Positions 1-64,000 are shown, counted from the first letter of the stretch. The stretch: DNA of 64,000 nt from Yuukianura sp. NJ FZ-2021 (GCA_046563655.1 CM102287.1:7688001-7752000); one strand, 5' to 3'. Numbers and translations are program-made. The notes: generated by a model not told the origin, from the sequence alone.

Positions 1-999
1 TCGTACTTTATGCGCTTCTCCTTGGCGTTTTTGAATATGGACGAATTTCTGTCCCACTGGGTCAGACGTTCGTCCTTCCAGAAGATCTGCAAGTTGTACT
101 CTATAACCAATTCCTGAAATATTTTCAAAAATACAGTCCCCCACTTTTTTTAAAAATAAAAAGAGTTTTCAAAATTCATGGTAAAGTTCATTGGAAGTTG
201 CGGTTGCTGAAAAACGTTAAACTTTCAAATGCTTGAAGTTTGGCGCCGATTGATGCTTTCTACGTCAGTGTTTTGGATTGATTATTTATACATTAGGTTA
301 ACTGGTAATCCAATATGCTTTGTTAAGTTAGTTTTTAGATTAGGTTAGTTAGCCTAACTTTGCAATTAAGCAATTAACCAATTGAATTACCTCTTCCACT
401 TCATTGATGTCTCTAATATCCACCAACAGTATGTAAAAATCCACTTGAACTGGCCCTCCTGAATCAAAAAACAAAAACAAAAAAAACTTTTTTCTGAAAA
501 TAATTTTTCATTTTTTAATTTTGGTGTGAAAATTAATGCCAGAGCAGTTAGGATGATTGTACTTACCTTCTTTTGGTCTTGGCGGAATATCCTTGTTGTA
601 CGAATCAGTCAGTGTGATCAGTGGATACCTGTCGTACACTCCAGACGATTTAACTCCATTATTTTCAGTTTCACCAGACGCGGTAAATTTTGAAGCTTCA
701 CCAGCACTGCTTTCTCCCGTAACAGTTTCATTGTCCGCCATTTTATGGTGAAGCGTCCCCGGAGTTGGCATGGGCAGCGTCGCTAATCTCTCAGACTCCA
801 GAATATTTGCCACTTTGAAACCCGGAGTAGGTCTTCTGTCTAGTAAAACCGCCGGAGGCGTCACTTTTCCTTCCAGAATAATATCGGCTACTCTGACTCC
901 AGCGATGACGTCGAGCGACGACAGCATCACCGTCAAAAATGTCGCCATGACTGGCCAATGTCGCTGTCGCTGGAACTTGACGCTCTGGAATTTTTCCAT
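1..999 (-). CDS. Cys-loop (pentameric) ligand-gated ion channel subunit, 5' part; runs off window start
   Basis: Exons 999-567, 458-391, 113-<1 join in frame via GT-AG: ...LTDSYNKDIPPRPKEG|GPVQVDFYILLVDIRDINEVEE|ELVIEYNLQIFWKDERLTQW. Y-x-K-x-x-P-P, PVxV and the WxDxRL motif match the Cys-loop extracellular-domain N-terminus. Hydrophobic signal-like stretch MATFLTVMLSSLDVIAG. Confidence 0.85.
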
Positions 1000-2410
1000 A
1001 ATCTTCAGTGGTAGAAGTAACTGTCTCGCTGGCTTTCGGATTCAAACTGACTAATTATTCGTTTTGTTCTTGAATAAGGTGATCTTGACCAAAGCTTAAA
1101 ATTTGAAACGGAGAAAGTAGTGGAATGGCTAGGCTGAGCGGTTGGAGAGTTAGCGCGCTCTTATTGGAGAAAGGACGCAAATAATGTGTCATGGACGTCA
1201 TAACACAGTTTCCAGTGCCCCTTTGTTCTTTGAATTATGATCCAAAGTGTCCAGAAACTTTACAATTTCCATGTTTTAAACTTCCTCTGCTCTAAAAACT
1301 ATGTTCAGGAAGGTTAATCTAAAGCTAATGTAGAATGTTGCAGAAAGGGGCTGACCTGACACGACCATTACTAAAAAGGAGGAACATCAATCAAATTAAG
1401 CGAAACCGGACAGACTGCAATGAAATTTGTTTTGCGTGTTTCGTTTAGGTTAGGGTGCTGTTAGTAGGCTAGCATTTTAAAGCCTAAAATTTTGGGTTTT
1501 AGGTTTTAGATGATTTAAGATTAGAAATGTAGAGTTTCGTGCTACTGGGTTATTTAACCAAGAGAAATTAGCTTTCCTGCTTAAAACTCGGAATTTAAAT
1601 CAACCCGCTTTCTGAAATGTCACCAAATTGGTCTCTGGAACCTGAACTTCCACTTATGACATTCATTTCCATTTGTTAGGCTTAAACCTAAACCTTGTTT
1701 CCAGGAAAGTTAAGGCTAACCTAAGCTTGTGTAATGGACCTCATTCCTTATTTTAGCACAGCTCATGCGATTTTTACTTTTTTTTTCATGTATTTTTGTT
1801 GGGTTTTTGACGCCTCTGTTTTTTTGCTAATTTAAAAATGTGCCAATGTGGCAATTTTTTATCTGATTCGAGTCTATTAAAACTCGCAACCTGTTGCTAA
1901 AAAATATCCTGCAATTTTGTAACATAACATGTCAAGATGCAAGAGAAATTTGGTCATTTGCGAAAAAATGAGACTTTTTTTTATCGTTGTTGCGAAATGG
2001 TATTTCTGAAATCACGAATGCATTTTAGTGGACTACTGGGAAATCCATTAATTTAACGAATTTCTTTTAACATTTTTCTCGTCTTTTATCATTTTTGTCG
2101 TTTTCACTGTCAAGTTGTTTTCAAATTGTAATAAAAATGTAATGAATAATTACACACCGAAGTAGGTACTTCTACTATAAAGTAAAAAGAAGTGAAATTT
2201 TGCAAAGTGTTACCACTCTACTTTGTACAACCATGTAACTTTTTAATTATAACTAACAATACCTGTTTTGTGCCAAAACATTTTTGCAGCATAACTTGCT
2301 AATATCATACCGCAAAGCTACGCTAAACAAATGTCAACATTGACACAAACAGGAATGTCCAAGAGATGAACAGCAGAAATAGGAAGCCGCTCCTCTATTT
2401 ACAAAAGATA

Positions 2411-3087
2411 CCGTAAAATTCCGTACAGATTAACCAGGTTTTGAAACAATGTTTGTCTTCCATACGTTTTTTCAACTTATTTTGCTTTTCTGAATCATGT
2501 TTTAAAATTAATTTTGGAAAGTTAGAAACGTTGTCAATTTCCTTTTGCCTTCCGTTATACAAATGCCCATAACGTCACGTTCTAGAAAATTAACAAATAC
2601 TCACTTAAGACAACTAAGTCTAAAGTGACGCTAAGTTTGAATTTCCCGCTCACTAGAATTCAAAAACTGAGCCAAATTCAAATATAGCGTCAGTTTTCTT
2701 TATAGAGACGAAAATAGAAAAAAATTCATAAGTATTTAGCGAATGAATAGAATCAAAAGTGACGCTTAGTTTGAATTTCCCGCTCAACAGAATTCAAAAG
2801 CGTAGCCAAATTCAAATGTAGCGTCGGTTTCCTTATAGAGACGAAAATAGTGTCGTGTAGCAATTTTGAAATCTAAAAGGACGCTAACTTCGAATGTCCC
2901 CGCTCAAAGCAATTTAAAAACTGACCCAAATTCGAATATAGCGTCGGTTTGCTTATGACCACGAACATTTTAGTTTTCAAAATCAAGTAACCCGAAAATA
3001 TTTTTAAAAAAATGAAAAGAACAATTGAAACCAAATTCAATTAAGCAACCTTTTATTACTCGATGATCACTATTTGGAATTTTACGG
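2411..3087. mobile_element. Putative non-autonomous TIR element (MITE; Tc1/mariner-pogo/Tc2-like CCGTA ends)
   Basis: TA-CCGTAAAATTCC at 2409-2422 and its exact reverse complement GGAATTTTACGG-TA at 3076-3089 (12-bp TIR plus TA duplication). No ORF; encloses the hairpin repeat array. Confidence 0.55.
2622..2956. repeat. Three diverged copies of a ~95-bp unit, each containing a ~65-bp imperfect inverted repeat
   Basis: Units at ~2622-2717, ~2756-2850, ~2876-2956 (third truncated). Each reads GACGCTwAsTTyGAAT...CCCGCTCA...AAATTCrAATrTAGCGTC. Confidence 0.9.
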
Positions 3088-6000
3088 TAACTTAAATTCC
3101 ATAAAGATCACTTCACATTCTGATGACATTCTGTTCAAATAATCTTTGTATCTCTTCATTGTTACGTTGTCTCTTTTGTACAAATAGAATGACAGTATCA
3201 AACCATCTATTGCCAATAGTTGTTCACGAGGATGTAACGTAATAAGAATGAATGATGAAAGAGATGTGCATGATTTCTAACGTTTGTGCAGCAGGATTTT
3301 GTGCTTTTGTGCGCTTATGCATGCACGAACGGAGCTTCTTGTATCTTTTGATCTTCATGACACTTGACAGAAGATGAATAATGAAAGCTTTCGAGAGATT
3401 TGCAATGATGAATAATGCAATTGTCTTTTTAATGTGGCTAGACCAGGTTCTCACAACATCCCAGTGTCTATAAAATCAAGGGAGGTCCTCGTGTTCCTAA
3501 ATTCAACAATGTTAGTTTAAAATCCAAGTTTAGGTTACACGGTTGTTGGTTGATTGTTGGTTAAAGTGGTAACAATGTAAAAAATGTAGGAATTTTAGAC
3601 ACCATTGTTGTGTTCTGTGCAGAGAATTGGCAATTGGGACTTTAATTGAATTGAGGGCACTTCATTCATTGGTTGGCTGCAGGCCCCCTTGTGCCCCCTG
3701 CGAACTCATCTTCATCCCACTTCTGAAGATCTTCAGAAATTATCCTAGATGAAACCCGTTCCTATTGTTACTTTTGGTTAACCCATGAAAAAGTATACAA
3801 CGAAGCATTGTCAAGAACGTGATCTTTGGAAGTGCAGTGGGACACGCAGGCAGTATGCTACTACAGGAGTGTTAAAAATTGAAGAAGGGAAGGAAGTTTC
3901 TCAATTTTCAAATTGTGGACACCCCACAAAAACTTGAAGGCCACTTTCGATCAAAACACAGTCACTGTGTAGCATCTTACCTACGACGACGGTAGTAAGT
4001 AAGATTCAAGAGTTAAAGATTTGGCAATTAAAAAGTTATGCTTTTGGTGCTGCATCTTTTGCACAAAAGTTTTCAGTGTAGGCGTCAAATATTGTGAACG
4101 ACAAAAGCGTCAACTTTCGAACTACCCAACTTGTGCGTTTTTTCCACTTCAATTATTCAAAGTGAAAGTTTTTGCAAAAATTGGCAAATTGGTGGAAACT
4201 TGCAGAATTTGCAATATTTGCGAATGGTGAATTTCGGTTTGATGCAAAATTTTAAAATTTTACCGCCACCTACTAAAAATTTTGGAAGTGAGTTCAGAAT
4301 TTCCATTTTGATAAAACTAGATCGCTTGCTTTGTCGCTTTTCTGATGCATTTCTTCGAAGCGAATTTTCTCTGAAACAAATTTTTATCAATCTTTTATTT
4401 GATCTTTTTTAACAATCTTTTTAAATTTAGTTGTCAAAAATCAAAAAACTTTGCATTGTTTTCTCGTTTGGAATTCGGAAGTTCTTGTGTAAACCACAGA
4501 ATGCATGTGCATTTCATTTTTAGTGCGCAATTTCTTGAGAAGGTAAAACTAAAAAGTAATTCAAACTATTTTGAAGTTGTTTTTTCCGCTTCAGGCTTTT
4601 TCAAAATGTGTCAAGAAAGTAATTATAAAGCAACCAATTCCAGGACAAATTATGACAAAGTAGAAGCCGCCGCAGTTGACGTCCTTAAACCACCAAAATT
4701 TGGAAACATTTTCCTCCAAGCTAAAAATTATTCTCAACAGTCTCGCATTTTCTGAAAAGCTTTTGAAATAGTTTGAGAATGTATGAAAATGTTGTGTATG
4801 CCTGGTCATGCGAATTGCCAAATAAGTCCTTAGAAAATGAGATCATAAGTGTTGTGTTTTCTGCATGAATTAACTTTTGAGCAACACACACACGCTTCTT
4901 AATCCAGCTCTCAATCTGCACTAACATTTAGTCCTTTGTTAAAATCCACAAAACCACAGGAACTATGCCTCAACTTTGTTTTTCAACTTTCTTTTGTTTT
5001 GCGTCTCTTGTATTTTTGCAAACTGAAAACCTCCTTGACTGGCAACTGGCCTAGTCTGACGTCTTTCTCACCTACATGCAAAGGTGTGATTTATTATTGC
5101 ATTTATTTTTGGCACAAATCAAGCCACAGGTCATGCTTCGCCTGATTTACAGTCCAAGACCTACAGATTTTGCTAAGGGTGAAGAACATGGCACAACTTT
5201 CACTCGGTATAAATAATTTCCCGTTTGCGTTTAAAAATATTAGAGAAATGTTGGAGTTGTTTGGTTCTATCATTTGTAGCATTTTTGAACTCACGTTTTA
5301 ATCCTTTTTGTTGCAATTTTTTGTTTTCGCAAATCACGGAAAAAATTTGCTGAAATCAGCGAAACTTCGAAATTTGTGCAAAGTGCAACGGCTAGAAAAT
5401 TTTAGTTTTTCTGAACACAATCACATCAATTTCCACACACACACAAACAAAAAATGAAAAATTTCTCTCCAAAACAGCACAACTTTTGTGTAGATTGGCG
5501 AGTGGAGACTTAATTTTCTTTAAGTTTTATTTCGAAGTATTGGACTTTCTGAAAGTTTTGAATTTCCGAGCTTTCTTTTTTCAATTGAAGGATGTAGGAC
5601 TCATGGTTCTTTTTGTTTAGAAGAGATTGAATGAATGTGTTTGTTATTGATAATAGTTAAGTGGTATCAATGACTCCAGAAGAATTTCGGGATGTTTCCG
5701 GAAATGGTGCTTCCCCATGAATCTTTTAGGTTCAACTCAAAAGCTTCGTTTTTACTTGACAATTTTTAGATAAAAAGCTTTTGACACTTATAAAAGTGGC
5801 ACGTACGACTCTGTTTAGATTTGAAGTGGAGGAAGTGAGAGTTCTATAGAACCTAGGAACTGCAGCGTCCTTTCATGGAATTGCATGATTTCGTGTCTAG
5901 CTCTAGTGGATTTTTTAGATTCGCTGGAAGTGGTCAACTTAGTCCACTTCAATTGACTTGATTCGGGGCAATACACGACCACATTATGTGGAGGGCTAAA

Positions 6001-7563
6001 GTGGCTAAAAAGTTGAGTCAAATGAAATCTTTCCGTGAATAGGACTATGACGTGACGACTATTTTTTCACATTTTGCTGTTATTTTTTTGTTCATTCAGT
6101 CTTCGTGCAGCCTTCGGCTCAATAATTTATCGTCCTCGCAGCAGTCAACTTGTAAAATTTTTTTGTAAAAACTAAAATTTTGAGTGTTGAGCTTTTGGTG
6201 GTTTTAAATTTCGAGTTTTGCAGTAGTGAAAAATTGGAAGCGTTTTTGAAAAATTTGGAACTTTTTGTACAAGCTGGTAAGGAATAAGTTTTTTTTTCTT
6301 TTTTTTTAATACAAAATTTCAAAACGTAAACTTGAAAAATGGGATAGGAAATAATTTTGGTAGGTCATGGGGTTAGTCTTAAGGACAATAATTTAAAAGT
6401 TTGAAGCTAGGTCAATTGGCTGTTGGTTGAAGTGGAGACGTGCGATTCCTGAATCGTGCATGCAGGAATTCACATCTTGTGAGGGGCATTACATTGTTGA
6501 AATTAATTAGATCACAAGAGCAAAGCACTTCAGGAAAAAAAAATCAGAACATTTTCAAGATCACTTTTTTCTCTTCACTGAAAAAGCCCTCAATTTCAAT
6601 GTACATTTTTCGCATGCTTACGGCTCAATTCAAAACTTAATTCAGAACCAAAAAAAGATTGTAAAAACAGAATTGAAAGAAAATGGAAGAAAACCCGCAC
6701 CGCTAAAGCATATCTGAACAACTCCCGGCGAAAGTATTCACAATCGATGAACTATCGGAGGTTCGTAAAGCAAAATCGCAAGACTTAAACGATTTTAATA
6801 TTTGTGGCTTCGAAACTTGACACATTGGAATTCTAAAAAAATGAAACTTTCATTTCATAATTTTTCAATTCTTCGCAATTTAGTGTTTTCACCTGCGTAT
6901 TATTCTTCAAGGTATCAAATTGTTAAAAATTTGTTGATTTTGTAAAGACATCAGAAGTAAGAAAGAACGAAATGTTGTGAATTGTAAAAAAGTTCAAAAC
7001 GTTCAGTTCAAACGAATTGAAATAAATACACTGATACATGTTTTCAGCAAAAAAGGTTACTTAAATACATAATGTAATACACAAAGTAAATGCAAAGAAG
7101 TGGAAACGTTGAACCGGGGAAACCATTCCAAGATTCTTACGAGAATCTGAAACTTTCAGACGCACTACGAAAGTTTTTGATTGCTCTACCGTTTTTAACT
7201 GTGAACTTTTTCGTAACATTTTGGTGCTTCTTTCTATGAACCGTAAACGATGGTGGCTCAAGTTCTTTTGAAAACGAAGCTTAACTTTTCTCAAAAGAGA
7301 TAACGCCTAGCTTTAGAAAAAATTTGGGCAATAAATGTGCAAAAAAGAAGACGAAGCAAAGAGATAATTTGTTGCAGAAACTATTTCATGCGAGGATTTT
7401 TTTTAATCCGATTTCTTTTTTGATGGTTACAGAAGCTGTCATTTATCATTGTTGTCAACGCTGTGATTTTTCTTCATAATTTCAATCTAAAATCTGGAGA
7501 TCTGAAGATCTGTTGAAGGCCTATTATTAGTAACCTCAACTTTCCAAATCTTTTACCAAAAAG

Positions 7564-9644
7564 ATGACTGCCAAAACTCCACGAAGTGGAACGACTCGGC
7601 CAGTAGTGGGCACTTCAGTCACTGTCAGTCAAGGAACAAGAACTCGATATCTGTTCCGTGACACAGCCTACAGTAGAGGAGGGCCTTATGAGGTCAGTTC
7701 AGAAATTGGCAGTACTTTTGAACCAAGTCATCATCAGATTACTAGAGGAACTGGACATTCTGCAACACTGCGCTACCAACCGACTTCGGACATGCCTGAC
7801 ATCTCGGCTACGCTCAATCCAAAACGGGTCTCAGTGGCTACGTCGACGTTCTGGGAAGGTCACCCTGACGTAAGTGCTAAGCGCATGCTCATGTCAAGTC
7901 AGACATTTGCGCATTTCGTGCATTTGCGCATATCTATTGTAGGTTAAGTTAATGTTAAAGGTCATTTTAACAGTGAACGTAGTGGAAGTAACTAATAATT
8001 GTTTACAATATGCATAATTGGTCATTGTCAATTTCACTTTCACTGTGTGAGTCACTAGGACTAATTTGGAAATCGGCCTTCACTCATTCACGACAGCAAT
8101 TGGAAAAGCAATTCCAATTTTACAGTTCGAAAAAGTTTTTAAATTACTGAATTACTCTAACGAGAAGTTGAAAATCATGATATTGGCGAGTGACCCAACA
8201 CTTTTTGAATAACGAAATATTCTTCAAGTCCAAACTCCAAATTTTTGCAATTTTGAAATTGTAAAATTCATCAACAAAGTTTGAAAATGTATTCATCAAG
8301 TGACGGTCGTGAAAATGAAGCCGAATACTCTGAAAACGATTTCATTTTCAGTGAATTTCCAAGTTTGGAAGTTTGTGGAACGCAGTCGTCAGTGACTTTG
8401 AATCTTGAGGTTGACAAAAACGTGTTACAGCAAGTCAATTTCGGAAATTTTAAGATAGCTAGTGTTAGAATTTTGAAGTTTTCAAGTATCTGAAGCTCTT
8501 TTTCAAAATTTTTGGTTTTCAGATGGCCCATCTTATAAACAGTATCGGTACAGAGCATATGAAAACGCAAAAAGATGACTCCAGCGACCCAGAAAATCGG
8601 AAACAATCGCTGTGGGGCAGTGGTGCAGCGATGGCCAATTGGGGCTGGGGTGATCCGCCAGCATTGAAGAAAGGAATTCTGCTGCAACTGAAAGAAAAAC
8701 ATTTTTTGGCACGCTGGAAAGAGCGTTACTGCATTTTAACACGTGATTACATTCACTGCTTCCGCCGCACAACGAGCATTCATAGGTCAGGCGTCAGATT
8801 ATCTGAAATGGGAAACTTTATTTTCAAGGTAATGAACACATTTTCTTAAATTTCATATAAATTCGTCTCTTTATTCAAAATTTTGAAAATTTGTTACGAA
8901 TTTCAGTTGAGACTTGCGGATATCGAAGACATTCAACTAGAAAAACGACGCGTCGGTACTGTGATATCGCTTGTGCTTCCGAACGAACCCAAAATCCTGT
9001 TCAAAGTGATCGGCGACGATTCCGAATCTACGCAGCAATGGTTCACGCTCCTCCAAGAATGCTTGTACACCTCAAAAGAAAGACGACACGCGCTCCGAAC
9101 TTTGCATTCCTCCGGTACCGAAGCCCTCCGAACCCAAAACCGACATTCTTTGTCCGATAGCTCACCGACCAGCACAAATTCTTCGTCTTCTTCCAGCCCC
9201 GATCCGGAAAAAGACCGAGAAGTTTCAATGGCCTTTGACCAGCCCACCAACATCTCCAAAGTAGTTGACGGAGTAGTCCTGAGGAGGGATTTGACCAGAA
9301 GAGGAGCTAGTCAAAACCGTGACCTTAGACCGGGATCTTCCAACCGACACTCAATGTCGATTGCTACCGAAGAGTTCCGAGGAAGTACGGACGAGTTGGA
9401 ACTGAATCTTCCCAGAATTTCGAAAAGACCGGAGTCTTGGGCACCTCAAGCTCCAATGACTTACAAAACTCCGACAATTGTTCCTTGTCCTTCAGCATCT
9501 TGGCTAAACAGTGCAGGAAATCAGCGACGAAGCATCGCTGCACCAATGCCGTCCTATGCTGCACCAACTTTCAGTCGAGCTTCACAACATCTTTACTCTA
9601 CATCAAGACATACGTCAGAAATCACTTTTCGAAAAATGAGCTAA
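7564..9644 (+). CDS. Pleckstrin-homology (PH) domain protein with Ser-rich disordered flanks
   Basis: Exons 7564-7869, 8523-8828, 8907-9644, all phase 0. PH signatures: LKKGILLQLKEKHFLARWKERYCILTRDYIHCF and C-terminal helix STQQWFTLLQECL. Confidence 0.8.
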
Positions 9645-9992
9645 AAATTCACATTTTTAAAAAATAAACTTCCAGATTCAAACGTAAATTGAAAAACTTA
9701 TTTCCCAAAGCCCAGTTTGTGGTTGGAAATCGAAATCTGCTTTCATTTGCTTGGTGCTTTTCATTTGGAAATCGACAATCTGAATTTTCAACTTTTGCAA
9801 CTTTTTGTCACCACGGTAACTATTAGTTACCTGGTTTTGGTTTCACAAACAAGTTCGAAAGCAAGCAAGCCCTCGCAGTTTTTTTTTGGTCACACTCCAG
9901 CCAACTTTGCTCCTCCGAGGAAGCATCTCACTGTCGTCGTCGTCGTCAATTTTTGAATCTTTTCTAAAATTTGAGTGATTGAACAAGTCGGA

Positions 9993-11076
9993 ATGGCTGA
10001 AGACACTGATCGAGCTGAAATTCGTCAAGCTTTGGACCGATTGTATGCGTACTCAGATGAACTAGATGAAACTTGGCCGGAAGGAACGTCGAAGGCCGAC
10101 GCTAAGACGTGCTTCTACAACATACGGGAAGAATGCTTCATGTTGTATGAAGACCGACTTACTCCTTCTAGTCTGGAGCGACTGGAGGAAGAATGCGGGA
10201 AGGCTGCCAACATGTGGACTCAGTTACCCACAGAGTCCAAAACTGAAGTCATGATGAAGTTGTATGACCGGTTCAGAAACGCTCGGAACCGTGTGGTGCT
10301 GAGTGTGTAAGTTTTTCCAATAAACCAATTTTGACCAATAAACTTGTAACAGAAAAATGCTTCGTGTGTTAACATATTTTGGACTTTTGTAATCTTGCAG
10401 TGGTATCTACGTCGAGTCGCACCCCGAAGAGGAGGATAGACCGCCAATGGATATGTTTGAAACTTTACGTAGTTTCTTAGAAATGTTTGACGCACGCGAA
10501 GATTTTTCAAATGTTACACCCGAAATGGAAGCAAAGATGCGTCAATGGGCCACGGAACGAAACATGACTCTGGTCGAGGGAATTCCTCTACACATTCAAA
10601 TCACGAGTAGAGTTTTGTTGAGTACGATCGTAGTGGTACTTCAAGACAGTCGTCGTATCAATGAAGAGATTCGACAAATTCGACAACTTTATTCCAATCA
10701 AAATGCTGATGACGATGAAATCGAAGAATCGGATGTCACGGAAAATCAAATCAACGCAACAGAAAACAACCGAAATCAAACCAGCGAGGTAATGCACAAT
10801 GACGAAATCATCGTAGCGGATGTCCCGATTCAGGCTCCGGATCCAGAGGGGATTCCCAGCTCCAGCATGACTTCCGAAGCACCGTCGACATTTACGACGT
10901 CAACTGTTGCGTCACAGATGACGACATCAAGCCACAGTCGTACTCCATCGACTCTGTCGGAATCATCTGACCTTGAGATGTCGGAAGACGAAAGTCCACC
11001 ATTGACCTCAGGTCAACCAGTCAAGCGGAAGGCCCGTCAAAATTCAAAACCGAAACCAAAGAAAGCCAAAAAGTGA
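9993..11076 (+). CDS. Hypothetical protein: helical N-terminal region, acidic/Ser-Thr-rich tail, basic C-terminal NLS
   Basis: Exons 9993-10306 and 10401-11076 join in frame (phase 2, GTAAGT...TTGCAG). Ends PVKRKARQNSKPKPKKAKK. No family recognised. Confidence 0.7.
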
Positions 11077-12405
11077 TCAAGACCCGAGTTGCGTCGAACC
11101 CAAAACAAAATTGTTCAACAAAAAACAAGCACTTCTGTACTAATAGATACTTTTAAAACTTGCAAACTGATACATAAATTCATAATTAAACATTGTCTTC
11201 ATGATTTGGTAGTCGAAGACCGACGAAAACGATACTTCAAAAAAGAAAACTTTTCAAAAGATACAAGTTTGAATTATGAAAAAAATTATTGAAATCACGT
11301 TTTTCTGTGTAGTTCAAGGTAATAGTTAGGAAATAATGTTTTGCACCAGACAATCCGGAAACAATTCACACCTTTGCCTTAATGGTTCATGTTGAAACAG
11401 GATCTAAAAAGTATAATTCGCATCTTCTTGAGGTAGTCACTACAAGTATACATTTATGCTGCTCATGTTTAACTTTTTTTTATTTAGTTTCCTCACGAAA
11501 AGCAATTGCTCAATCAGTTAACCTTGGACTGGACCAGGAAAACAATCAATTTTTTAAAGTTTGTTGTCAGAATGTCCAAACTGACCCTCCAGTGTGCTTA
11601 CAACTGTCGAAAAAATAAAAGTGAGGTTAGGTAAGTTACTTTTTATAAAAGCAGAAAAAATGGAGATTAATTGGTCAAGTGAGAATTTCCTCATCAATGT
11701 TAGCTTTATTGTGGTGACTAAACAATAACCAATGGCCAACAATTTACAAAGCTTCTACAGTATCTTATGCTGCCAAGTGAAGCATTTAGTTCTATGCAAA
11801 ATATTTTTGTGTAAAAGTCCAAAACTTGTTATGTTTCCTTGAGATGCTGAGAATTCAAGTTCTGCAATTTCAGTTTTTGTTAAAAGTTGAACAGTTCATG
11901 TTTTAGCTAATGATTTGAAGAGGCTAGGGAACTAACCAATTTGATAATTATAGGCTTTATTTATAAATTAGAGAAACGATTAATGAAAAGTTGAAAAAAC
12001 GTGAGAGGAAGTTTTGACTTTGGAAATTAGCAAGATCAAAGTCAAGGTGGAAGGAAGTAGACTTTACAAGGGGGTGGAGAAACAACAAAAATGGCAAAGT
12101 GTGTACAAGTTTTGAATTTAGAATACTAGAACTCCATTTTATTCCGGAAACTACTTAAGATGGAAAAATTATACTAAAAGGAATGACTATAAAAATGATG
12201 CAGTTGGCCTTAGCAGTTCCAGTTTAACTTTGATAGTTCGCAAGAACAGTCAGAGTATAGACATTAATTTTCGCAAATTCCAACAATTTCTCTTGTGCTT
12301 TAGGTCTTAATTTTACAAAAAAGATTTTGCACACAGAGTTAGTTTTGGATTTTTTGCAATTTTTTGAAAAGCTTTTTCAAATAGTGCCATAAATTGAAAT
12401 TCAAA

Positions 12406-15178
12406 ATGGTTGCAGTTCAGTTTCTTCTCCATGCGCTTTGTGCTACTGGAGTTTGTTTACCGTAAGGCTTCAAAAATGACTACTGAACTTTTTAAAGTTA
12501 CTTTTTGAATAGAATTTCGAAAATTTTCAAAATTATGAAATTAGGCATTTCCAACCACCAGCACCGAATCAGGATTTTACGGAACTTAGAACTGGACGAT
12601 CAGAGTTCGATGGCTCGTCGACGCCTCAGGCGTTTCCAAAATCGGGCGCTGTTGAGGGTATTGTGATGCAGACGATTAAGGGAAGAAGCATTGGAGCGTT
12701 TATGGGAATACCTTATGCCATGCCACCAGTGGATAATCTTCGTTTTCGAGTAATTTTTTTAAATTTTGAAAGAAAGTAACAAAAATTCTGAAAAAATTGT
12801 TGAATCCAGCCGCCTCAGCCAATGCCGGCTTGGGAAGGAGTGCGCAAGGCCAACAAAACTTCTCAGCTCTGTTTGCAAATTGACCCTGCACAGTACTTCT
12901 ATGTTGTCGGGCGGGAAGACTGCCTTTACCTCAACGTCTACACGCCAAGCGTACGTTGCCGATGACCTGTTCAAAATTTCGAAATTTTGTAAATGGTTTT
13001 GAAAAATTGTTGAAAATTGGTTACAGCTACCCAAGGAAGATGTTAAGCCAAAGTTGCCCGTGATTGTGTATATTCACGGAGGTGCATATCTCTTCGGCGG
13101 CGGAAGTGACCTCGGACCAGCCTACTTTCTGGACAACGATGTCATCCTCGTGACCTTCAACTATCGACTGGGAGCCCTTGGATTCTTGAGTACTGGAGAT
13201 GCTGCTAGCCCTGGCAACAATGGCATGAAGGACCAAGCTATGGCTCTTCAGTGGGTCAAGGACAATATTGAGCACTTTGGGGGTGACCCAGACAGAATTA
13301 CTTTCATGGGTCAATCTGCCGGCGCCGCTTCGGTTGGACTCCATCTCATGTCGGACTTGTCCAAAAGTATGATTTCAAAACAGACTCAAAAAAATATAAG
13401 TTATGTGAAAATTTTTAATGAATTGTAGATATTCCAAACGCTGCAATTATGCACAGTGGCTCAGCTCATCAAGAATGGACGCTTGTTAACAACACCGTCA
13501 AGAACTCGATGCTGATTGGACAGTCGTTCAAGTGCCCAAAGGATTCTTACGGCATGGTCGAATGTCTCCGAGCACAGAATCCTTATTTCATTGTGTTTCG
13601 AACAATGAAAACGTTTGTAAGACAATTAAAAATTTCGTGAATTGTTAAAAAAAAAACAACTTTCGCCTAAAAAATTTTGTTCAAGACTTCGCTGTTTCGC
13701 CGAACTCATGTTTTGATTGAAATTTTTCCGATTTTTCAGAAAACTTTCTTTTATCCGGCACTGCCGTTTGGCCCTGTCGTGGAAGCTCCTCATCCAGGCG
13801 CATTTTTAACGCAACACCCGAAAGACGCTTACGAACAAGGAAATGTCCGCAGTGTTCCGGTAATCAACGGTATTGTTGAAAACGAAGGCGATTTGTTCAC
13901 ATTTGGTAAGCTATATGCATTTAAAAAAAAAATATTTTCCAAAGAGCTTTGATTTTATGAATTTGAATTTTGAAGAAACCGTACTGTACCCTGGATTGCT
14001 CCGAGCCATCAACCGAAAATGGTTTCAAATGATTCCGTACATTCTCGACTACGCCACGACCACATCCACTCCAGACTTGATTTCTAAGAAAATCAAACAG
14101 TTTTATTTTGGAAATCACACCGTGAACTTCTACACGCGTGACAGGATTAGCAAAATGCTTGGCGACCGTTGGGTGGTGACTGGAGTTCATAAGGCAATGC
14201 AATACCATTCAACAGTAGCTCCAACCTACGGTTACACTTTTACGTACAAAGGACGCTATTCTGTCGCCAAACCGTTGTCGCTCAACCGCGCTGATTGGGG
14301 AGTCACCCACCTTGACGACATTTCGTACTTTCTCAACTCAACTTTGTACTTTGAACCAATGAAATTGGAGGATCCGGAGTTCATCATTTCCGAATTCATG
14401 ACTAACGTTTGGAGTAACTTTGCAGCTACGGGGTACGTCCAAAAATTTGATTTCAAGTTTTCAAATTTGAGTTGAAAAAGTTTTCTTCAAAATTTTAAAT
14501 TCAAAATCTCTAAAATATGTGAAATTTTTTGGTGAATGTCAAAATTTTGGCGAATCTGGGGCATTGGTTAGGTGATAATTCAATTTGCATTTTTTTTTTG
14601 CAAACAGGAAACCGTATTACGTGAATGAGGACGGGGACGACGTTGCATTTTGGAAACCAATCAGTGATCCATTTAACATGAACTTAATTGACATTAATGA
14701 ACAAGTTCGTCAAGTCAAGTTTCCATTTCAAGAGAGAATCAAATTTTGGCAAAGTCTAAATTTTACGGATGACTACGAGTTCCCAGCCAGTTTAGTCACG
14801 AGGAACACCGTCAGGCGAAATGTCGCTCCGACTAAAACCGTGACTGATCAAGGTGCAACTGAAACTAAAGTCATCAACGTCTCAAACTCAGAGAAACTGG
14901 TTATAATCAGTACAACCGAAGCCATTTCCGAGAAAAGCAGTACAACCGAAAACATTTCTGAGAAAAGCAGTACTACCGACAAAAATACTGCCGAAATCAG
15001 TACAACCGCCAAATTTTTCACAAGCACCGGAAAAAGTAGTACAACTAGCAGCGAAGATTCAACAACCACTGAATCGAGTACATCAGAAGAAGAAACGACA
15101 ATTAGCGAAAATCTCGACGATTCAGAGATTACAACTACAGAAAGTAATCTTTTAGAAATTTCGGTTTCGAAATTTTGA
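12406..15178 (+). CDS. Secreted type-B carboxyl/cholinesterase, juvenile-hormone-esterase-like motifs, Ser/Thr-rich C-terminal tail
   Basis: Exons 12406-12461, 12545-12749, 12810-12950, 13027-13366, 13429-13616, 13740-13905, 13976-14432, 14608-15178 join in frame. Motifs GIPYAMPPVDNLRF, EDCLYLNVYTP, HGGAY, NYRLGALGF, GQSAG (Ser), ENEG (Glu), GVTHLDD (His); N-terminal signal peptide. Confidence 0.92.
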
Positions 15179-15707
15179 AAAATTGAATATTTTCAACATT
15201 TGTGAAACTGCAAAAATGCTTTCCAAGTAATCTCTTAAAATCACAAAACCTTAATCTGAGTTCCTAATTGTCGTTTAAGTTGTTGTACTAACCTAAAGTG
15301 TTTGTTTTAAATTAACTGCGACCTTGACCTTTGTTATTAAATGTGTACAAATCACCTTCGAAAATGTTTTGCAACAGTTTTTACAAACTTCAGCGATTCT
15401 GATTTTGGGAATTCGGTTTCCCCCGACTCGTTCCGAATCCTGACAGATCTTTTGTAGGTTGTTGCTGCAGTGAGTGAGTCATGCATCCATGAACATATCC
15501 GTTTTTTTTGGTTTCCCATACAAAACTGCATCAAAAAATCACTTCAAGAAGAAGACTCAAAGAAGATGATGATTTTACTGTACATTTCTAAGTGGAGGAG
15601 GTGTGAATTGTAGAGCAGTTCTCAAAATAAGTAATTAAATTATGAGTGCTTTAAACTGTGCCTCTGCAACTAGCGTCTTTTTTGTTACAAAAAGTTAATC
15701 AAGTGAC

Positions 15708-18700
15708 ATGAGTGGAATGACAACTTGTGGAGTCGGTGTGACCTCGACATCAGCCGGGGTCAATTTGACAGACTCAGCTGAACGACTGTTTCTAGCCGAA
15801 TCGGATGTGATTCACTTGATACTGGAATACTTGACCAGTCGAAAGTTAAATGGAAGTCAGTTGGAACTGGAGAAGGAGACGGGCATTTTCAATGAAATTA
15901 TTCCTTCACCGGATTTAGTTTTTTTAAGGTCATTGGTCCTGGAAGGACGATGGGAAGATGTGCTGGAGTTTCTTCAACCACTGGAAGAAGCGTTCCGCTC
16001 TTTTCCGGGCAAGAAAGTACGGAACACGGTGTACAAGTACTGTTTCCTGGACAAACTGTTATTTGCCCACCATTCCATGACTACAAGCAGTGATGACAAA
16101 AAGGCTAAACTTCTGGAAGAATTGGTCAAAGTAAGGTTAAAATTTCGAAATGTTTTTTCAAATTTTTGGATTTATGAACTGCGTTGAACTATTCACAAAA
16201 ATTGATAACAAATTGGTAATCTCGGACTTCAGTTCAGATTACCAATTGTTTGTCAGGAGAAAGTATAAATAAGGTGCCCTTCAAGCAATTTTTGCGTTTT
16301 TTTAAAAATCTTTTCAAATTAAATTTTAATTTTGGATCATAAAATCCCATCATAACCAAAACCAAAGTCTTATAAAATGTACTGAATTTTAAGACATTTG
16401 TTTTTTTGTTTTTCTTATGTTAAAAAATCTACCGAAGTTCTATTTTACCTAGACTTTTATCCGTAATTTGCTAACGAATGAAACTAAAGGTTGAATGACC
16501 CGAAAAGATTGAAATTTGCAACATTTACTTTTGTGTACAACGCAGTTTGTGGAATGTCTGCCAAAAAGTCAGTCAAACGTAAAAGAGCACCAGCTAATGT
16601 ACACTTCCGTTTTAACCTCAGCTTTACCTTCTAAACACTCAAAATCCAGTAGCGGAAAGATGTTGATTAATTCCGCTAACTACAACTACATGTAATTAAT
16701 CATTGATTTTTGAACTAGGTACTGAACGATATGGAGAACGTTTGTGATTCAAAAGAGGAGTACTCCTCACTATGTCTTCTGCTGACCTCTCCATCTCGAC
16801 TAGCCGAACATCCCGAGTACAAAGACTGGCGATCAGCCACCGCTCGACTCACAGCGTTCAACCACCTCAAACCTCTTGTTCAGCGGTTTATGCCACCGCC
16901 TGGTGGGGCTCAGAAGCCACCACGAATAGCCACCAACGATAGACTCATTCAGCTTCTAATTAAGGGTTTACTTTTTGAGTCATGCGTAGACTTTTGCCAA
17001 TCGAAAGCCCAGATCACGGATAGTAAAAGTCATCAATACACGAAGCCAGACAGCACTCTACGGTTCTCATCGCTGCTCAATGAGCGTCAATTGGCTGAAT
17101 CCGACTTGAGCTTAATATCATGGTTGCAGAGCATCCCGAACAACGTGTTCGGATGTCCATTTCAGCGCAGAAATCTGCGCGTTGATGTCGAACCGCTTCA
17201 AGTAATTCCTCCAAGATATTTAATGAACGTATCGATCATGGACTCGGCTTCGGATCTCCTGTCCAGAAGTATGGCAAGTACAAGTTTCCACTTGAGCGGT
17301 GATCTTCCAACGGACACTTTGAAAACAATGACGACGTCTGTCGATAGGCTCTTTGGTGACATGGCAGTGGATTCATTTCACCAAGCTTTGAGTATCGAAA
17401 AACCTCCGGTATTGGGCCAAGGTCAACTTCAGCAAGTTGGAAAACAAGGTCAGCAACGACCTGTACCGCCCGCCAAACCGCAGCAAGGTCAAGGTCAAGC
17501 TCAACAAACTTCGGGTCAACAAACTCAATACTCAGGATCTTCTACTGCCAAAATTTCAACTGCTGAGCGCGATTTTGAAAATGGGGGTGGTGCTGGCAAA
17601 GCCAAGTTTTTGCCAGTATCACTTCTGGAAGATGTTCAAGCCGTACGTTGCGCTGAATTTCATCCTGCTGGTCGGGTGTTTGCAATTGGCTCGAATTCTA
17701 AAACGTTAAGATTGTGTGCCTATCCGGATCTATCAAAGCTAAAAGAGAATCACGTTGCGTATCAACCTACTATACTTTACAAAAGGACTAAACATCATAA
17801 GGTAATCAATAATTTTAATTAATTTGCAAAATTTGTCAAATTTTCAAATCGATAATGTATTTGTATATGATTTTGGACAGGGTTCGATTTACTGCATGGG
17901 CTGGTCGCCCGATGGCAACTTCTTGGCCACTGGAAGCAATGACAAGAGTGTCAAACTTGTCCGATTTTCGGATGTCACGAATCCAGAATTCGGTGGATCC
18001 CAAGAAACGGAGTTGTCCATGCACGATGGAACTGTGCGTGACATTTGTTTTATTGAAGAAGTGAACAACAAGTCGTCACTGCTCGTCAGCGGTGGAGCGG
18101 GAGACTGCAAAATTTATGTCACTGACCTCTCTACGTCAACTCCGTTTCAAGCTCTGTCAGGTCACACAGGTCAGATCACTTTAACAACTCTGTAGCAATT
18201 TTTCGTAAAAGCATGTTTTTCTGCTTGAAAGTCGCTCAAATATTTTCACTTTTCTACCTATGCCAAAATCTAATCTAAAGTTTCCCTAGAGTCGCGTAGG
18301 TTTCCCATTGTAGTCCCGTTGTGAAACGAAATATTGATCAACTCTGCTAAGTCTTAAGTTGCTTTTTTATTATTGTCAAGTTGCTTATTTGTTTATTTTT
18401 TTTTAGTATTATATTTTATGTCATTTATTTTATTAGGTCCCATTTTGTCGCTGTACAATTGGGGAGGTGGACTATTTTGCAGTGGATCTCAAGACAAGTC
18501 AATTCGGTTCTGGGATTTGCGAACTCGTGGTTGCGTTGATGTCGTAGCGCCACTGACGTCTTCAGCGTCCACAAAGTCACCAGTAGCCTCAGTCTGCGTA
18601 GAATCTTCTGGAAGACTTTTGATCTCAGGCCATGAGGACTCTGCCACTGTTCTCTATGATATCAGAGGTCAACGACAAATCCAAGCTCTAAAGTCACATA

Positions 18701-19024
18701 CTGCCGACGTACGGTCAGTCAGATTCTCTCCAGCTTCCTACTACTTGTTGTCTGCTGGGTAACTTTTTCAAAAAATTAAAAATCCTGATTCTGTTTGCCT
18801 CTGCGGAATGTTAATATTTTGAATTTTTCTGAAATTTCAGTTACGACAATCGCTTGGTGCTGACTGACCTTCAGGGTGACCTTAGTCTTCCGCTTCCGTC
18901 AGTCGTCGTAGCAAGTCATCAGGATAAAGTGATCAGTGGACGCTGGCATCCCACTGAATTCAGTTTTCTATCAACCAGCGCTGACAAAACAGCGATTCTC
19001 TGGGCACTGCCGCCCGAACCCTAA
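15708..19024 (+). CDS. WDR47: WD repeat-containing protein 47 homolog (LisH-CTLH-WD40)
   Basis: Exons 15708-16130, 16719-17801, 17881-18169, 18437-18758, 18841-19024. LisH ([27 protein letters not shown]), CTLH ([20 protein letters not shown]), [22 protein letters not shown], and WD repeats [33 protein letters not shown], ending [13 protein letters not shown]. Confidence 0.92.
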
Positions 19025-20104
19025 AAACTTTAGAAATAAACCGAATCGTACCGAGCGAAAACCGGAACGATACGGTACATGAATCAGTCACAAAGTGGAT
19101 CATGGATTCCGCAATAACAAACTCCATAACTTATTCTACACCAGCAAAAGACGCTTCAAATACTCCTCTTGTTATGTTGCAATTTGAAATTTTAGAGAAA
19201 TAAAAACTATAATTTTAAAAATCCTAAAACTTCCAACACTTTTTATTTCATAGGCTTTTTAATAATCCTTGTAATTGTTGTGTAAACACGTTGAATAATT
19301 TAGAAGAACAGAAAACAAATATGGTTGGAGTGGACGAATGGATAGGTTAAGGTGGTTAGGTGGTTAACGTAACCACCTAACCACTATTTAAACAGGAAGT
19401 GAGTCAACAGGTCAAAGGTCATAGCACCTCAGTCACAAGTGGACACCGGTCATAGGTCACATTAAGTTTGTGTTATGCTCAAGAACGTAAAAGCACCGTT
19501 TTGAAAAAGTCAGAAGACGATTTGGACAAGGAGAGAAACAAATTGAAAAGTGCAACACAAATGGAACAAAAAAAAACGAAAAGTTAGAGTTAAATTTTAA
19601 AATTAGTTTTTTAGGAATTCTAAATTTTCTAGACTTTTTTTTACCTTTGTGAATAAAATTTGTGGCTAAACACTGCGCCTTTCTTGGTGGTTAAAATACA
19701 CAATTGGTTCTAGATTTTTCAGTATTTTTTGGTATAACATTAACTTTTTTTGGTTTGGTTAATTAGAGTAATAGTGTTAAGTACACTTGTTTTAATTTTT
19801 TAGAATTTCTAAAACACCTCTTCACTCTCTCTTCTAAAATTGGTTTGAGTTTTGGTAATTTGTTCTAAAATAAGTTTTTTTACGAACTTTTTTCAAAAAC
19901 TTTCTGCAAACATTTCATTTTTCCAATTCATGAGTAGTTCAAGGATGGTAGAATTGTGAACACTATGATATTTGTTTGTTTTCTTCTGAATTACAATTAG
20001 GAGAGCTTGAATCAATTAAGGTTAGAATTTGGATTAGCCGTTTTTGCAGTATCTTCGCAGTAAATTTCGCGTTAATCTTGTGGATTGATGATTTTGCTCC
20101 GTTT

Positions 20105-23100
20105 TTACATGAGTTTTTGTTTAGCACAGTCTGGGCAGATGATGTCGTCACCATCAGTAATGAAGCCTCGTCCAACTAAAGATGTTTTGCAACTTGCACA
20201 AGTGAAGCAATCATTGTGCCAGTGACGATCTTCAAATGAAATGAACTTCGTGCCACCAATTCCTGGAAAAAAAACGAGAAAATTGCACGTAAAATGTAGT
20301 TTTTTTCAAAAATTCAAATTTGTAAAGATTTAGTGATCTAAGCTATCAAGTTTTTTTGTTCCCAAAAACATGAAGGTCGTATGAAGAGTGAAATATTAGT
20401 TTTGCGGATTCCAAATCCCCTCGTAGGTAGTTCCATTCTCGGGGCTTAATTTGCCAAATGTGAGGCCCATTACGTCTACCTACCCTTAGGAGAAACCCGC
20501 TCTACTAAAAATGGACACTGTCCAAAATTTGGCAAGGAAAATCCTAAGAGATCTGACCAAAAGAGGCTCATTTGACTTTCAAATGGGCTGCACGAAAGAT
20601 GAAGCAGTTAGATCTTTGAAGATCTTCTGGAAGATGAGGATCTGCCAACCTGCGTTAGTTCGAAGGTCGTTTCAGCCGTTTAAAATGAAATTGATGACCT
20701 CGGTCAAACTCACTTTACATCTTCAACTTTCTTAGAATAAACGCTAAAATGTGCTCTAAAATTCAATGAAATCTAAACCGAAAATTTCGTGGCACGTGAA
20801 GCAAAATTTGTATGGTAAAAAGCGCATATCAAGCTGCTTCAACTTTAAACAGAGTGTACTACGCAAGAGAAAAGTTTAAAAATGGCGTAAATATTGAAAA
20901 ACTCGGGTTTGGGAAAGTTTTATTGCAAATGGAACGTTTCCTTGTTAAGAGCAAACAGTTGGGTACCAAGTTGAAAGTGAAATTTCAAAAATCTTTCATA
21001 ATTTTGAAATTTTACCGAAGCAAATACTTTGGTCACTCGGAGTTTGAAAAAAAAACGCTAAAATCATACAGGTCATTGATTAATTTACTCACCTGTGATT
21101 GGTTTGGCACAGGAAGTGCATCGCTTAGCCTGAAAACAAAACAAACCAAAGAAATCTTAATCATTACAATTAAAATCCTGTGTATAATTAACACTACCAT
21201 CAATTAAAAACTTTTAGTCTAACAAATTCGTATCACGATGCCCCGACTAACGCAAAAACGCAGTGCTTCGCACACACACATCTTATTTTCCTTACCGTGC
21301 CCAACCAGCCATGCAGAAAAAAGGAGTCTGGCGTTGAATTTTAAGTTCTAGCTACCGCCAAGTTTTGAATTTGATGTTTTTTAGATCGAAAACTTACAAA
21401 GAGTTCGCCATAGCACTCGGCACAATATGGCTTCTCGTCCTTGCTCGTAAATCGCTGCCCAGCTAACTCATTGTTACAGTTCGTGCAAGAGAAGCATGAG
21501 CGATGATATGGCTCATTCTTGTAAGTGACTCCACCCGAAGTGATGATCTTGTTACACTTCATACATCGCGTTGCAAATTTCTCTTCATAGCACCCAGCGC
21601 TAAAAAAGTTTCAAAAAAATTCAAAATTATTACCCTTCAGAGCCCATACACACAACAAAGTGCTGAGGCTTTCAGCGGTTGGTTCATTTTATTTTTACCA
21701 ATAAATTTCCTGCTCCCGGGGAATAAAACTCTTGGTTCCAATGGGCGTTTTGCAGACGACGCAAGAGAAGCATTTCTCATGCCACTGTCGAGTCTTGTAC
21801 TCCATTTTCTTCGTACCTAAATTTAGAACAAACTGTTTTTAGAAAAAGTTTAAAAAAGTCCGCCCTCTCCATCAGCTCATCTCTCTATGCCTCTAAAAGG
21901 TCAACTAGGTCAACCAACCATTCATTCAAACGTTTTGGCCACTCAAGTGACCATGATGATCAATCGAGATCATCTTAAGACGTGTGTCCCTACAAGGAGC
22001 CTCTGCCCAAACTAACTTAATTTAGCATTACACAGAACCAATTTGTTAGGTTGTGACTTCCCAATGACGATGCATTACCACTGCACTATTGCAAAAATTT
22101 CAGTCTATTCTAACATTTAACCTAAAGTCTGCCCTGAAATGCAGTTGTGTCTCTGCTAGGGGCAAGAATTGTTCAAGGTAAATCACAATCTTAATTAATT
22201 CCAGCATTGTTCATCATCACTACCAATTTTAGAAATGGAATGACGAATAGACTCATAAGAGTTTACAAATTGCGAAATTAATTGACAAGTTTTTGCAACA
22301 TTTTTCAAACTCATGTGCATAACCTAACATTTGCGTCACCTAAAGCCTAATGTCTACCGTCGTCAATTGTCCATCACTTCCACGGTTCCATGAAAATCTA
22401 AGTGAAAAGGCGCGGCAAGTCCAAGGTCAATTAACACCTTGGATCACTATGTTGGTTCACTACAGAAATGTACTATGTGCCAAATATTTCCTTTCACTTT
22501 TTGATTTTTTGCAACATTTTCGCTAAGCTTCACACCGTTTTTCCAAATTTCAGTAGCGATGCAGATAGATTTCTGCTGAAACGGCAGTTGGGCCAACAGG
22601 ACCAGGAGGTAAATCGTTGGAATTCTGAGCTTTTTCAACATTTTCCGACGTTCAAATGCGTTTTCAAAAATTTTGAAAACTTGATTCCAAATAGATCTGA
22701 AAATTTGGCAATTTACCAAGAGACGCCTCCTTAGGATTTCCGTATTTGCACTCTTCGCGCAAGCAACAGTAGAACCCCTCTCCAGGCATGATCATGGACA
22801 ACATTGCAATGTCGTCGTCTGTCTCTGTAGGCTTTCTAGGTTGTGTCACTGTCTTAGTAGCCAGTTTCTTTCCATTGCTGGTCGTAATTGTTAAGTTTCG
22901 CGAAAGGGCACCAGCCAAGTCACCCATTTTGCAAATGTTTTTAGCAATTTTCAATGTAACTTTGCAAGTTTCTAGCAATTTTTAAGGTAACTTTGCAAAT
23001 TATTAGCACAATGAAATGTTTCTTCTGGAAAACTCCTTTCTCTTGGCCTAGATAAACTAAAATGTGCGGCTTCTGGAAGAAAACAAGTTAAGATATGAAT

Positions 23101-26100
23101 CCACTATCGACTGGACCTGTCAGAGGTCAGTTAGTGTGACCTCCTTTCTACTCCACTGCCAATTCCAAACTAGTGTCAACTACTGTGAATGCAAAAAGAA
23201 ATAGGAAGAAAGACAAGCCGTAAACAATGAAGTTAAGGTGAGAAGTGGCCAGGTGTACGGAATCAGATTTTGCATGATTCTTTATTATGTGGCAGAGCGT
23301 GGGGAAAATTGGGTGTGCCAATGGCTACAAACCTCTGGCCAACAGGCAACAAACAAATTTGCAAACATTTTGGCAAATTGCAGTCTCAATTCTAATTGGA
23401 CATGGAACTCATTCTCCGAAGTTATAAAAAAAAGTTAGCCAAACAAGACACGCCAAAATGTCTGAATCCAACGAATTATTCCAAATTTTGCTCAATTTAG
23501 TAAATTGGAACAAAATTTGCTTCTAATTTGATAAAAGCAATAGTAACAAAGTGCTTTTTGCTAAATAGCCTGGCAGAAACTTTGCAAAAACTTAACAAAA
23601 ATCCTAATTTGCAAACATTGAACAAAAATTTGCAATTTGTAAACTGCAAGTCCTGCTTTTGTAAATCCTCAAATTTTGCAATTTGTTGCAAAGTTTGGTC
23701 AATTGACGCTAAAATTTTTTAAGTTGCTAGAACAGGAGGAAAAATTAAAGAAAACTTTGAGTTGAAATATTTCTCATGTTTCTGATCAATTTTTTTCCAA
23801 CGTTAAATCGTGAAATCCATCAGTTTAGTTATTCGCGGATTTGAAAATTGTATTTGTTCCGAAATCCGATTCAAAATTCAAAATTTGCAAAAATGACATA
23901 ATCAATGATGTCAAAAATCCTTGATAAATTCTCCTGTGATCTTGATACATCCAAATACGACTAAATTCAAATGACAGGATGAACTGCAGGCGACTCGGAT
24001 GGAAAAGGTGACCCCACACTTCAAATTAAAATCAAACAATCACAGAAGCTTTGACCTCGCATCCTGACAAATTAAAATCAATTAACTCCGTTGAATGAAC
24101 CACCTCTTCTCAACAATGAAACCAACACTACAGTACTATAGTTACTTTGGCCTTCCAACAATCAAAAATGCTAACAACCAACCCAAAAAACTTCCGCTCA
24201 ATTGTTACATAATCAGGTAGGTTACTCATAATGACCATCCTTCCCATTTCTATCAAATTAAAATCGAAGCTGGGCGTTGAGCGCACTCCCTCAAAATTTT
24301 GCAAATTCGCAAATCTCCAAGCTTCTTCAAAAGCACTTCAGCGGAACTCATAAATTTCCTGTGACAAATATCTTAATTTCTGCTTTATGACATGTCGTGT
24401 CCTGACTTTGTAAGGAAGTCCAAGTCGTGCTAAACCTAAACTTGAAAAGCTCAGGGATTCATCGAAGCGTTGCATAGTTTTGTCGCTTCTTATGTATCAC
24501 GTCCGTCACTTTCAGCGTCCCACGCATCTTTAGACACCAAGTCGACCAATCACCATAACGTAGGTTGCCTACGGTAAACTATTCAAGGTAGCCAAGAGAA
24601 CCAGAAACCATTTCAAATCTCTGTCATGAAAAGCACATTAAGAACATACTACATAAGGTGAAAACCTGAATAAGCAAAATGTATCACCAAAGACTACAAG
24701 ATCCTTTGTTTGCGAAAATTCCACGTGCCAAACCCAAAAACGAGAAACTAGATACTACTACAAAAGATGCTTCAAAAGTTAGACCAAAGCTGGTCAAAAT
24801 TCAGAAAAAAATCTGAGAGACAAGTGGAAGCTCAGCAACAGTTTCTTCGTGTCTTCTTTTTTTGCAACCTAGGAAGCAGCCATAACAAATTGCAAAAAAT
24901 GAAGTCACCATCTATTTATATACTGTGAACTCAGAAGAAGATGCGGAAGAATTTTGCACACGAACAAAACGTCTGCTACTTTTCCTACTGAAGATGAACA
25001 AGACAATCATCTTTGCCCAAAAACTTTGTTCATGTTTCTTTCCAAGTCTTTTTCGGTTTAAATTTCCCCTTTAGAACGATAACACTAGGCATTTCCAAAA
25101 CTTTTTACGAGATAGCCGGAAAATACTGTTGTGGAATTGACGTAAAACGCTGCTGGTCTCGGTAGCGCTTTTTGTTGCACAATATTTTGCAAAAACGGGC
25201 TGGAAAACATTCATCTCGAGGCACTTATGAAGTTTAAAAGGACCGAAGCGCCTCATAAATAGTAAAAGCGAGCCTCAGGAGAGATAAGCGCAGCAAGACA
25301 AACAAAGAATATGACAGCTCCGAGCCGTGTTCTTTTGTGCAAATTTTTTTTGCACAAATTTGGGCGTAGGAAGACGAGTTTAACCTTACTTAACTTTTGG
25401 GGGCGGAGAATCCACCCCTAAAAATATTGTGACTTGAGAAGATGGAGGATTCAGGCTTTCATATCATAATTTTTGTCAACTTTATGCGAAAAAAAGTTGT
25501 ATTTTTTTTTAATGTTGACAATTAATTTTGCGAAATGTCATCAAAATTTTGATAGTCGGAGATGGCGGTGATGTCATTATTATAAAAGTAAGATGAAGCT
25601 GACCTTGTTGACCTTTGGGAATTTTCTGCTCAAAGTTGAAAAAAATAGAAAACTAGAAGTTAGGCTAACCTGCTCGAAATACTTCACCACACCCATCACA
25701 TCGTGAGGCAAATTGGGCATCGTAGCAATTACTGCAGTAAATCTTCTCTGCCTAGTAATTAAATTACACAATTAATTTGAATTAACTTCCTGCTTTTAAG
25801 TGTTAATTGTAATTAAACTTTTTGTTTTAATTAAAATTCACACCAACCTTGGATCCGAATTGTTTGTCGACAAGTGATACGCGACACTTGCTGCAGAGGA
25901 AACAGACTTCATGCCAATGTTTGTCCTTGTACGATAAATCCTAGTGGGTGAAATCAAATTGTTGAAAACATATAATTTATTAATATTACTATATTGTTAT
26001 ATTAATTATTTATTAATGTTGAAGTCCAGTTTATGAAGTGTATTATCATCACCACCAACCAACCACCAACTACTAACACGGGCAGAAATTCGGCTGTAAA

Positions 26101-29100
26101 ATCGTTCCAATTCAAACGGATTGATAATTATATCGGTGTTTTACGGACGTTATACAGAAAAAACGTAAAAGAAAGGTAAAAAGTGGGGAAACACTGCTAC
26201 AGTTCTGCCTTCTGCATGTCACCGCGACCTTGTCAAGTTTGGGTTAAAAGAATTTTGAGAGTTTAAAAACAGAACAAAAGAAAGGTCTTGGCGGGTCTTA
26301 CCAAAGAATTTTTTAACGCAGAGCATCAATTTGAGCGCGCGACAGTTTTTATCTTGCGTTTTGGCCTGAAATTTCACCCGCGCCTTTGGAATAAGCGAGC
26401 AGCGCATTGCAATTTTTCTATTAAAAAAGCTTTAGAATTGAGACAATTTTAGACAAACATTCGGTAATTCGGTACAACTCGGTAATTGCAATTAGTTGTA
26501 ATTATAGTTAAGTGTAAATCGTAGTTAGTTGTAACTATCATTTGTGAACATTGCTTCATGTACTAACCTTTGAGTCAATTCCAATAAGTTGGTTGCACTC
26601 ATCGCAAGTATTGGCAAAGACTGATTCGTAGCAGCGAATGCAGTAGGGATGATCGTCTCGCAGAACATAGCGTTGACCTGTCAGCGACTCGTCGCACTGC
26701 CAGCAGCAGAAGTGGGTGGAGTGCCAGTCCTTGTTCATGGCTTTCGTATACTCTCCGCTAAAAATCAACTGAAATTTCAAGAAAAGAAATGAAAATTATA
26801 ATTTCAAATTTTCCAATTTTATTTCAAATTTTTTTCAAACCCGTTCCTTTCTGTGCCTCCCCTTCTCTCAAGAATTCGTTAGTGAAGTTTTTAGCAACTA
26901 AATAGACTCTTAACCAGCGAAGCGATTGAAAGCGTTGCGCTTCATCGCTTTGACTTGTGTCAACTTGACACAGCAAATGACCCTTAAAAAATTCATAACT
27001 TCAAGGAACGGACATTTTCTAAGCAAATCCATTCTGAAAAACTGTTCGCGTAAAGAAAGTTCAAAGGATGCCCAAAATGAACAAATTCAAAAATATTTGG
27101 CAACTTTTTATTGTTCAAAAAATGTTGGTCACAAGTACAAAGCTCGATTTAAGAGCGGAAGTTTCGCTAGCGGTGGAAGTGAAAGAGCTGTTATGAATTG
27201 AATTTGGAAAAGGACAAACGTCATCCTGTTTGAATTTCATTTTGAAAAAGTTTGAAACTCATTTGACCTTTTAGAATTCGTTTCAAGTCTCATTTCCTTT
27301 GTAACTAAAAGTTTCCCATCCGCATCATCTTTCCAATTTGATTACTCCGACCAACTTCTACTTTGTTTCTCTCAGTCAGTCTTTTGTAGCAGCGAAAATA
27401 TGTTCTCCGCAAATTGTACAAAATCTAAAGCATGACGGCTGATACCATACCCCGTGAAATCTTATTTTCTCTTTCTCTCTTGTCCCAAATTCACATTTGT
27501 TGGGTAATTTCATCTTCCGGTGCCTAAACTCCTATAAATAAACTTCAGACAGCACATTTCGACTTGGCAAAATGCTAAGACATTCTCCACGGGAGAAAGT
27601 AAACGCAAAGTAGCACAAAGTACTAAAGTACACAAAGTGTACTAAAAATTTCAGTTTTGTCTAAAAAGTCTAAAAATATTTTAGAATGTACTAATTGAGT
27701 TGAGCAGCCAAACGCCAAATGACAAATGATTCTTTCTATACCAAATTGTATTGTCTTTCCATCGCAGGTTTAAAAAATTTCTTCGGCTTTGGTTTTTCCA
27801 AACTGAAGAGTGAAAGATTCTTTCTACTCGTCGTACTTCTACAGTGTGTTCCGAAATTTTCGTTTTTGAAAAACATTTTAGAATTATTGGAATTTTGAAA
27901 AACCTAAGCATTAAAAGACATCAATTAGGCTTAAATGCTACAACCCCCGCCACAGCCGAACCAAAATCCGCTAAATGTCAAGGCTCTTTAGAAAGCTTCT
28001 GTTTCTCTTCCCGTTTCGTTAATTTCCATATGGTTTTTGTATCGTCAATCACGAAATTCAGGAAATGTGTGGGAAAGTGTGCAAACAATGGTGGGAGATA
28101 GTTTTTATCGTTCCCGGGGGAGAAAGCGAAACAACGGCGGAGCTTTCAACCCCTAATTGTCTGCCTCTGATGAAGTGAAGCCTTGACCCAATGCTCTAGA
28201 CCTATAAAAGCACAGTACACCGCCGTTCCCACCGCGGTGGAGAAAGCGATGAAAGTGAAGATGAATCCAATTATTACCTTATCATTAGTCTCCTCTCCCC
28301 TGGCGAACCAAAACGCTTCAACCACCGTCATCAAAACTTAACAAATTTCAATCCATCATAACTTTCTTAATGTCATTCAACTTCTAAATGGTCCCACCGG
28401 AGTGAAAATGGCCCCACGGGAGGCATTTCCCGTTATTTGTGGCCAAGTAAGTAATGCCCCGTTGGGGTCAACTTCATTTCGGGTCAAATCAAGTCCTGTC
28501 TGGGTCATTGTCATACCTTTGATAACCAAAAAAGTATTGGACTCACCAGGAACTTTACGGTACTGATTCGTTTGAAAACAAAAAAAAACGCTAATTTTCT
28601 ACTTTCTACGTTGAAATTAATCGCACTTTGAAGAAACTGAAAGTGACAAAACGTTATTTTGAAAAACTCGGTATCTTAAACGAATTTTCGCTTTCCATTT
28701 TTTCGTTGTTTTTTTTTTGAAAATTTGAAGATTAAAAACTTGACAAAATTGACAGAAACGAACATTTCAGAATCTCAACTTTTACGAACAAGAAAGTGAG
28801 TCAGGCAATTTGTAAGTTTTTTTTCGACTGGCGTTGAATCGGCCCAAAAAAATTTCAAAATTTTGGTTCTGTACGTTGCTGGTTCGCCATCGGGGAGTTC
28901 GTTTTCCTTGCCGCCGGAACCTCCAAATTCAACCGTCTCCGTGACCTCTTCGACCTCAACTTGACCTCCGCCTTTGGTCGAAGAAGTCGTCGTCTTGGTC
29001 TTCCTGGTCTTCTTGACCTTCTTCTCCGTAGACACTTGCATTTGGACGTCGACGTCACCCATGATGACCACTACCTCTTCGGGCACTCAAACTTAGCAAC

Positions 29101-32100
29101 TCAAGTTAGTGTCAGACTAACTTCCTTCCGGTCAGAACCTGAGTATCTGACTCCCGTTGCAGACCAACTCCGACTGAGACAGAGGCGGGTAGCTTACTTT
29201 AGGGTGAAGGAAAGCAGCAGAGAGAGCCAGGAATAGATACTGTTACGTCGACAGCAGCCGTACCACACGCTTTGCAAAAACCGATATCTTCAACTTCTAC
29301 CCGGCCGGCAGCCAACAACACTTAAATTTTTAAAATGTGAATTCTAGACATTTTGAACACCCAAATTTTGGTTACAACGTACAGAGAATAGGAGATTTGA
29401 GATTTCGAGGACTGTTTTTGGCACTGTTCGATTCAAGCAAACATGACGCCTCTTCTTGTCACTTCCGTTTTCAAACCAACAGTACTTTTCCTACCCGGAT
29501 TCTATCAGATCCCACTCATTCCCGAATAATTGATTATGTTAGTCTAACCCAAAGCTATAAATTATTCCACTAATCAAATTCCTCAATAACTTTGAACAAA
29601 ACTTATTTTAGAAACCAATTTCTTAAAAAAAAACAGTTTCCTCATCAGATTTTCAAAAAATTGGAAATTCTGTAACGGAAATTCGATTTGACCCAGATCA
29701 AAATAGGAAAAAAAAACTTCGAAAGGTCAAGATTTCTATTGAAAGGCAAAAATAGACCACGAAATTTCCGGTTTGCTACATGCCATTACTTCATTGACTT
29801 CATCACACTCTATGGATTTCATGGAATTGATGCATTTTCCTAACCTACTTTCCTCACCTTCACCAAAAAAGCTTCCTTTTTTGCAAATTGAAAAAAAAAA
29901 ACAAACAGAAAAACAGGAAATTAGGCTGTTTACTTTCTCTCCTGCTGGAGGCACATGCTGATCTGATCTCCTTAGTCCTTGAAATAAACCTAAATTAACC
30001 TAACCTAATCTTCAAGTTATCCTAACCTTATCAACCCATTTTCCAAATTAACCTAACGACATTCCTTGAGTTTCTTAATGAGAATGAGAACCTGATGAGC
30101 CTTGGCTTCACACCAAAAAACAACTTAAAACACAATGGCAGTCATTATTCTCTGTTTGGCTAAACCTTAATCTCAATTAGTCAGAAAACTTCCATCAGCA
30201 GAACAGACTAAGCAGAACGTTGCGTAGTAGAGGAGTCCAGGGAATAAGATCCGAAATGTCAAGATTTGCAATTTCTTGACATATCCCTTTACCCTCCACA
30301 GTGGCAGTGCTCGGTCTAAACTAAAGTAAGCGCTAGTGAAAGTTTGGCAACCGGAAATGTCAACTTCCACAGAAGAAGTGGCGGAAGCACCCTCTCCCCA
30401 CTCAAACGGAGGAAAACGGGGGGCGGGAGTCAGATTTTGGTTCGAGGCGACCTGAAAAGTTGTGTGTTTGAGCAGCGCAAATAAAAGTGATGACGCTGGA
30501 GTTGGTGAGGTAAGGACTTCTTTTGTTTTTGGATGATTTGCTCCCAGAAATCAAGTTTTTTTTACAACATTTCGAACTTGGGGAAAACATGTTAAGGTGA
30601 GAAGTAGTAAAAACTTAGCCTAAAACTTGAACCTGGAAGCATAGCCTAACTTTCACTACTAATACTTTTAGTTTCGTAGCTTAACAAACAACTTTTTCAA
30701 AAGGTGTAGGATTCATTTCCGTGCTTTCGAACCGTAAAGTCCAATTAGAATCTGAATCCAACCAGGAGAAAACAAATCATTTACACAGTTGCTCATTTGG
30801 GGTAGAAATCCTTGTGAAAGTACTAATTCCACGAGCAAAACAATGCTAAACCCTAACTTTCCCTAATTATTTTTTCCTATGTTGTTCCTTTCACTTCCTA
30901 CTCGTAAAACAAGCTTTTCAGTTCAGAACATTAATTTTCTACCGTGCTTCACGAATTCATACCCGTGACCTTTACAAAAAGAGGATCAAGTTGCAGAAAT
31001 TACCTTTAGAAAATTTTCGTTCAAAATTTTGTAATTAGATTTTCTAATTTGCTTTTGTTTAATTTTATGTAACTTTATAAATGCACTAACTTTAACATTA
31101 TCATAACTTCAGTTCATTTTGTTGGGAAGCTGGCAATGGAAGATCAAAGAACTCTTTGCAAACATTTGTGAAAAGTTTGCGCAGTGAGTTAACGAATTGT
31201 GTTTTAAAAAGTTAATTTTTTTTTTCAGCTTGACGATAAGTATGAATTTGCATCGTTGCCTCTTAATAGTAGTACATGAAATTTCAATTCCAGTTAAGAC
31301 AATTCAACTTCGTTTGTTTAAAATTTACCATTGGGAATTGCTCTTAAATTTCAAACGGAACTTTGATTTGAAAAATAAAAAATGAGTTTAGGTTAGTTTT
31401 GTATATTCCCGTTGTACATGTACTATATAAATGCGAAACCAAAATTCAAATCGGATCAAGAATTTTTAAATTGAGCAAAAATACTACGAACATCTGAAAC
31501 GTCGTAACTCATTTTTCTCAAGAGGGATGAAGGAATTATGAAATTCCTTTAAAAAATTTTCTTATTGTTAGTGACGACATTTTTACGATCACATAAGAAT
31601 TTAGTATCTAGTTAAACGTGATTTTGAACCGAGAAGATCAGGGAATTAGCGAAAAGTAAAGCAAGGAAAAGGAGGTCAGACGGGAGTGGTAAACTTTTTT
31701 CTTGCAAAAAGAACATAAGCGAAACTGATTTGGACCGTGTGCAGAAGAATCGCGTGCAAAAATCAGTTATTTTTAAACTCCGTAACCGAGAAATGCCCGT
31801 TTTCTGCGAGTCCTTAAGACTTCGTCTTCACCCACATCTAAAATAACTTCCGCGTCTCATCCTCACTTCCTTCACACCCTCCCAAAAATTCACATTCCAA
31901 GTCCACACTGGACGACTTTATTTTTAAATCAAACACAAAATGTTCTCCAAAAAACTTCTTTTTTTGAAAAAGAAGTGCTTTGCCCATAGCCACTTAACAT
32001 TTCATTCAAAAAATTTACGTCATCGTCTCTCACACTTTCCCAATTCCAATTTCCTTTAACGCCTCCACCGCCCCTGCATCTCCATCATTACAACACGAAA

Positions 32101-35100
32101 ATCTGTCTAGAAAAACACCGTAAACAATCGTGTTTCAAAATTTCAAAAACGCCAATTGACAAAATTTTGAAATTTAGTTCCGATCGTAAATTCTTTTACA
32201 GTTTGTAGTCTCCTCTCAAAAATCCTAAAGTTTGTCAATTTCTAGACAACTTCTTGAATTCGACACAATTTTCAAAATCTTTATAAAGTTCGGCTTATGA
32301 AAGATGTTGGCAGCACGTAATAAATTTTAGATCGATGGTTTCCATTCACTTTTTATATCGTTGACGTCAGGCTAATACTTTACGAGGAAGAAATTTTTCA
32401 AGAGAGACTTTTCAAAAAGTCCGAAATAGCTCTATATATCAAAATATCAAAAATTTCAACTTTAAATGTCATCGCTTCATTTTTAGAAGAGCCTTTCTCC
32501 ATAAGCTCTCCATATGTTTCGTAGTCGGTGAAATTTCAATCGCTGTTGGTTTCATTCAGTATGTTAGAATGAATTGAGTTAAGGCTCCAAAGTGCTACTC
32601 CCTGTGTCCATGTTCTAAAAATTGACAAGTTCCAAAAAGCAGACGATGAGCAGTGTCCCAAGGGCCCCCCTTTACTTTCACTTTGACATTGACAAAAGTC
32701 CTGGGAAATGGAACAGGGCTTAAAAGGGAAAATAATATGGCAGCATTCGGGCATTTTGAGTCTTTCTTTTTTCATATTCCTAGAAATGGAACAATTCCGC
32801 AGCAGAAGCCGACATTTGCCATTTTCCCGGAAAAAGCTTTAGGGCCCTTCTGCCATTCAAAATTCAAATCTCACCAGTCAACATTTTCTAAAATTGATTG
32901 ATCTTGAAGCTACTTCCTTTGTAAATACAAAGCTCAGACGCAACGAAAAGTCAGAAGCTGAAGACTCCATTATTCTAATCCCTCCCAATCCCAATGCTTT
33001 CTTCCAGTTTCTGAATTATGAATTTACAATTCCTGTCTACGCCTTTTGTTTATTCCAAAATGGCTAAAACAACCAAAGCCAAACCTAACCTTAGCCTAAA
33101 AACTAAAGGCTTAGAGGATTCAAAATCGCCTCATAAATTACCGACTTGACAAATTGCATTTGAGGAGGGCCGCTACTTTTAGGCTATAACTTGCAGTTAG
33201 GATTTTAGGTTAGGCTATGTGTTCTAGTCGAGGTTGTTAGGTTAAGCTATAGGTTATAGTTAGGTTGTTAGGTTATGGTTAGGCTGTTAGATGAAGCTTT
33301 TTAGACACTGGGCGACTAATGCTGCTTAATGTAAGCAATCCTCCTAAGTGGGACGTGAGAGCTTTTCCGTTTTCTTGATCCTTATGCTGATGAATTGTTT
33401 ACACTTTCACTTTCCAGCCACAAGCTCCAAACGACCAAGGTCAACAGGTAAAATTTGTGTGCCAAGATTGTGTAAAGTGAGCGTCAGTAGTGGCGATTAG
33501 GTTACGAGCCTAGCCTAACTCCTGAACTAACGTTATAGGACGTAACTCGTAATAAAATTGTCAAAAAGTGTAACTTTAGCTGAGGCGGGAGTATGAAAAA
33601 CTAATGTGCATATAAGCTAGGTTTACAGAAAATCGTGTTAGCTTTTAAATTACTACGTTTAATTAACAGTAGTAAACTTTTCCTGGAAATTTCAAATTTT
33701 GAGAGCTTGCAAGTTCATGATTTCATGAAATCTAAAACTGCAAAATGGAAATCCGACCCGCCCTTTGCCAACACATGAAACAGTATCACGAGAGCTAGAC
33801 TCGGGTAATGAAACAGTTCAATGGGCATGTAACAAGCATAAATTTTGTAACTGAAAACTCATTTCCAAATGTCATTTCAATTAACCTTCCGGGAATATTC
33901 TGTGTGTTGAAAATGCTCACGTGAAGTAATGAGAATTCAGCGATTTGGAAAAAGTCATTTTCCAGAGTAACTTTCTCTGTCCCACTCAAATTGCTTAACA
34001 ATTATCAAAAACTTTCCGCAAAACTTTCTCCCCGTACAACTACAAAGGGCAAGCATATCATGTTTGCAAAAAAACAAAAAGATTCCAAAAATTTTAATGA
34101 TTTAGGGCGTATCGTAAGATTTAAGTTGACATTTTGGAAAATGACACAGGAAATGCCAGTTTCAGGAACTTTTTTGATTGTGGTTCAGATTATTTCTTTG
34201 GAATTAAAAAAAAGGAGGGCAGAACCAGATGGTGTAATCAATTGCAAAAATAAAATAAGAGCCAGAACGAACATTTTTTAAATCCCGGTACAGAAGATGC
34301 GAATTCTCGAGATTTAGCAGAGCAAGAAGATGCAAATCTAAAAATAGCCTTAAAAGGGAGCCCTCTCCAATTACAGTGAGGTCCCATCAAGGGAAAAAGA
34401 ATGGGGAGGAGGATGGGCGTCAGTGGAAGCAACATCCGAAAGTATTCTCGGGACCAGTATTTCGCCATTTCTCTGTTTAAATTGGCAAAGTGCCTAGGTT
34501 TGGCGGTAAGCAAAAAATTGATCTAGTACTTTATGACCAATTCATAATAACGAGTAGGCTTTAAACGAGTCAACTCCCATTTTCTAAAAAAGAAAAACGA
34601 AAAAACACAGTTTCTACTTTTAGCTTATGGTTTTTAAAAAACCTTAGAAAATTCGGCTTCCTCTCCCTCAATCGGTGTTTAGAAGAAGGAGTAAAAAACC
34701 CGGGTTTTTTCTCCGCCAGATGGAGATGCGCAATTTTTTTCTAAAATGCTTAAGCTGTGCATACTTAACGCAAATTCGTAATAGTTACAGACGATTATGA
34801 TTGAAAATGCGTTTAGAAAACGTAATAGATTTTAAAAATGTCGAACATGGAGAACGAAGCGAAATCTACAAGGAACTGAATTCCTTTGTTTTGCTCCGAG
34901 TTTTTTCGCACTTTCTTTAGACCGATTTGAAAATTAAGCACCAAAAATTTTGAAGAATGGTTACCTCGTCACACGAAGCGCAGCGTGGTCGGAGCTGTTC
35001 AGCGTAATGTCGTTCACAGAAGAGAGAGTCATTGAAGGTACAGTAGGTCAAGTCCACCAGCAGTTCGTTACAGACGCTGCACACGAAGCAGTGGGGGTGG

Positions 35101-38100
35101 AAAGCCACCCCTTCACCGAATTTCGGAGCAAAGACGCCAAGGGTCCCCTGTCCAAGGGACTTGTTACAGGTACTGCAGTCCTGAAATGCACAAAAACAAA
35201 TTACGACAATTCAAAACCAGCCAACTCAAAATTCCAACACGCTTATTCCTTCTCCAATCACAACCTTTGGTGGGACTTCGTTAGAACAAAACTAAAACTT
35301 CTAGAACCACAATCAGAAATACTATGATCCGATTTTTGAAGTCTGTTTTAGAACGCTGAAATTTTGACGGACGGAGGTTTGTATTCCCTGAAGATCTATT
35401 TCAAAAATGGAACAAAAATACGCAACGAAATCTGTACTTCGCATCAATCAACAACGCAAGATTGACGGCTTAGAAAAGCGTCTCGTCTTCAGATAAACAA
35501 AAGACGCTGAAAAAGATGCAACAAACAATTTTCTCTTCGTCAATCATCTCCACATGGAACCTCCGTTCTCTTAATTAACTTCCATCAGTTCCAGTCACAA
35601 CATCACGTAAAGCAGCAAATCCAGACATCCAATCAGCGTCTAGATTGCTTTTCCAGTCTCTTCCGTGTTCTAACATCTTCAACTTTGTTCTAATTTTGAA
35701 ATGATGACAGAATTTGGAATCTTACGGTATCAGGAATGTCAACTGGAGTCACATAGGCAACGTCAAGAGCTACTTCATTTCTGGCATTTACAAAGTCCTC
35801 ATAGGCGGAATGATGCTCCTTTTCCACGTGTTTGCAGTAGGCTAAAGCCAAATCCTACAAAAACAAGATAAAAATTAAAACAACTTTTTTGGAAAACTTT
35901 TTCAATTTGCTCAATTTTGTCATACTTGTTTTGGAATTTGGTGCAGAATTTGTCTGTCTCTGTAGACTTCTCCAGGAGTGCCAGCTTTTGGAACTTTTTC
36001 CAAAGGATATTCTTCAAAGAACTCACGAACCTAATAAAAAAAGATGAAAGTAAAACGTTTGTTCAAAAAACCTTTGTACTAAAAACCTTTGTTTAAAAAA
36101 CCATTTTTTAAATTAAGTTTTTATTATGTAATATGAAATTTGTTACTGAATTTGTTACCTGTTGTGCTGAAATGTTGCTGGGGACAAATGTAAATCCGTG
36201 GGATTGGTTGGGCCGACTTTGCGTTGCGGCAAATCGACTGAACTGGTCCGTCGTGCCTCGCGACGTCGTTTCTTTACTGTTTAGCCCAAGACGATCTCGT
36301 ATACTTAGCCATTCGTCATGGGACAGGTCATGCGCATCTTTGTCACATTTGCAACTGTTGCACGTCTTCCTGAAACCAAAAAGAAACGTTTTTCAAATTT
36401 TTTGAATCAATCAATTCAGCATTTTAGACCAGGTACGAATTTTTCAAAACTTTGGATTAGGGCTGGATCATACGATGAGTTCATAATTTTCCTTAAGTGA
36501 CGTTAGAACAAAACATTTGATTAGAGTTAGGTTCACTTTAGGGGTAATTTTAGGCTAATCATAGTTTAGGCTAAGATTAGGTTAAAGTAAACACCGAAAT
36601 AGCACACGTTTAGGTTATGTTTTACCGGACGATGAGTTCATAGAGTTCCTGTTGATTGAAGACCTTGCAGTAGAGTTCAAGGACGCGGACACAGGCGTAC
36701 TTGATTCCTGGCCAAGGGACGAGGTGGGTGTCAAACCCCAAGGAAACAGGACATGGACAAGGGTGCATGGACCCTTCACGGCATTCCTAAGTGGCCAAGG
36801 CAAGGAGCCCTTCAAAGTTAGGCTATGTTAACCTAACTTAATTCGCAGGTCAAAGGTCAAAGGTCAACGACCCCTTCTCGTAAACTCAAGTTTTCTTACA
36901 GAGTGAAAGTGGTTTCACTTGACTCTTAACTGTTTATTACCGGCTCCAAAAGATTCCATCTTACCCCAGAAAGTAAAAGTAAAAGTACAAGTAAAAGCGA
37001 AGTTAAAAGTAAAAGTGGAAATGAAATCCCACAAAACAAAGGGAATTCGTCTTCTAATGGCCCTTGAAATGTTTGGGCAATTCAAGAATCAGCAGCAGGA
37101 ATTACCATGAAAGTTAAGTGGAGAGGCTTCCAGAAAACTCAAATGGACTCCAGAGGGGTTCCAGCCACCAGTTTCAGCCTTTTCAGCGTCCCGCTTTATT
37201 TTGCTTACAATGAATACAGAAAGGGAGTTGCAGAAGACAATTGAAATTGGTGTAACAATAGTAATAACAATAACCGTAAGTGATTATGAAGACGTCCATG
37301 CTCCAGCTCCCTTCCGAGCCAAGTGAATCCTCGTCAACTTTCTCCAGTCCCTGGGCCCTATGCTGCCCATATGTATCGATCTTAACCTTTTACTTTACAG
37401 AGTAAGAGAAAGTGAGAGAAGGGGGATGGCCATAACACAGAAAGTTGAAGGCATATGGACTCACAGCTCCACTTCCTTAGCTTTCACATTTAGGACAGTT
37501 TTTTCGGTTTTTGAAAAGATAGAGACTCAGGGACAACACATATTGAAATTTTATTGTTCCCCATAAATCAATCTGACCAACTTAAAATATTTTGGAACCA
37601 ACAGTTTTCCAAAGTTCAACCGACCGGAGGGAACAGGAAGGAAATCAAGCAGAAGGCGCACTGATTCAAAAGTTTTGGTGACTTACACTAGTTTCAAGCC
37701 TGTCTAAGGAACCGGAACGGAGGGTGAAAGCAAACTTTCACTTCAACACACTTTCTCAATTTCCTGTCTTACATAGTCGTTGCTCAATTAGCCAAAAAAT
37801 TTAGTCCTAGTCAGTGCCAAGTCAAATACAAATGGCTTTCAAAATTAAAACTGAAATGAATTTCAAATTCCACATTTTAAAAAAAATTGTCAAAATGCAA
37901 TTTTTTTTTAACTTTACCTAAAGTTATCTTACATCCGTTAACAAAAAGAAGTTGACAAACTCAGAATGAGCAACTCCAGTGATTAATTAAGTGATCAGAA
38001 TTAATTTTTCAAAAAGTATTTGCTGAAAGAGTTCAAGTTTCGAGATTATTTACATTAGTAGATTACAAAAAACTTCAATTTGAAAACGGCATGAATTGCA

Positions 38101-41100
38101 TAGTTTCAATTCCACTTTAATTTTTTTCTGCACTTAAAAAGTCAATTTAAAAATTAATATTCCGGTTGGACGAGGTTGGACATGAAAATCTGCCTCAAAA
38201 TTTTTGTCGATTTCTCGATTTTTCTCAAATTTTGAAAATAAAATGCCATGCGTGGCCGGTTAAATAATTCAAATCTCCTGTTGTCTACTGCTTCTGCTGG
38301 AGATTTGAGACTTTAACAAGGCGTTAATTTAACAAAGTCTAAATTGGTTTGAATTAAAATGACAAAGAATTTAGGCAGTTATCAACTAGACAGTAGTTTT
38401 TAGAGCACAAGAAAGAGATGATAAGCGCTGAAATTCAATTTTTTTTCGGAATCTTCGGAAATCCCAGCAGTAGTTTCAAAATTTCTTTCTGAATTGTTTT
38501 TGTTCTCCTGGATTTCCATACTTTCACTTTACTTTCTCCGCTTGGCGTCCCTCTGTTATGCAAACGACTCGTAGAGTCAACGCTGTTAGGATAAAAACGA
38601 CTAGAAAATAATTAAAACTTTTACGCTTCCTTCCAGCTCCAGCCGAAATCTAAAGCATTTTAGATTTACCGATTTAAAACTTTTTCAGAAAAAAAAAGCG
38701 CCTCACAGAGTTTCATTTCTTTTTCACTTTGTTCAAACAAATTCCGGAAAAGACAAAAAAGTTCCAAGAAATAAGACTTTGGGAAACCAAATCCTCCCAA
38801 TCCATCTTTCTGTTCTAATTTCCTGTTCTAGGACATAGCCGGATGTTCTAAATTTTTCAAAAAAGGAGAAAAATTTGTTGTTTTGAAAACTCACAGTTGT
38901 GTAATTGACTCGAGAGTGATTTCCATGGTTGACCAATTGACTTTTTAGAAGAACCAGAGCAGTAACCACCGCCTGACCCAAGTTAGCCAAAGTTTTTAGC
39001 TTAATTGGAAGATTGGGAAGTGTTTGGGTGGACCAAATGAAATTGACTGTGAGGATGATGATGAAAAGTAGCAGAGGCGGTTTGTGGCTTGGATCACTTT
39101 CCCATCTACTCACTTAGACAATCAGGAGAAAGTAAACAGAAGCCTTTCTAAAAATCCAAAGTCCACGAGCTAGCTCCAGGGACGCTGATACTGTCATTTC
39201 CTGGTTATCGGTAATTGTTACTGGAAGCATCACCGTACTACTTCCAGAAAGAGAAAGTAATGGGATCATTATGTACACTTTTAGGAAACAGAAACAGCTC
39301 TGTATCAGTTCCCAAAAATAATGGGCCATCAACACGCAAGGTCACGCAAGTGACCCATCCAGACTTATTCAACATTGTCAGAAAAGGAAAAAAAAAGCAA
39401 AAATCAGAACCGTCAACTTTCACTTTCAACTTTCACGACATTTGGCCTTTCCAGCATTGCAAGTTCCATTACGCTGTCCACTTTAGAGTGAAGTGTTGTT
39501 CAAAATTCAAAACTTGGCGCAACTTTGTTTGTCCAGAACAAATTTTCGCAAAAGAAAAAACAACAAAACGAAAAAAGAAAAGAAAGTTTCGGATTGTCAA
39601 CTTTCACTTCCAACTTTCAGAAAGTTTCACACTTCGATTGTCAGATTCTCCGCCATTTTCTGCCGGCTATTTTTGATCAATTCTCCTCTCTAGGATTTTA
39701 GTTTCTAAGTTCCTAAAATGTCAAAGCAAACAAAATGAGAAACAGGTCAAAGGTGAACTGTTGCGAACTTTATTTGTGCACATTCTTCTTTAGAAAGGTG
39801 ATCTGTGAACTGAGAAATTCCGAACGCCTTTGTGCCAGAGTCCAAATAAGTTAGGAATTCTCACAAATATTTGATAATAAATCAAAATAGGTTTGATCTG
39901 GATCCAGGAGAAAACGGAGTACACAGTAACATTGTTCCTAGATCTTGTTTTTCTCATTTCCTTCGCGGCAAGAAAAGGACATTGTGTGAAATTGGAATCT
40001 GATCATAGCTGGTAGAAATGAGAAATTGGAGAAAGGAATTCAGAACCGAAAGGCATAAACCTAAAGATTGGACGTTTCCAGGACTTTCGGTTTCCAGCGG
40101 AAGCGACTGCTTTTGATCTAATGGAACCCAAACACGTCTCCAGGATTCCAGATTCCTCGGATTCCAAGAAATCAAAAACAAGACACGACACTGCTCAACT
40201 CCTCATTTCAAAAGGGCTTAATTGGACTCTATTGTTTTAGAACATAGCCTCGAGGTTTCAAATTGGAACAATACAAACTACCACAACTGTCATTGTTATG
40301 TTAGGCTAGATTCTGCTGATTAAGTTTCAGAATTCGGGTTTTGAGTTGAAACAATGTCGGAAAGAAGCGTTGAAGCAGGAAAGATGAAGCTATCTTGAAA
40401 AGTTATGTTTTAGCAACAGGGATTGTGGCGTTTTAAGCACGTCCTGGTTAGGCTGTGAGTGTCAAGGGTGATAAAAGTGACCAAATCTTTTTAAACTTTG
40501 CCGGGAAGATTGTGCAGGAGTAAAGTTTGGGTTCAAAAGAGAGAGATAAAAAGTGTGGTGAAAGTGGAAAGTGGAAGTTGTGAAGGGAAAAGTCACGTCT
40601 ATTAAAACTTTTGCAATTTTGAGGAAAATCATATTTTGAACTCCATTTTTTCCTGGTTTTGGTCCTTATACAGTGGCGGCCAAAATTATTGGGACACCCA
40701 GTGTAAAAATTTTTAAACAACGATAACTTTTTAACGAAGTGTCATAATTAATAACTCGATACGTCATTTTATTCAGAAAATAGTTCTTTCCAATCTCCCA
40801 AGTTTTTAGAACTTGAAGTCAAGCGGTTTATTTTATGGAATTTTTTAAACTCAAAACGTCAAAATTCTCGCGGACAAAATTATTGGGACAGCTGGGGTTT
40901 TGGAGCGAAATCAACAGTTATTGGCATTAGTTTTCCATCGGTAAGTCACCTAACTTAATTTTTAGTACTTACTAACACTTGTAGTTAATTGTTGATTAGT
41001 TTTTCAGAGATGGTTGGCAATATCAAGGAAGTTCCAGGACCGATACGCGACCTAATCATTCAAGGTTGGGTTGGTGACGAAAATGGTACAAAATCAGTTC

Positions 41101-44100
41101 GTCAGCTGTCCGAATTGTACCACGTACCCAAGTCAACAGTACATAACATCATACAAAGGTACCTCAAGACCGGCCATGTCGAAAACAAAGTCGGAAGGGG
41201 CCGTAAACCAATTCTTACTGAGAGGGAAGTTCGCCTGATCACCAAGAAAGTGAAGCTGGACAATCGAGTAAGCGCCGTAGAACTGTCCAAAACACTCAAA
41301 AGTGACCTTGACACGAAGTGAGCCGAATTTATCCATAATTCCGTTAATAAATTCCAAGGTTTAGCAAAGTACTCTTTGAACAGTACGGGGGCTGACTTCG
41401 GTGTCAAGGTCACTTTTGAGTGTTTTGGACAGTTCTACGGCGCTTACTCGATTGTCCAGCTTCACTTTCTTGGTGATCAGGCGAACTTCCCTCTCAGTAA
41501 GAATTGGTTTACGGCCCCTTCCGACTTTGTTTTCGACATGGCCGGTCTTGAGGTACCTTTGTATGATGTTATGTACTGTTGACTTGGGTACGTGGTACAA
41601 TTCGGACAGCTGACGAACTGATTTTGTACCATTTTCGTCACCAACCCAACCTTGAATGATTAGGTCGCGTATCGGTCCTGGAACTTCCTTGATATTGCCA
41701 ACCATCTCTGAAAAACTAATCAACAATTAACTACAAGTGTTAGTAAGTACTAAAAATTAAGTTAGGTGACTTACCGATGGAAAACTAATGCCAATAACTG
41801 TTGATTTCGCTCCAAAACCCCAGCTGTCCCAATAATTTTGTCCGCGAGAATTTTGACGTTTTGAGTTTAAAAAATTCCATAAAATAAACCGCTTGACTTC
41901 AAGTTCTAAAAACTTGGGAGATTGGAAAGAACTATTTTCTGAATAAAATGACGTATCGAGTTATTAATTATGACACTTCGTTAAAAAGTTATCGTTGTTT
42001 AAAAATTTTTACACTGGGTGTCCCAATAATTTTGGCCGCCACTGTAGGTGCTCCATTCAGAGCAAAGAATCTAACTTTGCCATGAAAAGTGCGAAGAAAA
42101 TTGGAAATTGAATACCAAAATTTTTTTTGTCCATTTTAGGATTATACTTTTGTAATTTCAGTTCCAATTTCCATCGAGTTCAAAATCATAAGAGGCATTT
42201 TTAACAAAATTCGTGTCATCTTTGCCAGTTATGCTGGATTACGCACCAAAGGGTGCGCAATTTTTGGCGCGAAAATAACAGCCCTGCTATGATTAGGGGC
42301 TTTACGGTACTTCTCTTCGGTAGACCTTGGTCTAATCATATCTCTGGCCGAAGTGTTAGATTTATGAGGGTCGGCAAGAAGACTTTCCTTGTCCTTTCAC
42401 CGAGATGAGACTAATTGACACCGGGATTTAAAACTTTCTCCACGGCAGTCCGCCGTGGCCCACCGTACTAAGTCTAGCCACTGCCTCTTTGGAGCTGTGG
42501 GAATTTTAAAAGTGAGAATTGACAGGAGCGCTGAAAGTGGAGCTCCTAAACATAATGAGGACGTGGCAGTGGCAGTAGCAGTGGGGAAAGGAGTCTCAGG
42601 AGACACACAAATTCCCACAAAACGTCCCCTGTCACTTTCTTTTTCCGCTCCACTTGGACGCTTTCCCCACAGACCCACCACAAGGTGGCTCACTTGGATG
42701 TTCCACCGAGCGGTGGCTCTCTTTAAAACATCTACTAGCAGGAAAAGGCTAGTGCTGCTTCAAACTTCAAAATTCTCAACTTTCCCCACTTTCTCCTCGA
42801 AAACGGTCAAATTTAATGGTCTGAAATAATCAGATTCTATTTTCTACTCCACTTGAACTTGCACTTTTCCTGTCTTTTCTGGCGACAACCAAAGTCGAAG
42901 TTCCTCGAAATGAACCAAAGTGAAAGTCTTTCGAAATTTCGAAAACTTCAAAATGCTCCGGGACTTTCACTTCAATTGCTTTAAGGTTACACTGAAATTG
43001 TAATTTCTTGGTCTTCGTTCCATTGTTTTGCCTCAAAGATAATTTTGGTGAAAGTGACATTGAGTTGTTTAGCATAGTGGAAAGTGTTTAGACTTGACAA
43101 TTCTCAGGTCCTAATTTCAGACTCACCCGTCGTGATTTCTTTGTGAAAATAGTGTCATTTGTATTCATTTAAGCCCTTCTTTCCCTCAGTTCCATTTCAT
43201 TTACGCTTCGTTCCCGTCTTCCTAATTAAATTCTCTTCCGAATCACATTTACTTTCTCCATTTCCATTCCAATTCTCACTGCCACTTTAAGGCTATGCAG
43301 GCCTAAGGTAAGCTCGTTCCAGGAACTAGCTAGACAAATGAAACAAATACAAAACAGAAAGGTTTCTCATAAACATACCTTTTGTAAGCAAGATCTAACG
43401 CTACCGCTACCTCTAGCACTAGAAGCACCGCGCTAGTGCTAAATCTAGCAGCAGTTGCTTTCTCAGCAGCCTAGCCAAGAACCATAATCCTCCAATTTCC
43501 CATTGTCTTTTGAAAGAAAAACCTTGTTTATTATTTCATTCCTTTTAACGACCATGCAGGTTCTAAGAGAAAGGCTTCTAGAATCTATTATTATCCGCAC
43601 ATTCAAATACATCTATTCCATAATTCTCTAGAAAATCTCCAGCATTAACTTCCAAGTTGTTAAAGGTTAGTTGCAAAACCTAGCCTTATCCGGACATTCG
43701 AGTCTTCGGTTGAAGTAAACTTTCAGACACAAATGTACCCATGAATTGGAAACTCATTACTCACGCTACACTATTTACTTTAACAACGTGCAGCTTACAA
43801 TGGCAGATACAATATGGCAATTTGTTAGACTAGGGTAGATAACCTAACCTTGGATGGGATGTGTATCCAGTTGTATTGCTGGGTAGGAAGAAGCTGAAGT
43901 TTACTTCAGCTTTATTCCTGATTCCTGGTCCAATCAGGAATCTCCAAATTCCTGATTTGATCTCACTTGGTTTAGTGTCTAATTTATTGGCGGGTGAAAT
44001 CGAGCGTAGCGGTGGGAAAATCCTGACAAGTTGCGTTGCGTTTTAGGTTTTTAGAGTGAAAGTAGCATGCGGAGCCAGAGAAAATATTTGTTAGGCGAAT

Positions 44101-47100
44101 GAGTAGAAATGTCAAGACCAAACGTCAAAAAAGTTGGCACTAAAAGCACGTAGATCAAGCAAATAAAAAACAGTGATTGAGGAGATTCGGAGAAAATCAA
44201 ATCAACTTTCTTTTCTTCTACAATCCTGCTAATCGAGTTTGTTAATTAATTTTAACAAGAAAAAAATATGAACAAACTCTAACTAAGTTAATTACTTAGA
44301 ATTTTTTTTTCTAAGAAATTACCGCCGCTTTGAATTTAATTTTTAGCATAATCTAGAGTAACTTTCTGCTAAAAAAAATTCACTTTTCAATTCATTATTC
44401 ATTCATTTAAAAAAAATCAGAATTCAAAACAAGAAAGAAAAAGTTTTTTTTTGTGAAATTTAAACTCAACAAATAGTCCCACGGTGCGGTAATACATTTC
44501 GCCTTTACGGTTTGTACGCAACTGGGAAATTAAATCTTAACATTTTTAAATTTAAAAAAGGCATTTGAAATGGCACAAAACATATTCGTCAGTCACAACA
44601 TATAATTTTTTGCATTTCATAAACGAGAAGTAAGCAGCATTTACTCGCCAAGGTCAAGGTCAAGGTTAGTCAATAATACCAAAACACGTATTCCATTTAT
44701 AGTTTGATTTTTGAAGTTAGAATATCATTAAAATTCAAAAAGTTTCGAAAGAATTTAAAACTTTAGAATTTAACTACGATTTCCAAAAATTTCTTCCAAG
44801 AATCAAATAATTTTAGTTATCTTGAACAGCATTTTTTGGCTTTCTCTACCGTTAAATACTGCTCGCTTTTAAAGTGAATTGCTTTAAATTGTTTCACCTT
44901 CATCCTTGTTCCAAGCGGTAGTTTATAAGAATCAAAGAATGAAAATATTTCGAAAATACTTGAGTTTACGAGAAAGGTTGTTGAATGAATGAATAAGTTG
45001 GGCACTTTCTCCTAGAAGGTTTGGTTCCTTGCAAGGTAGAACATGCACTTGAAAAGATCCAACCTGTAACTTGTCTTGTCTCCAGACGCAAACAAACAAA
45101 AGACCACAAACACTTCAGAAGATGCTGGTACTGCCGCTGATGCTTAACAAATGTTGTTGGAGTGTTGACTGATCACCGAATGACAACCACTCTTGTCCTG
45201 GCTCTAGTGAAAGTCAAACAGTACTTTGGTGAACCTTGGACTTGGACAACACTTGACTTTGTTGGCTCCCTGCCACTTTCCCTTCTAAATGAAAATAATC
45301 CTCCTCAGATCCTGTTCTTTTTTTCCAAGTGTTTTCAAATGAAGGGAATTAAGATGATGACGACGGTTGGGAGCGCTCAGCGTTTCAGCGTTCAGCCTAA
45401 CAACGTTAAGCGTCGACGGAGAAGTAAAGATGCCTCGCGGTGAAGACACTTATTCAGACGACGCTGCTTGAATCAGAATCCGAGGAACTAGGATCCGGAA
45501 CTGGTGAGATCCGAATCGGAGCAAACTCTTACACTACTACTCGCCTATTCTCCTTCACTGTGTTCCGCTCACCAAAAAATCTCAGCGAAATCCTCCTACA
45601 CGCTGACGCTTTCAGCCGATTCTTACAAGTTTTTTGTGTAAGTACTTCACATTGGACCATAATGTTCCTAAAAACCTAACCTAAAGCTATTCACTTTACG
45701 GAAAACAAATCTCCTCCTTTCTCCCATTCACCTGTCACTAGTTTTTTCAAAAAATGAAAAATACTTTTTTCTACAAGGCATTTGCTGCCAGTTTAGTTCA
45801 AGTTCAGAACAGAGGGGTCAGAGTCAGAAAAACAGACAAGTTTTTTAAAACAAGATTTTTTGTTTAAAAGAAGCACAACTGCAGGAGTCTGAGCTCTCCA
45901 AATGTCAGTCACGACTGATTTTAAATGAAACTGAAGTGACAGGCGGAAGGACACGACGAGATAAACATTGAGGCGTTTTCAGCGCTCTTCCTGCCAGCGA
46001 TTTTCTCTCTACTAATTGAATTTTGAAGGCTGACGTGCTAGTAATGATAGTTTAATTAAAACTGTTGACGTCTCTGACTCTATTTCAAGCAGAACTTTCA
46101 AGAGTCCGGTATTTTGAAACAGAATTTTGAAAACTTCAATTTACTTTAAAATCATAAAAGTTTGAACAGTTCGATTCGTTCAGAATAGAATTTTAAAAAG
46201 TTCAATTTCATTGTTGAAAACAAAAGAGTTTGTGGCATTTCACCTAAAGTCATTTTGAAATTCTAAAATATGGAAATATTGGAACCATTTTACAAAAAGT
46301 AAAAACGTTAAAACAAAAACTTCTAGAAGAGAAACTACAGAGATTAGAATCAGTTATTTTTTGAAAAACGAAATCATTTTGACAGCCTACAGATTGGTAT
46401 GGTTAAGGATTGTCTATGTCTAGGAAAATTTATACAAAATGTAATGGAATTGATGTTGGTAGAATGCAAAATGAAGGTTAAAATGGAACAACCGAGCTCC
46501 ATTTTGACCAAAAACTATCCTACAGCTAAATAAAAACACGGTTTTTCCATTTTTCAAAACAAATTGTGTCATATTTCTAAAAAAAAGAAAAAAGTTCGTA
46601 AAAATGTGCTTTTGAGTTTTCGTTTTTGTAATAACAATGAAGCTTCCAGTTAACATAAAAAATCATTGCCTTCAAAATTCTCAAAACTCTACTTACAATA
46701 GTTCCAAAAATATCTTCTTCTTCTTTATTGAATTCGTTATTGAATTCTGAATTTTGACAAGTTGTCACAATTTTGATTCAACTTTCGCATTAGAATAGAA
46801 TGGAATTTAATTTAGTCAATTACATTTAGTACGGTTTTCCAAATTTTCAAATTTTGTCGATTTTTGAAACATGTTGTTTTTTTTTACTATGTCGCTGGCT
46901 TGTTCTTCAACTCTGTTATTTTAAAACGGGTTTTTGTTCCATGTGTCGCCACATTGTGTTCAACTGTATTACTTTTTAAAACAGGTTTTGCTCAATATGT
47001 CGCCGAAGTGACATGATTGTCTCCAGCGTTAGTGATTTGAATGGCCCTTAGCAGGAGACGTCTTTATGACCACAGAAAATAGTGAAAGTGTTGAGAGGCT

Positions 47101-50074
47101 AAAGGATTCGGTTGGCTCATAAACCCGTGACTGAGATATGATAAACACAAGTCCAGGAAATGAGGATTTGCCTTCCTTATCCCCCGAGGTCACCATATGC
47201 TTTTTACCCGGGTTTCTACTTTTTCCCCCTAGAAGCACCTAGGTTACCATACTTTACACTTTCCAAAATGCCCGCATTTTCTCCTAAAATAGTAGTCATG
47301 AGATGTTCCTTAATTGGCTACCATCAACACCAAACCAACCCAAAAGACTAAAGAATCCGGGCATCTCTGGAACAAATCCTTCGTCCAGGAACATTACTCA
47401 TCCTTCATCAAGGGAAAAATTTAATGGACTTTTGTGCCATAAATTTGAGGGCATAAATTTGGAGCTGGAAATCAATAACGACGGATCCTTATTACTGTCT
47501 ATTAGGAACCAGAGGCAATGTAGAATGGAACTTTGAGATTACATTTGTGAAAAAATTGGAAGTTTTTGGCAGAAGCTAAAACAAAGATGAGTTATGTAGG
47601 AGGGGCCTCAGATGTCATTGATGTAAGAGAGAACAAATAAATAGAAATAGGGAAATGGTGGGTTCATTTTAGCAACTGACTGAGAGGGAGGCGGTTGAAC
47701 GAAATGTCGGTTTTTTCGGAGAAGTTTTTCGGTTTTTTACAGTAAGAAATCTTGTTGTCGGAGCTTACATAGATTACACATTATCGTATTTCTTGAAACA
47801 GATTTCGGAAAAACTCTACTACTTCACTTCTTCTTACACCCAATGCTAAATTTATTTTCAAAATTTTAATGGTGAGCGTGAGAGGCAGGAAATGGCATGA
47901 AAAAGCTCCGCCGACGCCATTACACTGTAACTTTAGTATACATTACAGATACACATACGCAACGCAACAAAATTACGAGAAACCATTTCCGTAAACTTTT
48001 TTTTTGAAACGAGGTAAAAAAAAAAATTAACTAGGTGAATTTTTTTTTCAAAGTAAATTACATTTTTTAGTCAAAAACAAAAAGTTGGACGGAAAATATT
48101 ACATTTAAAAAAAATGGCCTTCGGTTTTACGTTTTAAAGTGTTCCAAAAACAAGACTGCTGAAAAAAACGAAGTGTACGAAAAAGGAGTTAGTAGATCTC
48201 AACAAATTTAAGTATTTTCAATACTTATAATAATTTGCATTTTTTTTTTCAAAAATTTGAAATTTGAAAAAAGCGTGAAAGGACTACACAGAAGATTTCG
48301 TGGAATTTGAACCCGTACTGTGGTACGTTGACTCACACTTTAGTACTAGGAAAACCATTCCATTGTTAACCACAAAAAATAGGATTTTCGGGAGATAGTA
48401 AACTACAGAAAGATTCGGGTAGTGCTGCCCACGGTGTATGTCGTGACCGTGAGTAAGTGAGACACCGTGGTCGTAGTTTTCACGAAGTTGAATGACGCTC
48501 CGATTGTCAATCGGAAAGTTAGGTTAGGTTGGATCCTATTCCAGGGTAACACAATTCCGTCCTAATGGATTGGAAATCAGAGATAGTAAAGAAAAACCGT
48601 TGATTTCCTGGAAATGATCTCCTCTGGACTTTTCCATTTTCCAAAATGCTTTCTCCAGTTCAAAAGTTCAAACAAGGATGAGACCATAGCATAAGTCTTG
48701 ATTACAATTCCGGAAGATCGAAAACACACGAAAGTGAGTCTGATTGACATAGGATGTCAATTTCAATTTTGGTCAGAACAAACACCTCCGCCCTTCGTCC
48801 AAAAAAACTTCATCAAGGAATTTCAAGGAACCTGGCCATTTATGGTCTTCCTCTCAGAAAAATCATCAACTTCAAATCCTCCAATAGCCAAATAGCCTTC
48901 ATCTCAAATCCCAATTCGAAACACACCACAAACTACAAAAAAGTACTTTACGCCATGCTGTTACGCCATAACTTCTTCAAGTGTAAAGTGAAATTCGTTA
49001 AGCCAAACAAGCACGAATTGAATTAGTCCAACTTTAATTGGCAAAGTTTGCAAAAATTCTGTTTTTGCTGTACGCTCTTTCCTCTTGGAACCAAAACCAA
49101 GTTTACGATGATAAGATTTTTGCACACATGCGAAAATTAGTCTAAAACGCATGAAGCATGAAGTGATTAGCGTAATTCCGGACATATGGGACATCGGACG
49201 AAAGCCAAAACGAAGTCACGACAAGTTTTTGAAAGAGTATGTTCGGAGAACATTGAAAAATGAATGAAAAAAATTTATGGCACAAGATTTTCTATGGCTT
49301 TCAGTGAATTTAGAAAACATAAAAATGAGAACCCCCAAAAAAGTTGGCAAACTCTCAAAATAAAAAGGCAGAAAACTGAAAAATGTGGTTCCATAACAGT
49401 TATAAAGCGGGACAGGAAGGATGTTGAATTATTTCAAAATTTTGGAGGATATAATCTAAAACAGGGAGGAAAAGAATTTATGAGTAGGTGACATACCGCC
49501 ATGGATGTGGTATAAATCCGGATGGGCATTCACAGTCTCGGCACGGACTTCCAATGTCATCAATCTGCTCAAAAAACAACAAGAGAAAGTAAATGACGAC
49601 ATTTTTTGGGAGTCGTAGGCTGCGCTGCAATAAATTCAGTGGGAATGCGGATCTGTTTCAAAGTCAAAACAATTCATACACTTCTCACGAGGTCATTGAC
49701 CTCACATCAAGGTTAATCACCCTAACAAACAGTTGGTACTAGAATCTAGACGCATTTTTCAATGTTGTAGAGCACATTCCGAGGGATAACAGAGATCATC
49801 AAAAGATTCTCAAGCGAAGCAAGGACTATGAGGGGGAAATGTCAGATATGTACCGAAAAGCTGACTCAATTTTTAAATTCAAATTTTGGCGGCAACGCGG
49901 CTGCAAATTTAATATTTAATGTTGCGACATTACTCGAGAGGATGGCGACGACGGATGACCGTTTGTCTTTGTCGTCTGCAAATCCTTGTCGTGTTGTTGG
50001 ACTTGGACCGAAGATGACGTCACGGTGGTCTTGGAGTTGGATACACCGTAAGCGTTTGCTAGGGACGCCGACAT
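20105..50074 (-). CDS. Lmpt: Limpet / FHL-prickle-testin family protein, long isoform (Cys-rich region, PET, 6 LIM domains)
   Basis: Exons 50074-49934, 49564-49497, 36369-36159, 36030-35926, 35854-35726, 35180-34965, 26768-26568, 25940-25848, 25751-25670, 21816-21699, 21599-21398, 21129-21093, 20262-20105 join with consistent phases. CRDCECPSGFIPHPWRKTCNSCKC; PET (QIPKQDLALAYCKH...FVNARNEVALD); GEYTKAMNKDWH; ends CPDCAKQKLM. Confidence 0.9.
28875..29062 (-). CDS. Lmpt: Alternative first coding exon of Limpet (short, four-and-a-half-LIM isoform)
   Basis: ATG at 29062 (MGDVDVQMQVSTEKKVKKTRKTK...), GC-rich coding-like composition. Phase-2 donor GTACAG at 28874 fits an internal acceptor TTTTAG at 26758, giving ...PAT-GEYTKAMNKDWH. 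Confidence 0.7.
41010..41321 (+). pseudogene. Truncated Tc1-type transposase, DNA-binding (HTH-GRPR-HTH) part only, 103 aa
   Basis: KSVRQLSELYHVPKSTVHNIIQRY (HTH), GRGRKPILTEREVRLI (GRPR-like linker), VSAVEL. Preceded by a 5'-UTR intron 40941-41007 (GTAAGT, TACTAAC branch point, TTTTCAG). Confidence 0.85.
41361..41705 (-). pseudogene. Truncated Tc1-type transposase, DNA-binding part only, 114 aa (mirror copy)
   Basis: Same translation as the + copy up to SDLDT, then EVSPRTVQRVLC-stop, completing the second HTH recognition helix. Confidence 0.85.
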
Positions 50075-51471
50075 AGTGTTGAAACAATAGTGGACACGAA
50101 TGTGACGAATAGCTTGCTGACACTCTTGTTCTTCGAGGTGTGAAAACACTTAACAGGTGAGAAACAAAACTCTTAAAAAGTGGTGACCACACACAGGCAC
50201 TCTGTTTTCACGGTTTTTTCGTTTTGTTTACGAACAGGCTATACTTGACACTGACAGTGGGATGGCCAGCGCACCACCGTGGCCGTGACCGGCTTCAACT
50301 GATGGAGAACAGCTGACTTTCAATTGTCTACATCCAGTGTATCTAAATCAGGGTGAATTAATCTTAACGCGGAAGAAGGAAAGAAGAAGTGGGATGTCTG
50401 TCACTTGCTGTTCTTCACCCCGTAAGATACAAAAATAAGCTATAAATAGGGAAGACGTAATCTTGTGGTCTGTCCATGTCCATCCCTAGGCCCACCAACC
50501 AGCTCTTGGTCCGTCAGCGATGCAATCCAGAAGGAGTCATCATCCCAATCATCATTAATCCACTACACACACACTCACTGGCATTTGCCATTATGCACAG
50601 ACTCTCCTGCTGTCTCTGGGCGTGAGTCTGTTTACAATTATTTTTCAGCTGAAAATGAATCCTCACGGTCACCTCTTTTTCTTTTGTCTAGGGATGATGA
50701 TGATCAGCGCCCCTCTGATGTCAGGTCCGACTAACTTTTGTTACATCGTACAACATCCAAAAGAGCATCATCAACCCTCAATTCTTTACACGCTAGAGAC
50801 AGGAATTCACGCAATCATCATCATCACCACCTTCACCATAAGAGTATCTTCGTCCTAAAGTGAGGCAAAGCCAAGATGAACAGAAACTCGGCAGTGTAGA
50901 CAGAGTGAAAAGTGGAGGGCTACGAACAATAATTGGCAGAACCTTTTTAGGAGGTTGAAGTTGATGATGGCACAAGATGTACTCTGGTCTCCGAATGAAA
51001 TCTACCCCTAAAAACCACGACCACTTTCAAACTGAGTCATTTCAACCAACAACGGAGATGAACCTGAGAGTGCTAAGCTACAGAATGGAATTAATGTACG
51101 TTCATTACTCACTACGACCTGGAAATGCTAGGAATTACAGTATACATTACGGTTTACGGCTGAGCATAAAACTCTTATAGTCGTTTGCTAATAATATTTA
51201 CACTTCTCGCAGTAACACACTTTCGGTTTTACGAATTAATGCATTTGTTTCATCAGGTTTCACAGAATTGGACTCGGGTTTGGTGGTGCTTTGAAATATT
51301 GGATCCTGTCCTACCTTAATACATTTTGACCAACGCTGCGTGAGCTGGAAATGACCAACGAAGTTATTTCTGATGAGTCCTTGTAATTACTTTCATAATT
51401 AGGTGAGTTTAAGTTTGATTTGAAGGAGTGCTAATGTCGTTTTTATGACAGTTCAGCGGATGCGAGAGCAG

Positions 51472-51477
51472 TATAAA
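51472..51477 (+). promoter_or_regulatory. Probable TATA box of the Gly/His-rich gene
   Basis: GTATAAATGG, about 50 bp upstream of the ATG at 51524. Confidence 0.55.
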
Positions 51478-51523
51478 TGGAACTGGAGCTGATACAAAGC
51501 CATGTTACAACAAAAGCTTCGAA

Positions 51524-52150
51524 ATGAAGGCGACATTTATAGCCGTTTTGGGGTTGTGGATATTGGCTATTGTCACTTGTGAAGACTCAACGGCGCCTGC
51601 TGACCAAGGGAATTCAGGTGACGCTTCTGCAGTAGCCACAGTGGAAGCATCAGCGAATGCAGGAAGTGCTGGTGATGCAAACGCTGCAGCAAATGTAGAC
51701 GCGTCAGCCACATCGAGTGCAAATGGAGACGCTTCAGCTGGGGCAACAGGTCAAGCCAACGCTGGAACTGGAGCCAACATAGCACCAAGTAACTTGAAAT
51801 CTGGGAATGATCAACAAACCGTGGGGGATAACGATGTGAAGTATGGTGGTGGTGGAAAATATCCGAATCAAGGAGGAAAAAGGCCTGAACATGGAGGTGG
51901 AGGACCAGGGCAAGGTCATGGAGGTCACGGTGGTGGTGGACATCGACCAGAAGATCAACCCCATGGTGGTGATCATCACGGCGGAGGTGGAGGGGGTGGA
52001 AATCACCACCCCGGGGGTGGGTGGGGACCTGGAGGTGGGGGACCAGGAGGTCACAAGCCTCAGCGACCAGGAGGGGGCGGGGGTTGGGGACCTGGAGGCG
52101 GGCATGGACATGGAACAGGTCAAGGTCATGACCCCCACCCTGAACATTAA
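51524..52150 (+). CDS. Secreted Ala-rich then Gly/His/Pro-rich protein, 208 aa, single coding exon
   Basis: Signal peptide MKATFIAVLGLWILAIVTC; Ala/Asn/Asp-rich segment; C-terminal half with GGHGGGGH, GGDHHGGG and GGGWGPGGG x2; upstream TATA. Confidence 0.85.
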   Translation: MKATFIAVLGLWILAIVTCEDSTAPADQGNSGDASAVATVEASANAGSAGDANAAANVDASATSSANGDASAGATGQANAGTGANIAPSNLKSGNDQQTVGDNDVKYGGGGKYPNQGGKRPEHGGGGPGQGHGGHGGGGHRPEDQPHGGDHHGGGGGGGNHHPGGGWGPGGGGPGGHKPQRPGGGGGWGPGGGHGHGTGQGHDPHPEH

Positions 52151-52473
52151 ATTCCACCCCCTCTTGTGGGTAGTCAAAGATTTAATGTCCATGAGGCAAA
52201 TGAGAATGTACTTTTTGCATTTGACCTTGATTTTGACCTGTTTTGTATTAAATGTCATCAAAGGTCAGTTTAATTAGGTTTCCGCAGTGGAAAAGTTACC
52301 ACCGAGAGGTCAAATTCTCAAATTCAAAAGCACATGCAATTCTCACAAAGCCCAATGAATATTAAATCTTAGGCTTAACTCCTTTTTGAATTGGAAACGA
52401 AACAAACTTTTTATTTTTTGGCAACATTTCATATCAAATTCAAATTGCATTCAATTTGTCACTTTTTTTGAAA

Positions 52474-53570
52474 TCAATAAAACAATGTTATAACAAGCAT
52501 TGCACTTCCTACGGATACCACGATGGAATTCTTTGTACTTGGAGCAGCGGTTATGTAATACTCGTAGATGAAAGAGTCAGTGTCGTATTCGTCGCAATGA
52601 TTGTATCCAGTTTTGTGCTCGCAACAGTCCCAAATGATTCTCCAGTATCCTTCCATTCTATAAGCATTTTCCGTTGTGTCCTCGCTGTAAAGCTTCCCAA
52701 TTTCTGCATAGTATCTCCTGTAGCCACCTTCAGCTAGCAAGTCCCAGCAAATGTCGTCCAGAATCTAACAATTTACATTTTATCTCCATCAAAATTTAAA
52801 ACTGAATAAAAAGTTAATTTTGTCGCTAAAAGTTTGCAATGTCAAAACTTAACCTGAAGCTCTCTGCTATCTGCGCGTTTTTTCCGCTCCAGAACTTCGT
52901 TCGTTTTGGGACGTGCAGCACCAAGTTTCGCCAGTACTTTGCTCAGTCGGTTCAAAAAGCGATGCCAAGGATTGCTAATGGTGTCGTTCTCAGGAAATGC
53001 AGTTGTCGTGTTGTTCTCTGACTCGTCATCGGTTTCGGCTACTTCTGGATAACTTGCGTTGGAGTCCGAAGTGATCTCGGGATCGTCTCCGGTGATGTTT
53101 GGATTCGGAATGACTTCGGGAGAATCTATAATGGTGTTAGGAGTGACGTCGGAATCTTCTCCAGTGATGTTCCGAATGTGCTCAGAATCTTCTCCAGTGA
53201 TGTTCGGTGTTACCTTGAAATGATGTCTAATGATGTTCCGAATAGCATCGGAATCTTCTCCAGTGACGTTCCGAATGAGCTCGGAATCTTCTCCAGTGAT
53301 GTTCGAAGTGGCGTCAGAAATTTCTCCAGTGATGTTCCCAGTGAGCTCAGAACCTTCTCCAGTGATATTCGGAATGACGTCAGAATCTTCTCCAGTGATG
53401 TTCTGAAAGAACTCAGAATCTTCTCCAGTGATGTTCCGAAAGAACTCAGAATCTTCTCCAGTGATGTTCCGAAAGAACTCGGAGCCTTCTCCAGTGACGT
53501 TCGGCGTAACCTCGGTCACAAGAGCCACGAAGAACAAGATTGCAAATACGGGAATGGAAAATCGGTTCAT
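52474..53570 (-). CDS. Secreted/surface precursor: signal peptide, N-glycosylation repeats, RKKR site, 4-Cys domain, hydrophobic C-terminus
   Basis: Exons 53570-52854 and 52764-52474 (phase 0). MNRFSIPVFAILFFVALVTE; repeats NITGEDSExxx; ERKKR-ADSRELQ|ILDDICW...WDCCEHKTGYNHC; ends SIVVSVGSAMLVITLFY. Confidence 0.8.
53067..53501 (-). repeat. Coding 33-bp (11-aa) tandem repeat, ~13 units, two degenerate
   Basis: Recurrent GAATCTTCTCCAGTGATGTT on the + strand; 11 N[IV]TG sequons in translation. Confidence 0.9.
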
Positions 53571-54965
53571 ATTTCCTGGAAGAAAAAATCAGTCGCAGAA
53601 GTTTTTTTTTTTAAAAGTAGTTTTTTTTTTAGTTTTGTTCTTTAAGTTTGTTGAAAAATTTGCGTTACCTATGCCGTGTAGTGTTTCCAGGTGAAAATTT
53701 CTGGATAAAACTTCCATAAAAGTTGGACTTCCTGAGAAAAGATACGTATAAGCAAGGCAACTAAGCAAACAGACACAGGAGCTTTTTAGTAATGCGGTGT
53801 GTCATTTTGTTTAGTTACCTTGCGTATAACAAATTTTCCAGAAAGCTTTGCAAATCATTCATTTCTGTCGATTTCCTTTTATTCCATTTCCTTGAACAAG
53901 GCATTTCTCCGTTTATAAATTAAGTTAATTATCTAAACCTAAGGTTAAGTTAAAGTATTTTGTGCACTTTCTCTTCACAGTGTTTATCCTCATAACCATA
54001 ATTAAAAGGGCACAAATCTTATACAAGGAAGATACTCCAAATTGAACTTTCTAAACACCAATTCAAAGTGACACATTTTACCGTTTAGTACATAACACGT
54101 TCTAAGCAGTCGTGAATTTGAGAAATAGTAGATCCAAAGTTTCAAAGGACAAACAACTGTCAAATTTCAGGGCACTCAAGTTACTAAACACTACAGCTTA
54201 AAATTAAACTTATTGTGAGCAGTACAGTATAGTAGTACTTTATGACAGAAAATTGATCATTTTTCGGTACCAACGGTACCTTCCGTTTCTTGTCGCCTGC
54301 AGTTTAGGCCCAAAACGACAACAATCGGAAGACACTCCGTTGAGAATTGAAGTGAATAATTTAACGTTGTACAAACTAAGGTCAATGGCACAAAATTATT
54401 TGGAAATCTCGCGTCAAAGTTAAAGTGTTTTTAGCATTTAAATTGTGGTATGTAGAAAATACTGAAAATGAGAAACAAACAGAGGGAAACAATAAATCAC
54501 AACAACTACGGACTAAAAAACCTAACTGTTTCAGGTCGTATCGTACGTAAATAGTTTTAGTCAATAGAAAATTCTTAAGCTTTACAATTAATTTCAGTCT
54601 CTAAATGACAGGCAGCTGCTCCCCTACTTAAACTAAAACTTTAAACTCAATTTTAGCAACCCAATGGACACAACACAATAGTTTGCATTTTTCAAAAAAC
54701 GTTTCGCATAAGAAACTGGACCGAATAGAAAATATTTGATGAGGACCATGAAGCTTAAGCCCTTGGACGTGTAGAAAAGCTGCTTTTTAGAAAAAATTGG
54801 CAACATAAAAATTGGTTTCGCTAAGCCCTGTCTCCATCCTTACTGGATTCCTGGATTTCAACAGTTCATAAAAAGTTTCTGAGAGTTGACAACTTTTGTG
54901 TTATAGAAGAATTCCTCTGTGATTTGAAGATTACTTTGGTCAGGGGGAGGAGACACTTTCTTGCG

Positions 54966-57900
54966 TCACTTTTTGACTGACTTTTGTTTCTCTGTTTTCT
55001 TTTGTAACTTCTCTTGTTCCTTCCTTTGTTTCTCTAGTTGCTTCTTTTCTTTCTCCACTTGAGCCTTCAGCTCCTTCACTTTCTTTTTGATCTTCAGCTT
55101 GTCGTCCCCGTTGACTCCAAAGGCCTTAATAATAAAAAGCGTTTCCATTATAAACTCCACGTCTCAAATTCACTGTTGCTTCATAAATTCTTTATCTTAC
55201 TAACCTTGAGGTCTCTGGATTCAATCTGAAGCAGCTGTACTCCCGTGATACCATGATCCATGAAAGGCGGAATGAGATGCTCCATATTCATAAATAGCAA
55301 ATATTGACAAACCTAGCGAAGTAAGGAAAACAAACAACTTCATTATTCAATTTGTTCTAAAAAATTAAGTCAAACAATAAGGTTCCAATTTCTCAATTTC
55401 TAAAGAATTTCAAAAATCTGCTACTCGAGGCTAAAAAAAAGAATAAAAGAAAGATGCAAGAATAGAAAACAATTCATTTTCCGCTGTTTTCTAACGTAAA
55501 AACGATTTTTGCTTACTTGTTCATTCGACCACTCCACGGGACTTAGGTTCATCCATTTCTCTGGCACGGGGGAAGGCTTTGTATCAACTCTTGGGCTAGA
55601 CATATTACTAGAAATGGACGTATTTCCACTTGACTCTGTTCCAGTGTCGCTCTTTTTTCCTTGCCAATGTTCAGGAATTGCTCTTCTTGGCGGAGGATGC
55701 AGCATTTGTGAGGGCGTATCCTCTGTTGAGTGACTTTGCTGCAGTTGGGACCCATGTCCATGCCGTTCCCTGTCAGCTAGCACTTGTCGTAATTGTTCTG
55801 TTAGAGGAGACGGGGCATGGTGAACGTGTGATGACGGTGGACGAGCTCCTGGAGGTGGTTGGACACTGGTCGTGTGAAAATGGGGAGACGACAGAGTAGC
55901 TGGTGGATGGTTGTAGTGACTGTGGGCAGGGATTGTGTACTGCTGAGATGCAAGTTGGGAATGGGTAACTGCCGGTTTGTCAGGACTGTATGACCTGTTG
56001 ATAATATGGACTGGGACGCCCGCTGTGACTTCGGACTGAGCATACTTCGCTGGAGGCGGAATCTGTCCAACTTCGGTCATCACGATCCGTTTTTGGGTAA
56101 AAAGTTCAGCGGAATTGCTCGTAGTCGTCGTCGTTGTACTCCGTTTGAAGCTGGCGTTATTAGTAGTTGCAGCAAAGTAGCTAAAAGGTGAGGATGATGA
56201 GTCAGTATGAGGATTGAGCGAATTGCTAGTGGTGACTTCCTTGTCTTTAATCACGGTACAACTGGTAATAGAGGCCATTGACGTTTTGCTGAGTGATGCA
56301 GAGACCGGTGATGCTGCCGAGACAAACGACGAATTGAATGAAGATGGAGATGAGGAGAGAAAGACTTGCGATTCTGATACGACCGAAGTGTTGGACTTGG
56401 CTGGAGAGACGGGAGGTGAAAATGAAAAGGCGTTCAAGTGCGATTTCGAGTCGTCTCGGAGCATTTCAGGAGAAATGGCGCCTTCGAAGTCCTAAAACAA
56501 AACTGTTGTTGAAAAACTGTGCAAAACGCTATTTTTCAATCCAAAAAAAATTTCAATAATTTTGATTTTTACCAAACTATTATTTGATGACTGACTGTTT
56601 GGTCGCTTCACTGCGCTGGAAGATGGTGCCTGTCTTCCAGCCAGTCCACCTCTTGCGGCTAGCCCAGCTCGAGCTTTTACAGCGGAAATATCAAGTAAAT
56701 TGTGTTGAGGAACGGCTGAATCGAATTCTTCTTTAATACTTGCTGTACTGTGCTTCTTTGCTCTTCCTCCCCCAATAGCATCTTCCCCATCGCTAGATCC
56801 TGACACGATTTCTTCATCAGACAGATCAAGAGCAATTGGTGGGAGAGGTGGCGGGAGTGAGAGAGAAAGTGGAGTCGGAAGTGTGGCTGGAAAATGAGTA
56901 AATCCGTGCACGACATTCAACCCAGCATGTCTTTGCGTTTCGATTAGTTCGTGCTCAAGCTGTATCACCTAAAAAAAAACAAAGATTTTAAATGTCTCAC
57001 ATTACAAAATGATGAAGCAATTTGGTATATCATATCCTACCCGCTCCTTGAGAGATTTCAAAAGGTCATGGTACTCGGTGTCCCGTTGATGGATTCGCTG
57101 CAATTGAAATTCTTGACGATGTGTCAAATCTCTTTCCCGATGCTGAAGAGTCCTTACAATTTGTTTCACACGCTGATACTTTTTCTCCAGTTCGGAATAC
57201 TGGCCTTGTGATTCTTGTAACATGGATTGGTACGTTGAGACTTCCATTTGAGCATTCTTCATAATTTCTTCATACTCTGCTACTTTCTCATTCATTTCTT
57301 TAAGTTTCGCCTCATAAGATTCCTTTTCGGCCACGACATTTGGCTCCAACTCAGCCAACCGGGTCCTGAGCAATTCAACCTCCTTCTCAGCAGCAATGTG
57401 TTTGGACTGAGCAATTTGCAGCTTTTCATGGAGATTACCATCCACACTATTCCGGGCACTTTCTTGCAAATGGCGAAGCGATTCTTCAAATGGAGGTGGG
57501 GGTGGTGGAGGTCCTCTTGGGGAATAGTTGAATTCTAACGACTGAGTTTGTTGCTTTCTCCTTTCCTCTCGCTCCCTATCAGCCTAGTTGAGTAAAAAAA
57601 AAACAGTAAAAAATCACGCAAAACAATGCTCGAAGCTAAGCAAAAAACGATTTCGCAAGTTTGGTTCCAGCGTTACCTGTAAAGATTGCCTAATGAGTTG
57701 TGCCACTTCGCTGTTTTCAGCGTCTTTTTCTCTCCCTATCATAAACTTGACTAGACCGGCGGTATTACGTAGCACAGAAGCCGCGTACGCTTGTGTCACC
57801 CCTACGAGGCTCTTGCCATCGACTTCGATGATTTGATCGTTGACCTGAAATCAAAATACACATTAATAAATACTAAAAAAATATTTTAAAATTAACTGAA

Positions 57901-60813
57901 TTTCTCACTTGAATTCGACCATCTTTAGCGGCAGCTCCAGAGTCAGTGATAGTTTTAACAAAGATTCCCAACTTTTCCAGCCCCGCGTCTGCTCCCACTC
58001 CCATTCCAATGATGCTAAGTCCCAGCCCCTCTGCACCCTTCACTAAATCTACTGGAAATACGTCCATCTTCTCCACTCGCTTTTCAAGTTCGTATTCAGC
58101 AGCAGCGGCAGCCGGGTCAACGTCTTCGTTCCTTCGGTCGTAGTCTGTCACGGAATGTGTCGTATAAACTTTCATTGGTTCCAAACTGAACCGAACACGA
58201 GTTGGCTGCTTCTTGACAATATTTTGATCGAAATAGTCTTCATCTTCATCTGATCCCGGAATCCCTGGAGCTTCTGTCCAATAATGACCATCTTCATAGT
58301 AGTGAATACCATCTTCGTAATACACCTAAAAAATAGAATTTCCAAAGTTTATAATTTTCACTTACTTTTCAAAAACTTTGTAAGAAGAGTGTTACCTCTT
58401 TTCCAGACTGGAGAAGGAATGTTGACGGGCTCATTTGCTCTGAGCCTTCGAAGTCTGCAAACAGCGACGTCGTGTTGGTGCTAGTACTTGTCAGCGTCAT
58501 GTCCGTGTCCGTTTCATCCAAAACCCGGGATTCGCCGAGACTACTTGTATCTTCCTTAGGAACGTCGGGCAGCCGCTTCTTCTGAATGTCCTGCTCTTCG
58601 TCTTCCTCCAGCAATTGCTGAAGTTCTTCAGCGCTTGTCTCCACAACGTGACTCGATTCCTCTTCGAAACTAGCTTTCTCATCCGCTCCTGCTTTCAAGC
58701 GCTCGCTAACAATTTGTACACCCGTAGGAAACCTAATATCAATCAAAATAAAAATTTAAACTAACCATAATCATAATTCCAAAAATTTCAATTTGAAAGA
58801 TTGATTTAGACTTACTCTGTTGAGCGATGACCATGACCATTACTCAAGACTACCGTAGCCCTTGAAATTGATTCTGCTTTCGTTGTATCTTCCTTTTCGT
58901 TACAGTGATTTCCATTCACAAGGCCTTCATTCTAGTAATAAAAAATCACAGCTGAGTCAGGATAAATTCCGACTAGAAAATCGATGTCAAAGACAAAACT
59001 ATTACAAAATCTAAGTTTTCAAAACTTCTTAGCCTAAACTGCGTCTTTCTAAACACGAAATCTCTTTCACTTTCTTAAAATAACACCAAAGTGAACCAGA
59101 GGATAGCAACAACGACAAAAAACAAAAGTTGATGGCTCTTCTCCAAGAAAATCTCCAAAAACAAAAAACATTCAAATGAACTTATAACCTGTGAACACTT
59201 CTTATCGTTTTTGATATAGAAGAAGCGCAGATTTCGGTTTCAAAAACAACAACAATATGCAATGCTTGCAAAATTAAAGTGTAACCAAATACTTGCAACC
59301 ATTAATCAAACTATGAACAAAATTTCACATTACCCTGACGATTTCTTCAGTTTCAAATGACGATGGAGCACTTTCGTTCAAAGATGCTGGAACTTCAGTT
59401 GATACTTCCAAAGAGTCTAGCCGTTCAGCCACTTCTTTGACTACTTCAATCTCTTCAGACCCCTTAAATTCTTCAGCAGCGAGATCAAGAGTAGTCACAG
59501 GAGTTGAAACTGACGTCAAACTCAAAGTATCATCCAAAAACGATTCATCGTCTAAAATACTTGCACTACTTCCTCCACGAACCAATCCTGCTTCTTTTCC
59601 AGTCGGTCTTGATTCACTGTTAGAATTAACTTTGGTGTTAACCGGAGATTGTTGAAGTTGTACAGGAACTTCGACGATCGTATTTTGTGAAGTAGTGGTG
59701 GTCGTAGACCCATTGTAGTCCGATGTAGAAGAAATTGACTCATCAGGTTCTTCTGCATGTAAATTGCTTGTGAGAACAAAGTTAACGGGTGACTCCTGCT
59801 GCTGCTGGATTGTTCCAGGATTCGTTGCTATCCAAGGAGGTAATTTTTGATGGGCTGCTAAGTGGGCTACTTTTAGGACTTGTACTTGCATCAACTTCGA
59901 GCTGCTTTGGCTGAACTGCAAATCCCTTGGATTTTTCCGGTGACCCGGGTTTCTTAGCTGGCGGAGAAGCGAAATGTGAGATCCAATTTTTCTGTTTCTC
60001 AATTAATTCCCGTCCATTGACTTTGTTTCCAAGCGTCGCAGGTTTGGAAAAAAGTGGAGGTTTTTCATTTGGTTTGGTCTCAGCGTACTGCTTCGCAGCT
60101 TCCTTGACTGACACACTGGAACCAAATAAAACACGACGCGGAGCAATACCGGAAGTCTGAAATAGCAAACAAAGAGTCAATTGCAACATAAAACTTGGTG
60201 CCAAATCCGAAATCAATAAAATACAACTAAAATACATTACCTGTAGGTGCGTCGGTGTGTCAGTTGAAGTATCACTGGAAATATTTCCTTCCTGCCCGGC
60301 AGTAGTATTGAGAGGTGTAGAGACTAAGATTTCTTGAGCGTTTAAATTGGAATGCCCGTTACTTCCAGTATTATTTCTGTTGAGAACAAATGGAGTCGGC
60401 TTCCTTTCGACTGGAGCCGTCGTTGTTGTAGTTGTACTTGGAAAGGAGTCTAGCGAATCGCTGGACTTGAACTTTGACGCCGGGTAGCGCGACATTACAG
60501 GAGCTGGGGTTGAAGTTGACAAAATCTTTTCATCCCCCGTACCCAGTTTTTCAAAAAGAGCTCTTGCGTTGTTGAAGCGATTGACGTGCCCTTCGGACTT
60601 GATCGGAATAGTCGTCTCCGATCCCAATTCAGTATCTTTTCTGCTGACTAATGACGAGGAAGAGCTGCTTAGCTTTGGTTTTCTATCTAGGCCGGTATGG
60701 TGATCCGCTTGAATCAGATTATTTTGGAAGATGTTCGCAATTTGTGATACTTTGGTGACTCCATTTCCAGAATTCATTCGTGTCCCGATAACCCGATCCA
60801 TTTCAAAGACCAT
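54966..60813 (-). CDS. Spn: Spinophilin/neurabin homolog (actin-binding region, PP1-binding RVxF, PDZ, coiled coil, SAM)
   Basis: Exons 60813-60241, 60156-59334 (contains an unexplained frame change near 59820), 58931-58816, 58732-58396, 58325-57909, 57844-57677, 57583-57041, 56968-56573, 56491-55517, 55312-55205, 55124-54966. [94 protein letters not shown]. Confidence 0.93.
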
Positions 60814-63800
60814 TGCAAGTTCCCTGAAAACCAAAAGTGGCAAAAAGAAAACCAAAATTAGAACAAGAGGTAAACCCAACAAACTCTTTTCTACTTCGAG
60901 TAGAAAATTCGTCACTTCCTTAACAGTACGCCCTGCCACTGCCTTCGTCAAGGCCAGGCAGGAAGCTGAAAATGTCACTTTTTGGCATAATCATACACTT
61001 GCGAAATGGGCATGAAAGCATGAGAATGTATAGAGGACGTGTTCCGATTCGGTGACTGACTCTTGGGTGTGGTACATGTTTTTGCTTATTTAATTAGACT
61101 CAAAAGCACAACGTTAACTAAAAACTCATAGTAATACAAGTTTACTCTTTCAAGGATTAAGTAGGCTTTGTCGTTTTTACATTTCAATTTGAATTGTTTA
61201 CCCATTTCGCATTTCACGAACATTAATCCATGAGATAAAACGACCCAAAATGATCTTCCCATAAAATACTCCTGTCAAAACGTATTAGCATTCGAGCATA
61301 GCGTAGTACTCTGGACACATTTAATTCAGAACAAAAGTAAAAGATAAGAGTCGAAACTAAATCTTCCAGAAGTAATTGTCCTTTTACGGAGTCATATTTT
61401 TATGTCTCTCAAAAAGAACAATAACTTCTGCCCACATAAAAATAGGTCGTTGCGACTTTTGGCCAATGTCAACTAATAGGTCGATGGTCGATGCGACTTT
61501 TGCTAATGCGAACTATATGCGTTCATTTTTTAGCCAAACCAACCGACTAATCATTCTAGTACTCTGTCTTCCTGTCCTAGTCCGCTCCTTTACCGGTAAT
61601 AATCATAATTAGAGCGAATCAGCGACGAATTAAGTCCAAACAACAAAGAAAGACAGTAGGAGATACCCTAGTGGTCACGCAGTCACAGTTTGTGCAATTT
61701 GGAAATGATCGCCCAATGTTATTGTTTAAGTTTATCGTTTATATACTACAGAAAATGACCAAGTAAGTTGAGTATCGGTGTCACAACTGTAATAAGTCCG
61801 AATCCTTTTTAGGCACAACAGTATTAAGCCAAGAGACATGACAATCAAATCACTTTTCCACTTAATTTTCTGAACTAGGATTCAACTGTGGCCTCCCGTG
61901 CGTTTTTTAATGAAAAATGAAATAACAACGTGCGAAATGATATGATGAGCTGCTTAAGTGGAAACGGAAAGAACAAAAACAAAGCCAAAGGAACCAACCA
62001 CCAGCAGCTTTTCAGCAGCCACTTCCGGTGTCTTATTTCTTTTCTTGAGTCCAAACTATCTGGAGTGCATGCTGATCCTATACGCCTAAAGACGTGACAT
62101 AAATCAACAAAAAATGGCGTAGGATTACCGGTCGTACCGGACCGGAAGGAAGGACTCACCCATGTTTGCTGAAATTATGACAATTTTCCTGGGCAGTTCA
62201 GTTTCCAATAATAAACTGAGAAGTTGAGTTTTACACAAGTTAAAACTATAATTAAAAGTAATTGGAATCCAAATTGAAATCTGAACGTAGCAATTAGAAA
62301 TGAACTGGAAACTCTGCCAACTGCTGCACCGTTGATCAAGTAGCAGCGTTTCAATCAGCGTAGCACTAATAAACTACTCTTTCTCCGAAATTTGATGCAA
62401 TTTGAGTGTGGTTTACAACAAAAACTTATAATTGCACTGTTCACTATTCTGTTGGAAGCTCGCGTTTGTGCTGCCAATTACTTTGGTGAACTCAATGAAC
62501 TTAGCATGAAATATGACGAGGACTGAATGAAATCTGAAATCTCTGGAACTCGTTCGCTTAAAAATAGGAAAGTAGCATAGCATAACAACAGAGTTTTCGA
62601 ACTTTCATCCCATTATGAGTGAGTGCCATAAATCCAGCTATCTTTTAAGGTTTGTTGTCATTTTGCGTTGTACGATAAAGAATCGGGCGTACACTGTGAA
62701 AACCGCACTGATAAGATTAATCATACTACAAGTGTCAAATCCCAGATGCAGCTAACGCTAAACCACAACATTACCAGTTGACAACAAGAATTAAGGAGGG
62801 TACTGGGCAGCAGTTGAAGTTGACGAAAGACGAAACGACGGAATAGAATAGATAAATCCAAAAGTTGAAACTGAAAAATTAGTTGCGAAATATTGCAAAC
62901 TAAAAGTGTTGTGGTGTAGCGGTTTAGCTTTTGACAAAAGTTTCATAACCAAAATTATTATGTAACTTAACTGTTTACTTACAAAAGGATGAGTTTAGTC
63001 CAGGCTCAGTTGAGCGCTGATCGATCAGAAAGAAAGTGCCAAAGTTAGGCTACAGCCCTTGAGTGTTGTCACTTTAAGTGCAGTTCAGACTTGAACTTTT
63101 GAACTTGATACCCGTTCACAATCACTACTTCGTAACTTTGATCGGTGCAGATTTAGCAACTCTTTATCCAAATCCGAGTGTCAGTTTTCATCGTCTTTCA
63201 CCCGGCAGCAACGTAATGAAGAGATTAGTTATAAAATGAGTTGCGACGAGTGAGCTGTTGCGGAATGGTTCGTCAAAGGTCAAATGAAACCTGAAAGTCA
63301 GAAATGAAACATCAATCTTCAATCAATTCAGCTTGTTAGTTAGATTTCACTCCAATTCCCTAGCTAGTACAAAACCTACCAAATCCAACCCCACCACTTC
63401 CTCCTCCAAGGTCATTCCAGGAATCGGACACACAGTGTGTCCGTTCATAATCCACTTCCCAACTAAGTTCTATGATTAGTAAGAGTAACCAATTACTCAC
63501 CTGTTATCTTATCAACCTAATGTCACGTCTTTCCACACAATTTGTAATGATCCACACGTCCGGATGTCCGTTCCTTCACTAACTAACGCTGTATGCTAAA
63601 TGCTAAGGGGTCAACGTATCTTTGACTTAAAAAGCTCTGCGACACAGCAACAGCCAGCGGCACGGGCACGGGCTTAAGGAACGGACCCTAGCAGAATACA
63701 ATAGACCGACAGGCTTTCTCGTCGATCAATGTTGACCTGAGGGATGTTAGAGCTGCCGTCCACAACAATTGGTGATAATCGTGATGCTGTTGCCTGTCCC

Positions 63801-64000
63801 ACCGTCACTTGGGAGTGAAATACTTGGGACTTGAGGGGAATTTTTGACAGTCACCCACAACAACAGCAGCAGATAACTTAAGAACGAGAACCCTACGCTC
63901 CTTTGCGAGGTGTTGATCTTCCTCTGCAAATTCAATTCAACTGAACTCTCCACTCCAAGTCCAAGTGTCGACGATACACGAGATGCGAAGAATTCATCTT

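Follow-up and report, generated by a model that had tools for sequence, protein, structure and literature searches.

A polymorphic fold-back derivative of a Tc1-like transposon in a Limpet-type intron

The window, meaning the whole stretch of 64,000 nucleotides that was analysed, contains within an intron of a Limpet-type gene what is very probably a recent and polymorphic insertion: a fold-back element, non-autonomous and derived from a Tc1-like DNA transposon of the IR/DR type, with predicted hairpin RNA as a likely by-product. The element is composed of two inverted copies of the left end of the transposon. Its features are the following, in coordinates of the window:

40669..40670, no strand: left copy of the TA target-site duplication (sequence; single TA in empty-site contigs)
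40671..42044, minus strand: fold-back Tc1-like element, 1374 bp (sequence, repeats, fold, contigs)
40671..41314, plus strand: left arm, with the inverted repeat (IR) carrying two direct-repeat (DR) motifs, the leader and transposase codons 1-101
40676..40696, plus strand: outer copy of the 21-nt direct-repeat motif in the left IR (mirrored at 42019-42039)
40870..40890, plus strand: inner 21-nt direct-repeat motif (mirror at 41825-41845)
40941..41007, plus strand: putative 67-nt GT-AG leader intron, from sequence only (mirror at 41708-41774)
41315..41324, plus strand: imperfect inward continuation of the palindrome; compared with the right arm, it lacks 1 nt and has one mismatch
41325..41361, minus strand: loop segment encoding 12 mid-transposase residues (DDE domain region, about aa 211-222)
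41362..41363, no strand: join of an internal deletion private to the window copy (contig comparison)
41364..41705, minus strand: 114-aa truncated transposase ORF in the right arm, with a paired-type HTH N-terminus
41401..42044, minus strand: right arm, identical to the left in reverse complement
42045..42046, no strand: right copy of the TA target-site duplication (sequence, contigs)

The repeat search delimited two arms of 646 nt each (40669-41314 and 41401-42046), 100% complementary and separated by 86 nt, with each arm comprising 644 nt of the element plus the flanking TA. Direct string comparison confirmed that the left arm is the reverse complement of the right one. By BLASTN, the pairing reaches 656 of 657 nt (99.7%); a 1-nt gap and a single mismatch occur where 41315-41324 faces 41390-41400. 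Since this imperfect stretch still pairs, the unpaired loop measures only about 65 nt (41325-41389), and the fold-back junction is located at the 41325 end of the loop segment. The termini read CAGTGG and CCACTG and, in line with Tc1-like target-site use, the TA on each side of the element corresponds to a single TA at the empty site. The arm alignment and the sequence confirm the two inverted left-end copies, intact termini and TA duplication described in the earlier note. The arms are the only pair of inverted repeats of at least 40 nt within 5 kb in the 64-kb window, and no further copy of an arm was found elsewhere in it. On the minus strand, the arm that comes first is the sense one and is co-directional with the host gene. 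Both halves come from the same end, giving a near-complete palindrome, and the element works like a foldback MITE, yet it is not miniature: while a MITE is expected to be of miniature size and to lack coding sequence, this element has 1374 bp and a 114-aa ORF fragment.

Tc1-like terminal inverted repeats begin with CAGT. Each arm contains the 21-nt motif twice, with the two copies being 95% identical and spaced 194 nt, and the family's IR, roughly 220 bp long, has the inner copy at its inward edge. These features point to an IR/DR layout, with two predicted transposase-binding repeats and a long IR of about 200 bp. The putative leader intron ends 2 nt before the ATG at 41010, which opens about 101 transposase codons per arm. 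A scan for the 25-nt terminal motif gave 0 matches in each of the metagenome, viral and genome contig collections.

The left ORF (40989-41321, plus strand) stops at 41321, because the 1-nt deletion and the mismatch at 41315-41324 place a stop in the frame of this copy, while the right-arm ORF continues in frame beyond the arm and into the loop. HTH_32 (1.4e-9) and HTH_23 (4.2e-6) were matched above their curated cutoffs, and the matches to HTH_SB and HTH_Tnp_Tc3_2 fell below their own cutoffs. The N-terminus has 402 relatives at E<=1e-3, the best being 45% identical, and the full-length relatives include proteins of 340-346 aa with HTH_Tnp_Tc3_2 and DDE_3; a comparison with longer proteins only gave no match. 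The bipartite paired-like HTH N-terminus characteristic of Tc1-like transposases is present. The loop codons align to columns 211-220 of five full-length Tc1-like transposases, in a mid-transposase motif, and just 12 residues of the DDE/D catalytic domain are left (41325-41360, minus strand). Judged by its sequence, the window copy is non-autonomous, a Tc1-like element by descent and not a functional member of the group. No intact transposase gene or autonomous element of the fold-back family was seen in the searches made.

Public contigs from two studies (samples S1 and S2, runs X1 to X4; 32 pieces listed, with 228 more) contain the empty site with a single TA in both samples, as a joint from 40668 to 42045 that skips 1376 nt, with 2 letters fitting either side of it. 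The joint is found in X4 (record 25, 882 nt, depth 4.89), X2 (depth 13.4) and X3 (depth 36.4), and record 2 of X1 (depth 160.8) passes from the left to the right flank with the TA between them. The empty-site sequence predicted beforehand was thereby recovered from both samples. Because the site is polymorphic, the insertion is considered recent. Among the 32 pieces listed (there being 228 more), no contig bridges 40668/40671, 42044/42047 or 41361/41364 as in the window, so the window copy itself is known from the assembly alone.

The inner fold-back junction is multi-copy in both samples, with a depth about 3 to 27 times that of the flanks, although the copy number is rough because the depths are summed contig means and the ratios differ within one sample (about 15-fold in run X1 and about 4-fold in run X3). 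The piece 41285-41361 is present in contigs of all four runs with 0-2 differences, and it reaches a depth of 2354 in X1 (flank 161), 156 in X3 (flank about 40) and 130 in X4 (flank 4.9). Unrelated flanking sequence follows at least 11 of the loose ends listed (40666-40669 and 42046-42050); it comes from elements sharing these termini, which are not provably fold-back copies. Together with the multi-copy junction, these other flanks support the proposal that the element may still be mobilisable.

The common form of the family has a loop that is 285 nt longer and continues the transposase frame. Record 27 of X4 (431 nt) consists of 41285-41361, 287 letters and 41364-41430, and these 287 letters are replaced by two in the window copy. 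The record stops 30 nt into each arm, which is the signature expected from a k=31 graph when the loop is attached to the same arm in both orientations. Loose ends at 41361 and 41364 in X1, X2 and X3 match the longer form, and record 22 of X3 is a single 646-nt contig representing exactly one arm (41401-42046). The window copy is a further deletion of this common form. Two other variants of the family diverge exactly at 41825, one through a joint from 41325 to 41825 (X1, X3) and the other as a loose end before 41825 (X2).

It could be argued that the inverted duplication arose in place after an ordinary insertion and never transposed as a fold-back, given that local rearrangements through abortive gap repair are common at transposon donor sites (a passage of PMC3814204). 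This origin is highly improbable and was rejected, since in two studies the shared junction has 3 to 27 times the depth of a single copy and the site is empty in the same data sets that hold the junction. An assembly artefact, in which mis-joining turned an ordinary Tc1 copy or a chimeric read into a palindrome, would account for the perfect identity of the arms and for the locus-specific junctions missing among the public contigs listed. However, the palindrome stops exactly at the transposon termini, where it is bordered by TA on either side and by collinear flanks that are unique, its inner end is asymmetric, and the same inner junction and loop topology recur at multi-copy depth in two independent studies (records 5, 11, 21 and 27). 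The artefact is scarcely credible on this evidence and was likewise discarded. As the same junction occurs in two studies, the fold-back is older than the window insertion. Where the earlier note suggested a recent origin or ongoing conversion, it is the insertion that is recent, and the fold-back itself predates it.

The element lies in the following intron:

36370..49496, minus strand: 13,127-nt GT-AG intron of the host, a PET-LIM gene of Limpet/FHL2 type

The splice donor (49496-49495) follows the exon end at 49497, and the acceptor (36371-36370) precedes the exon start at 36369. The flanking exons were placed solely via BLASTP against all 120 listed homologues, and in 19 of the 20 homologues that both exons match, their alignments fall on adjacent residues. 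Splice sites and homologue alignment agree with the location proposed earlier, in the 13-kb Limpet intron between these two exons. Pfam returned nothing for either flanking exon, even at E<=10, BLASTP of each exon against the single homologue P0155 was insignificant, and the PET-region exon gave no match against longer proteins only. LIM exons are located downstream of the intron, with relatives named limpet, and the closest relatives of the host gene are arthropod and nematode proteins alike. No Rfam family was detected at the gathering threshold in 36000-50000. The neighbouring WDR47-like ORF is assigned generic WD40 clusters only by the ESM Atlas.

Any transcript through the element, host pre-mRNA included, would form a stem of about 650 bp, for which thermodynamic prediction gives an MFE of -1235.7 kcal/mol. 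The stem would take in the 5' UTR and roughly the first 100 codons of the transposase, and would be a Dicer substrate. On this model, the hairpin is most likely a by-product of the structure and not a selected function of the locus.

The earlier note had proposed a 'killer'-like locus in the manner of Mu killer, whose effective function would be to silence the family in trans through host-intron read-through, dsRNA and Dicer siRNAs. The arms do contain an inverted TIR with the 5' part of the transposase, as in Mu killer (parts of PMC3440606), the predicted stem is very stable, and the intron looks transcribed, with the sense arm along the gene direction. Furthermore, RNAi is fed by fold-back transposon RNA in nematodes and mosquitoes: read-through transcripts of Tc1 in C. 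elegans yield fold-back RNA and siRNA (a section of the review PMC3878927, on Sijen and Plasterk 2003), and Aedes MITEs yield fold-back RNA and endo-siRNAs (a section of PMC3259105). Inverted duplications of Ac/Ds have also been described to trigger silencing (excerpts of bioRxiv 10.1101/2020.01.07.897926). However, the empty-site contigs reveal that other genomes in both samples lack the insertion, which excludes a fixed host function, and with the fold-back present in many copies no single locus stands out. In addition, no target element with an intact gene was seen in the searches made, and spliced introns are short-lived. The silencing locus is improbable in view of these points, and its Dicer-2/Ago2 step assumes an arthropod host. 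A limited literature search found no Tc1-type fold-back with transposase codons and demonstrated siRNAs, and the relevant portions of a Bari survey describe MITEs with complex rearrangements and no fold-back of the type of the window element (PMC4877112).

A more tentative idea, which is conceivable though doubtful, is that of a self-limiting mobile 'killer': the transposase would move fold-backs whose 650-bp stem targets the 5' part of its own mRNA. In a second part of this idea, self-templated (snap-back) repair synthesis, and not merely youth, may keep the arms identical. The window arms are identical to each other and to the S2 contigs, and the single arm contig of X3 (S1) differs from them at 41541, 41569, 41783 and 41810. 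The S1 variant at 41783 and 41810 takes the whole depth in all three S1 runs, so at least at these two positions both arms appear to have changed together between lineages sharing the junction. If this idea were true, each transposase burst would sow hairpin genes into transcribed introns, raising RNAi against the family.

Under the preferred reading, a recent insertion of a mobile fold-back derivative, the ancestor would have had everything to the right of about codon 222 replaced by its own left 656 bp in inverted orientation. This probably happened when the gap left by excision was repaired: the strand copying the 220-bp right inverted repeat may have switched to the identical left repeat and copied inward. 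Subsequent end joining with small errors would have left the 1-nt deletion and the mismatch at 41315-41324. As both ends would then be complete left ends with both predicted transposase-binding repeats, a transposase supplied in trans could cut and paste the derivative; the source of this enzyme is assumed, the best protein relative being only 45% identical. The derivative would have spread to several or a few dozen copies, and the window copy would have lost 285 bp more from its loop and inserted at a TA in the Limpet-type intron. Fold-back Tc1 families explained by template switching during gap repair are of a kind already known: both sides of Goblin derive from one end via template switching in SDSA, and PALTA, CeleTc2 and Hairpin are further foldback families (passages of PMC3814204).

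The locus offers a clean, datable example of how a cut-and-paste transposon gives rise to a long palindromic derivative that still moves. In present-day populations one can detect a form resembling the parent, a deletion form that looks intermediate, the common fold-back and also a copy with a further deletion. With a polymorphic site and a stem that includes transposase coding sequence, a direct comparison of carriers with non-carriers could address whether RNAi fed by such fold-backs restrains the family. For annotation purposes, the structure should be treated as a transposon insertion in an intron, and not as a host gene or a dedicated regulatory locus.

As far as passages of PMC3814204 describe them, Goblin (derived from Ozma, in Aedes aegypti) and the C. 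elegans families PALTA and CeleTc2 also have both sides from one Tc1/mariner end, and they share with the window family the TA duplication, the multi-copy state, seen here for the junction, and mobilisation in trans, the last being presumed here. The origin described for the Goblin type, template switching between inverted repeats in gap repair followed by end joining, is the same as that proposed here. However, the window element is larger than a MITE (1374 bp, with about 1660 bp in the common form). In comparison with the Goblin type, its duplication also extends 436 bp past the IR with about 105 transposase codons, the family loop keeps up to about 115 further codons, and the window arms are perfectly identical. 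Mu killer is alike in that hairpin RNA is expected from read-through of a neighbouring or host gene, but it is described in parts of PMC3440606 as one locus with demonstrated silencing, whereas the window structure belongs to a multi-copy family that presumably transposes. Mu killer and Ac/Ds are also Mutator or hAT elements in a plant RdDM setting, while the window element is Tc1. In C. elegans Tc1 and in mosquito MITEs, read-through RNA folds on inverted repeats and the dsRNA enters RNAi (sections of PMC3878927 and PMC3259105), a route for which the window analogue is predicted; their stem is a short TIR, in contrast to the predicted stem of about 650 bp with coding sequence in the window element. 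Finally, Drosophila hpRNA loci share the long inverted repeat, which could give Dicer-2-dependent endo-siRNAs in both cases (parts of PMC10317233, PMC12697358 and PMC7919454), but they are fixed host loci whose targets are genes, in many cases selfish ones, whereas the window element is a polymorphic transposon insertion.

The element is a real fold-back derivative of a Tc1-like transposon. A repeat search identified an inverted repeat at 40669-42046, with arms of 646 nt each (40669-41314 and 41401-42046) that are 100% complementary and lie 86 nt apart, and a script check confirmed the arms as exact reverse complements. In BLASTN the pairing reaches 656/657 positions, broken by a 1-nt gap and a single mismatch, and leaves an unpaired loop of ~65 nt (41325-41389). 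The inverted left-end copies with TA outside them, as described in the earlier note, are borne out by this complementarity and by the CAGTGG and CCACTG ends. RNA folding of the element gives one long hairpin, with a predicted minimum free energy of -1235.7 kcal/mol. Across the whole 64-kb window there are no other inverted repeats of at least 40 nt (up to 5 kb apart) and no further copies of the arm. A 30-nt match (87%) between 45214-45243 and the loop at 41350-41379 (BLASTN, E=2.6e-4) is probably due to chance.

Features of the fold-back element
40671-42044: element proper, 1374 bp, CAGTGG at the start, CCACTG at the end, TA directly outside both ends
41010 (ATG), plus strand: transposase frame of the left arm, ~101 codons
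41364-41705, minus strand: transposase frame of the right arm, 114 aa, open for 13 codons further, into the loop

Each arm carries two copies of a 21-nt terminal motif (40676-40696 and 40870-40890 in the left arm; 95% identity, spacing 194 nt), a layout that we take to be that of IR/DR-type Tc1-like elements such as Sleeping Beauty and Minos. The left transposase frame lacks one base at 41314/41315 and runs into a stop. The 114-aa product of the right frame matched HTH_32 (1.4e-9) and HTH_23 (4.2e-6), both over the curated cutoffs, and HTH_SB and HTH_Tnp_Tc3_2 below them. Its 402 relatives at E<=1e-3 (exhaustive HMMER; top identity 45%) include proteins of 340-346 aa with HTH_Tnp_Tc3_2 and DDE_3 domains. 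Furthermore, the loop at 41325-41360, on the minus strand, aligns to a conserved mid-transposase motif of the full-length relatives (alignment columns 211-220). Taken with the frames, this alignment implies that the element, read on the minus strand, comprises the left end as far as codon 114 and, beyond a deletion join, 12 codons (~211-222) followed by the inverted left 656 bp.

Five public sequencing runs, all of DNA and none of RNA, contain the stretch: X1, X2, X3 and X5 derive from sample S1 (study P1, organism A), and X4 from sample S2 (study P2, organism B). Contigs of X1-X4, here called records, were placed on 40300-42400. Judged by depth, both studies contain the fold-back junction in multiple copies. 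The window element is one copy of a family, which speaks against a single special locus of the 'killer' kind that the earlier note had envisaged.

Contigs carrying the fold-back junction
X1 record 5: 41286-41361, depth 2354, flanks 161
X2 record 11: 41275-41361, depth 6.9
X3 record 21: 41285-41361, depth 156, flanks about 40
X4 record 27: 41285-41361, depth 130, flanks 4.9

The ratios of junction to flank depth, ~4 to 27, are rough and vary among runs of one sample. The termini, too, are multi-copy: the arm contigs reach depths of hundreds to thousands, against 5 to 160 in the flanks, and among the listed pieces of X1-X4 at least 11 loose ends at 40666-40669 or 42046-42050 lead into unrelated sequence.

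The loop differs between the window copy and the family. X4 record 27 is a single 431-nt contig running from 30 nt inside the left arm to 30 nt inside the right arm, as results from a k=31 graph when a loop has one and the same arm attached to it in either orientation. X3 record 22 coincides with one complete arm (41401-42046, 646 nt). In place of the window's two letters at 41362-41363, X4 record 27 has 287, with corresponding loose ends at 41361 and 41364 in X1, X2 and X3. By our own reading of the 30-letter consensus strings, these loose ends provide a transposase-like continuation on the minus strand, in the frame of the ORF, and 287 nt is about the distance expected from codon 114 to codon 211. 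The form common in the family thus consists of the left ~1016 bp of the parent element and, after it, the inverted left 656 bp. Judged by its loop, the window copy is this form with a further internal deletion.

Other variants join the 41325 breakpoint to the terminal inverted repeat (IR) at 41825 (X1 record 7, 573 nt, depth 68.7; X3, depth 53.9) or, in X2, place 255 unrelated letters ahead of 41825. Both diverge exactly at the inner repeat motif (41825-41845), which sets the normal IR boundary of the family at ~220 bp and shows that relatives exist without the extra inverted 436 bp. Arm depth in S2 is 797 over the outer 496 nt but only 177 further in (X4 records 28 and 29), and a 255-letter loose end diverges at 41551 (X4); this points to a different, more abundant derivative sharing only the outer 496 bp. 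A 336-nt contig of low depth (X2 record 12, 41504-41839, depth 81), with 25 differences from the arm (~7% diverged), indicates a putative older or sister subfamily in S1.

The insertion is recent and polymorphic today. In X4 record 25 (882 nt, depth 4.89), 42045 follows straight on 40668; each side is at least 255 letters long, and two letters (TA) fit both. The same joint was found in X2 (depth 13.4) and X3 (depth 36.4), with a side of 30 each. X1 record 2 (319 nt, depth 160.8) covers left flank, the TA and the first 13 letters beyond it in the right flank. The empty allele predicted from the sequence was thus recovered exactly, in contigs of both samples. Among the 32 pieces listed (a further 228 lie outside the listing), none bridges the element's own flank junctions or the 41361/41364 join, so the window copy itself rests on the assembly. 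X2 also has a second, rarer joint (40663 to 42041, skipping 1377, depth 19.7, side 30) that retains the element's last four letters before TA and might reflect either an excision footprint or simply variation in the target site; 40663 is also where X2 record 9 ends.

No difference separates the two window arms from each other or from the X4 arm contigs (0 other letters in records 28 and 29). The S2 flanks differ from the window by 6 letters and 1 gap on the left and by 18 letters and 8 gaps on the right (X4 record 25). With arms identical over 646 nt despite these differing flanks, the element seems to postdate the divergence between the host haplotypes. Against the single arm contig of X3, the window arms differ at four sites (41541, 41569, 41783 and 41810), in a comparison made between contigs, where assembly may mask minor variants. 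In X1, X2 and X3 the whole depth at 41783 and 41810 belongs to the variant. Since the junction is shared, a single origin of the fold-back is likely, and differences common to both arms then weakly suggest that the arms are homogenised, by gene conversion or by self-templated repair synthesis.

It is proposed that the fold-back arose when a post-excision gap was repaired off the sister or homologous copy. The strand that had finished copying the 220-bp right IR would re-anneal to the identical left IR and be extended inward across the leader and the first codons, before it was end-joined to the second nascent strand. Such a join accords with the mismatch and the 1-nt deletion found beside the junction. 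Since it carries a complete left end on either side, the derivative could be moved by transposase supplied in trans. Evidence for such movement comes from the TA duplication, from the empty allele and from the multi-copy junction, and what had been called possibly still mobilisable is evidently so. No transposase source for the family was seen, the nearest protein relative being 45% identical.

The host gene lies on the minus strand, where LIM and FHL2/3-type LIM domains were found in ORFs 34920-35210, 26559-26795 and 21344-21610. The exon at 26559-26756 matched 543 PET+LIM proteins; the 120 listed, from arthropods and nematodes, show 78-92% identity and are named limpet, four-and-a-half-LIM protein 2/3 or prickle-3, so the gene would be of Limpet type by the names of its relatives. 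When the exon ORFs on either side of the element were compared with these 120 proteins, the upstream ORF (49478-49657) matched 20 and the downstream ORF (36111-36392) matched 111. In 19 of the 20 proteins matching both, the matches lie end to end or share a few residues (in P0248, residues 25-44 and then 43-103); the exception is P0229, where they are 183 residues apart. This adjacency, together with the GT after 49497 and the AG before 36369, places the element inside a 13,127-nt intron, in agreement with the Limpet intron proposed earlier. The sense arm has the same direction as the gene. The neighbours are a carboxylesterase exon (13003-13425, plus strand; COesterase 3.6e-53) and a WDR47-like exon (16719-17819, plus strand; WDR47_COR 1.5e-26). 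A 248-aa open frame at 52845-53588 (minus strand), with a signal-peptide-like start followed by tandem 11-residue units, may encode a putative secreted repeat protein.

A stem of ~650 bp, with the transposase 5' region in it, would form in the host pre-mRNA or in any transcript that reads through the element. There is about an even chance that some small RNAs arise from the fold-back copies; that these matter for the activity of the family is unlikely. Precedents come from three systems. In C. elegans, RNAi draws on read-through Tc1 transcripts whose TIRs fold together (Sijen and Plasterk 2003, via PMC3878927), and endo-siRNAs of Aedes aegypti fall preferentially on MITEs, which the authors credit to foldback dsRNA (PMC3259105). 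Maize Mu killer is described as an inverted duplication of a TIR and the 5' part of mudrA, with a presumed read-through hairpin (PMC3440606).

Yang et al. (PMC3814204) give the same model of origin for Goblin, both sides of which come from a single subterminal stretch of Ozma, a Tc1/mariner element, and describe several MITE families as essentially foldback, which simple deletion cannot explain. The element thus belongs to the already known kind of foldback non-autonomous Tc1/mariner derivatives; distinctive in it are a stem that contains transposase coding sequence and its present-day polymorphism.
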